From the NCBI GenBank assembly GCA_038848525.1, contig JAWCNN010000004.1:11595-75594 (forward strand): 64,000 nt of DNA, written 5' to 3'. This document shows positions 1 to 64,000 of this stretch, in pieces. A model generated the notes under the pieces. That model ran no database searches, had not been told where the DNA came from, and worked only from the letters and a program-made list of their open reading frames with translations. The DNA is from Candidatus Bathyarchaeia archaeon. Its GTDB lineage: Archaea > Thermoproteota > Bathyarchaeia > Bathyarchaeales > Bathycorpusculaceae. The stretch's first letter is position 1. The number at the start of each line of letters is the position of its first letter. Position numbers and translations under genes: made by a program.

Positions 1-169
1 AACCTTTTTCATGAAAGTTCCCTCTAAGATAGAATTTCGTGAAAGTTATTAAACTTTTCTTATGTCACAACAATATGACATATAAAATAATTCCATGTCT
101 AATGCTAGATCCGTTGTTATATAAGTATCCAGTTAATTTTAAATCCAAAACGTAATACTTTCGTTCACC

Positions 170-481
170 ATGGAAGATAAAATAGCAAAAACTATTTTGG
201 CGAGGCTTTACGCTAACAGAATAATAGGTGCCAAACACACGGCTTTTGAAAATTTGCAGAAAGGTTTTCCTAAACATTTAAGAGGAGAAGCTCAAAAAGT
301 GGCAAAGGAGCTGATAAAGAAGGGATTTGTGACGCTTAAGCCTACAAGTTATGGTCTGCAAGTCAGCTTAAACCTATATAAAATGGCTGAAATAGAGGAA
401 AATAATAAAAGACCCGTGATACTTGCTCATTTAACCTTAAAGTTTTACTATTTGGGCATGCGGCACGCCTTCTATGTTTAG
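170..481 (+). CDS. small hypothetical protein, possibly winged-helix-like
   Basis: 103-aa ORF with a basic helical pattern (KELIKKGFVTLKPTSYGLQVSLN). The 3' end overlaps the convergent DUF424 gene, so the true end is uncertain. Confidence 0.35.
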   Translation: MEDKIAKTILARLYANRIIGAKHTAFENLQKGFPKHLRGEAQKVAKELIKKGFVTLKPTSYGLQVSLNLYKMAEIEENNKRPVILAHLTLKFYYLGMRHAFYV

Positions 482-733
482 TATTGCTTCTGGGTGAACG
501 TAGCCTTTTTCCATGGCTTTATTAACAATGTTTTTGCCTATCATGTTCACTATTGTTGAGTTTTCTATCATGGCTATGGCTTCTTCAACGCTTACTAGCG
601 CTCCCTTGTAAAATTCTTCTTTTACGTGGAAGGTTATTTTGCCTTCACGTAGAGTTTTGCCGAGGATTTCAGCGTCGCATATGGCTAACAACGTGTTGTT
701 GCCGATTTTTCTGATGTTGATGTAAACTTCCAA
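437..733 (-). CDS. DUF424-family archaeal protein
   Basis: 98-aa ORF (MEVYINIRK...AICDAEILGK...). Its size and its position directly downstream of aIF2-beta match the usual archaeal DUF424 arrangement. Confidence 0.55.
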   Translation of the reverse strand: MEVYINIRKIGNNTLLAICDAEILGKTLREGKITFHVKEEFYKGALVSVEEAIAMIENSTIVNMIGKNIVNKAMEKGYVHPEAILNIEGVPHAQIVKL

Positions 734-746
734 TTTTAGCCTCTCA

Positions 747-1163
747 TTATAGTGGTTGTATGGAGGATTTTGCTCCGCAAGCCTCGCACACTAGGAAGGA
801 TAAGCGTTTTTCCCTTACAATGTTTGTGTCTGGGCGTTTACAAACTGGACAAACCACAAAGCTTTCCATGTACCGTTGAATAAGTCTTTCAAATGTTTCC
901 TGCGAAAATTTTCCCTTAAAAATTGCCCTTGACTCTTGCAGGGTAGCGGCTGTGGCTGTTTCACGTGTTAAAAATTTCAGTAAATGTTGGGGGTCACGCC
1001 CCAAAGCGTCGGCTATTTCCTTAAAATTGTAAATCATTGTGCGCATTCCAATAACTGAAAGGTTTATTTTTGGCAGTTGTAGGCGTTCCCGTTTTAAGGA
1101 AACCTGCGGTATTTGGGCGTAAGCCCTTTTCAACAATTCTTCGTAGTTGTGCGTCATTACCAT
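747..1163 (-). CDS. eif2b: translation initiation factor aIF-2 beta subunit
   Basis: 138 aa with a C-terminal CPVC...CEAC zinc ribbon and the conserved core RTMIYNFKEIADALGRDPQHLLKFL. Confidence 0.9.
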   Translation of the reverse strand: MVMTHNYEELLKRAYAQIPQVSLKRERLQLPKINLSVIGMRTMIYNFKEIADALGRDPQHLLKFLTRETATAATLQESRAIFKGKFSQETFERLIQRYMESFVVCPVCKRPDTNIVREKRLSFLVCEACGAKSSIQPL

Positions 1164-1308
1164 TGCCCCAAAAATAAATGGAAAATTAATCCTATTAAAT
1201 CTTGTTTCATAATTTAATTAAATTTTGGTTTGTTGGCTGTAATAGTGTGAAGTTTGAAATATTGGTTAAATTATGTGCGAAAATAGAGTGAAATTGGGAG
1301 AGAGGAGA

Positions 1309-2454
1309 ATGGCTAAAACGAAGTATCTCTACGTGATGATTTCAGTTTGCATAGCATTAATTCTACAACTAGTTTCTGCAGCGTTTGCGTGCACCTCGAC
1401 AACGGCTAAATTGGATGTTGAAGTGGATGTTGGCTCGATACATTTTAGAGGGGAAACCGCTGAATTCTACGTGTTGGTATCTTATTTGGGCAAATCTGTG
1501 GATGCAGAAATCAACGCCATGTTGTATTATAACGGAACTTTATTCGCAGATCTCAGCGCTTCCGTGCAACATGTTGCTTCAGGATTATATTTGATATACT
1601 ATGCAATACCCATGGAAGCGTATGAAGGCACATATGCATTGGTAGTGAATGCAAGCAAATGTGCGCTTAATGGTGTAGCCCTCAAAAGTTTCTTATTAAG
1701 TCAGACGTTGACGAAATGGAACGCTTGGATGGTTGGCATAGATGGGAAACTGGCGACAATAGAAACAGACATTGGAACAATCAAGATATCTCTGGAAGAC
1801 ATTAATGCAAGTTTGGTTGAAATAGATGGAAGAACAGCAATCATCCAAACCGGCTTGGGAATAATCCAAACCGATGTGAACAACATTGGACTGAGGTTAA
1901 CCAACATCGAAGGAAACTTGACAATCCTATGCTCAGCTTTCGGCGTCCTTAATGGAACAATAATTTCAATTCAGAAAGACATGGCAACAATCAAAACGGA
2001 CATCGGCATCATAAAGGCAGACATAAGCGACATAAACGCAACTTTGCAAGGTATCAACGCCACGTTAATAACAATTCAAACAAGCATAGGCAAAATGCAA
2101 GTCAATCTAAATCAGATTAACGCCACATTAACAGCGTTGAACGGAACAGTTGCAATCATAAAAACTGATATTGGTATTATAAAAGCAAGCATTAGAGATA
2201 TTGGGCTAAATGTTACAAGCATTGAAGGTGACATAGCCCAAATCAACACGACGTTAGGCGGTATTCAGGGAACGTTAATTTCCATTCAAGGCGATATTGC
2301 CGAAATCAAAACAGACTTGGGCAATATCACAGTGTCTTTGCCTCCAACACGAACCGCCGCATTGTTTGGCATACCAATTGCAGCGACACTCGCAGGCATT
2401 GCAGCTTCAGCCTCAATTATATCAGCAGTTGTGCTTCTGAAAAAACGCAAATAA
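1309..2454 (+). CDS. secreted, membrane-anchored coiled-coil stalk protein rich in N-glycosylation sequons
   Basis: Start moved to MAKTKY, which follows a GAGAGGAG SD. It has a signal-like N-terminus and a beta-rich head. About 230 aa of Ile/Leu 3-4 spaced repeats follow (TDIGIIKADISDINATL and similar), then a C-terminal TM helix with a KKRK tail. Confidence 0.6.
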   Translation: MAKTKYLYVMISVCIALILQLVSAAFACTSTTAKLDVEVDVGSIHFRGETAEFYVLVSYLGKSVDAEINAMLYYNGTLFADLSASVQHVASGLYLIYYAIPMEAYEGTYALVVNASKCALNGVALKSFLLSQTLTKWNAWMVGIDGKLATIETDIGTIKISLEDINASLVEIDGRTAIIQTGLGIIQTDVNNIGLRLTNIEGNLTILCSAFGVLNGTIISIQKDMATIKTDIGIIKADISDINATLQGINATLITIQTSIGKMQVNLNQINATLTALNGTVAIIKTDIGIIKASIRDIGLNVTSIEGDIAQINTTLGGIQGTLISIQGDIAEIKTDLGNITVSLPPTRTAALFGIPIAATLAGIAASASIISAVVLLKKRK

Positions 2455-2508
2455 CCACCTTTTTTATAAAGCCAATACCTATAAAACATTGGGCGTAGAG
2501 GAAACAGT

Positions 2509-3021
2509 ATGGGTTATATTTATCTTTACACTGGAACAGGCGCGGGAAAAACTGCTAACGCTTTGGGTTTGGCTCTTCGTTCTGTTGGGCATAAACGTAA
2601 AGTGGTTATAATCCAGTTTTTGAAGTGGTGGAAAAACACTGGCGAATACAAAATTAGGCGAGTGCTTGCGCCTTATTATGAGATTTACCAGTTTGGACGT
2701 AAGGGATGGCATGGACTAAGCAATTTGGGCGAAGAAGACAAAAAACTAGCGCATAAAGCCCTAAAATTCGCTGAAAAAATTGTTAGGGAGAAAAAGCCGC
2801 ATTTGCTTGTTTTGGACGAGGTTAATTTGGCTTTGCACTGCAAACTTTTAGATGTAAAAGAAGTTTTGGATTTTCTAAACAAAATTCCGAAAAGAACAGA
2901 TGTGGTTTTGACTGGAAGGTACGCTCCAAAAGAGCTTATTGACCGAGCGGAATTCGTAAACGAAATAATAGACGTTAAGCATATAGAAGAAACCGTCACA
3001 ACAAAAGGAATACAATACTAA
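2509..3021 (+). CDS. cobO: ATP:cob(I)alamin adenosyltransferase (CobA/CobO/BtuR type)
   Basis: P-loop YTGTGAGKT, plus QFLK and LLVLDEVN...VLTGR...VKH motifs typical of the family. Confidence 0.8.
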   Translation: MGYIYLYTGTGAGKTANALGLALRSVGHKRKVVIIQFLKWWKNTGEYKIRRVLAPYYEIYQFGRKGWHGLSNLGEEDKKLAHKALKFAEKIVREKKPHLLVLDEVNLALHCKLLDVKEVLDFLNKIPKRTDVVLTGRYAPKELIDRAEFVNEIIDVKHIEETVTTKGIQY

Positions 3022-3063
3022 TGGTTTATATGACGCTTTTGCCTATTTTTCACTGAAAAACGG

Positions 3064-3363
3064 ATGTGTAAAGGATTGACGGAATTAGAGGATAAAGTGC
3101 GTGAGGCTGTCGGCAAAGTGGTTGACCCAGAAACGGGCTTAAGCTTCGCTGAAATGCAAATGATTAAGTCCGTTAAAGAGGAGACATCAGGCGTTGTTAA
3201 AATTGAGTTTATTCCTTCAAGCCCCATTTGTCCAATAGCGTTTAAGCTTGCAAGGGACGTTAAAGACGCCGTCTTAAAAGTTGCTGGTGTTAAGAAAGCA
3301 TTGGTTTATTGTCGTGGACATGTGATGGAACAGCAAATTAACGAAATGGTGAATAAAGAATAG
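3064..3363 (+). CDS. DUF59/MIP18-family Fe-S assembly-related protein
   Basis: 99 aa with VVDPETGLSFAEMQMIK and a conserved SPICP motif. Confidence 0.7.
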   Translation: MCKGLTELEDKVREAVGKVVDPETGLSFAEMQMIKSVKEETSGVVKIEFIPSSPICPIAFKLARDVKDAVLKVAGVKKALVYCRGHVMEQQINEMVNKE

Positions 3364-3464
3364 CGATTGCTTCGAAAACTCTGTGTTTCAGCTTGGCATC
3401 ACGGCGCAAAAAAGTTATATTGTTACTGTTGGAAGGTTAGGTTATTGCGAGGAGAAAACGCTGA

Positions 3465-5090
3465 ATGGTTAAGTATGCTTTTGTTACTGGCGGAGTGTTA
3501 AGCTCTGTTGGTAAAGGAATTGTAACATCCTCTATTGGAAAGATGCTTCAAGCTAGAGGGTTAAAGGTTACCGCCATAAAAATTGACCCTTACGTGAATG
3601 TTGACGCTGGAACAATGAACCCCTACATGCACGGCGAAGTTTACGTGACGGACGACGGCGGCGAAACAGACCTCGACCTAGGCTGGTACGAGCGCTTTTT
3701 GGATTTAAACCTGCAAAAAGAAAACAATATCACCACTGGTCTAGTTTATAGGGCGGTTATTGAAAAGGAACGCAGAGGCGATTTTCTCGGCAGATGCGTA
3801 CAAATAGTGCCTCACGTCACAAACGAAATTAAAAGCCGAATACGCCACATTGCAAAAAGCTCCAACGTTGACGTAGCCCTAACGGAAGTTGGCGGAACAG
3901 TCGGCGACATTGAAGGCTTACCCTTTTTAGAGGCTATCCGCCAAATGCGCCTAGAAGAAGGCTTCGAAAACACTTTGTACGTGCATGTCGCCCTAGTACC
4001 AATTTTAGACGTTACAAAGGAGATGAAAACCAAACCGTTACAGCACAGCGTTAACGAGCTTAGGCGCATAGGCATCCAACCAGACATAATAGTTGCAAGG
4101 TGCCCAGAAATTATAGACTCAGAAGCCCTAAGAAAAATAGCCCTTTTCGGAACAATCCCAGAAAACGCTGTTTTCTGCTCCTACAACGTTGAAACAATCT
4201 ATCAAGTTCCGCTTATACTGGATGAGCAGGGAATGGGCGACTTCATATGCCGAAGACTCGGCTTTCCAGATAGAAAACCAGAATTTAAAGAATGGAAAAG
4301 TTTTGTTGACGCCGTACTTAACCCACAATACGAAGTGAAAATCGCTTTAGTCGGCAAATATGCGGGTTTAGCCGACAGCTATGTAAGCATGAACGAAGCT
4401 TTAAGGCATGGTGGAGCCGCCTGCAAAACCAAAGTTAAAATAGCGTATATAGAAGCTGAAGAATTCGAGGAAAACCCGCAAAAAATTGAAATCCTCAAAG
4501 GTTTTGACGGAGTTTTTGTGCCTTACGGCTTCGGTTCAAGAGGCACAGAAGGAAAAATTAGGGCTATACAATTCGCCAGAGAAAACAACATCCCCTTTTT
4601 AGGCATATGCTACGGCTTCCAACTCGCCGTAATCGAGTTTGCACGGAACGTCTGCGGCTTAAAAGAGGCAAACAGCACAGAAATAAACCCGAACACGCCC
4701 TATCCAGTAATAGACCTAATGCCAGAACAAAGAGGAATAGAAATTAAAGGGGCAACAATGCGCCTAGGCGCCCACAAAATAATAATAAAGCCAAACACAA
4801 CGGCTTATACACTTTATAAAAGCGAGGAAATTTACGAGCGCCACCGCCACAGATTCGAAGTTAACTTGGACTATTTGGAAAAACTCGAAAAAAATGGGCT
4901 GGTGTTTTCGGGAAAAAGCGCAGACAGCCAAAGAATGGAAATTTTAGAATTGCCAAACCACTATTTCTTTTTCGCCTCGCAGTTCCACGGCGAATTTAAA
5001 AGCCGCCCAGGAAAACCAGACCCAGAATACTACGGCTTCGTTAAGGCGTGTTTGGATAAAAAGTTGGGCAAAGCCAAACCAGAATTTTAA
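3465..5090 (+). CDS. pyrG: CTP synthase
   Basis: 541 aa. N-terminal synthetase motif [10 protein letters not shown] and a C-terminal GATase with GICYGFQ and HRHRFEVN. Confidence 0.97.
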
Positions 5091-5134
5091 TAAAACACAA
5101 AAGTTCCGTTCTTATTTATCTCTTTCAGGTTCTG

Positions 5135-5728
5135 TTACTTCTCCGGTTGGCGATGTCTTTTAGGAGGTACCAAGTTTATTTCCTCATCAATAAAATCTTT
5201 AAGTTCTTCCTGTGTTATCTCGATAGGTTTTTTCCTTCTTAGAAAGAAGGGAAGCACTGAAGGGTTTCGTTTGCGTTCATCATACGAATGTATTTCATTA
5301 AATAAATATTCAAATTCGCAATATAGAGTGGGATCATTATCATTTCTCACCCAATAAACGTAATTCTTAAATGCTGTCCAATAACGCTGAATCCAATAGC
5401 AGTATGCCGACCATATTAATTCTTTTGGGATTGCTTTCTTTCTAAGCAAAAGACCCAAGTCCTCGAAAAAATCGAATACGTCTCTACATTCATCCATCTT
5501 TTCAAAATCATTGGGGTTGTTCTTGAGAATTTCCATTATTTTGCGTCTTTTTTTCAACATATTCTCTGAGCAGAAGTTTGTTTCCAGTTTCAAAAGAAAA
5601 TCGGCACTTGCTATTATATCTGCTCTTTTAATTTGCCGATAAGTGAGGGCTAACGCAGCTATAGCCCCGATTGACCCAATTGCTATCCAAAAAACATCAG
5701 AAGTTATAACACTAATGAAGTCCAACAT
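5135..5728 (-). CDS. hypothetical N-terminally membrane-anchored protein (DUF4760-like by eye)
   Basis: 197 aa with a single N-terminal TM helix followed by a helical domain. No catalytic motif recognised. Confidence 0.4.
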   Translation of the reverse strand: MLDFISVITSDVFWIAIGSIGAIAALALTYRQIKRADIIASADFLLKLETNFCSENMLKKRRKIMEILKNNPNDFEKMDECRDVFDFFEDLGLLLRKKAIPKELIWSAYCYWIQRYWTAFKNYVYWVRNDNDPTLYCEFEYLFNEIHSYDERKRNPSVLPFFLRRKKPIEITQEELKDFIDEEINLVPPKRHRQPEK

Positions 5729-5783
5729 TAATCACACCCTGATGATATAGAAGTGAACTTTTATGCTTTTAGATTTTTAAGCT

Positions 5784-6215
5784 TCAGTATTTGCGGTGGT
5801 GTGGTCTCGTAAGCTCTTCCAAAATTGAAAGCATAGTTGGCACTTTAGTTACAATGTCCGTGAAGGTTATTATGCCCACAAGCCTTTCATTATTCATCAC
5901 TGGAAGTTTCTTAACTCGTTTTTTCGCCATGAGTTTAGCCGCCTCCTCCACTGTGGCTGTTTCATTTATGGTTGTGACTGGGCTGGTCATGATTTGTCTT
6001 GCTGTTAGGGTTTCTGGTGCAAGGCATGGTTCAACCAGTCGCCGTAGGATGTCGCGTTCGGTTATTATGCCAACTGGTCTTTCGCCTTGCACGACTATCA
6101 TTGAGCCTATGTCGAACTTGTTCATTGTGGCAACCACTTCCTTAACTGTTGTGTCTGGACGGACAACCCGCACCTCTTTTGACATGACGTCTCTAACAAG
6201 GATTAAACCCGCCAT
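5784..6215 (-). CDS. CBS domain-pair protein
   Basis: Two CBS repeats (VRDVMSKEV...; ARQIMTSPV...). Start placed at the ATG of MAGLILVRDVM rather than the upstream TTG. Confidence 0.8.
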   Translation of the reverse strand: MAGLILVRDVMSKEVRVVRPDTTVKEVVATMNKFDIGSMIVVQGERPVGIITERDILRRLVEPCLAPETLTARQIMTSPVTTINETATVEEAAKLMAKKRVKKLPVMNNERLVGIITFTDIVTKVPTMLSILEELTRPHHRKY

Positions 6216-6365
6216 TCGCTTTTGCCTCCGAAATTGTTTCAAACGTTCTCTGTGGTGTTCTTTATCTTTTTGGTTTTTAAAGATTTAAGCTTCACATTTC
6301 ACGGTTCTGGTAACTCTTCGGGAGATAAATCACTGATTCATATTTCAGATTAATAAAAATTAAAA

Positions 6366-6731
6366 GTGGAAGCCAAAGATTTGGTATGTAGAGGGACATT
6401 GTTGGAGAAAGACATGCTTCAAAATGTGAAGCGAGAAATAGCTCAGATACGTCAGAAACAAAAAATATCACTTATTGGGACTCTTGCGGGATTCATAGGA
6501 ATCTTTCTAGCTTTCACATTGGGTATTCTATTTTCAAACCCCACAATTTTGATGTTTGCCTATGTTGGACTTTTTATATTCCTTGCGAGCGGATGCATTT
6601 GGATTTACTTTTCAGACCGAAAAAATAAGACAATAAAAGAGTTTAAGACTTACCTCGCAATGAAAGAGCTAAAGGCACGTTCAAGTGAACAAGAAGATTG
6701 GGAATTAATACAAGAATTGCTTTCTAGTTAG
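6366..6731 (+). CDS. hypothetical small membrane protein (two TM helices)
   Basis: 121-aa ORF with two hydrophobic helices. No recognisable family. Confidence 0.35.
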   Translation: MEAKDLVCRGTLLEKDMLQNVKREIAQIRQKQKISLIGTLAGFIGIFLAFTLGILFSNPTILMFAYVGLFIFLASGCIWIYFSDRKNKTIKEFKTYLAMKELKARSSEQEDWELIQELLSS

Positions 6732-7066
6732 AAATTCACAATCCACTCATCCAGCGCAAAATCTATGTCATGTTTGATGTTTTTAATAGAGCGAATCAGC
6801 TTTAAGTCATTTTGTCTTTGCTCTTCCAACGCAAGTCTTTCTTATTCACATAATCCCACTTCAATAACTATAGAGGGAACGGCTTTAAGGAAAAGTAAGC
6901 CGATTTTTGCCCAAAGTTCAGAGTCATCATTATTCATGGTTTAACCACAAATCATTGTCTATACATCTCCTTTATAAGGTTTGATTATCTCCCGAAAGCT
7001 ACATGACAAAACATTTAACGCCAATTTCCCCAAGAGTTACTAGAACCCATTTCACATATAAAAGGA

Positions 7067-7573
7067 TTGTTAGGAAGGCTGTTGATGAGTGAGGATTACC
7101 GCATCCGTTTAGAGAACGCTAAAAGTTACGGTGAAATCTGGGAAATCGTTAAGGACAGCGCTGCATTTGTTTTGCAGAGACGGAGAAGCGGAATGATGCT
7201 TTTTCTGGATGATTTGCCTCTTCAACTTGGCGCTTACCACCCACTTGGAACAAACAACATCGTTCTAAACAGACGCCTAATCCAAATAGTGGAAGCCACC
7301 ATTAAAGCCAAAAATGTCATTAATGCGTTAATCTACAATTTGCTTTTACATGAGTATTTGCATTCTCTAGGCGAGTTTTCAGAGTTTAACGTTAGACTGT
7401 TGGTTTATGAAATTGCAAAGAAATGTTTCGGCGAAAATCATATCGTCACTCTAATTGCAAAGAGAAGCCCATGGGCTTTGCTGAGGGGAATCCCATTAAG
7501 AGGCGTTGACGCTCCAAAACAGGTCATAGAAATCGTTAAAGATTTTGAAAAAGCAGACAAATACATAGTTTAA
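7067..7573 (+). CDS. hypothetical protein with an HExxH motif (possible small metallopeptidase-like)
   Basis: 168 aa containing LLLHEYLHSLG. The start could instead be the ATG at 7085. Confidence 0.4.
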   Translation: MLGRLLMSEDYRIRLENAKSYGEIWEIVKDSAAFVLQRRRSGMMLFLDDLPLQLGAYHPLGTNNIVLNRRLIQIVEATIKAKNVINALIYNLLLHEYLHSLGEFSEFNVRLLVYEIAKKCFGENHIVTLIAKRSPWALLRGIPLRGVDAPKQVIEIVKDFEKADKYIV

Positions 7574-7578
7574 CGCAA

Positions 7579-8145
7579 TTACAGCCCAATCTGCGAGGCT
7601 ATTTCCTTCAATCCATTCAACGCAATCTCAAAAAACTTTTCCCTCGGAATTCCCATTTCTTCGCAGACAAGTATCCTTTCTCTTTCTGCTCCTCTTGCAA
7701 AGTCTTTATCCTTAAACTTTTTGGCTACAGTTTCAACCTTAACATCAGCCAATTTCTTTGAAGGCATAACTAGGGCGCATGCCACGAGCAAACCTGAAAT
7801 GGCATCAGAGGCGATTAAAGCCTTTTCCATGCATGTTTCTGACGTAATGCCCAAATATTGGAAGTTATGGGTTTTTATGGCTTTTATAAGCTCTTCTGGC
7901 ACAAGCCCCTTTAAGATTTCTTCAGCCAACAAGCCGTGTTTTTCCGGAGTTGCCTCGGTCCTTTCATAATCAATGTCGTGTAACAAGCCTGTTAAACCCC
8001 ACTTTTCCTCGTCTTCCCCGAAATGTTTTGCCACGCTTCGCATTATGGCTTCAACTGCAAGCATGTGATAGAGAATATTCCTTTTCGACACATTCCTCTT
8101 AACTAGGCTAAGCGCTTCATCCCTTGTTAACACAAGCCCCACCAT
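7579..8145 (-). CDS. HD-domain phosphohydrolase
   Basis: 188 aa with the H...HD signature (LLHDIDYE) and a further conserved His (KTHN). Confidence 0.75.
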   Translation of the reverse strand: MVGLVLTRDEALSLVKRNVSKRNILYHMLAVEAIMRSVAKHFGEDEEKWGLTGLLHDIDYERTEATPEKHGLLAEEILKGLVPEELIKAIKTHNFQYLGITSETCMEKALIASDAISGLLVACALVMPSKKLADVKVETVAKKFKDKDFARGAERERILVCEEMGIPREKFFEIALNGLKEIASQIGL

Positions 8146-8240
8146 TAAACCATTTTAGATTTAAAATGTTCCTTTTACGTTTTCTCTATAAGAGGCTTTT
8201 AGGCTGAAAATGGGTAAAATATAAATGTGCTTCGAACGTT

Positions 8241-9326
8241 TTGCTCATGTTTAGTGTAGGGCTGTTAATGGTTTCAATGAAACTTAAATTCTCATGGAAA
8301 ACCATCTTTTTGCTAGCGCTGGGTATTGCGGCTTTCTTAATATACCTCTACATTTTCAATGTGGATATACCAACAATAATTGCAAAAATCCAACGCATCG
8401 ACCTTTCCATTTACCTTTTGGCGGCGATTTTCGTTGTTTTAGACGCTTTTTTCTTTGCCCTTTCATGGCGTTTCCTGCTCAATTTTCTTTCCATAAAACT
8501 TTCTGTTATGAAATCCTTTCTTTACGTTTGGTACGGAATGTTTGTAGACATAGCCATCCCAGCAGAATCCATAAGCGCAGACATTTCAAAGGTTTATTTG
8601 GTTGAACGGGAACAAGCGGGAACAAGCGGGAAAGTTTTCGCTTCTTTAATTGCTCAAAGACTAATGGGAATGGGAATAAACGTTGCAAGCCTACTCATCG
8701 GCATAAGCCTTCTATTAATGGAAACACCAGTCAGCGGACTCGTCCTAAACCTAACATTATTTTTAGTTATTGTGGTGACATTTCTCCTTGTATTGCTGAT
8801 CCTTCTATGTCTAAAGGAAAAATGGACCATGAAAATTATTGATGCTATAATAAAGTTTTTAGGCTATGTCAGTCGTGGACGCTGGAAACTTACAAAAATT
8901 AGAGGAGAAATTGGCAATGCAGCGAAAATGTTTCACGGTTCAATGAAGGAGTTTGGTCATGCTCCAAAAACGGTTTTAACATCATTGTTTTTTAATGTTT
9001 TAGGGTGGCTTCTAAACATAGGAATTGCCTACCTTGTGTTTTTGTCTATGGGATTCACGGTTTCATGGAGCATAATAATACTGGCGCATGCAATAATTTC
9101 GGCTATTCGTGGCGTTCCGTTGGGCGTTCCATTTGAAACGGGGCTTCCAGAAATAACCATGACAACAATTTATGTCGTGTCAGGCATCCGCTCAGACATA
9201 AGCGCCACAGCAACAATCCTCACGAGGATTTTAACTGTTTGGCTTAGATTTTTCATAGGATTTGCAGTGCAACAAGCACTTGAAATTAAAACAATAGCCA
9301 AAAACAATAAAGCTGATAAACTCTAA
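8241..9326 (+). CDS. flippase-like / lysylphosphatidylglycerol-synthase TM-region family membrane protein (UPF0104)
   Basis: 361 aa polytopic protein. Its pattern of TM helices and the ISADISKVYL...AQRLMG segment resemble the family. Confidence 0.6.
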   Translation: MLMFSVGLLMVSMKLKFSWKTIFLLALGIAAFLIYLYIFNVDIPTIIAKIQRIDLSIYLLAAIFVVLDAFFFALSWRFLLNFLSIKLSVMKSFLYVWYGMFVDIAIPAESISADISKVYLVEREQAGTSGKVFASLIAQRLMGMGINVASLLIGISLLLMETPVSGLVLNLTLFLVIVVTFLLVLLILLCLKEKWTMKIIDAIIKFLGYVSRGRWKLTKIRGEIGNAAKMFHGSMKEFGHAPKTVLTSLFFNVLGWLLNIGIAYLVFLSMGFTVSWSIIILAHAIISAIRGVPLGVPFETGLPEITMTTIYVVSGIRSDISATATILTRILTVWLRFFIGFAVQQALEIKTIAKNNKADKL

Positions 9327-9338
9327 AAGATATTTTAA

Positions 9339-9791
9339 ATGTCGCTGGTAATTGAAGACGCCTCAATACAACAGTTGGATAGGCTTTATGAAATTGAAAT
9401 GGAGTGCTTCAAAGAGGAGGCGTTCAAAAAACAGCAAATCGCCAGCTTACTAACAAATTACAATTCCATAAGCCTAGTTGCAAAGATGAACGGCGAAATA
9501 GTTGGCTTCATTATAGGCGTAATATATTTTGAAAGAAACTCCTTGGTTGGGCACATCCTCACAATAGACGTTTCACCCAAACACCGCAGAAAAGGAGTTG
9601 CACAAAGCCTTCTACAAGAAATCGAAAAAATCTTCATGGAGAAAGGCGTTAAATCATGCCATTTAGAAGTGCGAGAAGACAACATCGCCGCTTTAAGGCT
9701 TTATCAAAAACTCGGCTACAAAAAGGTTGCAAAGATTAAAGGTTATTATGGAAACGCCCATGGAATATACCTTAAAAAAGATTTAACCTAA
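9339..9791 (+). CDS. rimI: GNAT N-acetyltransferase, RimI/Ard1-like
   Basis: 150 aa with the acetyl-CoA motif HRRKGVAQSLL and the tail LRLYQKLGYK. Confidence 0.8.
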   Translation: MSLVIEDASIQQLDRLYEIEMECFKEEAFKKQQIASLLTNYNSISLVAKMNGEIVGFIIGVIYFERNSLVGHILTIDVSPKHRRKGVAQSLLQEIEKIFMEKGVKSCHLEVREDNIAALRLYQKLGYKKVAKIKGYYGNAHGIYLKKDLT

Positions 9792-9832
9792 CCTTAATTT
9801 TTATAAAAATAAAAAGGGAAAATGAATAGAGT

Positions 9833-11152
9833 TCATTGCTTCTCTTTTCTATGTCTAATACGCTTGACGCAGATGGCTATTGCGACCATTGCAACCAAGA
9901 TTGTTGAGGTTGAGGCAAAGTAGGGATTCAACAAAGCGAGTTTATCAATAGAAACCGAGATGCCGCCAACACCAAAATAACCGATGCTTAAGATTTGCCA
10001 ATCGTCATTTGCTTCGCTGTCTTCAGCAAATAGCATGTATTCACCCTTTGGAACGCTGGGAATATTTACGGTTAGACTGAAGCACCCATATTCATCTGTT
10101 AATGCAACGCCGATAATCAACTGCGTTAAATCTGGATTCACAAGCCTAATATGCACTAACGAATAGCTAGCGAAATTTTTTCCTTCGAGAAAAACGTTTG
10201 AGTCGGGAGAAGGTGTGAAAGTGTTCGGCGTTATCGACGGCAATTGAACAGAGGCTCCTTCAAAGCCTATGATTTTGCTTTTTCCTTTTTTGATTTTTCC
10301 TGGGTTTTGATCATTTGGTGGACCAAGATCCCAGCTCCTTTTTCTAAGCCAATCTTTAAGTTCCTCAGCAGTTACAATCCCATCTTCATTTGCATCAGCC
10401 TCTCTCTCCCCACCTCCGTCTGCAATGTCTTCCGTTAGTGTAGACTTGAGTCCGCCAAAAATTCCCGGAGGGTCTAATGGAGAAGTAGCTGAAGTCCCTA
10501 TAACAGCAACGTGATCGTTTTCTTGAATGTCATTCGCTCCTCCTGTAAAGCCTCCGCCATAACAAGAATCTATTATTACAACTATTGTGACGCTAAATCT
10601 AAATCCCGCAAGCATTTGCGCCAGTTCGTCATCCGTCAATACTTCATTAAGATCATCTGATTTGCAGTTACCTTCGGCTTCATCGCCTTGTGTCTCGTTG
10701 CCATCATCGTTAAGCCAAATCCACTCGTCCATGGGATCGTTAGCCTCGTCAGGGCTGTTTAGACCTCCGTTTCCTCCATTTCCATGCCCACCAAAGTACA
10801 AAGTTACTTCATCGCCAGGCTGGGCTATACCCTTTAGTGCATCCAAAACATCTCTGAGCTGTTGTTTACTGGGTTTTTCTAAGGTTTGACTGGTGCTACC
10901 GTCTCCTTGATTTCCTGATTTCTCTAAATCTCCTTTTAACTCGTCTCTATCATCTTTAAAACCGTTTTCTTCATGCCAAAGACCCAATGGACCTGACTTT
11001 CCAGGCCCCGTGACATACACACGGTGGAATCGGGTATTTCCGTCGACTACTTTGGGAGGTTGAGCCCACACGCTTGTTAATACTGATAGGATGAGCATTA
11101 TGAAAATTACAGCCATTACTTTTTTAGGAAAAGTTAAAGCATAGTATTTCAT
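9833..11152 (-). CDS. secreted, C-terminally anchored clan-CD cysteine peptidase-like protein (legumain/caspase-like His-Cys dyad)
   Basis: N-terminal signal-like region. Beta-strand plus GHG (VTLYFGGHGNGG) and beta-strand plus SC (VVIIDSCYGGG) match the clan-CD dyad. It also has an EF-hand-like loop DANEDGIVTAEELKDWL, an Ig-like C-terminal domain, and a TM helix with a basic tail. Confidence 0.55.
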   Translation of the reverse strand: MKYYALTFPKKVMAVIFIMLILSVLTSVWAQPPKVVDGNTRFHRVYVTGPGKSGPLGLWHEENGFKDDRDELKGDLEKSGNQGDGSTSQTLEKPSKQQLRDVLDALKGIAQPGDEVTLYFGGHGNGGNGGLNSPDEANDPMDEWIWLNDDGNETQGDEAEGNCKSDDLNEVLTDDELAQMLAGFRFSVTIVVIIDSCYGGGFTGGANDIQENDHVAVIGTSATSPLDPPGIFGGLKSTLTEDIADGGGEREADANEDGIVTAEELKDWLRKRSWDLGPPNDQNPGKIKKGKSKIIGFEGASVQLPSITPNTFTPSPDSNVFLEGKNFASYSLVHIRLVNPDLTQLIIGVALTDEYGCFSLTVNIPSVPKGEYMLFAEDSEANDDWQILSIGYFGVGGISVSIDKLALLNPYFASTSTILVAMVAIAICVKRIRHRKEKQ

Positions 11153-11335
11153 GTTGTTTTTCTCCTTTTATGTTTTAGATGTTGTTTTGCGTTTATTTTG
11201 AGTATTTTTGGAAGGAAGTAAACAGACTTTGTTTATTGGCTTCTATGATGCGTTCCATAAAAGCCGTTCAAACTCAAGTTTGCTTTTTCCTTCATTAACG
11301 GGTTGTCCTCCTAATTATTTAAGACTTGTGGAACA

Positions 11336-11665
11336 ATGATTGTAAGCGTAAACTCTAAAAATGTTAGATGTGAATATGTTTCGGTTGTGGATAATTTGAA
11401 GCGAAGAAAAAAGAGTGAAACCCAAAAATTCGTTAAGGCAATAGTTGTCCTAATCCGCAACACCACATGGAGATGCGGAAAACTGGAACGTTCAATAGTT
11501 AAGTATTTACATAAAAAGAGTGAGGGTTTTGGAAAACCAGAAACGTCAATAAAGGATATGCTTCAAAACTTTAGGGTAACCGGCAAAAAACGAAACGATT
11601 TCCTAGACGCATTAAGAAGGTTGGAAAGAAGGAATATAATAAGGATACTGGCTATCGCAAGCTAG
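11336..11665 (+). CDS. hypothetical basic protein
   Basis: 109-aa ORF with no recognisable family. Confidence 0.3.
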   Translation: MIVSVNSKNVRCEYVSVVDNLKRRKKSETQKFVKAIVVLIRNTTWRCGKLERSIVKYLHKKSEGFGKPETSIKDMLQNFRVTGKKRNDFLDALRRLERRNIIRILAIAS

Positions 11666-11680
11666 CTTTTCTAGCCTTTC

Positions 11681-12163
11681 CTAAGATTTTTCAAGAAGAG
11701 CCTTTGCTTCTTCAATCCATCTTCTAACAATTTTCGGCGAAATCTTCAGTTTTGTAGCTAAATCCTTAGCTGAAGCCTTTGCCAAATCCTCAGCATTATT
11801 TATGCCCAAAGACCTCAACTGCTCAGCTCGTTTTTCTTTGATGCCCTTAACCCGCGTAAGCTCCACAGTGGGAGGCGCAACCTTTTCAGCTACTGGTTTT
11901 TCTTCAACCTTTACCTCTGCGGGCGGAGTTGGCGGCGGTGGTGGAGGCGCTGGAGCTTGTGGTGTTGGCGGAGGCGTTGGCGCCTTAACCGTTTTAACAT
12001 GCGTTTTCAATCTTTGAGAATAGCCCAAACCCAGAAAGAACAGTCCAGACACGACTGTTGCGACAATCCATAGTTCTTTGAATTCTATTTGGTAGACAAG
12101 CACCATACCCGCCAAAATAAAGAATATTATGGCCACTGTATAGAGGGCGTAATCTGAACGCAT
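11681..12163 (-). CDS. membrane protein with a Pro-rich linker and C-terminal helix-hairpin-helix motifs
   Basis: Two N-terminal TM helices, a PTPPPTPQAPAPPPPPPTPP linker, then VKGIKEKRAEQLRSLGINNAEDLA, which is HhH-like. Confidence 0.55.
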   Translation of the reverse strand: MRSDYALYTVAIIFFILAGMVLVYQIEFKELWIVATVVSGLFFLGLGYSQRLKTHVKTVKAPTPPPTPQAPAPPPPPPTPPAEVKVEEKPVAEKVAPPTVELTRVKGIKEKRAEQLRSLGINNAEDLAKASAKDLATKLKISPKIVRRWIEEAKALLEKS

Positions 12164-12290
12164 ACCATTTTCTCCCTAACCCTCTTATGTTCTATGTAAG
12201 AGCTTAAATAATTTTCCATCAACCCCCAAAATTTCAAGTCACTCAAATGTTGTTGACAGAATTTCTCGTTTAACCATAACATTTAAAATT

Positions 12291-13658
12291 TCAGAGCTGA
12301 GAAGGCAACTTTATCAAACCCTCTTTCATCAACACTTTTAGGGATTCCCTTGCATTTTGAATTATCGCCACAGCCCTCTCATAAAGCTCTTGCCTACCCA
12401 GCTTTATCCTCGCCACGCCCTGCTCAATCGACTTCAAAGCACATGCAACCGCCTCCCGCGGATAAACTTCCCATTCTTCCATTCTTGGCAAAATATACTC
12501 TTCATGTATTCCACGCTCCTCTGCAAATTTCGCCAGTTCTTGGGCAGCAGCAATACACATATCATCCGTAACAGTCTTAGCTCTCACATCCAAAACACCA
12601 CGGAAAATCGCTGGAAAACCTAAGCTATTATTAACCTGATTTGGAAAGTCACTTCTTCCAGTAGCCACCACACGGGCTCCAGCTTCCTCCGCCTCCCAAG
12701 GCCATATTTCGGGTATGGGATTTGCACAGGCGAAAACTATGGCGTCATCCGCCATAAATCTAACCCACTCCTTCCGTATAGTTCCAGGTCCAGGCTTGGA
12801 TGCAGCCACAACAGCGTCTACGCCTTTGAAGGCTGCAGCTATGTTGCCCCTTCTGCCCTCTGCATTTGTTTTTTGGGCTAAATCGTATTTCCACGGGTCT
12901 TCCGCTTCGGTTATATCCTCTCTTTCAGAGTGGATTATGCCTTTTGTATCCACTAACAACAAATTGCCAGGTTTTACTCCCCACTTCATCAGCACGTAGG
13001 CTGTTCGGATGTTGGCTGCGCCTGTGCCAACAAGCGTTATAAGGCTTTCTTTGGGGTTTTTGCCCACAATTTTGAAGGCATTAATTAACCCAGCCAGTAT
13101 CACCGTGGCTGTTCCTTGTTGATCGTCATGCCAAACAGGAATTTGTAGACGTTCTCTTGCCTTTTCCAGCACGTAAAAGCATTTTGGCTTTTCAATGTCT
13201 TCAAGGTTGATTCCGCCGAAAGAAGGCTCGATAAGCTCGCATGCGCGGACTAGCTCCTCTGGGTTTTTTGTTTTTAGGCATATTGGAAAGGCGTCCACCC
13301 CGCCCAAAAATTTGAACAAGAGGGCTTTTCCCTCCATTACAGGCAGGGATGCTTCTGGACCAATGTCGCCTAAACCCAAAACACGTGTGCCGTCTGAAAC
13401 CACGGCTACGCAGTTCCAGCGGTTCGTCAACTCAAAAGATTTATCCCTGTCTTTTTGGATTTGACGGCATACTGCAGCCACGCCCGGCGTGTACCATATG
13501 GCGAAGTCTTCGGGGCTTTTTATTGCGCATTTCGGCATTACTTGAACTTTGCCTTCATAAAATTTATGCAGTGACGAAGCCAACTGCAACGGCTTTTCAG
13601 CTTTCGCCAGCAACTCTTCCGCTGTGAGCTTTCCCTCTTCCCTTTTAAACTGAGACAT
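12291..13658 (-). CDS. NAD(P)-dependent malic enzyme (short form)
   Basis: 455 aa with YTPGVA, VSDGTRVLGLGDIG and VGTGAAN motifs. Confidence 0.9.
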   Translation of the reverse strand: MSQFKREEGKLTAEELLAKAEKPLQLASSLHKFYEGKVQVMPKCAIKSPEDFAIWYTPGVAAVCRQIQKDRDKSFELTNRWNCVAVVSDGTRVLGLGDIGPEASLPVMEGKALLFKFLGGVDAFPICLKTKNPEELVRACELIEPSFGGINLEDIEKPKCFYVLEKARERLQIPVWHDDQQGTATVILAGLINAFKIVGKNPKESLITLVGTGAANIRTAYVLMKWGVKPGNLLLVDTKGIIHSEREDITEAEDPWKYDLAQKTNAEGRRGNIAAAFKGVDAVVAASKPGPGTIRKEWVRFMADDAIVFACANPIPEIWPWEAEEAGARVVATGRSDFPNQVNNSLGFPAIFRGVLDVRAKTVTDDMCIAAAQELAKFAEERGIHEEYILPRMEEWEVYPREAVACALKSIEQGVARIKLGRQELYERAVAIIQNARESLKVLMKEGLIKLPSQL

Positions 13659-13762
13659 GTATTACTCTCCCTTTTGAAAAATTATATGCAAGCATCAGAA
13701 CTTTAAAGTTTAGCAAAGCAAAAAGAATTTAGGAAATTTTGGAAAGGCATTTAGATAAGCGT

Positions 13763-14239
13763 TTAATATCTTCTTTGGCTGTATCCGCTTCTTCTTCCCC
13801 TTCCGCCGAAATCCCTTCTCCCTCTCCCCCTGAATGGGCGACGCTCTTGTTCGTAAACTTTATTTGACAAGTTATTTGCAGTGTTTACTTCACCAGTAAA
13901 GGCTTTTTCTGCAATTTCTATTGTGCCGTATCTGCCAACATTCAAGCGCATATTACCCCTAAAAAGGCTTACATATCCGTTTCCTACTTTTATTGTGTCG
14001 CCTTCATTTGCCTTTTCAATATTGTCGTCCCAAAGGGTTAGGTAAACACATCCAGTCTCATCTCCTATTAAAGCGTCGCAAACGCGATGTGGCGCGCCAT
14101 CTCTTCCAACAGCAATGTTTCGGATTTCGCTTTTTGAAACCACTTTGCCCACAACGTTTACAGCGCGTGAGGTTGGAGTTAACTCGCCAATTTTCGTGTC
14201 TACGGGTTGTCTACTTCCGGAAAAACCTTCAACCGCCAA
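13763..14239 (-). CDS. ssb: single-stranded DNA-binding protein, single OB fold with an RGG-rich tail
   Basis: The OB-fold core (VNVVGKVV...IGDETGCVYLTLWDD...) and a flexible C-terminal tail (here RGRGRRDFGGRGRR) resemble crenarchaeal-type SSB. Confidence 0.75.
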   Translation of the reverse strand: MAVEGFSGSRQPVDTKIGELTPTSRAVNVVGKVVSKSEIRNIAVGRDGAPHRVCDALIGDETGCVYLTLWDDNIEKANEGDTIKVGNGYVSLFRGNMRLNVGRYGTIEIAEKAFTGEVNTANNLSNKVYEQERRPFRGRGRRDFGGRGRRSGYSQRRY

Positions 14240-14304
14240 TTATTTCAACACCTTACATTTTACAACATTCATAACATTACCTTTTAACACTTAAGCGTTG
14301 TGGT

Positions 14305-14709
14305 TTAAAGCGTTTGGCTTTCAGCACAACTTATAATAGCGTTTAACTGTTCTTTGCTGAGTGGAAAACCGTGAAGCGCCCTGCCTCGAACCTTCAAATC
14401 TTTCAGAAAAGTCTGTTTGACGGGTAAGGGCTTATCAAAACGTATTACATATTTGAATTCTATGGCTTTTTTCCATCCCCATTTTTCACATTCACACTTT
14501 TCCTCATCAGAAAACTCGTCCACTCCATAAACGTTTCCAATTTCGCCATAACCAACAAAAGCATCACCCACGCCAGTTTTATGCACGAAAATTATAATTT
14601 GCCCAGCCTTCCAATCTCTGCGAAGACTAGTGTAATAAATCGCCATATCAAAGACTTGGCTTACCCATTCCAAAGTGGCTATCCTCAAAATGTAACCGTC
14701 ATTCATCAA
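14305..14709 (-). CDS. hypothetical protein (weak PUA/ASCH/EVE-like impression)
   Basis: 134-aa ORF. The fold guess rests only on the pattern AGQIIIFVHKTGVGDAFVGYGEI. Confidence 0.3.
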   Translation of the reverse strand: MMNDGYILRIATLEWVSQVFDMAIYYTSLRRDWKAGQIIIFVHKTGVGDAFVGYGEIGNVYGVDEFSDEEKCECEKWGWKKAIEFKYVIRFDKPLPVKQTFLKDLKVRGRALHGFPLSKEQLNAIISCAESQTL

Positions 14710-14777
14710 ATCTTCGCCGTTGAATAAAATAATTTTATACCATTAAATATTTATCACATATTCAGGTGGAAAAGTAA

Positions 14778-15215
14778 TTGAATAAGCATCTTCTGGAATG
14801 GATGAAGTCAAATCTTAACAGAATTTTTGAGTCTCCATGCAAAACAGTTTTTAAGGGAAAAAGAGTTCCGCAAGACTTCAAAATAGTTGAGGTCAACGAA
14901 GAAAAAGGCGTTGTTAAAATTCAGTTTGTGAATACTGGTGCTGTTTTGCCTTTGGGGTTTTGGAGATTCGACAAAACGGTTGAGGTGCTTTCGAAGGGTG
15001 AATGGGTTCGTTTAGGAACGCGCCTGTATGCGGACGAACCGTCAACCATCGAGTGGACACTACAGGAACATACAAAGAAAATCTACGGCAGAAAGGCGGA
15101 CACCAAAACCGCACCGCACATATGCGATATACTGGTTGTTTTTGGAATAGCCAAGTATGGCTATGTTGAAAATCCAATTTCTAAGAGGAAAAATCAAGCA
15201 GTGAAGAAAATTTGA
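14778..15215 (+). CDS. hypothetical protein
   Basis: 145-aa ORF with a TTG start 7 nt after an AGGTGGA SD. Confidence 0.35.
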   Translation: MNKHLLEWMKSNLNRIFESPCKTVFKGKRVPQDFKIVEVNEEKGVVKIQFVNTGAVLPLGFWRFDKTVEVLSKGEWVRLGTRLYADEPSTIEWTLQEHTKKIYGRKADTKTAPHICDILVVFGIAKYGYVENPISKRKNQAVKKI

Positions 15216-15218
15216 AGT

Positions 15219-16256
15219 TTACGGGTTTACAGCTATTTTTATTTCACTTTTCGATGTGCTGAGTATTTGGAAAGCCTCTTCGATTTCGTTTAGCCTCATC
15301 CTTTTTGTGATAAGCGGTTTCACGTCGATGGTTTTTGATGCTATTAGGCTGAGGGCTTTTCTGAAATGCAAAGGCGTGGTGTGAAAAGCTCCTAAAACCT
15401 TAACTTCTCCGTAATGGAGTTGTTCGGTGCTGAGCTTAATTTCTGTGTTGGGTGGGCAACCGCCGAACTCCAGAACTGTTCCGCCGTTCCGCACAAGCCT
15501 TAGGGCTTGCTCCCAAGTTTTAGGCGAACCAACCGCTTCAATCACCACATCAGCGCCGTATCCGCCAGTAAACCGCCTAACCGCTTCTACAACATCCATT
15601 TTTTCAGCGTTTACTGTTTCATCTGCACCGAGTTTCCCAGCGAAGTTTAGACGTTCTTCTGCCATGTCTATCATTATGGCTTTTTCAACACCCAACTTTT
15701 TGACTGTTAATAGATGTAAAAGTCCTATGGGTCCAGCGCCGATTATCGCCACCACATCGCCCAGTTTCACTCCAGCCTCTTCAACGCCATGTAAAACGCA
15801 TGCTAAAGGTTCGGTTATTGCCGCCTCTTCATAGGAAACGTGCTGCGGAATTTCCTGCGTGTTCACAATCACCATGCGAGCTGGAACTTTAATGTATTCG
15901 GCGTAGGCGCCCCAAAGCCAAATCATGTTTTCGCAGAGGTTATACTTGCCCTTCTGACACATGAAACAGCGCAGACATGGAGCGCTGTTGCCAGCGCGGA
16001 CACGCATTCCTTTTCTTGGCCATTCTAGGTTTTCGCCGACTTCAACAACTTCGCCAGCCCATTCGTGTCCAAAAACTGTTGGAAGCTTTATAATCTTTTC
16101 AACGTAGCCTCTCTGGAAAATTTTTAGGTCTGTGCCGCATGTGGTTGCCGCCTTAACCCTAACAAGAACTTCGCCAGCTTCAACCGTCGGCGTTGGAACC
16201 TCCTCAACGCGCAAGTCTTTTACGCCGTATAGCATGGCTGCCTTCATTTTAATCAC
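15219..16256 (-). CDS. zinc-dependent medium-chain dehydrogenase/reductase (sorbitol/threonine dehydrogenase-like)
   Basis: GHE motif, a structural-Zn Cys cluster (CLRCFMCQKGKYNLC) and the GAGPIG Rossmann motif. Confidence 0.85.
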   Translation of the reverse strand: MIKMKAAMLYGVKDLRVEEVPTPTVEAGEVLVRVKAATTCGTDLKIFQRGYVEKIIKLPTVFGHEWAGEVVEVGENLEWPRKGMRVRAGNSAPCLRCFMCQKGKYNLCENMIWLWGAYAEYIKVPARMVIVNTQEIPQHVSYEEAAITEPLACVLHGVEEAGVKLGDVVAIIGAGPIGLLHLLTVKKLGVEKAIMIDMAEERLNFAGKLGADETVNAEKMDVVEAVRRFTGGYGADVVIEAVGSPKTWEQALRLVRNGGTVLEFGGCPPNTEIKLSTEQLHYGEVKVLGAFHTTPLHFRKALSLIASKTIDVKPLITKRMRLNEIEEAFQILSTSKSEIKIAVNP

Positions 16257-17281
16257 TGCCTGTTTAAAACCACGATTTTCAGGCTTTCCTTATTTTCAAG
16301 GGCTGTTTTAAATGCTTTGGCTGTATCCTCAAGCCTAAAACGGTGAGTTATCAGATCCTTCACGTTTAACTTGCCTAAGCGTATAAGCTCTAGGGCTTCT
16401 CTTGTTTCTAGGTGCGAAGTTGAATAGGATGGAATTATTTGTATTTCGTTGAAAAAGAGTTGTTTTGGGCTTATTTCCAAATGTTTTTCTGGTTCTATCG
16501 GCGCAAAAACGCAGAGTTTTCCGCCTTTACGGCAAATTTCTAAACCAGTCTTGTAAGCTTCTAGGCTTGGAGCGGTGATTATGGCTACATCAACGCCCCT
16601 CCCACTTGTTTCAGCTTTGACAACAGCTTTCAAATCGGTTTTCTGTGAATTAGCGGCGACATCCGCCCCGAATTTTTCAGCCATTTGTAACCGAAAATCG
16701 ATTAAGTCGCTTACAATGGTTTTTTCTGCGCCGAAAATTTTTGATAGTGCAACGTGTATTATGCCAGTTGCGCCAGCACCGATTACCGCTACAGCATCGC
16801 CTTCGCGAATATTGCATTTTTTGATAGCTTTTATACAGCACCCAACGGGTTCGATGAGTGTGGCTTCCTCAAAGGAGATGCCTTCAGGAATTTTTAATGT
16901 GTCCAATTGAAGGTTTGGGGCTGGAACTTTGAAGTATTCGGCGAATCCGCCTGGTATAATGTTTGTTTTGTGGAATTGTTCGCATAGGGTGTAATCGCCA
17001 TGTAGGCAATAGCGACATTTTAAACATGCAACGTGATGATGGACGAAAACGCGTTCTCCAACATCAAAGCCTTCCACAGCTTCGCCTTTCTCGGCTATTA
17101 TGCCAGAAGGCTCATGTCCCAAAACAAGGGGCGCACGGCTTTTCAAGTACCAATCCATCAAATCTGAACCGCATAGTCCACAAGCCCGCATTTCAACCAA
17201 AACTTCATCTCGGCTTATTTCTGGAATTGGCACGTCCGTTATTCTAATGTCTTTTTGGCTATAATACACCGCAACTTTCAT
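16253..17281 (-). CDS. zinc-dependent medium-chain dehydrogenase/reductase, paralog of the downstream gene
   Basis: CGLCGSD, GHE, CLKCRYCLHGDYTLC and GAGATG motifs. It overlaps the next gene by 4 nt. Confidence 0.85.
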   Translation of the reverse strand: MKVAVYYSQKDIRITDVPIPEISRDEVLVEMRACGLCGSDLMDWYLKSRAPLVLGHEPSGIIAEKGEAVEGFDVGERVFVHHHVACLKCRYCLHGDYTLCEQFHKTNIIPGGFAEYFKVPAPNLQLDTLKIPEGISFEEATLIEPVGCCIKAIKKCNIREGDAVAVIGAGATGIIHVALSKIFGAEKTIVSDLIDFRLQMAEKFGADVAANSQKTDLKAVVKAETSGRGVDVAIITAPSLEAYKTGLEICRKGGKLCVFAPIEPEKHLEISPKQLFFNEIQIIPSYSTSHLETREALELIRLGKLNVKDLITHRFRLEDTAKAFKTALENKESLKIVVLNRQ

Positions 17282-17386
17282 TTCAGCTCAAAAAGGTGTT
17301 TCTGCCCTCAAACACTTAAGACTTTTTACAATGGCGGCAAATCTTATATTCAGTTGATGACAAACCTAAAGTCGAGGAGAAGGAAA

Positions 17387-17632
17387 ATGAAGGGACAAGG
17401 CGCCATAACATTTCTAACAGTCTTCTTCGCCGTTTTAATTGCCTCTTTGGCTGTGCAAGGTATTCCTCCGGGAAAAGCGCTTTATGGACTTTTGAGAATT
17501 CCAGAAACAGATTACCCAATTTTTGGAATACCCACCACTGTGCTTGTTACCGCAGTTTTCAATGGAGTGATTTACGGCGTAATTGTGTGGTTGATATTCA
17601 CGTTTGGAACAGCTGTTACGAAACGCAAATAG
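17387..17632 (+). CDS. small membrane protein
   Basis: Start moved to MKGQG after a GAGGAGAAGG SD. 81 aa with two or three TM helices. Confidence 0.4.
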   Translation: MKGQGAITFLTVFFAVLIASLAVQGIPPGKALYGLLRIPETDYPIFGIPTTVLVTAVFNGVIYGVIVWLIFTFGTAVTKRK

Positions 17633-17676
17633 CCGACGCCATAATATTCGGTTTGAGACATAATTTTATATAAGGT

Positions 17677-18030
17677 TTGAAAGAAATGAGCTTTATTAAT
17701 GGAGATGGCGCTATGAAAATTGAAAAGCCCGAGTTGGTTGCATACATCCTAATAGCAGTAGGCGCAGTATTGTTAATCCTTACGTTTGTTATGGCGTGTT
17801 TGCTGTTAATGTCAATTGCAAAACTTTCAACATCATCAGAGCTTTCGCAAGCCCTTGGAGAAATTCTTGGACCTATAGCCGAAGCCGTTGTGCGCGTTAT
17901 GTTTCTGGGAGTAATGGGTTGGACTGGCTCTATTGCGACGATGAGGGGCATACAACTCTACAAGGAATCGAAACGGGTTGCACAGCCAAAAACCGAGGAG
18001 AAACCATCTGAAAAGCCTAAAACCGATTAG
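17677..18030 (+). CDS. small membrane protein with a Lys/Glu/Pro-rich tail
   Basis: 117-aa ORF with two TM helices. Confidence 0.4.
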   Translation: MKEMSFINGDGAMKIEKPELVAYILIAVGAVLLILTFVMACLLLMSIAKLSTSSELSQALGEILGPIAEAVVRVMFLGVMGWTGSIATMRGIQLYKESKRVAQPKTEEKPSEKPKTD

Positions 18031-18047
18031 CCTATGAGGAATTTGGT

Positions 18048-18821
18048 TTGCGGCACACGGTTATGGCGTTGGGATTAATAATCGTGTTTCTGTGGATTAT
18101 CACATTATTATTTCCAGTTACCGTGGCATTTTCGCTTATGAAACTTTTAGAAGCAAAAAACATGGGCATACAAGAACCCGCAGTAGCGTTCTCAAATGGA
18201 AACTTCACATTTTCTATGCCTCTCTACATAAACAACACGGGCTTTTACGAAATTTCAGATGTAAACGTTAAAATACAAATAAGCAGAAAAAACAATACAT
18301 TTTCAACCGTTTCAACGCAGTTGCCAAATGTTCCAGCTGGCACTGTGCGGAATTCCAGTTGCAACTTTTCAATTGGCTTTGAAGAGCTTGTGTTGAAAGA
18401 CAGCGAACTCGTAACAAATGATGCAGAGTTGAATGTGAATGCTTCCTTGCATTTGCGAATAGCCCATGCAGTAGCCTTTGAAGTTTCAATGGGATTTATA
18501 ACCCATTGGGGTGCGCCGTTCAACAACTTAACCATCTACAACATCGCCTACAACAATCAAACCCATGTTTGCTCATTTTCCGTAAGCTTCGAAAACCACG
18601 CGTTTTATTCACTGAACGGAACATTCACGGCAGAACTATATAACAGTGCAAATGCGCTTGTCGGTTCAGCTACACAGTATGTGAATGTCCAGCCAGAAGA
18701 GATGTTTCAAACATCTTTCACAGTGACAATAGATGACCCTTCAAAAATGACAAGTGAAGGTGTTCTTCGCCTATATTTTGTCAATGTGCCAATTTCAGAG
18801 GAGGCTTGGACGTTTCCATGA
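18048..18821 (+). CDS. N-terminally anchored extracellular protein, beta-rich with many NxS/T sequons
   Basis: 257 aa with one N-terminal TM helix and two similar beta-rich halves. Confidence 0.45.
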   Translation: MRHTVMALGLIIVFLWIITLLFPVTVAFSLMKLLEAKNMGIQEPAVAFSNGNFTFSMPLYINNTGFYEISDVNVKIQISRKNNTFSTVSTQLPNVPAGTVRNSSCNFSIGFEELVLKDSELVTNDAELNVNASLHLRIAHAVAFEVSMGFITHWGAPFNNLTIYNIAYNNQTHVCSFSVSFENHAFYSLNGTFTAELYNSANALVGSATQYVNVQPEEMFQTSFTVTIDDPSKMTSEGVLRLYFVNVPISEEAWTFP

Positions 18822-19249
18822 GTGGAGATGGAATTAAAAGTTTTCGAAGGCTTAGCTTGAGGGTTGTAAAGGCAACGTTTATAACCGTTGTTGCAGGGGT
18901 TTTCTGGCTTATAATGTGGCTTTTAATTTCATTGCTTTTGGCAGATTACCCGGAATATTTAATGCATTTCGCAGTTTTGGCTTGGGCTTCGCTTTTCTTC
19001 ACGTTCGCCACAAAAATAAGCGAAGGCACAATTTACAGGCACATCCTCACAATCGCACGCAGCTTCTTTCTGATAATGTATGTTGCCTACGCCACAAACT
19101 GCGGAATCCTCACAATAAAAATTGAGAAATTCACCATCACAATCGAATTTATACCAATAATAGCACTTATAACAGCCATAAACCTTTTAGCCATGGCAAA
19201 GGGCTTACTTCAAGCCATAGAATTTGCATCAAAAAGCCCAAAAGATTAA
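18806..19249 (+). CDS. polytopic membrane protein
   Basis: 147 aa with four predicted TM helices. It overlaps the upstream gene by 16 nt. Confidence 0.4.
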   Translation: MDVSMSGDGIKSFRRLSLRVVKATFITVVAGVFWLIMWLLISLLLADYPEYLMHFAVLAWASLFFTFATKISEGTIYRHILTIARSFFLIMYVAYATNCGILTIKIEKFTITIEFIPIIALITAINLLAMAKGLLQAIEFASKSPKD

Positions 19250-20352
19250 GCCTCAAACACTTCTGGAAATTCCAAATAACGCTTTATTGCTCGGAGGAAT
19301 TTTGCAGCTGGAACTCCATCAACAATTCTATGGTCGTAGGACAGGCTTAAAGTCATATAAGGCTTAATTTCTATTCTTCCGTTGATGGCAACGGGTTTTT
19401 CAACGATTTTTCCAACGCCGAGGATGGCGGCTTCCGGCGGATTGATTATCGGCGTGAAAAACTCAACTTCATGCATGCCCAAATTTGAAACTGTGAAGGT
19501 TCCGCCAGTTAGCTCCTCCCTCCGCAGTTTTCCCATCCTAGCCTTTTCAGTCAAATCCTTAATAGCAATGTTAACCTCTTTCAACGATTTTTTGTCGGCG
19601 TTTCGTATGACTGGCACCACCAAGCCATATTCCGTGGCAACGGCAACGCCCACGTTCACATCCTCAAAAACTTTTATGGCATTTCCCTCAAACGTCGAGT
19701 TTATTATTGGATTTTCAGCCAACGCCTTCGCAACAGCCGCAACAATAAGGGCTGTATAGGAAACTTGAAGCTTTTCATGTAGCAAAGCCATTTTCGAAGC
19801 GTTAACGCTCATCATTATCGTGCTATGAGGCGCCGTCCTAAAACTTGCGGAAACCCTTTCAGCAGAAGTTCGCCTATAACCGCTTAATGGAATAACCTCT
19901 CGAACTTTGGGCAGCACCCCACGGTTTTCCTCAACAAACCTTCTCACATCTTCCTCAACAACACGCCCTTCGGGACCAGTGCCTTTAACAAGGGACAAGT
20001 CCACGCCGTATTCTTTTGCTAGGCGTTTTGCGGCTGGCGAAGCCAAAACACGCTTTTCCTCTTCAGCTGCTTCTTTGGGTGTTTCAGCCATTTCCACTTC
20101 AGAAAATTCTTCGTTTGGAGCTGTTATGATGGCTAATACGGAGTCAACTGGAGCGTTAACGCCTTCGCCGACAAAGATTTTTCGCAGTATGCCAGAGGCT
20201 GGAGCCTCCAAATCATATGTGGCTTTTTCAGAAATTATTTCCACCAGCGGCTCGCCCTTCTCAACTGTGTCGCCCTCTTTCTTGTACCATTGACCAACCG
20301 TGCCTTCACGCATCGTCAAACTAAGTTTTGGCATAACAACCTTCGTAACCAT
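19246..20352 (-). CDS. 2-oxoacid dehydrogenase E2 (dihydrolipoamide acyltransferase)
   Basis: Start moved to the ATG of MVTKVVMPKL, 9 nt after AAGGAGG. It has a lipoyl domain (EIISEKATYDLEAP), a subunit-binding domain (ASPAAKRLAKEYGVDL) and the catalytic DHRIVDG motif. Confidence 0.9.
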   Translation of the reverse strand: MVTKVVMPKLSLTMREGTVGQWYKKEGDTVEKGEPLVEIISEKATYDLEAPASGILRKIFVGEGVNAPVDSVLAIITAPNEEFSEVEMAETPKEAAEEEKRVLASPAAKRLAKEYGVDLSLVKGTGPEGRVVEEDVRRFVEENRGVLPKVREVIPLSGYRRTSAERVSASFRTAPHSTIMMSVNASKMALLHEKLQVSYTALIVAAVAKALAENPIINSTFEGNAIKVFEDVNVGVAVATEYGLVVPVIRNADKKSLKEVNIAIKDLTEKARMGKLRREELTGGTFTVSNLGMHEVEFFTPIINPPEAAILGVGKIVEKPVAINGRIEIKPYMTLSLSYDHRIVDGVPAAKFLRAIKRYLEFPEVFEA

Positions 20353-20353
20353 T

Positions 20354-21328
20354 CTAGACAACCTCCTTAACGGCTTTTATTATGGCTTTTTCGTCTGGAA
20401 TCACATACTTTTCTAATGGCGGGCTGAATGGTATGGGAGTGTCTGGTTCGGCTACACGCCTTATTGGAGCGTCCAAATAGTCTATGGCTTCTTCAGCTAT
20501 TACAGCGGCAATTTCGGCTGTTACACCAGCGGTTTTGCAGTCCTCACTTACAATTACTACTCTGCCAGTTTTCCTAACAGATTTAATTATCGCCTGCTTG
20601 TCCAGCGGCGTTAACGTTCTTGGGTCAACAACCTCAGCGTTTATGCCCTCGCCTTTAAGTTCTTCAGCCGCTTTTAAGGCTTTGTGAACCATGTATAATG
20701 TGGCTACTATCGTAACGTCGGCGCCTTCCTTTTTCACGTCAGCCCTCCCAAAGGCTATGGTATACTCTTCTTCTGGAACTTCACCCTTAACCGGATACAA
20801 CAGTTTGTGTTCGCAAAAAAGCGTTGGGTTGTCGCCTCGTATAGCCGATTTTAAAAGTCCCTTTGCATCGTATGGCGTGGATGGCACAGCAACGCATAAG
20901 CCTGGAACGTGCATGAACCATGCTTCTAGGCTTTGTGAGTGATGCGCTGCGATGTTGACGCCTCCGCCGAAAGGCGTTCTGATTACCAGTGGGCATTTGG
21001 TTTGTCCGCCGAACATGTAATGTATTTTTGCGGCTTGGTTTGCAATTTGGTCCATTGCTAAAGCTGTTAAATCGCCAAACATTATTTCAGCTACGGGACG
21101 CATGCCAGTTAAGGCTGCGCCTATTGCTGCGCCGATTATGGCGGATTCTGATATGGGTGTGTCCCTAACTCTTTCATCGCCGAATTCTTCGGCTAAGCCT
21201 TCTGTAACTTTGAAGGCGCCTCCCCAGTATCTGCCGATGTCTTCGCCTAAAAGAAAAACTGTTGGGTTTCTGTGCATTTCCTCTCGTAAGGCTTCACGAA
21301 GCGCTTCTCTGTAGGTTATTACTGGCAT
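20354..21328 (-). CDS. 2-oxoacid dehydrogenase E1 beta subunit
   Basis: Start moved to MPVITYREAL after an AAGGAGG SD. Transketolase-like pyrimidine-binding and C-terminal domains. Confidence 0.92.
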   Translation of the reverse strand: MPVITYREALREALREEMHRNPTVFLLGEDIGRYWGGAFKVTEGLAEEFGDERVRDTPISESAIIGAAIGAALTGMRPVAEIMFGDLTALAMDQIANQAAKIHYMFGGQTKCPLVIRTPFGGGVNIAAHHSQSLEAWFMHVPGLCVAVPSTPYDAKGLLKSAIRGDNPTLFCEHKLLYPVKGEVPEEEYTIAFGRADVKKEGADVTIVATLYMVHKALKAAEELKGEGINAEVVDPRTLTPLDKQAIIKSVRKTGRVVIVSEDCKTAGVTAEIAAVIAEEAIDYLDAPIRRVAEPDTPIPFSPPLEKYVIPDEKAIIKAVKEVV

Positions 21329-21347
21329 TTGCCGTTTTCCTCCTTTT

Positions 21348-22316
21348 TCAAGCGTAAACATCTTCTAGGGCTTCTTCCGGGTTTGGATATGGACTTTCCA
21401 TGGCGAATTTAACAGCTTCTTCAACTTTAGCTGAAACTTCCCTTTCAATTTGTTGAACTTCCGCCTCTGTTAAAACGTTTGTTTGTAACAGCTTTTCCCC
21501 AAAACGTTTTATTGGGTCTTTGGTTAGCCACTGTTCAACCTCTTCTCTTGGGCGGTACTTTGCTGGGTCAACACGTGAATGGCCCTTGTGCCTATAAGTT
21601 TTACATTCAATAAGCGTCGGTCCAAAACCGTTTCTGGCGTTTTCAACAGCCTTTTGCGTTGCGTCGTAAACCGCCAAAACGTCGTTTCCATCAACGACAA
21701 CGCCTGGAATCCCATAAGCCACAGCCCTATCAGCAACATTCATAATTTTCATAACTATGGATTGGCGTGTTCCCATAGCGTAAAGGTTGTTTTCGCAGAT
21801 GAAAATTACTGGAAGCCGCCATATAGAAGCCAAATTTAAGCCTTCGTGGAACGTGCCCTGGTTTGAGGCGCCTTCGCCGAAGAAACACGCTACGACTTGG
21901 CTTGTTTTTCTAAGCTTTATGGATAAGCCAGCGCCAACAGCAATTGGAATTCCAGCGCCGACAACAGCCGTAGCGCCCAAAATGCCCAAGCTGAAGTCGG
22001 CAATGTGCATTGAACCGCCCTTGCCCTTGCAGTAGCCAGTCCGCTTACCCAAAATTTCAGCCATAACCCGCCTTATGTCGGCGCCTTTGGCTATGCAGTG
22101 ACCATGACCCCTATGCGTACTCGTAATATAATCGTCTTTTTTAAGTGCGGAGCAGACGCCGACGGCTACGGCTTCTTCTCCAGCATAAAGGTGAATTGTG
22201 CCTGGAACAAGGTTTTGAGCGTACAAGTCGAAAACTTTTTCTTCAAAAAAGCGAATTTCAACCATTCGCTTATACATACCAACAAGCATTTCCTTTGGCA
22301 ACTGCTGTTGCATCAA
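21348..22316 (-). CDS. 2-oxoacid dehydrogenase E1 alpha subunit (TPP-dependent)
   Basis: TPP motif GEGASNQGTFHEGLNLA...ENNLYAM and YRHKGHS. Confidence 0.92.
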   Translation of the reverse strand: MMQQQLPKEMLVGMYKRMVEIRFFEEKVFDLYAQNLVPGTIHLYAGEEAVAVGVCSALKKDDYITSTHRGHGHCIAKGADIRRVMAEILGKRTGYCKGKGGSMHIADFSLGILGATAVVGAGIPIAVGAGLSIKLRKTSQVVACFFGEGASNQGTFHEGLNLASIWRLPVIFICENNLYAMGTRQSIVMKIMNVADRAVAYGIPGVVVDGNDVLAVYDATQKAVENARNGFGPTLIECKTYRHKGHSRVDPAKYRPREEVEQWLTKDPIKRFGEKLLQTNVLTEAEVQQIEREVSAKVEEAVKFAMESPYPNPEEALEDVYA

Positions 22317-22434
22317 CCACTATTCCTCCGAGAGGATTATCAACTTCTTATAGGCTATGACCCTTATATTTTTTAAAGACAACAGCACAAACCATATAGA
22401 ACACAAATTCTCGTAAATATTATTAGGAGTCTAA

Positions 22435-23658
22435 ATGCAGAAGTCTTATTCGCGTTTGTTGGGTATAGTTGGTAAGCCTAACACTGGCAAATCCACATTT
22501 TTTAGCGCTGCAACTTTAGCGCCAGCAGAAATTGCTAATTACCCATTTACAACAATAAAACCAAACAGAGGCATCGGTTATGTGCGAACTCCGTGCGTTC
22601 ACGAGGAATTCGGCGTTAAGGATAATCCTGTTAATTCGCTGTGTTTGGATGGCGTTAGGCTTATTCCCGTGGAGTTTATTGATTGTGCTGGGCTTGTGCC
22701 TGGTGCATGGCAAGGCAGAGGCTTAGGCAACCAGTTTTTGGATGAGATTAGGAAGGCAGATGCCCTAATTCACATAGTGGATGCTTCTGGTGGAACAGAC
22801 AGTGAAGGGCGGTTGTGTAAGCCGGGCGAGCATGACCCAGTTGAGGATGTGAAGTTTTTAGAGCATGAAATGACCATGTGGATGGCAAATATACTGCGGC
22901 GGGATTGGCCGAAAATTGCGAGAACCGCCGAGTCGGAAGCGAAAGACCTTTATGGGATTTTGGAGGAGCGCCTAAGCGGTTTGGCGATTAAGCGGTGGCA
23001 GATTTTTGAGGCTGTTAGAAAAGCGGGGTTAAACGCTGAAAAGCCCACGCAGTGGAGTGAAGAAGACTTTTTAAGGTTTGTGGACACGCTTAGGCGGATT
23101 GCCAAACCCATGTTGATAGCCGCCAACAAAATAGATGTTCCACAAGCCGAAGCCAACTTGGAAAGGCTGAAAAAACTTGACTGCATAGTTGTTCCATGCT
23201 GTGCAGAGGCGGAACTTGCACTGCGAAGGGCAGCGGAAAAACAGTTAATTGACTATAAACCTGGAGACAACAACTTCAAAATAAAAAGCCCAGAAAGGCT
23301 AAGTGAAAGCCAAATTAGGGCTTTGGAAACCATAAGGGAAAAAATTCTCCTCAAATACGGTTCGACGGGCGTTCAAGAAGCCATAAACACGGCTTACTTC
23401 AAACTTTTAAAAATGATTACCGTTTATCCAGTTGAAGATTTAGAACACCTAACAGACCATAACGGAAGGATTTTACCAGACGCCTACCTCGTGCCATACG
23501 GAACAACAGCCCGCCAACTCGCCTATCTAATACACACAGAACTAGGCGAAAGCTTCATTTACGCAGTTGAAGCCAGAGAAAAAAAACGCATCGGCGAAGA
23601 CTACACCCTAAAAGATAAAGACGTAATCTCAATAATAAGCGCCAAAAAAAGAGCCTAA
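22435..23658 (+). CDS. ychF: YchF/OLA1-like P-loop NTPase with a C-terminal TGS domain
   Basis: G1 motif GKPNTGKST, G3 motif DCAGLV, and a TGS-like C-terminus. Confidence 0.85.
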   Translation: MQKSYSRLLGIVGKPNTGKSTFFSAATLAPAEIANYPFTTIKPNRGIGYVRTPCVHEEFGVKDNPVNSLCLDGVRLIPVEFIDCAGLVPGAWQGRGLGNQFLDEIRKADALIHIVDASGGTDSEGRLCKPGEHDPVEDVKFLEHEMTMWMANILRRDWPKIARTAESEAKDLYGILEERLSGLAIKRWQIFEAVRKAGLNAEKPTQWSEEDFLRFVDTLRRIAKPMLIAANKIDVPQAEANLERLKKLDCIVVPCCAEAELALRRAAEKQLIDYKPGDNNFKIKSPERLSESQIRALETIREKILLKYGSTGVQEAINTAYFKLLKMITVYPVEDLEHLTDHNGRILPDAYLVPYGTTARQLAYLIHTELGESFIYAVEAREKKRIGEDYTLKDKDVISIISAKKRA

Positions 23659-23766
23659 CTTCGCCTTTTATTGTTGTTAAAAATTTCAGCAAAACAACAA
23701 CGCATACCACGAACCGCCAAATGTCATCGTCTTTTGAAATTTTACGCAGACAACATTTAAGACAGA

Positions 23767-24552
23767 TTATGCGCCAAAACGACGCTTACGCTTCTGAAAA
23801 GTCCGCACAGCCCTTAAAAGGTCTATTAAGCGAAAATCAGGCCAGTAAACATCCAAAAAGCAAAGTTCGCTGTAAGCTGACTGCCACAACAAAAAGCCAC
23901 TCAACCTTTCTTCACCCGAAGTTCGAATTATGAGGTCTGGGTCCTGCTTCGGCATATACGCCGTATAAAGGTACTTTTCAAATAACCCTTCATCAATTTT
24001 CTGAACATCAAATTCGCCTTGTAACACCTTCTCAGCAATTTTCCTCGTTGCGTCAACTATTTCCGCCCTTCCGCCATAGGCAAAAGCAATATTTAAGAAA
24101 TGTTTGTCATAACATTGCGTTGCCATTTCAACCTCTCTTATGAGTTGCTGAAGCCTTTCTGGTAAAAGGTTTACTCTACCGATAACTTTCACACGCACAT
24201 TGCTTTTGTGGATGCGCTCATCCGTTAAGATTTTCCGAAATTGTTCCTCAGCGACACGCATGATTTCTTCAACCTCAACTGGTGAACGCCTAAAATTTTC
24301 TGTGGAAAAAGCATAAAGCGTTATAGACTTAACCTTTAACTTCAAACACCAATCTAGAAGCTGTTCAACCCTTTCAGCGCCCTTTTCATGACCAAACCAA
24401 GGCTTGAGAGCCTTTTCAGAAGCCCACCGCCTATTCCCATCCAAAATTATGGCTATGTGTTCAGGTTTGCCGTCGCCGCTTTTAATTTGATGCCAAAGCC
24501 ATTTCTCATAAAGCTTGTAAACACCAATTATGGAAAGAAGCGTTTTAATCAT
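23767..24552 (-). CDS. uppS: cis-prenyltransferase (undecaprenyl diphosphate synthase family)
   Basis: HIAIILDGNRRWA, LYAFSTENFRR and RTSGEERLSGFLLWQ motifs. Confidence 0.9.
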   Translation of the reverse strand: MIKTLLSIIGVYKLYEKWLWHQIKSGDGKPEHIAIILDGNRRWASEKALKPWFGHEKGAERVEQLLDWCLKLKVKSITLYAFSTENFRRSPVEVEEIMRVAEEQFRKILTDERIHKSNVRVKVIGRVNLLPERLQQLIREVEMATQCYDKHFLNIAFAYGGRAEIVDATRKIAEKVLQGEFDVQKIDEGLFEKYLYTAYMPKQDPDLIIRTSGEERLSGFLLWQSAYSELCFLDVYWPDFRLIDLLRAVRTFQKRKRRFGA

Positions 24553-25400
24553 TATTTAAGCCTCGCATTCCTAAGCGCAACGGCACATGAACAGTTGCCT
24601 CCACGCTGGATAGGTAAAGCCTTCACACTCTCAATTAAAACTTGCTCTATAAATGGCATAATCTGCACTGAAGCATCCGAAACTTCCAAAGGCGTTAAGC
24701 GCTCCTGCATTCCAGCAGCCATATTAGAAACAAAACATAAAGCGGCATAACAAATTTCAAGCTCCCTCGCCAAAACAGCTTCTGGAACACCAGTCATCCC
24801 AACAACATCACAGCCCAAACGCCTAAACATTTCAATTTCCGCTGAAGTTTCAAAACGTGGACCTTCAGTGCAAACCATAACTGCCCTATCCCACACACGC
24901 CTACAAAACTTTAAAGCATTTTCAATTAGGATTTTGCGTATTTCTGGGCAATAGGGCTGTGAAACATCAACATGTGTCACTGGAGCTTCATCATAAAACG
25001 TTGCGGAACGAAGTTTCGTAAAATCAACAAAATCGTGGGGAACGACGATGTCACCTGGTTTAAACTCGTGGTTTATTGCTCCAACGGCGTTTACAGCAAC
25101 AATTCTTTGTACATCTAACATGTGCAATGCGTAAATGTTCGCCCTATAATTTATTTTGTGCGGTGGAATGGAGTGGTCTGGGCCGTGCCTCGGCAGGAAA
25201 ACCACTTCTTTATCATATATTTTTCCAACAGATAATGGTGGAGCAATCCCGTATGGTGTTCCCAAACGCAGTTGTTCAGCTTCTTTAAACAGTTTTTTGA
25301 AGCCTGTTCCACCAATAATGGCTATTCTATTCTTTACCAAACTCCTCAGCCTGCTCTTTTGTCTCTTTAAAGAAGCTCCTCGCAGACCTATGAATAACAA
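24552..25400 (-). CDS. mtnP: S-methyl-5'-thioadenosine phosphorylase / purine nucleoside phosphorylase
   Basis: IAIIGGTG, FLPRHG and VGMTGVPE motifs. The start is uncertain: an ATG at 25400, or a TTG at 25340 giving MVKNRIAIIGG. Confidence 0.85.
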   Translation of the reverse strand: MLFIGLRGASLKRQKSRLRSLVKNRIAIIGGTGFKKLFKEAEQLRLGTPYGIAPPLSVGKIYDKEVVFLPRHGPDHSIPPHKINYRANIYALHMLDVQRIVAVNAVGAINHEFKPGDIVVPHDFVDFTKLRSATFYDEAPVTHVDVSQPYCPEIRKILIENALKFCRRVWDRAVMVCTEGPRFETSAEIEMFRRLGCDVVGMTGVPEAVLARELEICYAALCFVSNMAAGMQERLTPLEVSDASVQIMPFIEQVLIESVKALPIQRGGNCSCAVALRNARLK

Positions 25401-26496
25401 TTATAACTAAAACAGAAGCTATGCCTATTAGTATGCCAACAACTATGGAGAAAACAAGTTTTTCATATCCCATTTCAGGCTTGATTAACACGCTGGACGT
25501 TCCCTCAAGAATCCACCTTGACCATGCAACAGTAACTATCAAAGCGGCGTTCCGCAGCAACCGTGTGTCATGTTCCATGTACCACCGAATAGCCCTGCCC
25601 AACAAAGTCACGCAAATGCCCACCACTATAAGGTCCATGGACCCTTGGATGAACCAGCCTATTATTTTTGGTAAGTTGCTAATCCAACCAGCCAAATCTG
25701 TTGGCGGCGTAATTTTTGTCCAACCTAAATAAATGCCGACGGCTATGCATAAACTTCCGACGATTGTGGCGTAATTTGAAATTTGCACTTGAAGGGGGGG
25801 AGGCGAATACTCTTTTATCCACTTGTAAAAGTTTTTAACTGTTCTGTCAACTCCAAAACCCTTCACAAGCATGAATGCACCCAACACAAAAAGGAAAACC
25901 CACCAAAAAATGTTGAGCATGTTAAAAATTGAAAGTATTCCCAACATTAGGATGATAAGCCCAGGCAAGCCAAGCACTATGCGGGAATATCGCGGATTTT
26001 CCCACATCATTTTTAAGTATCGTGAAAATAGGGCGGCTGTCTCCTCAATTGACTCGCTGTGTTTCACAACAATTCTCCGTACAGATGAAACTGGAACCCT
26101 TGACTCTATAAGGGGTAAAACAGCCTCATCCGAGTAACCATCCGTAACCAAAATAACCTCATTTGCTGGAAAAACATCTAACAACTCGTTGAGTTCAGCA
26201 ACTATTTTTCTATCTGCTCCAACTCCGCCAAGCTCTAAACCCGATATTGTCGCTATTTCACAAACCTCTTCTGGTTTGCCCTCGCTTGTTAATCGGTCAT
26301 ATAAGCGGATTGCCTCAAACATGGCATTTGCGTCTGGCTCTTCTGGGTCATGTAAGGCTAGGGATACTGCTGCATTTAGGTTTTCATTTCTGCCGACAAC
26401 TGGGGTTTTTATTTCGGCTTTTGCTCCTAAATCGCCGTCTCTGTCAACGCATAAAATGAGTATCCGCTTTTTCTCGGCTGGTTCTTCCTTAACCAT
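25327..26496 (-). CDS. DUF373-family archaeal membrane protein
   Basis: Soluble N-terminal domain (ILILCVDRDGDLG) followed by about six TM helices. Confidence 0.7.
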   Translation of the reverse strand: MVKEEPAEKKRILILCVDRDGDLGAKAEIKTPVVGRNENLNAAVSLALHDPEEPDANAMFEAIRLYDRLTSEGKPEEVCEIATISGLELGGVGADRKIVAELNELLDVFPANEVILVTDGYSDEAVLPLIESRVPVSSVRRIVVKHSESIEETAALFSRYLKMMWENPRYSRIVLGLPGLIILMLGILSIFNMLNIFWWVFLFVLGAFMLVKGFGVDRTVKNFYKWIKEYSPPPLQVQISNYATIVGSLCIAVGIYLGWTKITPPTDLAGWISNLPKIIGWFIQGSMDLIVVGICVTLLGRAIRWYMEHDTRLLRNAALIVTVAWSRWILEGTSSVLIKPEMGYEKLVFSIVVGILIGIASVLVIIVIHRSARSFFKETKEQAEEFGKE

Positions 26497-26540
26497 TTTG
26501 GGCTTTTCCTCACTATTATTTATGGTGGCTCACTTTAATT

Positions 26541-27383
26541 TTATGCTTTTATTCCCTTTTCTGCAAGCAATTGGAATTCTTCCCATGTCAGTTTTTCGCC
26601 ACGCTTCAGCTTTTCTCTCGCTTGTTTTTCAAGTTTTTTGCGAATGTCCCCTTCAATTTGCCTTTTTTCTTTTTCCTTCAATATTTTTATTTGATTTGAA
26701 ATTTGGTAAATTTCCTCTTGAACTGGTTTCAATTTTTCTTTTGTTTGTAGAAAGAGCGTGTGTAGCCTATCAGCTTCAGCTTTAAGCTTTTTTGATTCAT
26801 CAATTTTTTCAAGCATTTTCTCGTGGATTTTCTGGCTTTTCTGCGCAGTTTTCTTCAGTTTTTCATGAAAATCTTTACTTTTTGTTTTAAGAGCCGTAAG
26901 CTCTGCTTTCAATTCAACAAGTTTCTGGTTTAATTGTTTCAGCTTCCTGTAAATGTTTAATTGAGACTCCAACTGTCTAACTTGCTCCACAAGTTCCTGC
27001 TCATCTTTCAGGCTTAATGGAGTTGTTTGAATTTTCCATTCAACACTCTCAAACTCTTTTTGCAATGTTTGGAAGCTTTTTGAAGGTTTTCTTTTAAACA
27101 GTGCATTAAATTCATTGCGTGTTTTAGTTATTTCTTCGATTTTTATGCCCATTTCCATTTTTGTTTCGTTTCTCTGCCTTTTCAACTCCTTAACTTCTTC
27201 GTTCAGTCCGTCCCTTTCAGTTTTAAGTTCAAGGATTTCCGCCCTCAAAATCTTAAGTTTTTCATTTAATTCATTTCTTTTTTCTGCAAAAGCCCTTGCT
27301 TCATCATCAAGTTCTTTTTTGCGCTCTTTCAACTTCAAAAGTTTACTAGTTAACTTCTGAATGGATTGTTCCGTTTCTGACAA
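26541..27383 (-). CDS. archaeal coiled-coil protein (COG1340-like)
   Basis: 280 aa, almost entirely K/E-rich heptad repeats. Confidence 0.6.
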   Translation of the reverse strand: MSETEQSIQKLTSKLLKLKERKKELDDEARAFAEKRNELNEKLKILRAEILELKTERDGLNEEVKELKRQRNETKMEMGIKIEEITKTRNEFNALFKRKPSKSFQTLQKEFESVEWKIQTTPLSLKDEQELVEQVRQLESQLNIYRKLKQLNQKLVELKAELTALKTKSKDFHEKLKKTAQKSQKIHEKMLEKIDESKKLKAEADRLHTLFLQTKEKLKPVQEEIYQISNQIKILKEKEKRQIEGDIRKKLEKQAREKLKRGEKLTWEEFQLLAEKGIKA

Positions 27384-28154
27384 TCACTTTTCCTCTTTTC
27401 CACGCCTTGCCCATTCAATAATTTGTTTAATTAATTTTTTCCCGTTCTCTGAAGTGAAAAGCGGCAAACTCCATTCCTCTTTAACCATCCATCTTTCCGC
27501 AATATTCGTTTCGGTTTGTTTTAGGAGGGGTTGCTTATACAGTAGAACTCCTCTCCTCTGCCACTGTGGAGTTTCAGCCAAGTTTACACCTTGCTTAAAG
27601 GCAATTTCATGAATTTCCCCGGTTTTTAATCCCTTAAGTTTTTCAGAAATTTCAGATGGCGCTAAACCCGTTTTTCTGAAAATCCAATAGGCATAAGCGT
27701 TATTATGGTTTCGCCACGCATCCATCTGCCTCCAAACCAAATATTCAACTGCTTTCGCTACATCTGAAGCGACAACAACGCGGGAATCAAAAGCCACGTC
27801 AACCGTTACGCCAAAAAGTTTTTGAAGACTTAAAGCGAAAGCGCTGGAAACCAAACCAGCCAAAACAGAATCCATCTTTTCAATTCTTCCACGAAAGGGC
27901 GCCACACCCAAAAATAAGGCGTTTAATTCGTCGCTAACTATGTAAATTAAGGCTGGGTTAAACCCCTTCCTAAAAAGGGCTTTTCCAGAAGAGACTAGGC
28001 TTTCTGCAATTCTTCTGTCGAAAGGCTTTTCAGTTTTTATAGTTTCTGAAAGTTTCTTGAATTTCCACCCGTTCAACCTCACAAAGAAGGGGTTTTCGGG
28101 TGGGACACAAGTTTTCGAAAAAATTTCGTGCTTATTCCAAGAGGATGCTCGCAT
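27384..28154 (-). CDS. tRNA(His) guanylyltransferase Thg1-like protein
   Basis: FFVRLNGWKFKKL, IVSDELNALF and YLVWRQMDAWRNHNN match the Thg1/TLP family. Confidence 0.8.
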   Translation of the reverse strand: MRASSWNKHEIFSKTCVPPENPFFVRLNGWKFKKLSETIKTEKPFDRRIAESLVSSGKALFRKGFNPALIYIVSDELNALFLGVAPFRGRIEKMDSVLAGLVSSAFALSLQKLFGVTVDVAFDSRVVVASDVAKAVEYLVWRQMDAWRNHNNAYAYWIFRKTGLAPSEISEKLKGLKTGEIHEIAFKQGVNLAETPQWQRRGVLLYKQPLLKQTETNIAERWMVKEEWSLPLFTSENGKKLIKQIIEWARRGKEEK

Positions 28155-28165
28155 GTGTTGTTTTC

Positions 28166-29203
28166 TCAGCTTAATTCTTGTAGCGCCTTTAATCGCTTTA
28201 CTATGTTGGGATGTGTCGAAAAGATTTCCGCAACTTTCTCTGCTGTTGTTATTTCCCGCGATAAAATTTCTCGCACAAGTTTTTGGTCGCTTGAAATGGC
28301 TGATAATGCCATGGAGTCCGCATCTGTACGATCTGGGTCAGCAATAAATAATGCCTTAAAAGCATTGAAGTGTTGTGTTTCCTTTCTGATTCTTCCCATG
28401 TTTCTAGTGTTATGCACGATTTTTGCAAGGGCTTCCGAAAGTTTCCTGGAGCCGTCTTCCACTATTGAGACACTGTGCCTGTCAGCGTAATACTCACGGG
28501 TTCTACTTAAAAGTGTCACACAAACAAGGTTTATAAACATTGCAAATGCGTACATGGCTATGCCTAAAATGGCTATGCCACCGCCACCGCTGTCCCGCTG
28601 GTTTCTGCGGAACGTGGATGAAATAATCAGCGAATAGCCTATGTAATAGAGTATTGCTGGCAACAATGAGGCAAACATCATTATTTGCACATCTCTGTGC
28701 TTTAAGTGTCCAATTTCATGTCCAATAACGGCTTCAACCTCTTCAAAATCCAATGTTTTCATTAGCCCGCTTGTGACGGCTACACGGTTGCCAGCTATTG
28801 GCGAACCATAAGCGAAAGCGTTTGGTATTGGAATCTGCGCAAGCATAACCCTAGGCTTTTTTATTCCGCTTTTCCTACTCAGGTTTTCAATTACTTCGTG
28901 AAGCCTTGGATTTTCATTTTCGGGAATTTCCCTTACACGATACAGAGCGTCGATAATGTAGGGAGCTATTAACCATTGAATAAAGTTAACGGCGACAACA
29001 AAAATGCCGATAACTAACAAATTAGCGCCGAGGATGCTTAACACGACGGCAAAGAATGATGTTGATAAACCAATTATTAGGGCTAGGGAACCAAGCATGG
29101 ATAGGCGAAGCTTCCAAATACTCATTTTTATGCACCTTTCAAAATGGTTCACGATAAGCGGTGACTTATAACTTTTGCGGACAAAAGCAACTAACCTTTT
29201 CAT
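28166..29203 (-). CDS. htpX: M48 zinc metalloprotease HtpX
   Basis: HEIGHLKH motif plus four TM helices. The start may be internal (MSIWKL). Confidence 0.85.
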   Translation of the reverse strand: MKRLVAFVRKSYKSPLIVNHFERCIKMSIWKLRLSMLGSLALIIGLSTSFFAVVLSILGANLLVIGIFVVAVNFIQWLIAPYIIDALYRVREIPENENPRLHEVIENLSRKSGIKKPRVMLAQIPIPNAFAYGSPIAGNRVAVTSGLMKTLDFEEVEAVIGHEIGHLKHRDVQIMMFASLLPAILYYIGYSLIISSTFRRNQRDSGGGGIAILGIAMYAFAMFINLVCVTLLSRTREYYADRHSVSIVEDGSRKLSEALAKIVHNTRNMGRIRKETQHFNAFKALFIADPDRTDADSMALSAISSDQKLVREILSREITTAEKVAEIFSTHPNIVKRLKALQELS

Positions 29204-29499
29204 ATTATTACTTGGTATAGAACTTCAGAATCTTCTCTATTGTCTTGGGTTTGTAACCGCATTTTTGGAGTTTCTTGCGCAAACGCACATATTTTTCCTT
29301 TGACATGCACATCAACTTCTTTTCCGGAAGGCATGGCATGTTTTTCATAAAGTTTCACTGAAATTTTTTCAATTCTAAGAAGCCAATCACATTTGAGGCT
29401 TTCAGCGATGCCCTTCTCAATCCGTTTATCCAATTCGTTATCTGCTTCTGGAACATGTGAAATTACGATTATGGCTTTCTTTGTCATTTGAATCTCCAA
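29200..29499 (-). CDS. hypothetical protein
   Basis: 99-aa ORF that overlaps the htpX start by 4 nt. Confidence 0.35.
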   Translation of the reverse strand: MEIQMTKKAIIVISHVPEADNELDKRIEKGIAESLKCDWLLRIEKISVKLYEKHAMPSGKEVDVHVKGKICAFAQETPKMRLQTQDNREDSEVLYQVII

Positions 29500-29599
29500 C
29501 GAAATATTAAGTAAGATAAAGTATATGAAGTATACTATAAAAGATAATATTGGATTAAGTTAACTAAGGTGAAAAAATACGAAAAAGGAGACAAAAGAA

Positions 29600-29785
29600 G
29601 TGAGGTCAGAAACGGTGGTTAAGTCAAAGGTTTCCATTACCATTAATGAGGAATTCGTTAAATGGATAGATTCTCTAATAGAGAAAGGGCTATTTCGAAA
29701 CCGCAGCCACGCAATCGAAGAATTTTTACGTTTTGCCAAAAAAGAGGGAATCGAAAAAATCTTTCTAGAAAAACTAAAAAAGTAA
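29600..29785 (+). CDS. ribbon-helix-helix (CopG-like) DNA-binding protein
   Basis: 61 aa with a GTG start. The pattern VSITINEEFVKWID...NRSHAIEEFL is typical of RHH proteins. Confidence 0.6.
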   Translation: MRSETVVKSKVSITINEEFVKWIDSLIEKGLFRNRSHAIEEFLRFAKKEGIEKIFLEKLKK

Positions 29786-29805
29786 AAACGATTTAAAAGT
29801 CTTGT

Positions 29806-30852
29806 ATGGATATATTTGTTGATGATATAGGAAGTTTTCCACTGCCACCTTCCATAGATCAAAAACTGTTTAACAAGGCGTATCCTCTTGCACGTGAAGC
29901 AGTAACCCAAGGAAAAGACATAAAAACGGATGAGTTTTTGCTAAAAAACTTCTATCAAATCGTGATGGATTCTTTTAGGAAAAAGTTGGAGGCTGGTTTA
30001 GACATTGCAAATTACCCACAACATTATGATATGCACTTACAATTTGCAGAGATAATTCGTCAAGCCATGAACGAAGGCACATACATAGTTGAAGAGAAAA
30101 AAGCTGTAATACCCGAAGTTTACGTAATCAGTAAGGAAGCTGAAACGCTTTGCAAAGAATTCGGACGGAAAGTTTCGCTTCGTGTGGCTGTTACTGGACC
30201 AATGGAACTTTACTTAAAAGAGGTTGGAGCAACCCCTTACAAAGATGTCTTGTTGATGTTTGCGGAAACAGTTAGGCGTTTTGCAAAAAACTCCATTTTA
30301 AACTCCAAATACATTAAGACGGAAGTTGTCTCTTTGGATGAGCCGAGCTTCGGATTCCAAGAAGCGCTTGCGGACAGAGACACCATAATAGAAGTTTTTG
30401 AAAAAGCCTTTGATCTTAAAGGTGCTGTAAAGCAAATTCACCTACACTCTCCTTCGAGGGTTACAGACATTTTGGAAGTTAAAAACATTGACGTATTATC
30501 GTTTGAGTATGCGGCTTCCCCCAAAAATATAGAGGCAGTTTCCAAAAAAATGCTGGAAAGGGCGGACAAACAAATAAGGGTTGGCATATCAAGAACAGAC
30601 ATAAACTCAATAATGGCGGAACTATACGAGAAAGGTATAACAAAACCAAACGCAGAACAACTCGTTGAAAACGAAGAAGCCATAAAAACAAGATTTTTAA
30701 CAGCTAAAGAAAAGTACGGCGAAAGAATGACTTTCACTGGACCTGACTGCGGCTTAGGCGGATGGCCCACACAAGAAGCAGCTCAATTCCTCCTAAAGAG
30801 GACAGTTAACGTTGTGAAATCTTGCGAACTTGGTTGCATATATAGAATTTAG
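29806..30852 (+). CDS. MetE C-terminal-domain-like (cobalamin-independent methionine synthase family) protein
   Basis: 348 aa. QIHLHSPS aligns with the MetE QIHTHMCY motif, SFEYAAS carries the Glu ligand position, and GPDCGLGGW aligns with NPDCGL. Confidence 0.65.
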   Translation: MDIFVDDIGSFPLPPSIDQKLFNKAYPLAREAVTQGKDIKTDEFLLKNFYQIVMDSFRKKLEAGLDIANYPQHYDMHLQFAEIIRQAMNEGTYIVEEKKAVIPEVYVISKEAETLCKEFGRKVSLRVAVTGPMELYLKEVGATPYKDVLLMFAETVRRFAKNSILNSKYIKTEVVSLDEPSFGFQEALADRDTIIEVFEKAFDLKGAVKQIHLHSPSRVTDILEVKNIDVLSFEYAASPKNIEAVSKKMLERADKQIRVGISRTDINSIMAELYEKGITKPNAEQLVENEEAIKTRFLTAKEKYGERMTFTGPDCGLGGWPTQEAAQFLLKRTVNVVKSCELGCIYRI

Positions 30853-31253
30853 ATTTTGCAGATGTTGCTTGAAGTTTCGCAGATGGTGCATTTATAATCT
30901 TTCAGTGCTTGAAACTCCTTTTTATGTAATGCACAGATTATTCCTTCAGACCTTATGGTGTTGCATGCTTCACACATCTTTCCTATTATTGTTTCCGCTG
31001 GTACTTTTTCTTTTGCCAGTGCTTCGGCGATTTCTGAAACTATTTTCATGGTTTTTTCCGATTTCATTATTTCTTCAATGAAGGAGGCTCCTCTTTCGCC
31101 TTTCATGTACTGGGTTATTGCTGCTGGAGTTAATTCCATTTTTGTTGACGCATCAATTTTTCGCACATTATATTTTTCGATTAAGTCCTTCATTATTAAT
31201 ACTCTGAGTGCTGGTAAAATGTGTTGGACCACAATCATGCATGGAGGTTTCAT
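30849..31253 (-). CDS. HTH transcriptional regulator with a Cys-rich C-terminal domain (COG2522-like)
   Basis: HTH segment (ELTPAAITQYMKGERGA), then CEAC...C...CTIC...C. Confidence 0.5.
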   Translation of the reverse strand: MKPPCMIVVQHILPALRVLIMKDLIEKYNVRKIDASTKMELTPAAITQYMKGERGASFIEEIMKSEKTMKIVSEIAEALAKEKVPAETIIGKMCEACNTIRSEGIICALHKKEFQALKDYKCTICETSSNICKI

Positions 31254-31352
31254 TTTTGTTCCTCAATTATGTAGTTATGCGTTAGATTTATATAAATGTT
31301 TAACGCTGTTAAATTTATTTAACAATGTTAAAATCTGGGGGAGGCAACAACA

Positions 31353-31790
31353 ATGACGAGTTCAACGGAAATCTACTTTGAAATTGTTGAACTAGATAAA
31401 CTGAAACATCATGAAATGGTGGATTCCGCCCGCTTGGAAAAGCTGAAGGAGGAAGTAAAATCCGACGGGGTTTTAAAGTTGCCCATAGCGGTTGACAAAA
31501 ACACCAACATAATCATTGATGGACACCATCGGGCTATGGCTTTAAAGGAGTTGGGATGCACAAAAGTGCCAGTGGTGTTTTTTGATTATAACTCGCAGGA
31601 CATTGAAGTTCAATGTTGGAGAAACCCTGAAAAGTTGACGAAGGAAGATGTGATAAGGGCGGGATTAAGCTCAGAAAAACTGCCGCCGAAAACTTCTAGG
31701 CATATGGTATGGGTCGACGGCGTTCAAAAACACATTTCCGCCCTAGAAAAAGAAGTTAATATTCCACTTGAGAGGTTAAGGGAAGAGTAA
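31353..31790 (+). CDS. ParB/sulfiredoxin-fold protein
   Basis: 145 aa with LKHHEMV and the hallmark IIDGHHR motif. It ends 4 nt before cysK. Confidence 0.65.
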   Translation: MTSSTEIYFEIVELDKLKHHEMVDSARLEKLKEEVKSDGVLKLPIAVDKNTNIIIDGHHRAMALKELGCTKVPVVFFDYNSQDIEVQCWRNPEKLTKEDVIRAGLSSEKLPPKTSRHMVWVDGVQKHISALEKEVNIPLERLREE

Positions 31791-31794
31791 GCGG

Positions 31795-32706
31795 ATGATT
31801 GTGGCTAACAGCATTCTCGACCTTATTGGAAATACGCCCATGGTTAGGATAAATAAGCTTACTAAACCAGAGGATGCAACTGTATACGCAAAACTTGAGT
31901 GGTATAACATCGGCGGTTCGGTTAAGGATAGGATGGCGCTTTACCTAATAGAGCATGCGGAAGCCTCTGGAAAACTGAGGAATGATAAGATAATACTTGA
32001 GGCAACTTCTGGGAATACTGGCATAGCCCTTGCGATGATAGCGGCGGTGAAAGGCTACAAAATTGCCTTAATAATGCCGGAATCTGTCAGTGTGGAAAGG
32101 AGAAGGATAATTAGGGCTTATGGGGCTGATTTGATTCTTTCTCCTGGAGAGAAGGGGACGGGTGGGGCTGTGGAGCTTAAACTGAAAATGCTTGAGGAGA
32201 ACCCTGAAAAATATATCGATATAAACCAGTTTAAAGACCCGGCGAATATTCTTGCCCATTATCAGACGACGGGTAAGGAGATTCTTGAACAGACAGGCGG
32301 CAAAGTGGATATGGTTGTGGTTGGTGTTGGGACGGCTGGAACGGGTGTTGGCGTTTCAATGCGGGTTAAGGAGTACAATCCAAACATAAGGGTTGTTGGT
32401 GTTATGCCTGAGTTGGGCGTGAGTATACAGGGGTTGAGAAATGTTGGGGAGCCTTATCCTACTCAGTTGTTTAGGAGGGAGAGTTTTGATGAGGTTGTGG
32501 AGATTACAAGTGGGGAGGTGCATGAGGCTTTTGAGGTTGCGCGGAGAGCCGCTAGGGAGGAGGGGTTGTTTGTTGGTATGAGTTCTGGGGCTATTCTTTA
32601 TGTTGCGTTGAGGAAGGCTGGGGAGTTGGGTAAAGGTAAGGTGGTGGTTGCTGTTTTGCCTGATTCGGGAGAAAAGTATTTGAGTACATGTTTATTCCAA
32701 AGTTAG
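31795..32706 (+). CDS. cysK: cysteine synthase (PLP-dependent; O-acetylserine or O-phosphoserine sulfhydrylase)
   Basis: PLP-Lys region GGSVKDR, the TSGNTG loop, and a Gly-rich GVGTAGTG segment. Confidence 0.9.
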   Translation: MIVANSILDLIGNTPMVRINKLTKPEDATVYAKLEWYNIGGSVKDRMALYLIEHAEASGKLRNDKIILEATSGNTGIALAMIAAVKGYKIALIMPESVSVERRRIIRAYGADLILSPGEKGTGGAVELKLKMLEENPEKYIDINQFKDPANILAHYQTTGKEILEQTGGKVDMVVVGVGTAGTGVGVSMRVKEYNPNIRVVGVMPELGVSIQGLRNVGEPYPTQLFRRESFDEVVEITSGEVHEAFEVARRAAREEGLFVGMSSGAILYVALRKAGELGKGKVVVAVLPDSGEKYLSTCLFQS

Positions 32707-32722
32707 CCGTTTCCTGTGGTTT

Positions 32723-32762
32723 AAATGTTGTTGGTTTTGATGGAAAAATAACAACAACATTT
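32723..32762 (+). terminator. hairpin downstream of cysK
   Basis: An 11-bp perfect inverted repeat, AAATGTTGTTG ... CAACAACATTT, with an 18-nt loop, starting 17 nt after the cysK stop. Confidence 0.3.
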
Positions 32763-32994
32763 GGATTAAAGGTGACCTTAAGGCTGTATTTCCCCAGTCT
32801 CTTTCAACTCCTTGACGAATTCATTGTAGCTTCTAACCCTTAAAAGGAGAGCCCTGTCCTCGTCGGACAGTAAAACATTGTTGGTAACCATAACTTCACC
32901 GAATCAAGTATCAGTATGGCTTCATAAAAACTTTTACTGTTGGCTGTATACTGCAATTTTGCAGTAGCCTCTAGGTTTCTGGGCGAAGTGTAGG

Positions 32995-33096
32995 CGGGCC
33001 CGACGGGAATTGAACCCGTGACCCCCGGGTTTCTCTGCGCTTTTGTGTTTTGCGGTTTAAAAGCCCGGTGCTCTATCCTTACTGAGCTACGGGCCC
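32995..33096 (-). tRNA. tRNA-Lys(UUU) with a 27-nt intron after position 37
   Basis: Hand-folded cloverleaf. Acceptor GGGCCCG/CGGGCCC, D arm GCTC..GAGC, anticodon stem CCGGG/CCCGG with loop CTTTTAA interrupted by 27 nt, T arm ACGGG-TTCAATT-CCCGT, discriminator G. Confidence 0.85.
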
Positions 33097-33122
33097 TCTT
33101 TTGTTGTTTATGGATGGTTTGC

Positions 33123-33130
33123 ATTTTTAA
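33123..33130 (-). promoter_or_regulatory. TATA-box-like element upstream of tRNA-Lys
   Basis: TTAAAAAT on the minus strand, about 27-34 nt upstream of the tRNA 5' end. Confidence 0.4.
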
Positions 33131-33238
33131 GAGGGGATTGAGGATATATGAAGGTTACGCATGGCTGAAGTGTCGTGTTTGTTTTTGTGTCACTTTTTGG
33201 AGAAAAGTAACACTTATATTTGTTGTGGTTAACATTTT

Positions 33239-33490
33239 ATGGCGGTGGTGTCTGTGGTGATTGTTGAGGTTGGTCCTAAGTACCGTGTGACGATTACGCG
33301 GGATGTACGGAGGAAAAGTCCTTTGAGGGTTGGGCAGAGGGTTTATTTGTTGGCTAGACCGCCCTACATAGTTTTGATTCCTATTCCAAATGGGGTTGAT
33401 GAGGAGCTTGCTGGGCTTATTGGTGACATAACTTTTGGCAGGGAGGAGCGGAAGAGGGCTGAAGAGCAGATTTTGAAGGAAGCCTCTTAA
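33239..33490 (+). CDS. vapB: AbrB/SpoVT-fold antitoxin (VapB-like)
   Basis: 83 aa with the swapped-hairpin signature RVTITRDVRRKSPLRVGQRV. Its stop codon abuts the next gene's ATG. Confidence 0.7.
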   Translation: MAVVSVVIVEVGPKYRVTITRDVRRKSPLRVGQRVYLLARPPYIVLIPIPNGVDEELAGLIGDITFGREERKRAEEQILKEAS

Positions 33491-33952
33491 ATGAATGGGA
33501 ATTTTATGGTTGAAACTGAGTTTCTCTTTGGTTTTCAACCTAAGGATAGACGTTATAATATAGTTTCGAGGATATTGAGGGTTTACGTGGAAACCAAGTC
33601 TTTGCGTATTTATTATCCCACATCGGCTTTGGTGGAGGTTCGCATGGTTATGGCAAGCCATGGAAAAAGCGCTGAGGAGAGACTTAAAGCCTTAACGTTG
33701 ATAAGGGCAAAGGCTTCTGCGTCGAACCTTTCAGAGATAGGTCTTTCATCGGACGACTTGATTTTATGTGAGGAAATTATGATGCAGGGTTTAGCTCAGA
33801 CGTTTTTTGATGCGTTGCATGCGTCTGTGGCGTTAAACAATAATTTAACGGTAATATCGAATGATGAGGTTTATGACAAAATTGGAGTGAAAAGAGTTTC
33901 ATTTAAAGATTTTTTAAACTTTTTGGAAAAGTTTGAGCGTGGTTTTGGCTAG
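33491..33952 (+). CDS. vapC: PIN-domain protein (VapC-like toxin)
   Basis: 153 aa with FFDALHASVAL and VISNDEVYDKI motifs. The first acidic position appears to be Glu (VETEFLFG). Confidence 0.6.
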   Translation: MNGNFMVETEFLFGFQPKDRRYNIVSRILRVYVETKSLRIYYPTSALVEVRMVMASHGKSAEERLKALTLIRAKASASNLSEIGLSSDDLILCEEIMMQGLAQTFFDALHASVALNNNLTVISNDEVYDKIGVKRVSFKDFLNFLEKFERGFG

Positions 33953-35596
33953 TTTTGTTTTGATTTTTGGTGGAATTGGAATTTTAGCTAGTATTTTGAG
34001 GAACATGGTTGCTGTGTAGGATGCAATGTAGACGGCGATGGCTATGGAGGTTATGGATATGCTTATGGCGAGTGCCAGCGGAAGCGTGTTTGCTGGGGCT
34101 GGAGGGAGTGGCGGTAGTATTGGTAATACGTATTTTTCTATTATGGGTATTATTGTGAGGGCTGTGAGGATTGCCGTTATCACTGTTAGGGTCGTGAGGC
34201 GTGTGTTGGTTTTTTGTTCGGTTTTTGTGGTTATCATTGTGTGAATCCTAGAGAGTTTCTCGTTTACGGCTTTGTTAAGCTCTGAAATTCCAAGTTTTTC
34301 TTCGGCGAGCCACCACCAGTCGCTGACGCTTCCAAAAATTTGGTGTCTAGCCTCGTAGATTTCCTCCAAACCAGCAACAACACGGTTTTCAGCTTCAACA
34401 AGCTCTTTTACGCCTTCGCTGAGAACACGAGTAAGCAAAAGGTCATAAGCCAGATGAAGTATGAGTAAACAATTGAGAAGCCCAAAGCATGCTACGTCAG
34501 CAATCACAATGCCATGCGTGGGAACAGCATCCAACACGCCAAAAGCCTCATCCCAAAAATCGTCAGAGCAAATCCGCAACATGGTATTCTGTGAGAAGAA
34601 ACCGCTGACGCCAACGCTCGGTGAGATGTCAACCAAATAGTTTGACACGTACTCGGCTGAACGCATTTTATAGCATCTATCGCATATCAAAAGTCCAAGG
34701 CACTGCCTCGGATGTTTTTTCACAACCTCTTGAAACGGGTTCTCAACGGGTTTGTCGCCAGCCAACAAGTAAATGAGGTAGTACTCTTGGGCTTGGGCTT
34801 CGCTTATACGCCGATAATTTTCTGGGTTTTTCCTCCAGTTGAGCGTTTCAAGAACCGCCGAATGCACTGCAAACGTAAAAAGGTGCATAACATCCGCCAG
34901 AGTTGCCCTATACCGCATGTCACGGATTTTTCTCCAACTTTCGCCAAATATCCCATATCCAGCATTTTGCAGGTTTGTTGCGTTTTGAATCAGCCCACGT
35001 AACTGTTCTGGAAAAATCACTTCCACCCCTATTTTGTCAAAGTCTTCAAAGAGGTTTAGAGTTTCATCTGTGGTAAGTCCTTTTTCCACTTTTTTGGGGG
35101 TTAAGTGGAGGCTTAGGCATGCGGCGCCACCGACATAAACAGAAGCAACAACCGAGGCTGTTCTAAAATCTTCGTCGTAGGGCAATTTTATTTTTATTTG
35201 GGGGAATATTGCCCTTGCAAGACGCCCCAGCCTAACATAAACAGGCACTTGAATGTTATCCCACCAACCAAATGCGTCCAAAAGCTCGGTTTGTTTGGCA
35301 AATTCCTGTTCAGCCTTTTCCTGCAAACCCTCAAAACTGCTCTTTACTGCTATGCCCACACCTTCTAATTCTTCGGTGTAGGCTGTGTACGCCACTGCGT
35401 AGCCTAAACTCAAAAGTTCCTCCACAACATCTTTCGGCTTAACCCTCACCCTAAGATTTGAGGCGCCAACATCAAAAGCCCACAAATAAGTTATTGCGTA
35501 TCCTCTAACCTTAAGCGGAGGCTCATCATAAGTTGGAGAAATCTCGCTGGGCTTCAAACGCTTAAACGGGCATATAAACCACTGTGGTTTCGACAT
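33914..35596 (-). CDS. orphan 560-aa protein with a C-terminal two-TM module (CorA-like topology, no GMN motif)
   Basis: Long ORF on the same strand as, and downstream of, padR. A soluble N-terminal region of about 470 aa is followed by a helix and then NTRLTTLTVITAILTALTIIPII plus a second TM helix. Confidence 0.5.
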   Translation of the reverse strand: MSKPQWFICPFKRLKPSEISPTYDEPPLKVRGYAITYLWAFDVGASNLRVRVKPKDVVEELLSLGYAVAYTAYTEELEGVGIAVKSSFEGLQEKAEQEFAKQTELLDAFGWWDNIQVPVYVRLGRLARAIFPQIKIKLPYDEDFRTASVVASVYVGGAACLSLHLTPKKVEKGLTTDETLNLFEDFDKIGVEVIFPEQLRGLIQNATNLQNAGYGIFGESWRKIRDMRYRATLADVMHLFTFAVHSAVLETLNWRKNPENYRRISEAQAQEYYLIYLLAGDKPVENPFQEVVKKHPRQCLGLLICDRCYKMRSAEYVSNYLVDISPSVGVSGFFSQNTMLRICSDDFWDEAFGVLDAVPTHGIVIADVACFGLLNCLLILHLAYDLLLTRVLSEGVKELVEAENRVVAGLEEIYEARHQIFGSVSDWWWLAEEKLGISELNKAVNEKLSRIHTMITTKTEQKTNTRLTTLTVITAILTALTIIPIIEKYVLPILPPLPPAPANTLPLALAISISITSIAIAVYIASYTATMFLKILAKIPIPPKIKTKLAKTTLKLFQKV

Positions 35597-35711
35597 TGCA
35601 AAGCCTAAAACAAATTGGCTTTCACACCCATTTCTACTTTTCTAAGCTTTTCCGCCACGCCACGCTGCGCCAAGCCAACGAAAACGCTTGTCCGCAACAA
35701 CCCCAAAAAAG

Positions 35712-36083
35712 TTAGGGGTTTGATTGAACCTTCAAAAGATTCGTAATGAAATTCTTGATTTTATCATTCGCATTCAATATTGTCTCTATCGTTTTTCTAC
35801 CCTTCTCCGTCAACCGATAAACACGTTTACGCTCGTTCCATGTCCCCTCAATCAGCCCATTCCTTTCAAGCGAATACAACAGCGAATAAACAGTGCCAGA
35901 ACTCACCAGCAGATGGAATCGATTGTGTATAAACGAAATTACATCGTAGCCGCTTAAGGCTCCGTTCCGCAGTTCCGCCAAGATTATTATGTCCATAAAG
36001 TTTTTAATTATCCTTTCATGCATCTTCTTTAATATTTTGCCCTCCAACCTTTCACCGCCAAGTATTATCGTCAAAGCAGTCAT
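35712..36083 (-). CDS. padR: PadR-family transcriptional regulator
   Basis: 123 aa with ILAELRNGALSGYDVI...SSGTVYSLLYSLERNGLIEG. Confidence 0.85.
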   Translation of the reverse strand: MTALTIILGGERLEGKILKKMHERIIKNFMDIIILAELRNGALSGYDVISFIHNRFHLLVSSGTVYSLLYSLERNGLIEGTWNERKRVYRLTEKGRKTIETILNANDKIKNFITNLLKVQSNP

Positions 36084-36133
36084 GTTTAATCACACTCTAA
36101 GATTTTAGGTTAGATATAAATATTTAAATTTTG

Positions 36134-36152
36134 TTCTAATTCAGAATTAGAA
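36134..36152. promoter_or_regulatory. perfect 9-1-9 palindrome upstream of padR (candidate operator)
   Basis: TTCTAATTC-A-GAATTAGAA lies 51-69 nt upstream of the padR ATG, next to an AT-rich TATA-like tract at 36113-36129. Confidence 0.35.
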
Positions 36153-36364
36153 GTAGAAACAGAATAAAATAAGTTTAAACACACACCACGCATACAAACC
36201 CACAAAAGAAACAATGTTTCAAAATTCAATTATATAAAACACCCACAAAGCTTTACAATTTTAAATGTAACTTTCCACTCAAAAGCCAAAACAAGCCATT
36301 TTTAACAGCCAGCAATATATCCACATATTAACAAACGTTATCTCCCCTTTTCCACCCAAAAATC

Positions 36365-36937
36365 ATGCGGTGTTCAAATTTGATTTCATGGAAAACCTCC
36401 CTCAAAAGATTAAACAAAGAATATGAAATGGCAATGAAAAAGAAACATGCACTAGACAATTTACTCGAAACAGGCAGAATTTCACAGTACACCTACGAAA
36501 TCTTCAACAAAGAATTTGCTGGTGCGGTTGCAGAACTAGATAGGCAACGAAAGGATTTGCTTGACAAAATGAATTCTAAAATGAGGGGACTTGAAGAACA
36601 CATCAAAACCCTAGAAGTTTTACTCGCAAACTTTGAAATTCAACACGTGGCTGGCGAAATAGACGAAGAATCCTACCAACGTGAAGCCAACCTCATAACA
36701 ACAGGACTTGGAGCTGCAAGGCGAGAGTTAGACAATGTAAAAGAGGCTTACAACCAACTTTTAAATGACATAAACACCCCCATAGAAGCCTTAACCATAC
36801 AAGAAACAGAAGCTGAAACCAAAGAAAACGAAAGTTTGGAGGTCAGCGGAACCGAGCCTTCCGAAAACCCGCAAGAACCAGAAAACGCACAAATTCCAGA
36901 AACAGCGACGGAACTAACACAAGAAAAACAAGACTAA
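36365..36937 (+). CDS. hypothetical coiled-coil protein with an acidic C-terminal tail
   Basis: 190-aa ORF. The start could instead be M22 (MAMKKKH, 36428). Confidence 0.45.
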   Translation: MRCSNLISWKTSLKRLNKEYEMAMKKKHALDNLLETGRISQYTYEIFNKEFAGAVAELDRQRKDLLDKMNSKMRGLEEHIKTLEVLLANFEIQHVAGEIDEESYQREANLITTGLGAARRELDNVKEAYNQLLNDINTPIEALTIQETEAETKENESLEVSGTEPSENPQEPENAQIPETATELTQEKQD

Positions 36938-36955
36938 AACACTCCTTTTTCTAAA

Positions 36956-39418
36956 TTAATATTCACTTACAAAACTTATTTCTGGATAATCCTTAACCGT
37001 TCTGCCCACGCCCTTTTCCGCTAAAATTTCAAGCTTCAAAATTTTGCATGTCCCAGCAATATCATTCTTGCTTTGGCTGAGGGCTTCCGCATTCTCGCTG
37101 TTTCCAGCGTAAATTTTCACTTTCGCTATTTCCATGTTCAACGGCTTTCGCCTCTCAGCTTTTTCCCGTCTAATCTCTGTTATAACGGCTATTACCAAAT
37201 CGCCCTTCCTTTCAGCCTCCTCATCTATCCTTTTCAGGTCTGGTTCAGGCCAAGGCGTCAGTTGTAGGCTTTTTACGCCCACATCTCCAGCATACATTAT
37301 CTGGTAAATTTCCTCTGTTATGTGTGGTGTTATCGGCGCCAACAACTGAATTACACGGTATAAAACATTGTAAAGCGTGCATTGAACAGCTTTTCTCTGC
37401 GTTTCTCCGTACCTTTCAGGCTTGTAAAGTCTATCCTTAACCGCTTCAATGTATTGGTCGCAAAATACATGCCACGTGAAATTGCGCACTTCCTCAACGG
37501 CAATGTTGAATTGGCACTTTTCCAAGGCTTCTGTAACCTTCTGCGTCAACTTTTCAATTTTGCTAAGAACCCACCTGTCCAAAAGCTGCAGTTCAAATTT
37601 TTCGCCGATTTTATAGTCTTCAAGCTGAACGCTTACGAATCTTGCAGCATTCCAAAGTTTAGTTAGGAAGCGTCTGCCATATTCCACATCTGACCAGCGG
37701 AATGGAATGTCTGAGCCTGTTGCTCCTCCAGCTGCAGCCCACTGCCTCGTGGCGTCTGTTCCATACTTGTCCAGCACTTCTGGCGCTGCAACATAATTTT
37801 TGAGGGATTTGCTCATTTTTCTGCCGTCTGAACCTAAAACCATGCCGTTTATTAAACAGCTTTTGTAAGGCGTCTCTTCGAAGAGGGCTAGGTGCCTAAC
37901 CATTAAGTAATAAGCCCAAGTTCTTATAATGTCTACGCCTGAAGGATGCAAATCAGCTGGAAAAAGCCTTCGCCAGTCTTCACGGTCTGGCCAGCCAGCA
38001 TGCACAGCGCATGTGATGGATGAGTCCATCCAAGTGTCGAAAACGTCTTGTTCTGGAATGAAATCTTTGCCTCCGCATTTTGGACACTTGCCAATTCTTG
38101 GATTTTCAAGTTTGGGGTCTATGGGAACCCAGCTTTCCTCCGCCAAAATTGTTTCGCCACAGTTTTTGCAGTACCATACTGGTATGGGCGTTGCGAAAAT
38201 GCGTTGGCGACTTATAACCCAATCCCAATCCAACGAACGCGCCCAATCTATTAAGCGGGTTTTCATGTAATCTGGATACCAAATCACTTTGTTTGCTGTC
38301 TCCTCCACCTTATCCGTTAAAATGCGAGTCTTCATAAACCACTGTTTACGTTCAAGAATCTCGACGGGTGTTCCACATCTTTGGCATACGCCTATTTCTT
38401 GCCTAAGCCTTTCAGTTTTTTCAAGCAAACCTTCAGCCTTAAGGTCTTGAACTATGGCTTCCTTCGCCTCTTTTATGGTTAATCCAGCATATTTTCCGCC
38501 GTTCTCGTTTAGCCTTCCATTCTCCGTTAAAATTGTAATTACTGGAAGCTTATGCCTAATCACGGTTTTCACGTCTTCTTTGTCGCCGTAAGTGCATATC
38601 ATAACAACGCCCGTACCGAAAGACGGGTCAACACCTTCGTCCGCTATTATCTCAACCGTGCGGTTAACAACTGGAACAACAATTTTTCTGCCAATATACG
38701 TCTTAAACCTGTCGTCCATGGGGTTAACAGCAACCGCCACACAAGCGGATATGAACTCTGGACGTGTTGTGGCTATTAACAAGTGTTCTTTACAACTTTC
38801 CAACGGAAACTTGATGTAGTGTAAGGCGCCCTCCCGCTCTTCATATTCAACCTCAGCATCCGCAATAGCTGTTTCACAACGAGAACACCAATTCACTGGA
38901 TGTGTACCCTGATAAACAAAGCCTTTCTTATACAAAATTATGAAGCTAAGCTGAGTGCGCCTCCAATAGTCCGAGTCCATCGTGCGGTATTCCGTTGTCC
39001 AATCAACACTGCAACCCAAACGTTTCACGCCTTCCTTCATCATTGCAATATACTTTTCAACAAGCGCCTTACACAACTCACGAAACTTGTCTGGAGGAAA
39101 ATCCCTCTTACGTATGTTATGTTCACGTTCCACTTGCACTTCAACGCTTAAGCCGTGGCAGTCCCAACCCTGCGGAAAATAGACATTATAGCCTCTCATA
39201 CGCTTATAACGAGCGACAATATCAAAGTAAGTCCAGTTTAAAACGTTTCCCATGTGAAACTCGCCAGAAGGATAAGGCGGAGGCGTATCAATGCTGAAAG
39301 TTGGACGTTGCCTATCCTCCCAATCAAAACGGTAAATGCCCATATCTTCCCAAAGCTTCTGCCACTTCCGCTCAACAGCAACAGCGTCAAACTCTTTAGG
39401 CAAAGCCTTCATAACCAA
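36956..39418 (-). CDS. valS: valine--tRNA ligase
   Basis: 820 aa class-I aaRS. It has an HIGH-like motif (PSGEFHMGNV), KMSKS, and YKRMRGYNVYFPQGWDCHGL, which is typical of archaeal ValRS. Confidence 0.9.
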   Translation of the reverse strand: MVMKALPKEFDAVAVERKWQKLWEDMGIYRFDWEDRQRPTFSIDTPPPYPSGEFHMGNVLNWTYFDIVARYKRMRGYNVYFPQGWDCHGLSVEVQVEREHNIRKRDFPPDKFRELCKALVEKYIAMMKEGVKRLGCSVDWTTEYRTMDSDYWRRTQLSFIILYKKGFVYQGTHPVNWCSRCETAIADAEVEYEEREGALHYIKFPLESCKEHLLIATTRPEFISACVAVAVNPMDDRFKTYIGRKIVVPVVNRTVEIIADEGVDPSFGTGVVMICTYGDKEDVKTVIRHKLPVITILTENGRLNENGGKYAGLTIKEAKEAIVQDLKAEGLLEKTERLRQEIGVCQRCGTPVEILERKQWFMKTRILTDKVEETANKVIWYPDYMKTRLIDWARSLDWDWVISRQRIFATPIPVWYCKNCGETILAEESWVPIDPKLENPRIGKCPKCGGKDFIPEQDVFDTWMDSSITCAVHAGWPDREDWRRLFPADLHPSGVDIIRTWAYYLMVRHLALFEETPYKSCLINGMVLGSDGRKMSKSLKNYVAAPEVLDKYGTDATRQWAAAGGATGSDIPFRWSDVEYGRRFLTKLWNAARFVSVQLEDYKIGEKFELQLLDRWVLSKIEKLTQKVTEALEKCQFNIAVEEVRNFTWHVFCDQYIEAVKDRLYKPERYGETQRKAVQCTLYNVLYRVIQLLAPITPHITEEIYQIMYAGDVGVKSLQLTPWPEPDLKRIDEEAERKGDLVIAVITEIRREKAERRKPLNMEIAKVKIYAGNSENAEALSQSKNDIAGTCKILKLEILAEKGVGRTVKDYPEISFVSEY

Positions 39419-39523
39419 ACCACTTCAACTTTTAGGAAAGATAAATACACACCTAAAAAGCATTCTGGATGTTTTATAATTTTCCAATGTGTAGAAAAGG
39501 AGAAGATAGAGTTATGTTTGTGT

Positions 39524-42500
39524 TTACCATGCTTTTCCATAGTTTTTCTTTATTTCCAGTATGTCTTGTAGGTCAACTACTCCGTTGCCCATCACTGGCG
39601 TAGTTGGGGATATGTCGCATGTGAAGTCCCAGTTTGAATGGCCAGGATAGCTACCATAGGCTTTTTTGGCGGTTAACATGTCTTTTAGTTCGACTTTGTG
39701 GTTGTTGTCTATGTCTGCGTAGGCGCCTGGCGCCGATGAGCCTAAAGCCAACAATAGGAAGTGTAGGTTAGCGGTTTGGCTACTTCCACCATAGGGGCTG
39801 CACGGCAAGAACGGATGATTTTGATGCGGCCAACGAACCCAGTATGTGTCCAAGTATATGTACCAGTCCGGGTGTCCTGCTGTTGGGATCATGGGCATTT
39901 CGCTTCCGATGATTTCTTGGATTTTGTTGGCTATTTCTTGTCTCGTTTTGCCTGGTGGTGGAGTGTCGAGTTGGGCTAGTAACTGCACAAGCGTTGAGTT
40001 TCTGTAGTCACCGTAGTGACTCCAGCATCCAGCTGTTCCCATGAACATTTGGCTGTAACGTTCGTACATGTCGCCGTTTATGCCCCAGTGCATACAGTAA
40101 TGGCTAAAATCAAAGTCCAAGGCATTCATCATGTTTACGTAAGTGGGCTGGTCAGGAAATTCGGCTACAAGCGTTATGCCAAGCAAATTGGTTACGTTGT
40201 CAGCTATAATTTGGGTTATTCCGTTGATATCCGTCCATCCGTAAACATCTATAATTGTCCACGGACCAAGCGCCACGTTCACGCCTGGATACTCGGGCAG
40301 TTCATCCGCTTCTTCAAATCCGTTTTCATACCAGTATTGAGCTGGATGTGTTACTTTGCCTACAGTGAGGTCTACGTTGTCCGCTAAGTACTCTTCAAGC
40401 CAATCCATGTTTGGACCGCTCTTTGTATACCAAGTGCCGTTTACTTTAATGCAGTAATTATTTAAGGTTAGAAGCCCCAGCGCGAGGTTGTAGGAAATGC
40501 GATATTTGTCTTCAATAGTCGTGTTAAGATATTGTCGGGCAACCGTATCATCTGCTGGAATGTACAATGGACTAGCGGGTTTCAAGTACTCGCTTGAAGC
40601 CTGATTAAAAAGTGTAAAGTTAAACACGTAGGCAATAGCCTTGTGAAGCCAAGGTTCATTCAATGGATATTTACGGTGGTTTGGAACTATTATTTTGGTT
40701 GCCTTGTCTATGAAATATGGCGGGTTATTAAGGTAAGTGCGCAAATGCCAAACTGGAATATAGTTGCCGTCCCAGTCGATTTCTCCACTTGCGAAGCCAG
40801 GATATATATCCTCGTTCTTTTCATAATTGTAATATCCAAGATATTCAATTGCGGATTGTTTGCCTATGACGTGTTTACCCCACCATAACGGATTCTTCTT
40901 CATAATCGTGTATTTGGGCCATTCAGCGGTCTGATGAACCCATGGTAGAAACATTCCAGAGGCTACTCTCCAGCAACCATTCAACTCCGGCGGTAAATAA
41001 TCTATTAAATGCGGTGCATTAGGATGTTGTTCTTCTAGGGGTAGTGTCCAATCGTTTTTAAAGTTTGGTATCCAGCCGCCTGCCCAATCATCCGCCCATC
41101 TTTCAATTGCTTTCCAAAGGTCTGCTGGCACTATAAGGTAAGAACGAGTCAAACTTCTCCAAACAACTGAACTCCACATACATTCGGTTTTTATTCGCAC
41201 ATAAAAGACCCAGTCGCTTTCAATCACAAAGTTGTCTATTGAACCTACTCTCTCCTTAAAATCGCCCATGTGCCAGTACTTTCCACCCGGCGATTCGTCG
41301 AATGCTCCGTAAAGGTAAAAGCTATATTTAACATCCTCAGCTGTTATGGGTCTATAATACTGAAAACCACCTGTGCCAGCCTGCCAAGCATCCCAATCTG
41401 TAATTTTAACCCAACAAGCGTCACGGCGAAGCACCACTTTTATACATGTGCTGTTAACCCACTCGATACTTTCGCCAAGCCAATTAATAAGTTGACCACT
41501 TACAACATCAGTTCCAAACATCGGTTCATACATTATATAAGTGTCCCAGCTTTGACCCCAATCCATAATGGCTGGGCAATAACCTACTGTTGGATCAGGC
41601 CAATAACCGCAGCCCCAAAGGGTGTTCTCTCTTGACTGAGGCGGCGGCGCTGGCGAATATGTAAAGGTTGCTTGTAAAGTGTGATTTGTGTTCATTGTTA
41701 TATTTATTGGATTTTCTGAACTGTGGAGTACACCGTCGATTTCCCAATGGTTAAATATATAATTGGCGTAAGGAACAGCTGTGACGGAAACAATTGTTTC
41801 GGATGGGTACAAGTATGTTCCAGGCTGTGGATCAGTTGTTCCACCTGCAGAAGTGGAAATTTTCAAAGAATAAAGGATTGGCGCATATTTAAATACGGCA
41901 AGTAATGTGCTATTTGCAATCACGGGTATTTGTATCGGGTTAAGCGCTCCTTTGTTAACACCGTCCAGTTCCCAATGGTCAAGTGCATAATTAATGTAGG
42001 GTACGGCAGTAACATTCACAATGGTTCCGTAAGTACAAGTGTATGTTCCAGGCGGTGGATCAGTTGTTCCCTCAGTTGCTGCACCGATAGTTAATGTGCA
42101 TTGTTTTAAGCTGAACACTGCATGTAACATATGATAATCATTAAAGGTCACACTTATTGGATTGGCATTAACACTCTCACCATCAAAAACCCAGTGATCA
42201 AAGTAACGTCCAACACCGGGTATGGCGGTGACATCTACCACTGCTCCAACAGGGTATGTGTAAATTCCAGGCGCGGGATTAGTTGCTCCATCAATCATTG
42301 ATGCGATTGTCAGCGTATAAGCGGGTATAAATACTGCGTGTAACGTGTGGTTAACACTCATAGAGATAGTTATTGGATTAACAGTAATGTTCTCACCATC
42401 AAAAACCCAGTGACTAAACACGTAATTTGTGTCTGGTAGGGCTGTAACGCTTACCATGGTTCCCGCAGGATAAGAATATACTCCCGTGGATGGGCTTGTC

Positions 42501-45298
42501 GTTCCGCCTTGTGTTGTGGTGATTGCCAACTCGTATGAAATAGTCGGTGGGCTAATTATAACTGTATCATCAATTAAGACGTTGTCAGCCAGGTTGGCTT
42601 CGCCTGGTGCTTGAGTAACTACAGCGCTAATCACATATTCTCCTGAAATGAATGTTGCTGTGTTCCAGTTAAAAGTCAGCGTTGTCATGGCTGAAGATGT
42701 CAAGTTTGAAAAAGTTTTGCTTCCTATTATTGTCGAATTAGCATATACGGTAACTCCGAAGGCTTCGCGGAGTGTTCCCTTATTTAGGACTGTAACGTTA
42801 ACCTTTATTGTATTCCCTTGAATGACATTAGACGCTGAGGTAACAACGTTAACCACAGCTAGGTCATGTCTTGGAGTTACGTGAATGAATTTGTTTCCGT
42901 AGAATATGCAGCTGATAACGTATGAGTATGGATCACCCGTAAAGTTTTCTGTCTGTTCTTGTGGGTGATAGGCAAACCCTTCCACAAGCCCCTTGCCATA
43001 TGGAAAGTAAAAAGCCAAAGTTCTGTTGGCTCTGTCATACTCTGAAGTTTCCATTACCACCCTTACTACAGTTTTATTTAAAACTTCATCAACAAGTACT
43101 CCGCCATGCATTAGATAGATTTTTGTGATATATGGAAAAGTGGCTGGATATTGACTTGGAAATTCAGGTGAAAATTTATATAATGGCGGATTATGGACAC
43201 GTACATTGCCAACCCAATCCAAATTACCCGTAACAAAATGTACATAACCCGGAAATACCCGAGACAAGTCCATAAGTGCAACATCAGTGAATATAACTTC
43301 GCCTCCACCAGCAACGAAGAGTGTTAAATTGCCTATCACATTAGTAGGAGTTGCACCGAACCATCCCGGACAGTCAATAACAACCAAATCGAAATCGTGA
43401 AATATTGTTGCATTATTGCTAGCGACGCTGCGGGTTACAAGCGTGTATGGTATTTTCATTTGGTTCAAAGTGTCTTCGGTGTGTCCCCATTCTCCATAAA
43501 CAACTAGTACTTTTGTAGGTTTATCGACGATGGACAGTTGATCTGAATAAGCACTGAAAGGCTCTGTTAACTTATCAACAGTAACGTTTGGAAAACGCAG
43601 CTTTATATTTTCAACAATGTATCCATGCACTGGCGGTACAAGAATAACTCCGCCAGAGTAAATGTTTCCTCCGGGGTATTTTATGGTTTTTAATGCTATG
43701 CTTGGTGGTTTTATAATTCGGTATATTGTGGCTCCACTATTTAAGATTGACCATACAAAACCATAAATTGAAACATTTTGCGTTGTCAAAATGTTTTGTT
43801 TTTCATCCATTGGTATGACGTAAGTGCCGCTTGGGAATGAGTATATGGTAGGCTTTGTTGTTGGGAGATAATTTCCCGTTCGCATGGCATCATGCCTAAA
43901 CATTGGCCATTCAACAGCGTAGGGTGTTACTTTAGAACTTTTATCTTCAAGTGCATAGAGAGTTGCTGTCCAATCATAAAAGATTATTTCAAGTCTGCCG
44001 TCACCGTCAATGTCTGCGACGCTGGGCGAAACGGTAATGGAAGCGGTCTCATATAAGTCAATAAGCGAACCATTTAAAGCATCCAGCAAATACAAAGCAC
44101 CAGAACCAACTGAGCTGTTATATAAACTGCCAGAGCCGATGTAAATACCAACGTTTACACCTCGATTTGCAATAGCAAGCGACGAATAAATTGGTTTACC
44201 AGTATCATAAGCCCATTGAAGATTTCCATTTGCATCCAAAGCGTAAATTCGACCGTCCAATGACCCAACATAAATTGTAGAAACATAAACAACTGGAGAT
44301 GAATACACAGGTGCACTTGTTCGGAACATCCATTGAAGAGAACCTGTAGCACCATCTAAACAGTAAAGGTATCCATCTAAGGATCCGATAATAACCTCAA
44401 AGGCAGAATCACCATCAAGATTAGCCAGAGCAGCAGACGAGTAAACGGCGCTTCCGATTTGATAACTCCATTTAAGATCACCTGTTCTACCATTTAAAAC
44501 ATAAACTTTGCCATCTTCAGATCCGATCACCACTTCAATTAGTTCATCATTGTCAATGTCGCCTAAAACTGGTGAAGCTAGCACTGGACCGTCTGTTTGG
44601 AACTTCCATAAAACATCCCAGTCTATCCCTTCCGTTCCACCATATATCCACGGATCTGTAACGGTGATACCCTCATTCACATAATCGAAATTTTCTCCAT
44701 CAAAAGCCCAAACATTTCCATAACTGTCACCTACTACTATTTCAAGTCCGCTTATAGACGGGTCTATATCAGCCGCTGCTGGCGATGAATGCCATAAAAA
44801 GTAGGCTCCAGCCATAGGCGGTGATGGAAATGTCCATACAAAGTTGCCATATCGATCAATAGCTTCAACGTTGATTCCGCTTGTACCGCCAACAATTTCG
44901 AGGTAACCGTCTTTATTAATGTCGGCTAACGCCGGAGAACTTTTTGATGCGTCCGCTTCCGTGTCTTTAGCCCATATGCAACTGCCAGAAGCGTTGAGAA
45001 TACGCCAAATTCCATAGGCTGAACGCCCAAGTTCAGGATACCAGTTTATGCACTCGTCACTTCCAACAATAATTTCAAGTCCGGCTACATCACCGCGTAT
45101 ATCTCCAATAGCCGGAGAAGAACCAAAATATCCCCACTCACAGAAACTTTGTAGTTTATAAGTCCATTCGGGGGCCAAGATGCTGGAAGGGTTGGGGTTT
45201 ACAATGTATGTTGAAGCGAATGTGGAAAATAATAAAATTGTAAGAACTATAATGGGTGATAGTTTTTTCATAGTAGTCCTTTCTCCTCTAAATAGCAC
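39524..45298 (-). CDS. giant secreted multidomain protein, 1924 aa
   Basis: Approximate domain map from motifs, by residue:
- Signal-like N-terminus, 1-31.
- FG-GAP/PQQ-like beta-propeller, 60-450 (GDIDNDELIEVVIGSEDGKVYVLNG and similar).
- Unassigned alpha/beta region, 480-805.
- CARDB, 808-915.
- Four B-repeats, 921-1212.
- SBP_bac_5-like domain, 1225-1835 (ITAEDVKYSF; VPNHRKYPLNEPWLHKAIAYVFN).
- Dockerin-like module, 1858-1924. Confidence 0.8.
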   Translation of the reverse strand: MLFRGERTTMKKLSPIIVLTILLFSTFASTYIVNPNPSSILAPEWTYKLQSFCEWGYFGSSPAIGDIRGDVAGLEIIVGSDECINWYPELGRSAYGIWRILNASGSCIWAKDTEADASKSSPALADINKDGYLEIVGGTSGINVEAIDRYGNFVWTFPSPPMAGAYFLWHSSPAAADIDPSISGLEIVVGDSYGNVWAFDGENFDYVNEGITVTDPWIYGGTEGIDWDVLWKFQTDGPVLASPVLGDIDNDELIEVVIGSEDGKVYVLNGRTGDLKWSYQIGSAVYSSAALANLDGDSAFEVIIGSLDGYLYCLDGATGSLQWMFRTSAPVYSSPVVYVSTIYVGSLDGRIYALDANGNLQWAYDTGKPIYSSLAIANRGVNVGIYIGSGSLYNSSVGSGALYLLDALNGSLIDLYETASITVSPSVADIDGDGRLEIIFYDWTATLYALEDKSSKVTPYAVEWPMFRHDAMRTGNYLPTTKPTIYSFPSGTYVIPMDEKQNILTTQNVSIYGFVWSILNSGATIYRIIKPPSIALKTIKYPGGNIYSGGVILVPPVHGYIVENIKLRFPNVTVDKLTEPFSAYSDQLSIVDKPTKVLVVYGEWGHTEDTLNQMKIPYTLVTRSVASNNATIFHDFDLVVIDCPGWFGATPTNVIGNLTLFVAGGGEVIFTDVALMDLSRVFPGYVHFVTGNLDWVGNVRVHNPPLYKFSPEFPSQYPATFPYITKIYLMHGGVLVDEVLNKTVVRVVMETSEYDRANRTLAFYFPYGKGLVEGFAYHPQEQTENFTGDPYSYVISCIFYGNKFIHVTPRHDLAVVNVVTSASNVIQGNTIKVNVTVLNKGTLREAFGVTVYANSTIIGSKTFSNLTSSAMTTLTFNWNTATFISGEYVISAVVTQAPGEANLADNVLIDDTVIISPPTISYELAITTTQGGTTSPSTGVYSYPAGTMVSVTALPDTNYVFSHWVFDGENITVNPITISMSVNHTLHAVFIPAYTLTIASMIDGATNPAPGIYTYPVGAVVDVTAIPGVGRYFDHWVFDGESVNANPISVTFNDYHMLHAVFSLKQCTLTIGAATEGTTDPPPGTYTCTYGTIVNVTAVPYINYALDHWELDGVNKGALNPIQIPVIANSTLLAVFKYAPILYSLKISTSAGGTTDPQPGTYLYPSETIVSVTAVPYANYIFNHWEIDGVLHSSENPINITMNTNHTLQATFTYSPAPPPQSRENTLWGCGYWPDPTVGYCPAIMDWGQSWDTYIMYEPMFGTDVVSGQLINWLGESIEWVNSTCIKVVLRRDACWVKITDWDAWQAGTGGFQYYRPITAEDVKYSFYLYGAFDESPGGKYWHMGDFKERVGSIDNFVIESDWVFYVRIKTECMWSSVVWRSLTRSYLIVPADLWKAIERWADDWAGGWIPNFKNDWTLPLEEQHPNAPHLIDYLPPELNGCWRVASGMFLPWVHQTAEWPKYTIMKKNPLWWGKHVIGKQSAIEYLGYYNYEKNEDIYPGFASGEIDWDGNYIPVWHLRTYLNNPPYFIDKATKIIVPNHRKYPLNEPWLHKAIAYVFNFTLFNQASSEYLKPASPLYIPADDTVARQYLNTTIEDKYRISYNLALGLLTLNNYCIKVNGTWYTKSGPNMDWLEEYLADNVDLTVGKVTHPAQYWYENGFEEADELPEYPGVNVALGPWTIIDVYGWTDINGITQIIADNVTNLLGITLVAEFPDQPTYVNMMNALDFDFSHYCMHWGINGDMYERYSQMFMGTAGCWSHYGDYRNSTLVQLLAQLDTPPPGKTRQEIANKIQEIIGSEMPMIPTAGHPDWYIYLDTYWVRWPHQNHPFLPCSPYGGSSQTANLHFLLLALGSSAPGAYADIDNNHKVELKDMLTAKKAYGSYPGHSNWDFTCDISPTTPVMGNGVVDLQDILEIKKNYGKAW
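39698..39845 (-). repeat. 148-bp tract identical to 45640..45787 in the neighbouring paralog
   Basis: Base-by-base comparison of the two stretches shows no mismatch. Flanking coding sequence is clearly diverged. Confidence 0.95.
41663..42538 (-). repeat. four tandem ~70-aa protein repeats (InlB B-repeat / Listeria-Bacteroides repeat type) inside the 1924-aa gene
   Basis: Each unit reads like GGTTSPSTGVYSYPAGTMVSVTALPDTNYVFSHWVFDGENITVNPITISMSVNHTLHAVF. The four units are diverged at the DNA level. Confidence 0.6.
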
Positions 45299-45444
45299 CT
45301 AATAATTTAGTTGAGAAAATATATAAAGATTATGAAACAAATTTATAGTAAAATAATCCGTTAATTATTAGTAGATAATGAGGCTTCAATTGAGTTTCCT
45401 CTCCATTCAAAGAAAATGGGGAAGTGGAGGTTTGTGTTTTGGGT

Positions 45445-48249
45445 TTACCATGTTTTTCCATAGTTTTTCTTTACTTCTAGTATGTCTTGTAGGTCTACTT
45501 TTCCGTCGCCCCTCACTAGTTTTGGTGGGTTACCAACTATGTATGTTGGGGCTATGTCGCATGTGAAGTCCCATCTTTCGTGGCATGGGTAGCTGCCGTA
45601 GGCTTTTTTGGTTTCTAGTATGTCTATTAGTTCGACTACGTGGTTGTTGTCTATGTCTGCGTAGGCGCCTGGCGCCGATGAGCCTAAAGCCAACAATAGG
45701 AAGTGTAGGTTAGCGGTTTGGCTACTTCCACCATAGGGGCTGCACGGCAAGAACGGATGATTTTGATGCGGCCAACGAACCCAGTATAAGTCACTGTAGA
45801 TGTAGGGGTGTGGAGTGTTAGCAATTGGGATTAGGGGTTCGTCGCTTCCTACAATCCATTGGACTTTGTTGGCGATTTCCTGCATGTTTCCAAGTGAAAC
45901 TTTCAGTTCAACTTGTATATAATCTGTGGCCAGTAATGGTGGGGGCTCCCATGATGGGTATGCCATTGCCATAACATATATTCTGCCGTGCTGGTCTATG
46001 TAGTCGTTGCTTGGCAGTGAAACGCTGATGAAAATGTCTTCAGTGGATGGTAGAATTGTGGCTATTATGTTCCATTGGAGGCTGGTGTGGTTCCAAACCA
46101 TGAGTTCGCCAGCTGATCCTTGATCAAAACGATCTATGAAGCCCTCCCATGTTACATTTATTGATACTACCATGTCTTTTGTTATGCCGAGTGGTAGAGT
46201 AAAATTGAAGATGTGTTGCGCATAATCGTTCCAAGTGATGGGTACCGTGGTTTCACGGACGTCATCGGAACGTTTGACGTTATCGGCGTTAATTTCACCT
46301 GCGAATGTGGAGTATGGCGGTTCATTAACGACTGAGTCGCCGTTATCATATTTGCCCCATGCATACTCAGCCTTGTAAAGAACAATGCGCGAGATAAAAC
46401 TATCACAGAGGTCCAGCAGAGTTTCAAGCGTTGGGTTTCTGTAGTCGCCTAGATGCGCATACACATAAGTGAAGTTGCCAGTAAATAGTTGCTTATACAC
46501 TTCACATACAGTTGAACCTAAACCATGCGGCATAGAATAGTAGTGGCTAAAGTCATAGCTCAGCTCATCCATTACCTGTTCATATTCCGAATAAGAAATA
46601 AGCATAGCTGTAAGCGTAATGTCAAGCAATTTTGTCCAGTTAGCAATGAGTAGCGTTACATAATTTCCGTCTGTCCATCCTTCTATGTCTATGATTGTCC
46701 ATGGGCCGAGTTGCACGTTTACGCCTGGAATATTTGGCAGTTGATCTGCTTCGCTAAGTCCATGCTTTAGCCAGTACGAGGCTGAATGTGTGATTTGACC
46801 TATGGTAAGGTTTACATCATCTGTCAAATAGTTTTCAAGCCATTGTTGACATGGGCCTTCCTTTGTGTACCATGCGCCGTTAGGCCAGTTGTACGGGCGG
46901 TTTGTTGTTGAGTTCCAGCCTTGAATTGTGCCGTTGTATATATAATAGCATGTTGCATTTAAAATTTCAATTGCCTCTTGAACATCTTGCACGTATGGTA
47001 TTTGCACATATGTGCCGTTGAAATATTCATTTACGAAGTAGGCATTTATTGTTTCGTTGCGAACATTCTTAGGCAGGTATAGTGGGCTTGGCGGTATAAG
47101 GTAACCTGCGCCGAAACTGGAGAAATTGAGTATGTGACACATAGCATGATGTAGCCACTGCTCACCTAAAGGCCACCTCCGATGATTTGGAACTACGAAC
47201 TCATCTGCACCTTCATCCACGTAGTATGGTGGATCATAAAGGTAAGTGTGCAAGAAGCAGTATTGCTGCATAAGCTCGCCTATGTTTGGAACGGCAATGC
47301 CACACCAGTCAATTCCACCGTTTATTAAGTCTTGAATAAAGGCTTCGTAGGAGTCATAGTGCTTATACACACAGTAGTTCGGCGCTGGACGTCTGCCGAA
47401 GAGGCGGATGCCCCACCATAACGGGTTCTCCTTCATCAGCACATAGTGAGGATACTCCGTGGTTTGGCGCATGTATGGAAGATACATTCCGGAGGCCACT
47501 CTCCACTCTGGCGGTGTGCCTGGCAATGTATTGTTTGTCCAGTCGTTTGGGAAGTCTGGAACCCATGGATACTGCTGCTCAATTTGTTGCCAAACGTCGA
47601 AAGGCATTATGAGATATGACTTTGTTAAGGAACTATATACCACTTGGGCCCATGTTTCATTTACTCTCACATGAATTTCTTTATCGCTTATGATCATAAA
47701 ACTATCCCATGATGCATTTACTAACCCTTCTGGAAGCCCAGGTATCCCTTGGTACACATCCGTAAGATTGAGGCTGTATTTGACATCCGTAGTATTTATT
47801 GGTCTGTAATATTCTACGCCGCCTGTGCAGGCTTGCCAAGCATCCCAATCTGTGATTTTAACCCAGTAAGGCGCATATTTGCCGCCGCCAATATCCTTCT
47901 TACGAAGCATTATCTTTATCGTGGTGCTGTCAAGCCATTCTATGTTTTCGCCAAGCCATTTGATAAGGCGGTTGCTTGCACGGTCAACGCCAAACAGCGG
48001 CTCGTACATGATGTATGTGTCCCAACATTGACTCCAATCCATAATGCATGGAACACTCGTAGCCCACGCTGGGTCTGGCCAATAACCGCTAACAGAAATT
48101 GTTTTATCTCTAGGAACTGGCAAGTCCCATTCTGGTGGTTGAGCAGACATTGAAGAAACATTTATCATTCCAATGTTCAATAGCAATACAATTACGAACA
48201 GCAAAGCCGCTGTTACACACTTATGTCTCTTATTGGATGGTTTATCCAA
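45445..48249 (-). CDS. secreted SBP_bac_5-like protein with an inserted domain and a C-terminal dockerin-like module (934 aa)
   Basis: TTG start and a signal-like N-terminus. It is paralogous to residues ~1225-1924 of the upstream-coordinate giant protein (YWPDP...MDWSQCWDTYIMYEPLFG...). It ends in DIDNNHVVELIDILETKKAYG ... GDGKVDLQDILEVKKNYG. Confidence 0.8.
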   Translation of the reverse strand: MDKPSNKRHKCVTAALLFVIVLLLNIGMINVSSMSAQPPEWDLPVPRDKTISVSGYWPDPAWATSVPCIMDWSQCWDTYIMYEPLFGVDRASNRLIKWLGENIEWLDSTTIKIMLRKKDIGGGKYAPYWVKITDWDAWQACTGGVEYYRPINTTDVKYSLNLTDVYQGIPGLPEGLVNASWDSFMIISDKEIHVRVNETWAQVVYSSLTKSYLIMPFDVWQQIEQQYPWVPDFPNDWTNNTLPGTPPEWRVASGMYLPYMRQTTEYPHYVLMKENPLWWGIRLFGRRPAPNYCVYKHYDSYEAFIQDLINGGIDWCGIAVPNIGELMQQYCFLHTYLYDPPYYVDEGADEFVVPNHRRWPLGEQWLHHAMCHILNFSSFGAGYLIPPSPLYLPKNVRNETINAYFVNEYFNGTYVQIPYVQDVQEAIEILNATCYYIYNGTIQGWNSTTNRPYNWPNGAWYTKEGPCQQWLENYLTDDVNLTIGQITHSASYWLKHGLSEADQLPNIPGVNVQLGPWTIIDIEGWTDGNYVTLLIANWTKLLDITLTAMLISYSEYEQVMDELSYDFSHYYSMPHGLGSTVCEVYKQLFTGNFTYVYAHLGDYRNPTLETLLDLCDSFISRIVLYKAEYAWGKYDNGDSVVNEPPYSTFAGEINADNVKRSDDVRETTVPITWNDYAQHIFNFTLPLGITKDMVVSINVTWEGFIDRFDQGSAGELMVWNHTSLQWNIIATILPSTEDIFISVSLPSNDYIDQHGRIYVMAMAYPSWEPPPLLATDYIQVELKVSLGNMQEIANKVQWIVGSDEPLIPIANTPHPYIYSDLYWVRWPHQNHPFLPCSPYGGSSQTANLHFLLLALGSSAPGAYADIDNNHVVELIDILETKKAYGSYPCHERWDFTCDIAPTYIVGNPPKLVRGDGKVDLQDILEVKKNYGKTW

Positions 48250-48379
48250 TTTTTTATTCCTCTAAAATTTTTATATACAATCTATTATAGGCGTATATAA
48301 ACGGTTTAAAAGATTTATGGTAAAAAGTGCAAGTCCCAAAAACATTTATACCGCCAAATAACACCTATTTTATTCAAGG

Positions 48380-48472
48380 TTTAGGGGAGCTGAGCTGTGA
48401 CTTGGCTGAGAGGATGGCTGAACGCCGTCGACCCTTAGAACCTGACCCGGGTAATACCGGCGGAGGGAAAAC
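48380..48472 (+). promoter_or_regulatory. TPP (THI-box) riboswitch upstream of thiC
   Basis: Matches the conserved cores GGGGAGC...GGCTGAGA...ACCCTTAGAACCTGACCCGGGTAATACCGGCGGAGGGAA. Compare E. coli thiM: GGGGUGC..CUGAGA..ACCC..ACCUGAUCUGGAUAAUGCCAGCG.AGGGAA. Confidence 0.85.
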
Positions 48473-48552
48473 AAATGAATAAGAACATGTTTAAAAATTC
48501 TTTAAAAGCGAGTTTTTAGCTTCTTTCGCAGTTTTGGAGGTTATATGGAAAT

Positions 48553-49851
48553 ATGACAACGCAAATGTGTGCTGCTAAAAGTGGGAAAATAACCGAAGAA
48601 ATGCGTATAATTGCCAAAGACGAGGGAGAATCACCTCGAAGGGTTTGTCGGCGTTTGGCAGAAGGCACGCTTATTATAACTCGTAATGTTCAACGTGAAA
48701 ATGTGCATCCAGTTGGGATTGGCAAGGGCTTGCGTGTTAAGGTTAATGCGAATGTTGGCACAAGCCCTGACTTGTGCGATTTAAATTTGGAGTTGGAGAA
48801 AGCGAAGGTTGCCGTGAAATTTGGCGCTGACACGGTCATGGATTTGAGTACGGCTGGCAATTTAGACGAAATAAGAAGGGCAATATTGAAGGCTGTTAAT
48901 GTGCCAGTTGGCACGGTGCCGATTTATCAAACAGCCGTGGAAATTGCCAATAAAAAGGGCGCAATCGTGCATATGACTGAAGATGATATCTTCAACGTTA
49001 TAGAACGCCAAGCCAAAGACGGCGTTGACTTCATGACTGTACATTGTGGAGTTACAATGCAAATCGTTAAAAGCTTAGCCAAACATCCACGCTTAATGGG
49101 AGTCGTAAGCCGAGGAGGAACATTTTTAGCCTCGTGGATTCTCCACCACAACAAGGAAAATCCGTTATATGCGAATTATGATTATCTTTTAGAGTTAGCG
49201 GCAAAATACGATTTCGTTTTAAGCATCGGAGACGGTTTGAGGCCGGGCTGCATATTTGACTCTACGGATTGGGCGCAAATTCAAGAGTTACTCACAATTG
49301 GAGAGCTTGTGGAAAGGGCCAGAGCCAAAAATGTGCAGGTCATGGTTGAAGGACCTGGGCATTTACCCTTAAATGATGTGGCAGCTAATGTGCAGCTTGA
49401 AAAGTCAATTTGTAAAGGCGCGCCGTTTTATGTGCTTGGTCCAGTTGTAACGGAAATAGCGCCGGGATACGACCATATTGCTGGGGCTATTGGCGGAGCT
49501 TTGGCTGGGCTTGCAGGCGCAGATTTCCTATGCTATTTGACGCCTTCGGAGCATCTGAGCTTGCCAAGTTTGGAAGACGTTAAAGAGGGCGTTATAGCCA
49601 CGAAAATAGCTGCGCATGCCGTTGACATTGCAAAGCTTGGACGCAAAGTTGCAATGCAGGATTTGGCTATGGCAAAAGCCAGGGCAAACCTCGACTGGAA
49701 AAATCAGTTTGAAAACGCCTTAGACCCTGAAAAAGCCATGAAAATTCATGGTAGAGTAAAACCTAAAAGTGGAACTTGTTCGATGTGTTCTGAGTATTGC
49801 GCCATAAAAATTTTGAGGGAGACGTTGAAGGCTGAGGGGCAATGCCTATGA
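48553..49851 (+). CDS. thiC: phosphomethylpyrimidine synthase
   Basis: 432 aa radical-SAM ThiC with a C-terminal CSMCSEYC cluster motif and conserved VMVEGPGH. Confidence 0.95.
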
Positions 49852-51209
49852 ACAAGCGCACGGTTCCAGTGGCGTTAACAATTGCTGGAAGCGACTCTGG
49901 AGGAGGCGCAGGCGTCCAAGCAGACATCAAAACTTTTGCGGCTTTGGGCGTTCACGGCGCAGCGGCAATAACAGCCATAACAGCCCAAAACACATGTTCT
50001 GTTAGGGCTATACAGCCTTTAAACCCTGAAATTGTTAAGGCGCAGATAAAGGCTGTGGCTGAAGACATGGGCATAAACGCTGGAAAAACAGGAATGCTTT
50101 ACACAGCGGAAATAGTTAGGGCGGTTGCTGAAGGGGTTTCGCTTTATGGTTTTCCTTTAGTTGTTGACCCTGTTATAGTGGCCAAGGTTGGTTCGCCGTT
50201 GCTGGAGGCTGAAGCCATAAACGCATTAAAAAATTGTCTTTTGCCAAAAGCCACGGTTATTACGCCTAACAAGTTTGAAGCGGAAAAATTGGCGGAAATG
50301 GAAATAAAAAGCCTTGAAGATGCGGAAATCGCGGCTAGGAAAATTTCTGAGTTAGGCGTGAAGGCTGTTGTTGTTAAGGGTGGACATTTTGAAGGTGTAG
50401 AGGCTGTTGACATCCTTTATTATGATGGTAAAATTGAAAGGTTTAGCGCTTCGAGGCTTGACGCCAAAACCACGCATGGAACAGGTTGTATTTTCTCTGC
50501 AGCCATCACAGCCCAAATTGCAAAGGGCGACGATATTCCAGTGGCTGTTGAAAAGGCAAAAATTTTTGTGGTTTCAGCCATAAAACACGGGTTTGCGGTT
50601 GGCAAGGGTTATGGACCAGTCAATCCCATGGCGCAACTTCACCGTGAAGCTTCACGATATAGCGTTTTAGTGAATGTTGACGAGGCTGGAAAACTGCTTA
50701 TGTCTTCGCCAGTTACAGCCAAGCTTGTGCCTGAAGTTGGCATGAACGTGGCTATGGCTGTTCCATATGCTGAAAGCATAGGGGATGTTGCGGCTTTTCC
50801 AGGCAGAATGGTGAAAGCGTTTGCTCAGGTGAAGACTGTGGGTTGCCCATGTTTTGGAGGTTCAACACATCTTGCAAGTTATTTGCTGGAAATTATGAAG
50901 CACAACCCAGAAAAAAGGGCGGCGATTAACCTGAAATTTTCTGAGGAGACTCTTAGACTTTTGGAAAGTAAAAACTTGAAAATCTCTTTTTATAACCGAA
51001 TGGAAGAGCCTGAAGAAATTAAGAGGGTTGAGGGGTTAACTGTGCCTTGGGGTGTAAACCAAGCCATAAAAAGATTTGGAGCTATTCCAGACGTAATTTA
51101 TCATAGGGGTGACGTTGGAAAAGAACCTATGATAGTTGTTTTTGGGAAAGACGCCATTTCACTGGCGAGGCTTGTGGTGGAAATTGCAGAGGAAATGAAA
51201 AATGACTAG
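49842..51209 (+). CDS. thiDN: bifunctional ThiD (HMP/HMP-P kinase) - ThiN (thiamine-phosphate synthase) fusion
   Basis: N-terminal [19 protein letters not shown] and THGTGC motifs. The C-terminal ThiN-like half has PEVGMNVA...DVAAFPGRM. Confidence 0.9.
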
Positions 51210-51421
51210 CTTATATTTGGCGTTTAAGCCAGTTTTGATTCCACTTGCGCAAACACGCCTTAGAACAGAAAATGTAAACCTTGTTAACGCAGCATGTTTT
51301 CCGTGTGATTGGCTTTTCAGTTATGATTTTTACACAAACTTGACATCGTACTGGCATCAGCCAAACAAAGAAACAAATTTAAGCAATATAAATTATTTTC
51401 CAAAATCTAAGGTGGATAATC

Positions 51422-52201
51422 ATGAAAGAGGTTGAAGAGGAAGCCATAACACAGGCGATAATTCGGAAAGCCATGGAAGACTGGATAAACCTTGCGGAAA
51501 CAGACGTTGTAGTCGTTGGAGCTGGACCTTCGGGTTTAACTGCGGCTATGCACCTTGCAAAGGCTGGACTCAAAACCGTAGTGTTTGAGAGAAAACTGTC
51601 CTTCGGCGGTGGAATCGGCGGAGGCGGAATGCAACTTCACAAAATTGTTGTGCAAGCACCCGCAGACAAAATTCTGCGGGAAGTCGGCTGTAAACTTGAA
51701 CCTTTAGAAGACAGCCTATTCATCGTGGACACGGCGGATATGATGGCGAAGTTGGCTTGCGGAGCAATCAACGCAGGCGCAAAAATAATTTTAGGCGTAA
51801 CTGTCGACGACGTAATATACCGTGAACAACCAACGCGGATAGTTGGCGTGGTTGTGCAGTGGACATCTGTAGTAATGGCTGGATTACACGTTGACCCGTT
51901 GGCTGTAAAAGCCAAAGCCGTTGTCGACTGCACGGGACACGACGCCGAAGTGCTTGCGGTAGCCTTAAAAAAAATTCCAGAGTTGGGAATAGCCATTAAA
52001 GGCGAAAAATCCATGTGGACATCAAAAGCCGAAGAATTAACCGTTAAAAACACAAGGGAAGTTTGCCCCGGACTTTTTGCGGCTGGGATGGCTGTAGCCG
52101 CCATAGACCAGACGCCGCGCATGGGACCAATATTCGGCGGGATGCTACTAAGCGGCGTAAAAGTAGCCCAGCTGGTTACAGAAAAGCTGAAAGGCACTTA
52201 G
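51422..52201 (+). CDS. thi4: thiazole synthase Thi4 (archaeal/eukaryotic type)
   Basis: FAD/NAD motif [14 protein letters not shown], plus GGGMQ and DCTGHDAEV. Confidence 0.9.
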
Positions 52202-52255
52202 CTTTTGTGTTGTTGTCGTGTCGAAGTTTTTAACAATAACAAAACCGCATAGCTA

Positions 52256-53041
52256 TTAAAGTAGGATTCTTTCTGGTGCGTTATATATGTTTAGACGTTT
52301 TCCACGCACAAACCCGATTAGGGTTAAGCATGTTTCTTTTGCGATTGTTATGCCAGAGTCCACCGCTGCGGTTGAAGAAGCCACTATTGGTATGCCGACT
52401 TTCGCCGCTTTTAGGGTTATGTCGCCTGTTAATCTTCCGCTTAAGGCAAGAAAGCAACTGCCAAAATCGCTTTTGTTTTGGGCTGTTATGCCAATGGCTT
52501 TGTCAACTGCGTTGTGGCGACCCACATCCTCTGCAAAAGCTAAGAGGTGTCCGTTGCTTGTATAAGTGGCTGCGGCGTGAACACCACCAGTTCGCCTAAA
52601 AGTTTCTGCCTCCGTGTTTAGTCTACCCACACAGTTTAGGATTACTTCAGCCTTCACCTTCAAATTCGACGTTATTTTTGGAAGTTTTCCCAAATATTGG
52701 CGAGGTGATGCTGCGCCGCCGCATGCTGAAGCTATTATGCGTGAAAATGGCTTTAGCTGGTTTAGGCGTTTTTCCACGTCAACGCCCCGTCGCAGTTTGA
52801 CATTGCAGACGCCCTTTACATTTATGATTGTTTCCTCAATTTCATCAATTGACTGCACTATACCTTCTGAAAGTAAATGTCCAACAACCAGCTCTTTCAA
52901 GTTCGTCGGCGAACAAAAAATAGTAGCGTAATTCACCTTGTTTAGGCGTATGCTGAAAGGCTTTTCCTCAGCCACAAAATCCCTCATTTTCCGAACAGCC
53001 TTTGCTGAAACGTCAACCCTTAAAATTTCAACTTCCCGCAT
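52256..53041 (-). CDS. fdhD: FdhD-family sulfurtransferase (formate dehydrogenase / Mo-W enzyme accessory protein)
   Basis: EEKPFSIRLNKV...CSPTNLKELVVGHLLSEGIV, GGVHAA and RHNAVDK motifs. Confidence 0.8.
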   Translation of the reverse strand: MREVEILRVDVSAKAVRKMRDFVAEEKPFSIRLNKVNYATIFCSPTNLKELVVGHLLSEGIVQSIDEIEETIINVKGVCNVKLRRGVDVEKRLNQLKPFSRIIASACGGAASPRQYLGKLPKITSNLKVKAEVILNCVGRLNTEAETFRRTGGVHAAATYTSNGHLLAFAEDVGRHNAVDKAIGITAQNKSDFGSCFLALSGRLTGDITLKAAKVGIPIVASSTAAVDSGITIAKETCLTLIGFVRGKRLNIYNAPERILL

Positions 53042-53053
53042 TTTCGCTATCGC

Positions 53054-53929
53054 CTACCTCTTCAACTCTGATAAGAGAAAATTCACAATTTCATCGGCAA
53101 TGTTAACATTTGTAACAGACTGTAAGCCTCTCCATCCAGGTTGACTATTAACATCAACAACCAATAGCCCTCTAGGACTTTCCAGAATGTCTACGCCAGC
53201 GACTTTGCATCCAATAAGCTTTGCTGATTTAACAGCCAAATCTTCTAAGGCTTTGTCAAGCTTTATCGGTTGTGGCTTTGCACCTTGACTATAATTGGTT
53301 TTCCATGTGTTTGCAACGCGGCGCATTGCGGCGGTAACGCGGTCGCCGACTACGAAGGCGCGGATGTCGGAGAAACCATGAGGTACGAACTCTTGAAGGT
53401 ATATTACGCCGTGATAAAAGGTTAAAGCCCTAAAAATTGTTTGGGCAACCTCTAAATCATTAACCCTTGTCGAGCCGATTCCACGCGAGCCGAAAAGAGG
53501 CTTAACAACAACATCGCCCAAATTTTTAAAATCCCTTAAAGCCTCATCAACATTTTCAGTTACAGCCGTGCGTGGTACTGGCACGCCGTTTTCCTCCAAA
53601 ATCGCCAAAATATCATATTTGTCAACGCAATGCTCAATAGCCTCAGGCGGATTTAAAACATAAAAGCCCAAACGCTGAAGTCTATAAAGCACGTCCATCC
53701 GAAAAACCAACTCTTCCAACGAGCCTCTCCCAATTGGACGAATTACGAGGGCGCTTAAATCCTCCAGTAAGTTTGTGTTGCCAACTTTTAAGTAAGGCTT
53801 ATAGCCGACATGTGCAACAAGCCTTGGAAAACTAAAGCAGATATGCGGAACATTACGCCTTGTCAAAGCTTCTCGAAGTTGAGTTGAACTCCAAGCATTC
53901 GCATTTCGGGTTACAATTCCAACTTTCAA
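53054..53929 (-). CDS. RimK-family ATP-grasp alpha-L-glutamate ligase (MptN/CofF-like)
   Basis: 291 aa with VVKPLFGSRGIG, YLQEFVPHGFSDIRAFVVG and VDVNSQPGW. The specific substrate cannot be determined from sequence. Confidence 0.8.
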   Translation of the reverse strand: MKVGIVTRNANAWSSTQLREALTRRNVPHICFSFPRLVAHVGYKPYLKVGNTNLLEDLSALVIRPIGRGSLEELVFRMDVLYRLQRLGFYVLNPPEAIEHCVDKYDILAILEENGVPVPRTAVTENVDEALRDFKNLGDVVVKPLFGSRGIGSTRVNDLEVAQTIFRALTFYHGVIYLQEFVPHGFSDIRAFVVGDRVTAAMRRVANTWKTNYSQGAKPQPIKLDKALEDLAVKSAKLIGCKVAGVDILESPRGLLVVDVNSQPGWRGLQSVTNVNIADEIVNFLLSELKR

Positions 53930-54060
53930 AACAGAACCTCTAAACCATTTTAAATCTGTAAAAGTGCTAAGAGACGCTGTATTCTTAAAGTTTCCGTGTT
54001 CAACCTTTTCTAAACTCTTTCAACATTCGCCTGACTTGCGAAATGGCGTATTTGGCCTCT

Positions 54061-55005
54061 TTAGAATTTGTGGATATATGGAACAAGTTGTTCCACATCC
54101 TCAAATTTATGTGAAAGCTCAATTTTTAAGTAGGCGCCATAAACGTTAAAGTATGGTGGTCCCTTCCGTGAGAATAAAGTTAAAACTTTGCCTTTATGAT
54201 TTATTTTATAGCCTTCCATGCATGGTTCATGCCCCCTAATCTGTATTTTCACGTTGAACCTTCCTAGAACAGCGTCTGTTATTTTTTCTCCAAAGAGTTT
54301 TCCTGCACCTCTCGGCGATGCGCAAATGTCATTAACTGTTTCGTTTGGGTCGCTCCAGAGCATTTCCTCCAAAAAATTTTGTTTTGGATGTAAAATGTGG
54401 GCATATGCCAAATCTTCAATTGTTTTGGCTTGGGCGGGTAAGCCTCCGTGAACCATTAAATAGCGTTGTTCAACAAGCACAGCATTGTATAGGCAATCGA
54501 ACAACTCTCGAATTTTTGTGTATGCACTTGCCCATTTTTCGCCGAATTTAATTCGAAATTCCACTGGCAAATCATGCGGAGAAGCCAAAAGGTCTTCTGG
54601 TCCCTCGTGGTTTCCACGCATCAAAACAACCTGCCGTGGAAAAAGAAGCTTAAACCTCAAAACCACAGCGTAAACCTCTTTTGAGTGTTCGCCTCTGTCG
54701 CCGTAATCACCCAAAAAAATGAACGTGGCGTTGCTGTCGCTGTTCAGCTTTTGTATGAAATTGCTTTCTTTGAGGATGTAAATTAGGCTTTCAAAGTCTC
54801 CGTGTAAATCGCCGATAATTAAAGCTTCGCCTTCTGGCTTTAAATTGACAAGTCTGCCTATGACATTGAAATTGCCGATTTTTCCGTTTTCTTTGCAAAG
54901 CAAACATTTAACATCCTCAACCAACCGCACAAAACTTTCGCATTTGATTTCTAATGCTTCCTTAACAATTTCTGTAAGGGTTATCTGCAAACCTTTAAGC
55001 CTCAA
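54061..55005 (-). CDS. PPP-family Ser/Thr protein phosphatase (metallophosphoesterase)
   Basis: GDLHGD, GDYGDRG and RGNHE motifs. Confidence 0.8.
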   Translation of the reverse strand: MRLKGLQITLTEIVKEALEIKCESFVRLVEDVKCLLCKENGKIGNFNVIGRLVNLKPEGEALIIGDLHGDFESLIYILKESNFIQKLNSDSNATFIFLGDYGDRGEHSKEVYAVVLRFKLLFPRQVVLMRGNHEGPEDLLASPHDLPVEFRIKFGEKWASAYTKIRELFDCLYNAVLVEQRYLMVHGGLPAQAKTIEDLAYAHILHPKQNFLEEMLWSDPNETVNDICASPRGAGKLFGEKITDAVLGRFNVKIQIRGHEPCMEGYKINHKGKVLTLFSRKGPPYFNVYGAYLKIELSHKFEDVEQLVPYIHKF

Positions 55006-56278
55006 GTTGGATTTTCTTTCCAGTGAAATTGAGGATGTTCCTTTCTATTTGGTTTTTGCAACTGCGGATTTTCTCCAGCGTTTCGTTATATGTTTGCCTT
55101 AGCACGCCTATTTCAGACTCAACAATTTTTCTCCGTTGCTCCAGCCTTTCAACATGCTCTTGAAGCTTTGCCAAGTGGCTTTTGACTTCAGCCATTTCCG
55201 CTGATGTGGAGAGCTTGTTTTTCCGAGTTGTGGCATCCACGCATTTTTGATGCAGACCCACAAGCGAATTCCCATTTAAAATTTCGTTTATGGTTTGCTG
55301 AGCCTTACGCATTTTGTCTTGTTTAAGCTTAAGTTTCCCCTCAGCCATTAAACGCATTAGCTTTTGGAGAATCTGCCTCAACAATGGATAGCCAGCCCCC
55401 TCCGAAGCAAAAGCCTCAAATGGATTAGTCAAATACTGGTTAAGCTTATTAATTTCTTCTGGGGTTAAACCGCTTCCTCCACCGTGGACGGCTAATGCCT
55501 GAAGTTTTATGAAAGGCTTCTGAAGGTGACGCAAAACATTTTTAACTTCGTTGTTTAAGGCTTCAATTTCCATGCCTAACTGGTTTAGTTGGCTTATCCC
55601 TCCATGACTTTTTAAATCGACTATTTTCTGTTGTGTTTCAGCCATTTCACGCTCAATTGAAACTTTTTCGTTTTCAAGGTTTTTACGCTGTTCATCCAAC
55701 CTTGTTATTTGCCCTTCAAGAGTTTGCAAATCATCTATTAGCTGAAAGGTTTCCTCAAGAGTTTTTGTTTTAACATACTCCTTCAAAAGAAAATCATTCA
55801 ATTCTCCAAGCTGTTCCTTCGCCTTTTCAAAAGCTGTCTGGAATTTCCGCCTATCCAAAATGAAAAAGGGCGAAATCCTTGGAAACCAATTTCTAATGTC
55901 AATTTCCGTAACCAAAAACGCCTTTTGCGTTTCCTGAACGAAACCGCAAAAGCCATCATAAGAAACTTTTTCTGGAATCTCAATCTGCTCTATTCTCTCA
56001 AGAAAAAGACGTGAAAGCTTGTTTAGGGCTCTTGCCCTCCCAAAAGTTTTCATGTTCCGCTTTTCAATTTCCCTTCCACTATTATCCAAAAGCATTTTGC
56101 TTGCTTCTCTAAGGCTTTCAAGAGCCTTACGCATTTCATCAAGCAACTTATGGGCTTTCGCATGCACTGGTGTAAAAACAGCTTTAGTTTCACTTTCAAG
56201 CCAACCTTTAACGCTTGCAGAGGAGAATTTTAGGGTTTCAGACAAGCGGTTTCCCAATAGAAAATATACGCCAAACAT
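54995..56278 (-). CDS. hypothetical long coiled-coil protein
   Basis: 427-aa ORF, largely heptad-like. It overlaps the phosphatase start by 11 nt. Confidence 0.5.
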   Translation of the reverse strand: MFGVYFLLGNRLSETLKFSSASVKGWLESETKAVFTPVHAKAHKLLDEMRKALESLREASKMLLDNSGREIEKRNMKTFGRARALNKLSRLFLERIEQIEIPEKVSYDGFCGFVQETQKAFLVTEIDIRNWFPRISPFFILDRRKFQTAFEKAKEQLGELNDFLLKEYVKTKTLEETFQLIDDLQTLEGQITRLDEQRKNLENEKVSIEREMAETQQKIVDLKSHGGISQLNQLGMEIEALNNEVKNVLRHLQKPFIKLQALAVHGGGSGLTPEEINKLNQYLTNPFEAFASEGAGYPLLRQILQKLMRLMAEGKLKLKQDKMRKAQQTINEILNGNSLVGLHQKCVDATTRKNKLSTSAEMAEVKSHLAKLQEHVERLEQRRKIVESEIGVLRQTYNETLEKIRSCKNQIERNILNFTGKKIQLEA

Positions 56279-56357
56279 ATTTACTTTTCCAGAAAATGCA
56301 TACTCATTTCTGAGTAGCTACTCTTAAATAGTAGTTAAAAGTACACACGGCAACCGT

Positions 56358-56972
56358 GTGATAAAAATGAATTCGAAACAAACAGCATTTATTGCAGCCA
56401 TGAGCGCTTTAGGACTCACATTATCGGCAACCTCAACCAACATGGCGCCATTATTGGAGGCGGCAGGTGGACAAGCAGGAGCAGCGCTTGACCTTTCTCA
56501 CGTAGCAACTTTTATAGCTGCCATTTTCGGCGGACCCTACATAGGTGCTATTGTTGGATTTTTAGGCGGTATATATGCTGGGTATCATTTTGGATATGTT
56601 GTTGGCACGCTTGGATTGCTTTCACTCATAGGAGTGCCTTTTGGAAAAGCTTTAACTGGATTAACGGCTGGTTTCCTTTATAAAAGATTGAAAGTGAACA
56701 ACAGCCGTAGACCTTCCACCTTAACCGTTCCTATAACGTTGATATCCTACGTTCCAGAATGCATTTACACGATTATTTACTTCTTATACATGGTTCAGTT
56801 TTTCTATGGATTTGGAATGGGTTTTATGGTTTCAATAGTTATTCCAAAGGCGTGGATAGAAATAACCGTAATGAGTTTCCTAATGGGTGCGTTAGCTGGA
56901 AATAATGGCTTCAAGGAATTCATCAACAGATTTTATGTTCCACATTTGAAAATTGCCAAATCAGAAACCTAA
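56358..56972 (+). CDS. polytopic membrane protein, ECF S-component-like by eye
   Basis: 204 aa with about six TM helices. The LDLSHVATFIAAIFGGPYIGAIVG pattern resembles vitamin-transporter S components. Confidence 0.4.
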   Translation: MIKMNSKQTAFIAAMSALGLTLSATSTNMAPLLEAAGGQAGAALDLSHVATFIAAIFGGPYIGAIVGFLGGIYAGYHFGYVVGTLGLLSLIGVPFGKALTGLTAGFLYKRLKVNNSRRPSTLTVPITLISYVPECIYTIIYFLYMVQFFYGFGMGFMVSIVIPKAWIEITVMSFLMGALAGNNGFKEFINRFYVPHLKIAKSET

Positions 56973-57938
56973 AGATTTCTTTAACATTTCTGCGTTAATT
57001 TCTCCAGTTTTAAAGATTTTACCAGTTTTCACGTTGTTTATTACCAAAACTGCTGGTGCGAAGAGATTTGGGTCTATCTTGTAAAAGTTGTGGTTGGCTT
57101 CTTCGAAAATTTCTATGAAGGTTTTCCCATAATCTTTAGATGCCTTAGATGGTGCTTTCGTCACTATTTCCACAAGTTTTTCTTCATCGGCGCACTCAAT
57201 CGCATAATAGGCTGTTCCGCCATATAGGATTGCGTCGTTTGTCCTTGCCATTGCATTTGCAAATTTTGGGTGAACAGGCGGAATTGGAGTGCATCCCCAA
57301 GCATACAAAATTGTGTTTGGGTTTAATCCCAACTTGCTTAACTTGTGGATGCCAGTTTCAACTATTCTTCCAGCGATTTGTGTTGCACCAGTTAGGCTTG
57401 TGGTTGGCGTCAAAATTACCGCAAAATTTTCAGGAGAAACTCCGCAATCTTTTGCTAGGCGTTCCACAAGTTTTTCAGGCGGATGCTTATCGGTTTCTAA
57501 AACTACAATGCCCTTATCAAAACTGTCTTTATACCCGATTTCCGCATAAATTTTCTTAGGCTTTAGGGCTAAGGCTCTTGCTGGTCCAGAGCCAATAGCA
57601 GAATAATCGCCTTCTTTTATTTGCCATCCTGCAAACTGTGAGCCTAATGTGGCTATTGCTGGGTGGTCTGTGTAAACAAGTATGGAGGGAAGCACTAAAT
57701 CGCCATAACGCCTACTGGTTATTTGGGCTTTTCCACATCCGCCCATGCAAATTTCCGTTATGACCTTTCCAGCTTGAAATCCGCCTTTGGCTTTTACTCC
57801 AGCATCCACAATTGCTGCGCCTAAACTTGTCCTTTCAACCTTCACGTTGTAAAAATCTGGGTTTGTACATAGTTTCTCTAGGAGTTTCCATGCCAAACGG
57901 TTAACGCTTAAAGTTTTCAAAGCGTCTTCTCCCGACAA
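56961..57938 (-). CDS. mch: methenyltetrahydromethanopterin cyclohydrolase
   Basis: 325 aa. The N-terminal LSVNRLAWKLLEKL...AAIVDAGVKAKGGFQAGKVITEICMGG pattern is characteristic of Mch. Confidence 0.88.
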   Translation of the reverse strand: MSGEDALKTLSVNRLAWKLLEKLCTNPDFYNVKVERTSLGAAIVDAGVKAKGGFQAGKVITEICMGGCGKAQITSRRYGDLVLPSILVYTDHPAIATLGSQFAGWQIKEGDYSAIGSGPARALALKPKKIYAEIGYKDSFDKGIVVLETDKHPPEKLVERLAKDCGVSPENFAVILTPTTSLTGATQIAGRIVETGIHKLSKLGLNPNTILYAWGCTPIPPVHPKFANAMARTNDAILYGGTAYYAIECADEEKLVEIVTKAPSKASKDYGKTFIEIFEEANHNFYKIDPNLFAPAVLVINNVKTGKIFKTGEINAEMLKKSLGF

Positions 57939-58007
57939 GGGACTTTTAAGATTTGTTTTTGTAAGTTCTAAATTATAGGTGAAATCAGTTCATAAACCTT
58001 CACAACA

Positions 58008-58902
58008 TCAAATTCTATTTTTAACAAGACTGTAATGTGGGTGATAACAAGTTACTTCAAATCCTAATTTCTGAGCTATTTTAAACGAACTGATATTTTC
58101 TTTGTTGCAACTCCATACTGGTTCATAACCGTTTTCTAGGCAATAATCAATTAAAGCGGCAGCCGGATAAATTCCATAGCCCTGTCTGCGAAATTTTTCG
58201 TTAGTTTCTATTCCAAGTTCAAGATTTCTATCCACTATCCACGATGAAAAACAAGTACTGATAACCGTACCTTCATTCAGTAGACAGAATCCAATGCCTT
58301 CTTTTAAAAAGTGGTCAGGTGAATCCCAGAAATTTTTAGGTACGACTTTCCCTGAAATTTTTTGAAATAGATTTTTATCTATTTTGACAATTTTGAATCC
58401 TTCAGGGATTTTCATCTTTCCCTTTATATTATTGCAATAATTATGCTTGTTAAATTTGAAATTTACTCGAGTCCACTTAACAACAAAGCGTTCTTTTACA
58501 CTGTTAATATAAGATTCAAATTCATGGTTGCCAACTTCATGAGATTTTAATTCCGAATAGCTAATCAGCAAACCATTAAGTAATATTTCTAATTGTTGGT
58601 TCCATTTTTCAGGGTACACCATTAACCATTCAGGCTTCGAAACACCTATGTTTTTGTTTAACATAATTTTTGTTTAACATAATATTGCGTAGCTGGATGT
58701 TAAATTCGGTGTTTGAGCAACTACCACATAAAAAGTGCCATTCCGTATTTGTGACAAATTAAACTAACAGTTGGGTTTGATGCATCATCTACATAATTGA
58801 ACCTTGCACTTTGTTTTCAACAACCACTTGGGCGTAATAAACATTGAATGGAACTTCGTTCATCAAATGGCGCACTTTAAAATATTCAAGAGGTTTTATC
58901 AT
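58008..58902 (-). pseudogene. GNAT-family acetyltransferase gene disrupted by three frame changes (the 218-aa 3' ORF at 58008..58664 remains open)
   Basis: The upstream 240 nt translate in shifting frames. The pieces are MIKPLEYFKVRHLMNEVPFNVYYAQVVVENKVQGSI, then YVDDASNPTVSLICHKYGMALF, then CGSCSNTEFNIQLRNIMLNKN. Removing a 16-bp tandem duplication joins the last piece in frame to the 218-aa ORF. Confidence 0.6.
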
Positions 58903-58936
58903 GTAATGTTCCCTATGTATGCTTGCTGGCAATGTT

Positions 58937-59770
58937 TTAAATCTTATTAAAAAGTTTTTCGTAATGGTTTAGATGGGTGTTCCGCTCTTTTGAAACATAA
59001 AGTTTGCCTTCGCCATGTTCCGCAAGGTCTCCGACGAAAAGATAAAAAGGTCCTACAACAGTTTCGTCTCCTTCAATTTTAACCCTTTCTTTGACGCCTT
59101 CTATTGTGAAAGTGGGCAGAGCAGACTCTAAAAACCCTTCGATGACTATTTTGCCACCCCTCATGCATGCTCCAGCTCTTCCATCAGAATCCTTTTGAAC
59201 GTAAATTGTTCCGTTGCGCATTCTGAAACCCAAAAATTGACCAGCACACCCGTAAACTTTTATTATGCCGTTTCTCATGTAAGCGCCAGCCTCGTTTCCA
59301 ACATCTCCATAAACGATTATTTTGCCGCCACGCATGCCCTCGCTGCTTCCACGGTATGGAGCGCCCAAATAAGCGCCAGCGTTTCCGTGAATTTTTATAA
59401 TGCCTCCCTTCATCATCGCCCCAGCCCCTCCGTCCACATTCCCATACACATTTATTTCACCGCCTTTTATTTCCACACCCAAGTGCATTCCAACATCCCC
59501 ATAAACTGTTATTTTTCCATTTTTCATGCCAGCGCCGATTCTCCGAACCTTTCCCACGTTACCCCTAATGGTTATGGCTTCATCATCCGACGAGTTTTCA
59601 GTTTTAGCCTCTTCAACCTTAAAGAGTTCTCTGAGCTTTTTCTGTTTGTTTCCTTCCCAAATTTTCAGTTCCCCTATTTCCTCAATTGTTTTGCCGTGGA
59701 AAACATCTGGGTTTATACATTCGGCAATCAGTGGAAACCTGAACTCTCTAGTGGGATGCAAAATTATCAT
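58937..59770 (-). CDS. fwdC: formylmethanofuran dehydrogenase subunit C
   Basis: 277 aa of repeated G-x-x-G-x-x-M-x-x-G beta-helix turns (GltB C-terminal-like). Confidence 0.88.
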   Translation of the reverse strand: MIILHPTREFRFPLIAECINPDVFHGKTIEEIGELKIWEGNKQKKLRELFKVEEAKTENSSDDEAITIRGNVGKVRRIGAGMKNGKITVYGDVGMHLGVEIKGGEINVYGNVDGGAGAMMKGGIIKIHGNAGAYLGAPYRGSSEGMRGGKIIVYGDVGNEAGAYMRNGIIKVYGCAGQFLGFRMRNGTIYVQKDSDGRAGACMRGGKIVIEGFLESALPTFTIEGVKERVKIEGDETVVGPFYLFVGDLAEHGEGKLYVSKERNTHLNHYEKLFNKI

Positions 59771-61462
59771 TTAAACGTTTGCCTCCATGTTTATTGAATG
59801 CGAAAACGCAAGGTAACTTTCAAGCACTGGATAATTTTCAAATTCAACCGTCCAGTAATCTCTAAACTTTTTCTTCATTTCTTCAGTTATTTTTGTTTGT
59901 TCGGAAACTTTGATGTTGAGCCACATTGTGGCGCCTTGAAAATGCGTTAAAACTTCTCCGTCTTTAACAACTATTTTTCCGTTTTTAATTGTGTAGGCAG
60001 CGCTTTTGAAGGCTTTTCTTAAAAGCCTATATTTTCTAGACGGGTCTGTTTTTTCCGGGTTAAAAGCGTATATGGATATGTCAGCGTCTGCTCCTATGCC
60101 TAAATGTCCTTTATTTTTAAGCCCCAAAGCTTTTGCTTGTCCAGCCCTTGTCATCACTGCAATTTCGTGGAAGCTTAATTCACGATTTATTGATGGAAGG
60201 AGGCTTCTGTTTTTTGCTCGTGTGTTAATCTTTTTGAGGGTTTTTTCTCTGGCTTTTTCGCTCATTAGCCAAGCTATAATTTTCGGGTAAGCCGTGAATG
60301 GTCCACCGTTCGGATGGTCTGTTGTCAAAAAAATTTTCCATGGATCCTTTATTAGTAAGGCTAGTTCAAGCCCTATTGACCATTGAATGGCGTGGACGTA
60401 GCTTTTCCGCTTGTAATGGAAAGGCACGATGCCAGCGCTTGTTTCGGTTTCCACGTCGTGGTTTACCCATTTGTTCCCGCTTAATTCATAAAGCGTGTAC
60501 TGAAATGGGCCGTCAGCTGTCATTGTTGTCGTGTCGGTGAAAATCACTTGTCCCATGTCTAGGGTTACATGTGAATATGTATTCACGTAGTTTGCGATTT
60601 CCTCAGCGCCTGACTCCAGCGTTCGCCAATCTTCGCCTTTAAAAGCTGAAAATTGACAGTGGGTTATGTGAATTGCTGGTTTGCCTTCAAAGGCTAGGTC
60701 TTCAACACACTTCATTGTTTCCAATGTTGTTTGGTAGTTTCCAGGTTTTCCAAGGTTGTTTGTGTGAACGTGAATTGTGTGGGGCAAGTTTAAAAGCTTG
60801 TTCACTTTGCAGAGTCCGCGAATGATTTCGCGTGGCGTTATGCAGAAGTATGGAACTTGGTCGTCTAGGCTTTTCACGTTGCAGCCGAAACCCCAAGCTT
60901 CTAACCCGCCTGGATTAACAATTTTTATTGCATAGCCTTTGGTTGAAGTTATCATCCAAGCTACATGTTTCGCGCATTCTTCTATTTCGCCGTTTTTTAG
61001 GTATTCAAGGACAAACCACCAGTCGCCTAGAAGCGGATAAGTGGCTTTGTCAACCATGGGTGTGTCGTTTAACTCTTCATGTGTGTGTTTAGCCTCTAAA
61101 GGAGGCATTGAAGGATTCATTATTGTAGTGTAGCCCATCCTTGCATAACGGTAACCAGTTGTAAAGGTTGAAGGAATAGAATAGCCAACGCCGGCTCTTG
61201 TCACAGTTGTTTTCGTTTCAAAATCCCTGTAATGATCTTCTGGTCTCAGCAGTCTTCCAGTGTTCACTTCTGAACCTGCAATGTGACAGTGGATGTCCAC
61301 TCCGCCGGGCATAACAATCATTCCTGAAGCGTCGATTTTCTTGGCTTTGTGTTCATTGACTTTTTCAACAATTTTTCCGTCTTTGACTGCTAAGTCTATT
61401 TTTTCGCCTTTAACATTGTTAATGGGGTCGTAAATAAAACCGTTTTTTATGAGAAGCTCCAT
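59771..61462 (-). CDS. fwdA: formylmethanofuran dehydrogenase subunit A (amidohydrolase)
   Basis: 563 aa with the metal-binding motif GGVDIHCHIAG. Its size and its neighbours fwdB/fwdC support the call. Confidence 0.9.
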   Translation of the reverse strand: MELLIKNGFIYDPINNVKGEKIDLAVKDGKIVEKVNEHKAKKIDASGMIVMPGGVDIHCHIAGSEVNTGRLLRPEDHYRDFETKTTVTRAGVGYSIPSTFTTGYRYARMGYTTIMNPSMPPLEAKHTHEELNDTPMVDKATYPLLGDWWFVLEYLKNGEIEECAKHVAWMITSTKGYAIKIVNPGGLEAWGFGCNVKSLDDQVPYFCITPREIIRGLCKVNKLLNLPHTIHVHTNNLGKPGNYQTTLETMKCVEDLAFEGKPAIHITHCQFSAFKGEDWRTLESGAEEIANYVNTYSHVTLDMGQVIFTDTTTMTADGPFQYTLYELSGNKWVNHDVETETSAGIVPFHYKRKSYVHAIQWSIGLELALLIKDPWKIFLTTDHPNGGPFTAYPKIIAWLMSEKAREKTLKKINTRAKNRSLLPSINRELSFHEIAVMTRAGQAKALGLKNKGHLGIGADADISIYAFNPEKTDPSRKYRLLRKAFKSAAYTIKNGKIVVKDGEVLTHFQGATMWLNIKVSEQTKITEEMKKKFRDYWTVEFENYPVLESYLAFSHSINMEANV

Positions 61463-62919
61463 TAGGCATCTCCGCCGTTTTTCCTCTTGTTTTTCTTAAC
61501 TTCTAAAAGAATTCTTTTCAGGATTTCTTCATCTGGAAGCACTCCTTTAGGTGGTTCAACGATTTTTTTAAGCGGTATTGGCACGTGGTCCATGCGGTAG
61601 GCTGTACCGCTTGCTTCTATTCCAACGAAAGCCGATGGCAAAACGACATCAGCCATTTGCGCTGTCACATTCATGTGTGGGTCTATAACTATTAAGGGGT
61701 TTTTAACTAAATGTTCAACAGCTTTTCTTGGAAAGTTTGCAGCTGGGTCTGAAGCAACTATTAAAGCGGCGTCTGACTCTCTGCGCAAAAGCACATCGAC
61801 AACTGATGTTTCACCAGGGTTATAACGTGGATAACCCATGGAAAAATCCACAGCGTATGGATAACCAGTCTGCCAAGTGAAAACAGTGTTAGCGCCTGTA
61901 ACGTTAAAGTGTCCCCTCATGGGCATTATAACAAACTTTGTCCGCATGTTCAAGTCGCGGATTAAAGAAAGCGCCGCGTCCACATTTCTAAGTTTGCCGC
62001 TGCTCATTGTTAATCCTAACCCGAAGAATAACGCTCCAAAGTTGCAGTTAACCATTAAATCTGCAACTTCCTCCAAATATTCAACTGGAACACCTGCAAC
62101 CTCGCTGACTTCGATTTCTTGGTCTCGGACCAAAGCGCGAAGGGTTTGAAGAAGCTCATAATCCCTGTTAGGCTCAACTTGGATGAAGTAATCAGCCATT
62201 TCAGCGGTTTTTGTCCTTCTAACGTCAACAACCACAAGTTTTCTTCCTTCTTTTGAAAGCGTAGGTGGAGGTTCCCTTTTTGGGTAATGTTCGGTGGAAA
62301 AAGCCTTTTTTGGTAGTAAACGCTTGATGGAGGTTTCAATTTTCTTTTTGACGTTTGAAGCTTTAATTTTTGTAATGTAGCTTTTCCATGCGCTTTTTTG
62401 GAATTTTCCATGGGAAAAGGCTGTGTAACGTTCTATGTGGCGTGGATGGGCGCTCCAAGGGTCGCATCCCCAATAAATGATGAGGTCGGCTCTGTGTCTA
62501 ATCTGTCCTAAAGTGCAAGATGGAATGCCCACTTCTTGAATGCTTAAAATTGATGGTCCATGGCAGACAACCGATGTGTTGTCGATTACTCCGCCTGTTT
62601 CCTCTGCCAATTCCAATCCAACACGAATAGCTTCACAGCTTGTTGAACTCCAACCGTACAATATTGGATAGTTAGCTTCAGCCAGGATTTCCGCAGCCCT
62701 TCGGATAGCCTCTTTAAGCGAAACTTTAACGAATTCGCCGTTTCTCCGTATAAGAGGCTTCAAAACCCTATGTTCACTGTTGTATCCTAAAAATTTTGAT
62801 TCACACATGGCGCAGCCGTTTTTAACTTTAACGATTCTTCCATCCTTAACGGTTAATTCTACGTCGTCGCATAAACTTCCGCAAACAGGACAAGTTACAG
62901 CCTTAACAACCACAGCCAT
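61462..62919 (-). CDS. fwdB: formylmethanofuran dehydrogenase subunit B (Mo/W-bisPGD subunit, Cys type)
   Basis: N-terminal CPVCGSLCDD...C..C cluster and a candidate metal-ligand Cys in NTSVVCHGPS. It is about 45 aa longer than I expect for FwdB. Confidence 0.88.
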   Translation of the reverse strand: MAVVVKAVTCPVCGSLCDDVELTVKDGRIVKVKNGCAMCESKFLGYNSEHRVLKPLIRRNGEFVKVSLKEAIRRAAEILAEANYPILYGWSSTSCEAIRVGLELAEETGGVIDNTSVVCHGPSILSIQEVGIPSCTLGQIRHRADLIIYWGCDPWSAHPRHIERYTAFSHGKFQKSAWKSYITKIKASNVKKKIETSIKRLLPKKAFSTEHYPKREPPPTLSKEGRKLVVVDVRRTKTAEMADYFIQVEPNRDYELLQTLRALVRDQEIEVSEVAGVPVEYLEEVADLMVNCNFGALFFGLGLTMSSGKLRNVDAALSLIRDLNMRTKFVIMPMRGHFNVTGANTVFTWQTGYPYAVDFSMGYPRYNPGETSVVDVLLRRESDAALIVASDPAANFPRKAVEHLVKNPLIVIDPHMNVTAQMADVVLPSAFVGIEASGTAYRMDHVPIPLKKIVEPPKGVLPDEEILKRILLEVKKNKRKNGGDA

Positions 62920-63029
62920 CTAAACCCAGCAGCCTCTAAACCCTTTTTAACTCTCAAATGAAAAGTTAACCATTAAACCTTTTGGTATCCCGCAAACTCT
63001 AGAAAACATGAACGGACTAGTTTACATGT

Positions 63030-63428
63030 TTACTTTCCAAACTCTTTTTTGAGAAGTTCTTTAAGGTTTAGAACAGGCTTTTCAGCTGGTTCAATTATCG
63101 CCGGAATCCCCTTAAAGGAAGGCATGCCGACGCTGTTGGTTTCAGGGTCTACTACAACGTTTGCCCATGGTCCATAAGGAATATAAACTATTCCAGGATG
63201 GGGCGCCCTTAAAGATTTTAACGCTTTAACAGTTACTGAGCCGTGGGCTGTTGAAACTTGAACGTTTGTTTTTTCCTTTATTCCAAGCTTTTTCAAGTCT
63301 TGAGGGTCCATGTAACAAACTGAAACACTTTCCACATACTCTTTAGAAGTTTTTCCACGTTCTTTCCCAACGCCTTGCTCTATTGTTCTTCCCGTAAGCA
63401 ACGTAACACGCAGTTTCGCTTTATCCAT
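63030..63428 (-). CDS. fwdD: formylmethanofuran dehydrogenase subunit D (molybdopterin dinucleotide-binding domain)
   Basis: Start moved to MDKAKLRVTLLTGRTIEQG. The barrel-domain pattern is typical of FwdD. Confidence 0.8.
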   Translation of the reverse strand: MDKAKLRVTLLTGRTIEQGVGKERGKTSKEYVESVSVCYMDPQDLKKLGIKEKTNVQVSTAHGSVTVKALKSLRAPHPGIVYIPYGPWANVVVDPETNSVGMPSFKGIPAIIEPAEKPVLNLKELLKKEFGK

Positions 63429-63567
63429 TTTTAACACGATTTGAAAATGAATTGTCAGTTTGTAATTAACTTTTATCCTCGCCGACAAAGGTTAAAATAG
63501 TCAGCTATAAGAAAGGCTTTTAAGTTAGATTTGAGGGTTTAAAAGGGTGCGTTAACTTTGAATTAAG

Positions 63568-64000
63568 GTTGGAGAATTTGGTTAACGAGGTTATTATTGA
63601 GGTTAAGGGTTTAGTGAAGCATTACGGCGATGTTAAAGCTCTTGATGATGTTTCTTTTATTGTTGAAGAAGGTGAAATTTTTGGGCTTTTGGGTCCCAAC
63701 GGCGCTGGAAAAACAACTTTGATTGAGATACTTTGTGGTTTGAGAAGGTTTGATAAGGGTGAAATCACAGTTTTAGGCTTTGATTTGGCTAAAAACTCCT
63801 ATAAAATTCGCGGTTTAATTGGTTTTTGTCCCCAAGAAACTCTTTTATATGACTTGTTAAGCGTGTATGAAAACCTCGGTTTTGTTGCTTCTCTTTATTC
63901 ACTGCCTTCTAAAAAGTTTAAGGAAAGGCTGGAATTCGCTTCGAAAGCTTTAGGCGTAAATGAATTTTTAAAGAAACGGGCGAGAGAACTTTCTGGAGGC
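63568..64000 (+). CDS. ABC transporter ATP-binding protein (5' part; runs off the window)
   Basis: The open frame starts after the stop at 63532-63534, with candidate TTG starts at 63568 and 63577. Walker A motif GPNGAGKTT is present. This ORF is not in the supplied track because it has no stop in the window. Confidence 0.85.

Follow-up and report, generated by a model that had tools for sequence, protein, structure and literature searches.

Two dockerin-bearing solute-binding proteins of a Bathyarchaeia archaeon, probable cohesin-tethered accessories of an Opp-type importer

The binding proteins of ABC importers are retained by the cell in several known ways: by free diffusion within the periplasm, by a lipid anchor, by a transmembrane (TM) helix, by fusion to the permease, or in the pilin-like assembly of Sulfolobus. 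Archaeal Opp-type sugar binders, such as CbtA of Pyrococcus furiosus and the cellobiose and maltose binders of Sulfolobus, carry a C-terminal TM anchor. The TM-type archaeal homologues collected here share both family and operon context with the two proteins described below and end in a linker, a TM helix and a basic tail; where they have this covalent anchor, our proteins have a dockerin, which would tether them non-covalently and exchangeably. The closest matches in both sequence and structure are the Thermotoga maritima binders for mannoside (TM1223/TM1226) and cellobiose (TM0031; structures 1vr5, 4pft, 4pfu, 2o7i) and the laminarin binder 4jsd, which have the bilobate cluster C fold in common with our proteins. 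Although labelled 'oligopeptide', the Thermotoga binders actually bind beta-linked sugars. They are free periplasmic proteins of ~540–590 aa encoded in transporter operons, without a dockerin or a large N-terminal extension, and their sequence identity to our proteins is only ~20%.

To our knowledge, no dockerin-bearing ABC substrate-binding protein has been characterised experimentally. To this extent the first-pass annotation of this DNA, whose author knew of no characterised system with such an architecture, was right; the combination itself, however, has already been noted in ANME archaea, where dockerin-bearing NikA/OppA-type and TroA-type substrate-binding proteins occur (Chadwick et al. 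2022, PMC9012536). That is the same pairing of an ABC substrate-binding protein with a dockerin in a cohesin-encoding archaeon, but ANME belong to the Halobacteriota and our proteins to Thermoproteota/Bathyarchaeia, and the ANME case was reported as a domain census only. No syntenic membrane-anchored cohesin, TM-to-dockerin exchange or giant fusion protein is described for ANME in that paper (PMC9012536). Apart from this census, a search of the literature on dockerins together with solute- or substrate-binding proteins, with Bathyarchaeota/Bathyarchaeia or with archaeosortase returned no study of such a tether.

Two further systems offer parallels in logic. The clostridial cellulosome is anchored through a type II dockerin that binds SdbA/ScaB-type cohesins (2b59, 3kcp, 4u3s, 2y3n); these gave the best PDB matches for both of our profiles, and here too a dockerin-bearing protein is attached to a cell-bound cohesin. 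The clostridial cargo is an enzyme-laden scaffoldin held by SLH domains, whereas in our case the cargo would be a transporter binding protein and the anchor a single cohesin with a C-terminal TM/PEF-like tail; there is no X-module, and no dockerin-bearing glycoside hydrolase was seen in the loci examined. In Borrelia burgdorferi, several OppA paralogues (OppA1-5), some of them unlinked, serve one Opp permease and broaden its substrate range (PMC7822543). These are bacterial lipoproteins that bind peptides, with no cohesin–dockerin pair, and it is their multi-receptor logic that our proposal shares.

The window (the whole 64-kb stretch of Bathyarchaeia DNA that was analysed) had been annotated as holding two same-strand ORFs of 1924 and 934 codons with a 146-nt spacer, flanked by valS and thiC without an adjacent permease or ATPase gene, whose products have signal-like N-termini but neither a C-terminal TM helix nor a lipobox. 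ORF coordinates and GenBank entries confirmed the gene structure (Table 1). The GenBank entry for protein 1 (MEM2971392.1, 'PQQ-binding-like beta-propeller repeat protein') has 1915 aa, thus its start is probably the ATG at 45271. The flanking genes are valS (36956–39418) and thiC (48553–49851), and the 64 kb contain no Opp permease or ATPase genes: among all ORFs of at least 150 aa in the whole window there was no match to BPD_transp_1, oligo_HPY or cohesin, and the sole exception to the absence of transporter genes is a generic ABC_tran fragment (63569–64000) that runs off the window end. One TATA-like box per gene could be read in the sequence, and because the spacer upstream of protein 1 holds a TTTATATA box, this gene probably has its own promoter.

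A hydropathy scan likewise bore out the description of the termini. The sole hydrophobic segments are N-terminal (aa 13–35 and aa 8–36 in the two proteins), no C-terminal TM helix was detected in either protein, and neither N-terminus reads as a lipobox. The same scan ruled out a hidden C-terminal TM helix in the segment 'LHFLLLALG'. A Sulfolobus-type bindosome was also rejected, since, on reading, the N-termini resemble usual Sec signals rather than class III pilin-like ones.

Table 1. Coordinates of the features of the two genes and their products (window positions)
Feature	Position	Strand	Basis or remark
ORF, protein 1	39524..45298	(-)	maximal ORF, 1924 codons
Intergenic spacer	45299..45444	(-)	146 nt between the genes of proteins 1 and 2
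ORF, protein 2	45445..48249	(-)	934 codons/aa; GenBank MEM2971393.1, QW270_03095, hypothetical protein
Protein 1, Sec-type signal peptide (MKKLSPIIVLTILLFSTFAS...)	45185..45271	(-)	hydropathy scan, direct reading
Protein 1, beta-propeller (PQQ-like/FG-GAP repeats), aa ~40-470	43889..45181	(-)	PQQ_2, FG-GAP_3
Protein 1, ~320-aa domain of unknown function, aa ~487-810	42869..43840	(-)	conserved
Protein 1, CARDB domain, aa 812-894	42617..42865	(-)	33.8 bits, cut-off 22.7
Protein 1, four InlB B-repeat-like (Flg_new_2) modules, aa ~915-1215	41654..42556	(-)	99.7 bits, 4 stretches
Protein 1, Opp-family (cluster C, SBP_bac_5-like) oligosaccharide-binding domain (ligand class predicted), aa ~1222-1850	39749..41635	(-)	phmmer, AF2, Foldseek
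Protein 1, dockerin, aa 1857-1924	39527..39730	(-)	alignment, family profile, AF2 helices
Protein 2, signal peptide (basic, then hydrophobic stretch, then ...SMSA|QPPEW)	48139..48249	(-)	hydropathy scan, reading
Protein 2, solute-binding domain, first part, aa ~44-617	46399..48120	(-)	pairwise alignment, phmmer
Protein 2, inserted ~165-aa domain of unknown function, aa ~618-785	45895..46398	(-)	pairwise-alignment gap
Protein 2, solute-binding domain, C-terminal part, aa ~786-855	45685..45894	(-)	pairwise alignment, phmmer
Protein 2, dockerin, aa 860-934	45448..45672	(-)	13-residue insertion in second loop
148-nt identical tract, copy in protein 1 gene	39698..39845	(-)	same as 45640-45787
148-nt identical tract, copy in protein 2 gene	45640..45787	(-)	same as 39698-39845

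The family-5 solute-binding fold that had been recognised in both proteins is supported by phmmer, AF2 and Foldseek, with Pfam SBP_bac_5 (PF00496) itself staying below threshold (27.8 bits against a cut-off of 32.4 for protein 1, no match for protein 2; a precomputed PF00496 match exists for 17 of 29 homologues). Searches of the PDB with phmmer led from protein 1 (E=3e-21) and protein 2 (E=4e-10) to Thermotoga Opp-family sugar-binding proteins, namely the mannoside, cellobiose and laminarin binding proteins of T. maritima. The AF2 model (pLDDT 90.4) found its Foldseek match at E=1e-34, with target TM-scores of 0.79–0.86 for the T. maritima TM1223/TM1226 structures and 0.72 for 2o7i. Vibrio chitooligosaccharide binders ranked after Thermotoga and before peptide OppA; a peptide-binding OppA was rejected, the sugar binders being much closer. 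All invariant positions of the family are kept by both proteins, including all 44 invariant columns in protein 1. Of the ligands originally suggested, oligopeptides or glycans, glycans are the likelier because the nearest solved relatives bind beta-linked oligosaccharides, and this ligand class would apply to both proteins.

Protein 1 precedes its binding domain with some 1200 residues, and we know of no transport binding protein with such an N-terminal extension. The propeller exceeded the threshold with PQQ_2 (67 bits) as well as with FG-GAP_3 (43 bits); an NCBIfam search with both proteins added only sub-threshold BamB/PQQ matches. A PAPPPQ linker comes after the B-repeats. The ~165-aa insert that splits the binding domain of protein 2 has no counterpart in protein 1 or in most homologues, and no Pfam match.

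The EF-hand-like segments duplicated at both C-termini had been taken for dockerins, for which we looked for two tandem loop–helix segments with D/N at positions 1, 3, 5, 9 and 12. The first segment is canonical (D-I-D-N-N-H-K-V-E-L-K-D; DIDNNHKVELKD in protein 1). The second is atypical: an insertion of 7–13 residues within the Ca-binding loop replaces the position 3 ligand, while positions 1, 5, 9 and 12 are kept (in protein 1, D-I-[insertion]-GNGVVDLQD). Scored alone, the window modules reach 16.6 and 14.0 bits with Dockerin_1 (PF00404), under its cut-off of 22.9, and it is alignment and profile that uphold the assignment at the family level. At up to 51% identity, the modules are colinear with the canonical two-segment dockerins in which homologues end; of 15 homologous modules in the alignment, 13 are matched by Dockerin_1 at E<=1 (best E=6e-11); and dockerins in the PDB were retrieved with the family profile at E=2e-13. 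AF2 places helices of the protein 1 dockerin at model residues 657–665 and 696–704 (pLDDT 77–95). Judged from sequence, these are real dockerins at the family level.

The identical tract of 148 nt codes for the last part of the binding domain plus the first loop of the dockerin. Matches in shuffled sequence were never longer than 14 nt, and the binding domains of the two proteins are otherwise ~43% identical at the protein level. The tract marks a recent gene conversion between the two genes. Protein 2 is in addition a mosaic, both of its ends being near-identical to P0002 (MEM2971061), a dockerin-bearing paralogue encoded in the same MAG. The dockerins of proteins 1 and 2 and of P0002 are nearly identical, and gene conversion keeps the three alike.

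Loci of relatives were collected by a contig scan with the family alignment (P0002 alone as a query gave no relative). The 28 loci come from Thermoproteota, Bathyarchaeia, Brockarchaeota and Asgard archaea, and in ~25 of them the homologue is encoded beside permB-permC-atpD-atpF genes of OppBCDF type. This synteny extends to dockerin-bearing members: P0004, P0009, P0019 and the homologue at L011 also stand directly beside complete operons of this kind. One locus (L004) additionally has GH94 and GH5 genes, the GH5 without a dockerin match. The TM helix ends most homologues, and the dockerin occupies the same position in a Bathyarchaeia subset; dockerin and TM types are intermingled in a rough NJ tree. 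Anchor types have thus been exchanged within one protein family. A gene for a TM-anchored cohesin was found within a few kb at 5 of 7 dockerin-type loci and at none of 22 TM-type loci (Fisher P=1.8e-4). P0004, with the same insertion-type dockerin, adjoins cohesin P0030, which is 67% identical to the cohesin P0031 of our MAG.

This P0031 (QW270_01355, MEM2971059) is what the search for a cohesin elsewhere in the genome, as the first-pass annotation had proposed, brought up. It is a cohesin both by profile, since its family profile matches only cohesins in the PDB (E=1e-12), and by fold, all of the top 38 Foldseek matches of its AF2 model being cohesins. P0002, whose dockerin is near-identical to those of the window, is encoded two genes from P0031 and four from the OppB-type permease P0050 (MEM2971065), and the order mirrors that of locus L002; the adjacency is deduced from accession order and from the length of one shared contig (160,102 bp). 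Since neither Opp genes nor a cohesin occur in the 64 kb, the link to the transporter depends on a second contig of the binned MAG. Cohesin–dockerin display, as previously suggested, is plausible because the same MAG encodes P0031, with physical binding being the part that we infer. The accompanying claim that the modules are detached from any transporter was not supported: complete permease/permease/ATPase/ATPase operons lie beside dockerin-bearing relatives, and this MAG encodes, near a cohesin and an OppB-type permease, a paralogue whose dockerin is nearly the same. The genes of proteins 1 and 2 are unlinked copies and do not amount to evidence for a transporter-free system.

Small cohesins end in [IV]PEF, a TM helix and KK/KR in 13 of 17 cases. 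PEF-CTERM membership of these tails was rejected, as models TIGR03024 and TIGR04296 scored below threshold (18.1 vs 23 and 13.2 vs 25) and neither matched the P0031 tail; the likeness is kept as a resemblance only.

On balance, we favour the view that both proteins are accessory, unlinked oligosaccharide-binding proteins, tethered through cohesin and dockerin and probably feeding an Opp-type importer of the same MAG. They would belong to the Opp/Dpp (cluster C) ABC-importer family and be exported via their Sec signal peptides. Lacking a TM or lipid anchor of their own, they would be held at the membrane by their C-terminal dockerins binding a small cohesin, QW270_01355, itself predicted to be anchored by its C-terminal '[IV]PEF + TM helix + basic tail'. 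The binding protein encoded in the operon is QW270_01365, of which both would be accessory paralogues at an unlinked site; since the dockerin is common to all three, all would be brought to the same anchor, and proteins 1 and 2 would probably supply the OppBCDF-type importer next to QW270_01365 with further beta-linked oligosaccharides. The N-terminal part of protein 1, with its propeller, uncharacterised domain, CARDB and four B-repeats, may hold polymeric substrate or other surface partners close to the binding site, and it might hinder docking on the permease.

We regard it as unlikely that the binding modules instead act independently of a transporter, displayed on a cellulosome-like scaffold and capturing or presenting glycans or peptides as carbohydrate-binding or adhesion modules. 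Such display would agree with the absence of linkage to transporter genes in the 64 kb, with the fusion of the protein 1 binding domain to adhesin-like propeller, CARDB and B-repeat modules, and with several relatives. Unlinked dockerin-bearing copies also occur at L012 and L030; at L002 and L030, proteins with at least two cohesin modules and adaptor-like cohesin+dockerin proteins lie next to the binding-protein gene; and truncated binding domains are found in P0008, with an S8 protease, a dockerin and a cohesin, and in P0023, with a TM-rich region, fusions which argue that the module is also used outside transport. However, the great majority of the family, dockerin-bearing members included, is encoded in operons with OppBCDF genes, the same MAG has both the transporter and a paralogue with the same dockerin, every invariant family position is kept in both proteins, and a dockerin-bearing glycoside hydrolase was absent from all loci examined. 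Moreover, the dockerin takes the place of a TM anchor, which argues for tethering near the membrane and not for display on a distal scaffold. A larger cellulosome-like assembly may still exist, given the multi-cohesin and cohesin+dockerin proteins at L002 and L030; a cellulosome in the strict sense would have a CBM and a multi-cohesin scaffoldin that assembles dockerin-bearing glycoside hydrolases. The dockerin tether is best read as an unusual anchoring solution rather than a transporter-independent machine.

It appears improbable that the C-terminal module is just a Ca-binding, EF-hand-like tail, stabilising or S-layer-interacting, with no cohesin partner, and that the proteins are released or otherwise retained. 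Its second loop is disrupted by the insertion, its sub-threshold Dockerin_1 score would fit, and many archaeal dockerin-like modules reportedly have no known partner; yet the modules are homologous to, and colinear with, canonical dockerins, conversion maintains them in three paralogues, cohesin genes accompany dockerin-type and not TM-type loci, and in P0004 the very same insertion-type module neighbours a close relative of P0031. Less probable still is that both genes are decaying duplicates, non-functional remnants of the operon-encoded binding protein. Their unlinked location, the mosaic make-up of protein 2 with its P0002-like ends and its unexplained insertion would suit decay, but both reading frames (1915 and 934 codons) run without a break, no invariant family position is lost, the AF2 model is confident, and each gene has its own TATA-like box.

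Should the favoured reading, a cohesin–dockerin tether serving an importer, be true, it would add a non-covalent, exchangeable mode of retention for the binding proteins of ABC importers, several receptors, wherever in the genome they are encoded, could share one anchor and one importer, and the cohesin and dockerin modules that archaea have outside cellulosomes, a long-standing puzzle, would gain a concrete function. Bathyarchaeia are abundant, uncultured archaea of sediments and hot springs, debated as polymer degraders; for them, the tether idea points to uptake of beta-linked oligosaccharides. Dockerin, cohesin and binding domain are three small, easily expressed modules, making the idea directly testable.

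More tentatively, Bathyarchaeia may build a cell-surface cohesin–dockerin 'uptake-some' around the Opp-type importer that couples polymer capture to uptake. PEF/TM-anchored cohesins, multi-cohesin proteins and cohesin+dockerin adaptors may organise interchangeable oligosaccharide-binding proteins above the importer, together with giant binding-domain/adhesin-like fusions such as protein 1 and dockerin-bearing proteases, and the dockerin cassette may have spread among paralogues through gene conversion. If true, this would be a modular, non-covalent means of attaching and swapping the receptors of ABC transporters, and a functional counterpart of the cellulosome with transport rather than hydrolysis at its centre.

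The ~320-aa domain of protein 1 carries the motifs IIxPPD, DCPGW, GGExIFTD, FHPxEQ and YGNKF. Single-sequence and family-profile searches gave no Pfam or PDB match for it, and a GATase1-like or flavodoxin-like fold is no more than a guess. The domain was found in 75 representative clusters at E<1e-10; among the other proteins checked, it usually comes after the signal peptide, and most carriers have a C-terminal TM anchor.

Proteins 1 and 2 are encoded by neighbouring ORFs separated by a 146-nt spacer. In GenBank, a hypothetical protein of the Candidatus Bathyarchaeia archaeon MAG (MEM2971393.1, QW270_03095) is identical to protein 2; protein 1, when started at the ATG at 45271, corresponds to MEM2971392.1 (1915 aa, 'PQQ-binding-like beta-propeller repeat protein'). 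Each protein has a single hydrophobic segment, located at the N-terminus, and none at the C-terminus. A TTTATATA box is found upstream of both genes and may act as the promoter of each. The neighbouring genes are valS, a CdvA-like gene, thiC, thiD/ThiN and Thi4. A TPP riboswitch, here in a Bathyarchaeia genome, occupies part of the 303 nt that separate protein 2 from thiC, so that only ~120 nt are left for the protein 2 promoter. When all ORFs of at least 150 aa in the 64 kb were searched with Pfam and locus-derived profiles, no Opp-type permease, Opp-type ATPase or cohesin was found; the sole ABC element was a generic ATPase fragment at the window end. This fragment has a weak OppD/F likeness (E=3e-8) and is located 15 kb away from proteins 1 and 2. 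The first-pass annotation, which had described two secreted solute-binding proteins with dockerins, no C-terminal TM helix and no transporter nearby, was correct in this observation.

Coordinates of features in the window, domains of protein 1 and cohesin-related genes of relatives
Feature	Position	Strand	Details
Caspase-domain (Peptidase_C14) protein	9833-11152	minus	farther upstream than the valS/CdvA-like pair
2-oxoacid dehydrogenase complex	19246-22316	minus	full gene set: E1 alpha, E1 beta, lipoyl-bearing E2
tRNA call (Rfam)	32995-33096	minus	60.2 bits; 102 nt for a 71-position model
CdvA-like cell-division gene	36365-36937	plus	adjoins valS
Protein 1 ORF	39524-45298	minus	1924 codons
Protein 1 ~320-aa domain	42869-43840	minus	extracellular; motifs IIxPPD, DCPGW, GGExIFTD, FHPxEQ, YGNKF
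Protein 2 ORF	45445-48249	minus	934 codons
Protein 2 insert	45895-46398	minus	aa ~618-785
Identical 148-nt tract	39698-39845 and 45640-45787
TPP riboswitch	48373-48485	plus	Rfam RF00059, 71.3 bits vs 54.3; directly upstream of thiC
Mch and formylmethanofuran dehydrogenase-like genes	56961-63488	minus	GXGXG, Amidohydro_3, molybdopterin, Molydop_binding in the run
ABC ATPase, N-terminal part	63569-64000	plus	ABC_tran, 79 bits; runs off window end
Protein 1 domain 1			signal peptide
Protein 1 domain 2	aa ~40-470		PQQ/FG-GAP beta-propeller
Protein 1 domain 3	aa ~487-810		conserved ~320-aa domain of unknown function
Protein 1 domain 4			CARDB
Protein 1 domain 5			four InlB B-repeat-like modules
Protein 1 domain 6			Pro-rich linker
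Protein 1 domain 7	aa ~1222-1850		solute-binding domain
Protein 1 domain 8	aa 1857-1924		C-terminal dockerin module
Anchored-cohesin family	L002 8033-8797; L011 13028-13729; L030 7901-8632		further members P0030-P0047
Cohesin-protein cluster	L002 372-8033; L030 176-7816		upstream of dockerin-bearing binding-protein gene
P0008	L001 2671-7518		truncated binding domain

Against Pfam SBP_bac_5, protein 1 stayed under threshold (27.8 vs 32.4 bits) and protein 2 gave no match, yet the family-5 solute-binding region proposed earlier for both proteins was recovered by other means. Searching PDB with phmmer matched Thermotoga Opp-family proteins (E=3e-21 for protein 1, 4e-10 for protein 2), whose ligands are mannosides, cellobiose and laminarin. 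When aa 1215-1924 of protein 1 were modelled with AF2 (pLDDT 90.4, pTM 0.89), the same Thermotoga proteins were the top Foldseek matches (E=1e-34). Target TM-scores were 0.79–0.86 for structures of TM1223/TM1226, and the cellobiose binder 2o7i reached 0.72; next in rank were chitooligosaccharide binders of Vibrio, then peptide OppA, DppA and NikA. All 44 columns that are invariant in an alignment of 27 family members are conserved in both proteins. The solute-binding fold is genuine and appears to be specific for sugars.

The binding domains of the two proteins are 43% identical. Protein 2 consists of a signal peptide, the binding domain and a C-terminal module as in protein 1, its binding domain being split by a ~165-aa insert that is missing from protein 1 and most homologues and has no Pfam match. 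By eye the insert looks beta-rich; the homologue P0007 has an insertion of another kind at another site of the binding domain. The ~320-aa domain of protein 1 is present in 75 representative protein clusters (E<1e-10). Among 25 representatives inspected, its usual place is right behind the signal peptide, and most host proteins have a C-terminal TM or PEF-like anchor. Nothing in Pfam or PDB matched this domain, even with a family profile.

Taken alone, the C-terminal modules reach just 16.6 and 14.0 bits with Dockerin_1 (cut-off 22.9), though they are colinear, at identities of up to 51%, with canonical two-segment dockerins carried by homologues at the matching C-terminal position (e.g. DINNDRKVDIIDI...DINGDGKVDILDI). 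Pfam Dockerin_1 is matched by 13 of 15 homologous modules, and a profile of all 15 hit PDB dockerins with E=2e-13 (2y3n_B, 4u3s_B, 2b59_B). The second Ca loop of proteins 1 and 2, of P0002 (a dockerin-bearing paralogue in the same MAG) and of the homologue P0004 contains a 7–13-residue insertion between position 1 and G(D/N)G; the expected helices are still present around it in the AF2 model of protein 1. Judged by sequence, the module is a dockerin whose second loop is unusual, in agreement with its initial description as dockerin-like.

P0002 and protein 2 are near-identical across the first ~160 residues and the dockerin, and far less alike in between. The two window genes share a perfectly identical 148-nt tract spanning the binding-domain end and the first dockerin loop, while shuffled sequences reach at most 14 nt. 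We read this identity as recent gene conversion, which keeps the dockerins, and hence presumably their cohesin partner, alike.

A one-genome-per-species scan with the family alignment yielded 28 loci, and 34 loci in all were annotated with profiles for permeases, ATPases, cohesin, dockerin and binding protein. At one C-terminal position the family has either a linker, TM helix and basic tail, or a dockerin. In ~25 loci (Thermoproteota, Brockarchaeota, Bathyarchaeia, Thor-, Hermod- and Promethearchaeota) permB-permC-atpD-atpF directly adjoins the binding-protein gene. Among the annotated loci, every Asgard member and most others have the TM anchor; dockerin-type members belong to Bathyarchaeia wherever the record gives a lineage. 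Full transporter operons accompany dockerin-type P0019 (L003), P0009 (L004/L005) and the L011 homologue, and the P0004 gene (L002) is convergent with such an operon. L004 also encodes GH94 and GH5, in keeping with uptake of cello-oligosaccharides. In 5/7 dockerin-type vs 0/22 TM-type loci, a gene for a cohesin that ends in a TM tail is found no more than a few kb away (Fisher p=1.8e-4). An approximate NJ tree of binding-domain sequences, built without support values, shows dockerin and TM anchor types interleaved, suggesting that the anchor was swapped more than once.

The cohesins beside these genes belong to an archaeal family of ~210–250 aa in which a signal peptide and a single cohesin are followed by '[IV]PEF', a TM helix and KK/KR at the end; this tail is similar to a PEF-CTERM archaeosortase signal, though it scores under NCBIfam cut-offs. 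The L002 and L030 clusters encode a ~800-aa protein with at least two cohesin-like modules, a PKD protein with a terminal dockerin and a ~690-aa protein that combines two cohesins with CARDB repeats and a dockerin, and look like a scaffoldin/adaptor set. In P0008 and in P0023 (QW270_02755, same MAG as the window) the binding domain is without its middle third, the first half being joined straight to the 'YWxRWP...SPYGG' segment of the C-terminus. P0008 fuses this shortened domain to an S8 protease, dockerin and cohesin, and P0023 to a TM-rich N-terminal region. Binding domain plus dockerin seems to be a cassette with modular reuse.

A search with a cohesin profile (L002 and P0008 sequences) revealed P0031 (QW270_01355, 224 aa) in the MAG of the window. 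It shares 67% identity with the small anchored cohesin beside P0004; behind its signal peptide come a ~165-aa cohesin, 'IPEF', a TM helix and a basic tail. The PDB entries matched by its family profile were cohesins without exception (best E=1.2e-12), and so were the first 38 Foldseek matches of its AF2 model (pLDDT 83). The P0004-adjacent permease in turn retrieved P0050 (69% identity), which belongs to this MAG as well. According to GenBank, cohesin P0031 (MEM2971059), binding protein P0002 (MEM2971061, QW270_01365) and permease P0050 (MEM2971065) share one 160,102-bp contig. The numbering agrees with the L002 order (cohesin, beta-helix protein, binding protein, atpF, atpD, permC, permB), from which we infer adjacency.

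The analysis shows the folds, anchor exchange, synteny and gene conversion. With moderate confidence, we favour a mechanism in which proteins 1 and 2 would be Sec-exported oligosaccharide receptors for an Opp-type ABC importer. Their dockerins would bind a membrane-anchored cohesin in place of a membrane anchor of their own, and captured ligand would be delivered to the permease. Being unlinked paralogues, they would broaden the ligand range of the importer at QW270_01365-01385; bacteria are known to have several OppA paralogues to one permease (PMC7822543). With its additional 1200 residues, protein 1 may also retain polymer or other partners.

The first-pass annotation had instead envisaged binding modules detached from any transporter on a cellulosome-like cohesin-dockerin display. 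This reading is supported in part: its dockerin now has a candidate cohesin, P0031, and the 64 kb indeed yielded no Opp-type transporter genes; however, most relatives are operon-linked, and a permease and the cohesin are reported on another contig of the MAG. Transporter independence is therefore rather unlikely, even with the adhesin-like fusion in protein 1, the truncated domains of P0008 and P0023 and the multi-cohesin and cohesin+dockerin proteins of relatives in its favour. That the C-terminal module is a Ca-binding tail with no partner is still less probable, given the association of cohesin genes with dockerin-type loci, and decaying duplicates are very improbable, as frames are intact and family positions conserved.

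Knowledge of archaeal cohesin and dockerin modules goes back to Archaeoglobus fulgidus (as cited in PMC9012536), and in the same paper Chadwick et al. report dockerin-bearing NikA/OppA-type binding proteins in ANME archaea, so the combination itself is already known. Our literature search found no paper on this combination in Bathyarchaeia, a syntenic membrane-anchored cohesin, TM-to-dockerin exchange inside one orthologous family, dockerin-cassette gene conversion or a giant fusion of the protein 1 type. Only P0008 and P0023 exceeded 1000 aa among homologues found with protein 2; the absence of other long ones is weak evidence, since that search also missed protein 1.

Elsewhere in the window are a caspase-domain protein and a 2-oxoacid dehydrogenase gene set. 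The Rfam tRNA call, in a window where ARAGORN reported zero tRNAs, is probably an intron-containing archaeal tRNA. The Mch (methenyl-H4MPT cyclohydrolase) gene and the nearby formylmethanofuran dehydrogenase-like run represent the methyl branch of the archaeal Wood-Ljungdahl pathway, which is expected in Bathyarchaeia.
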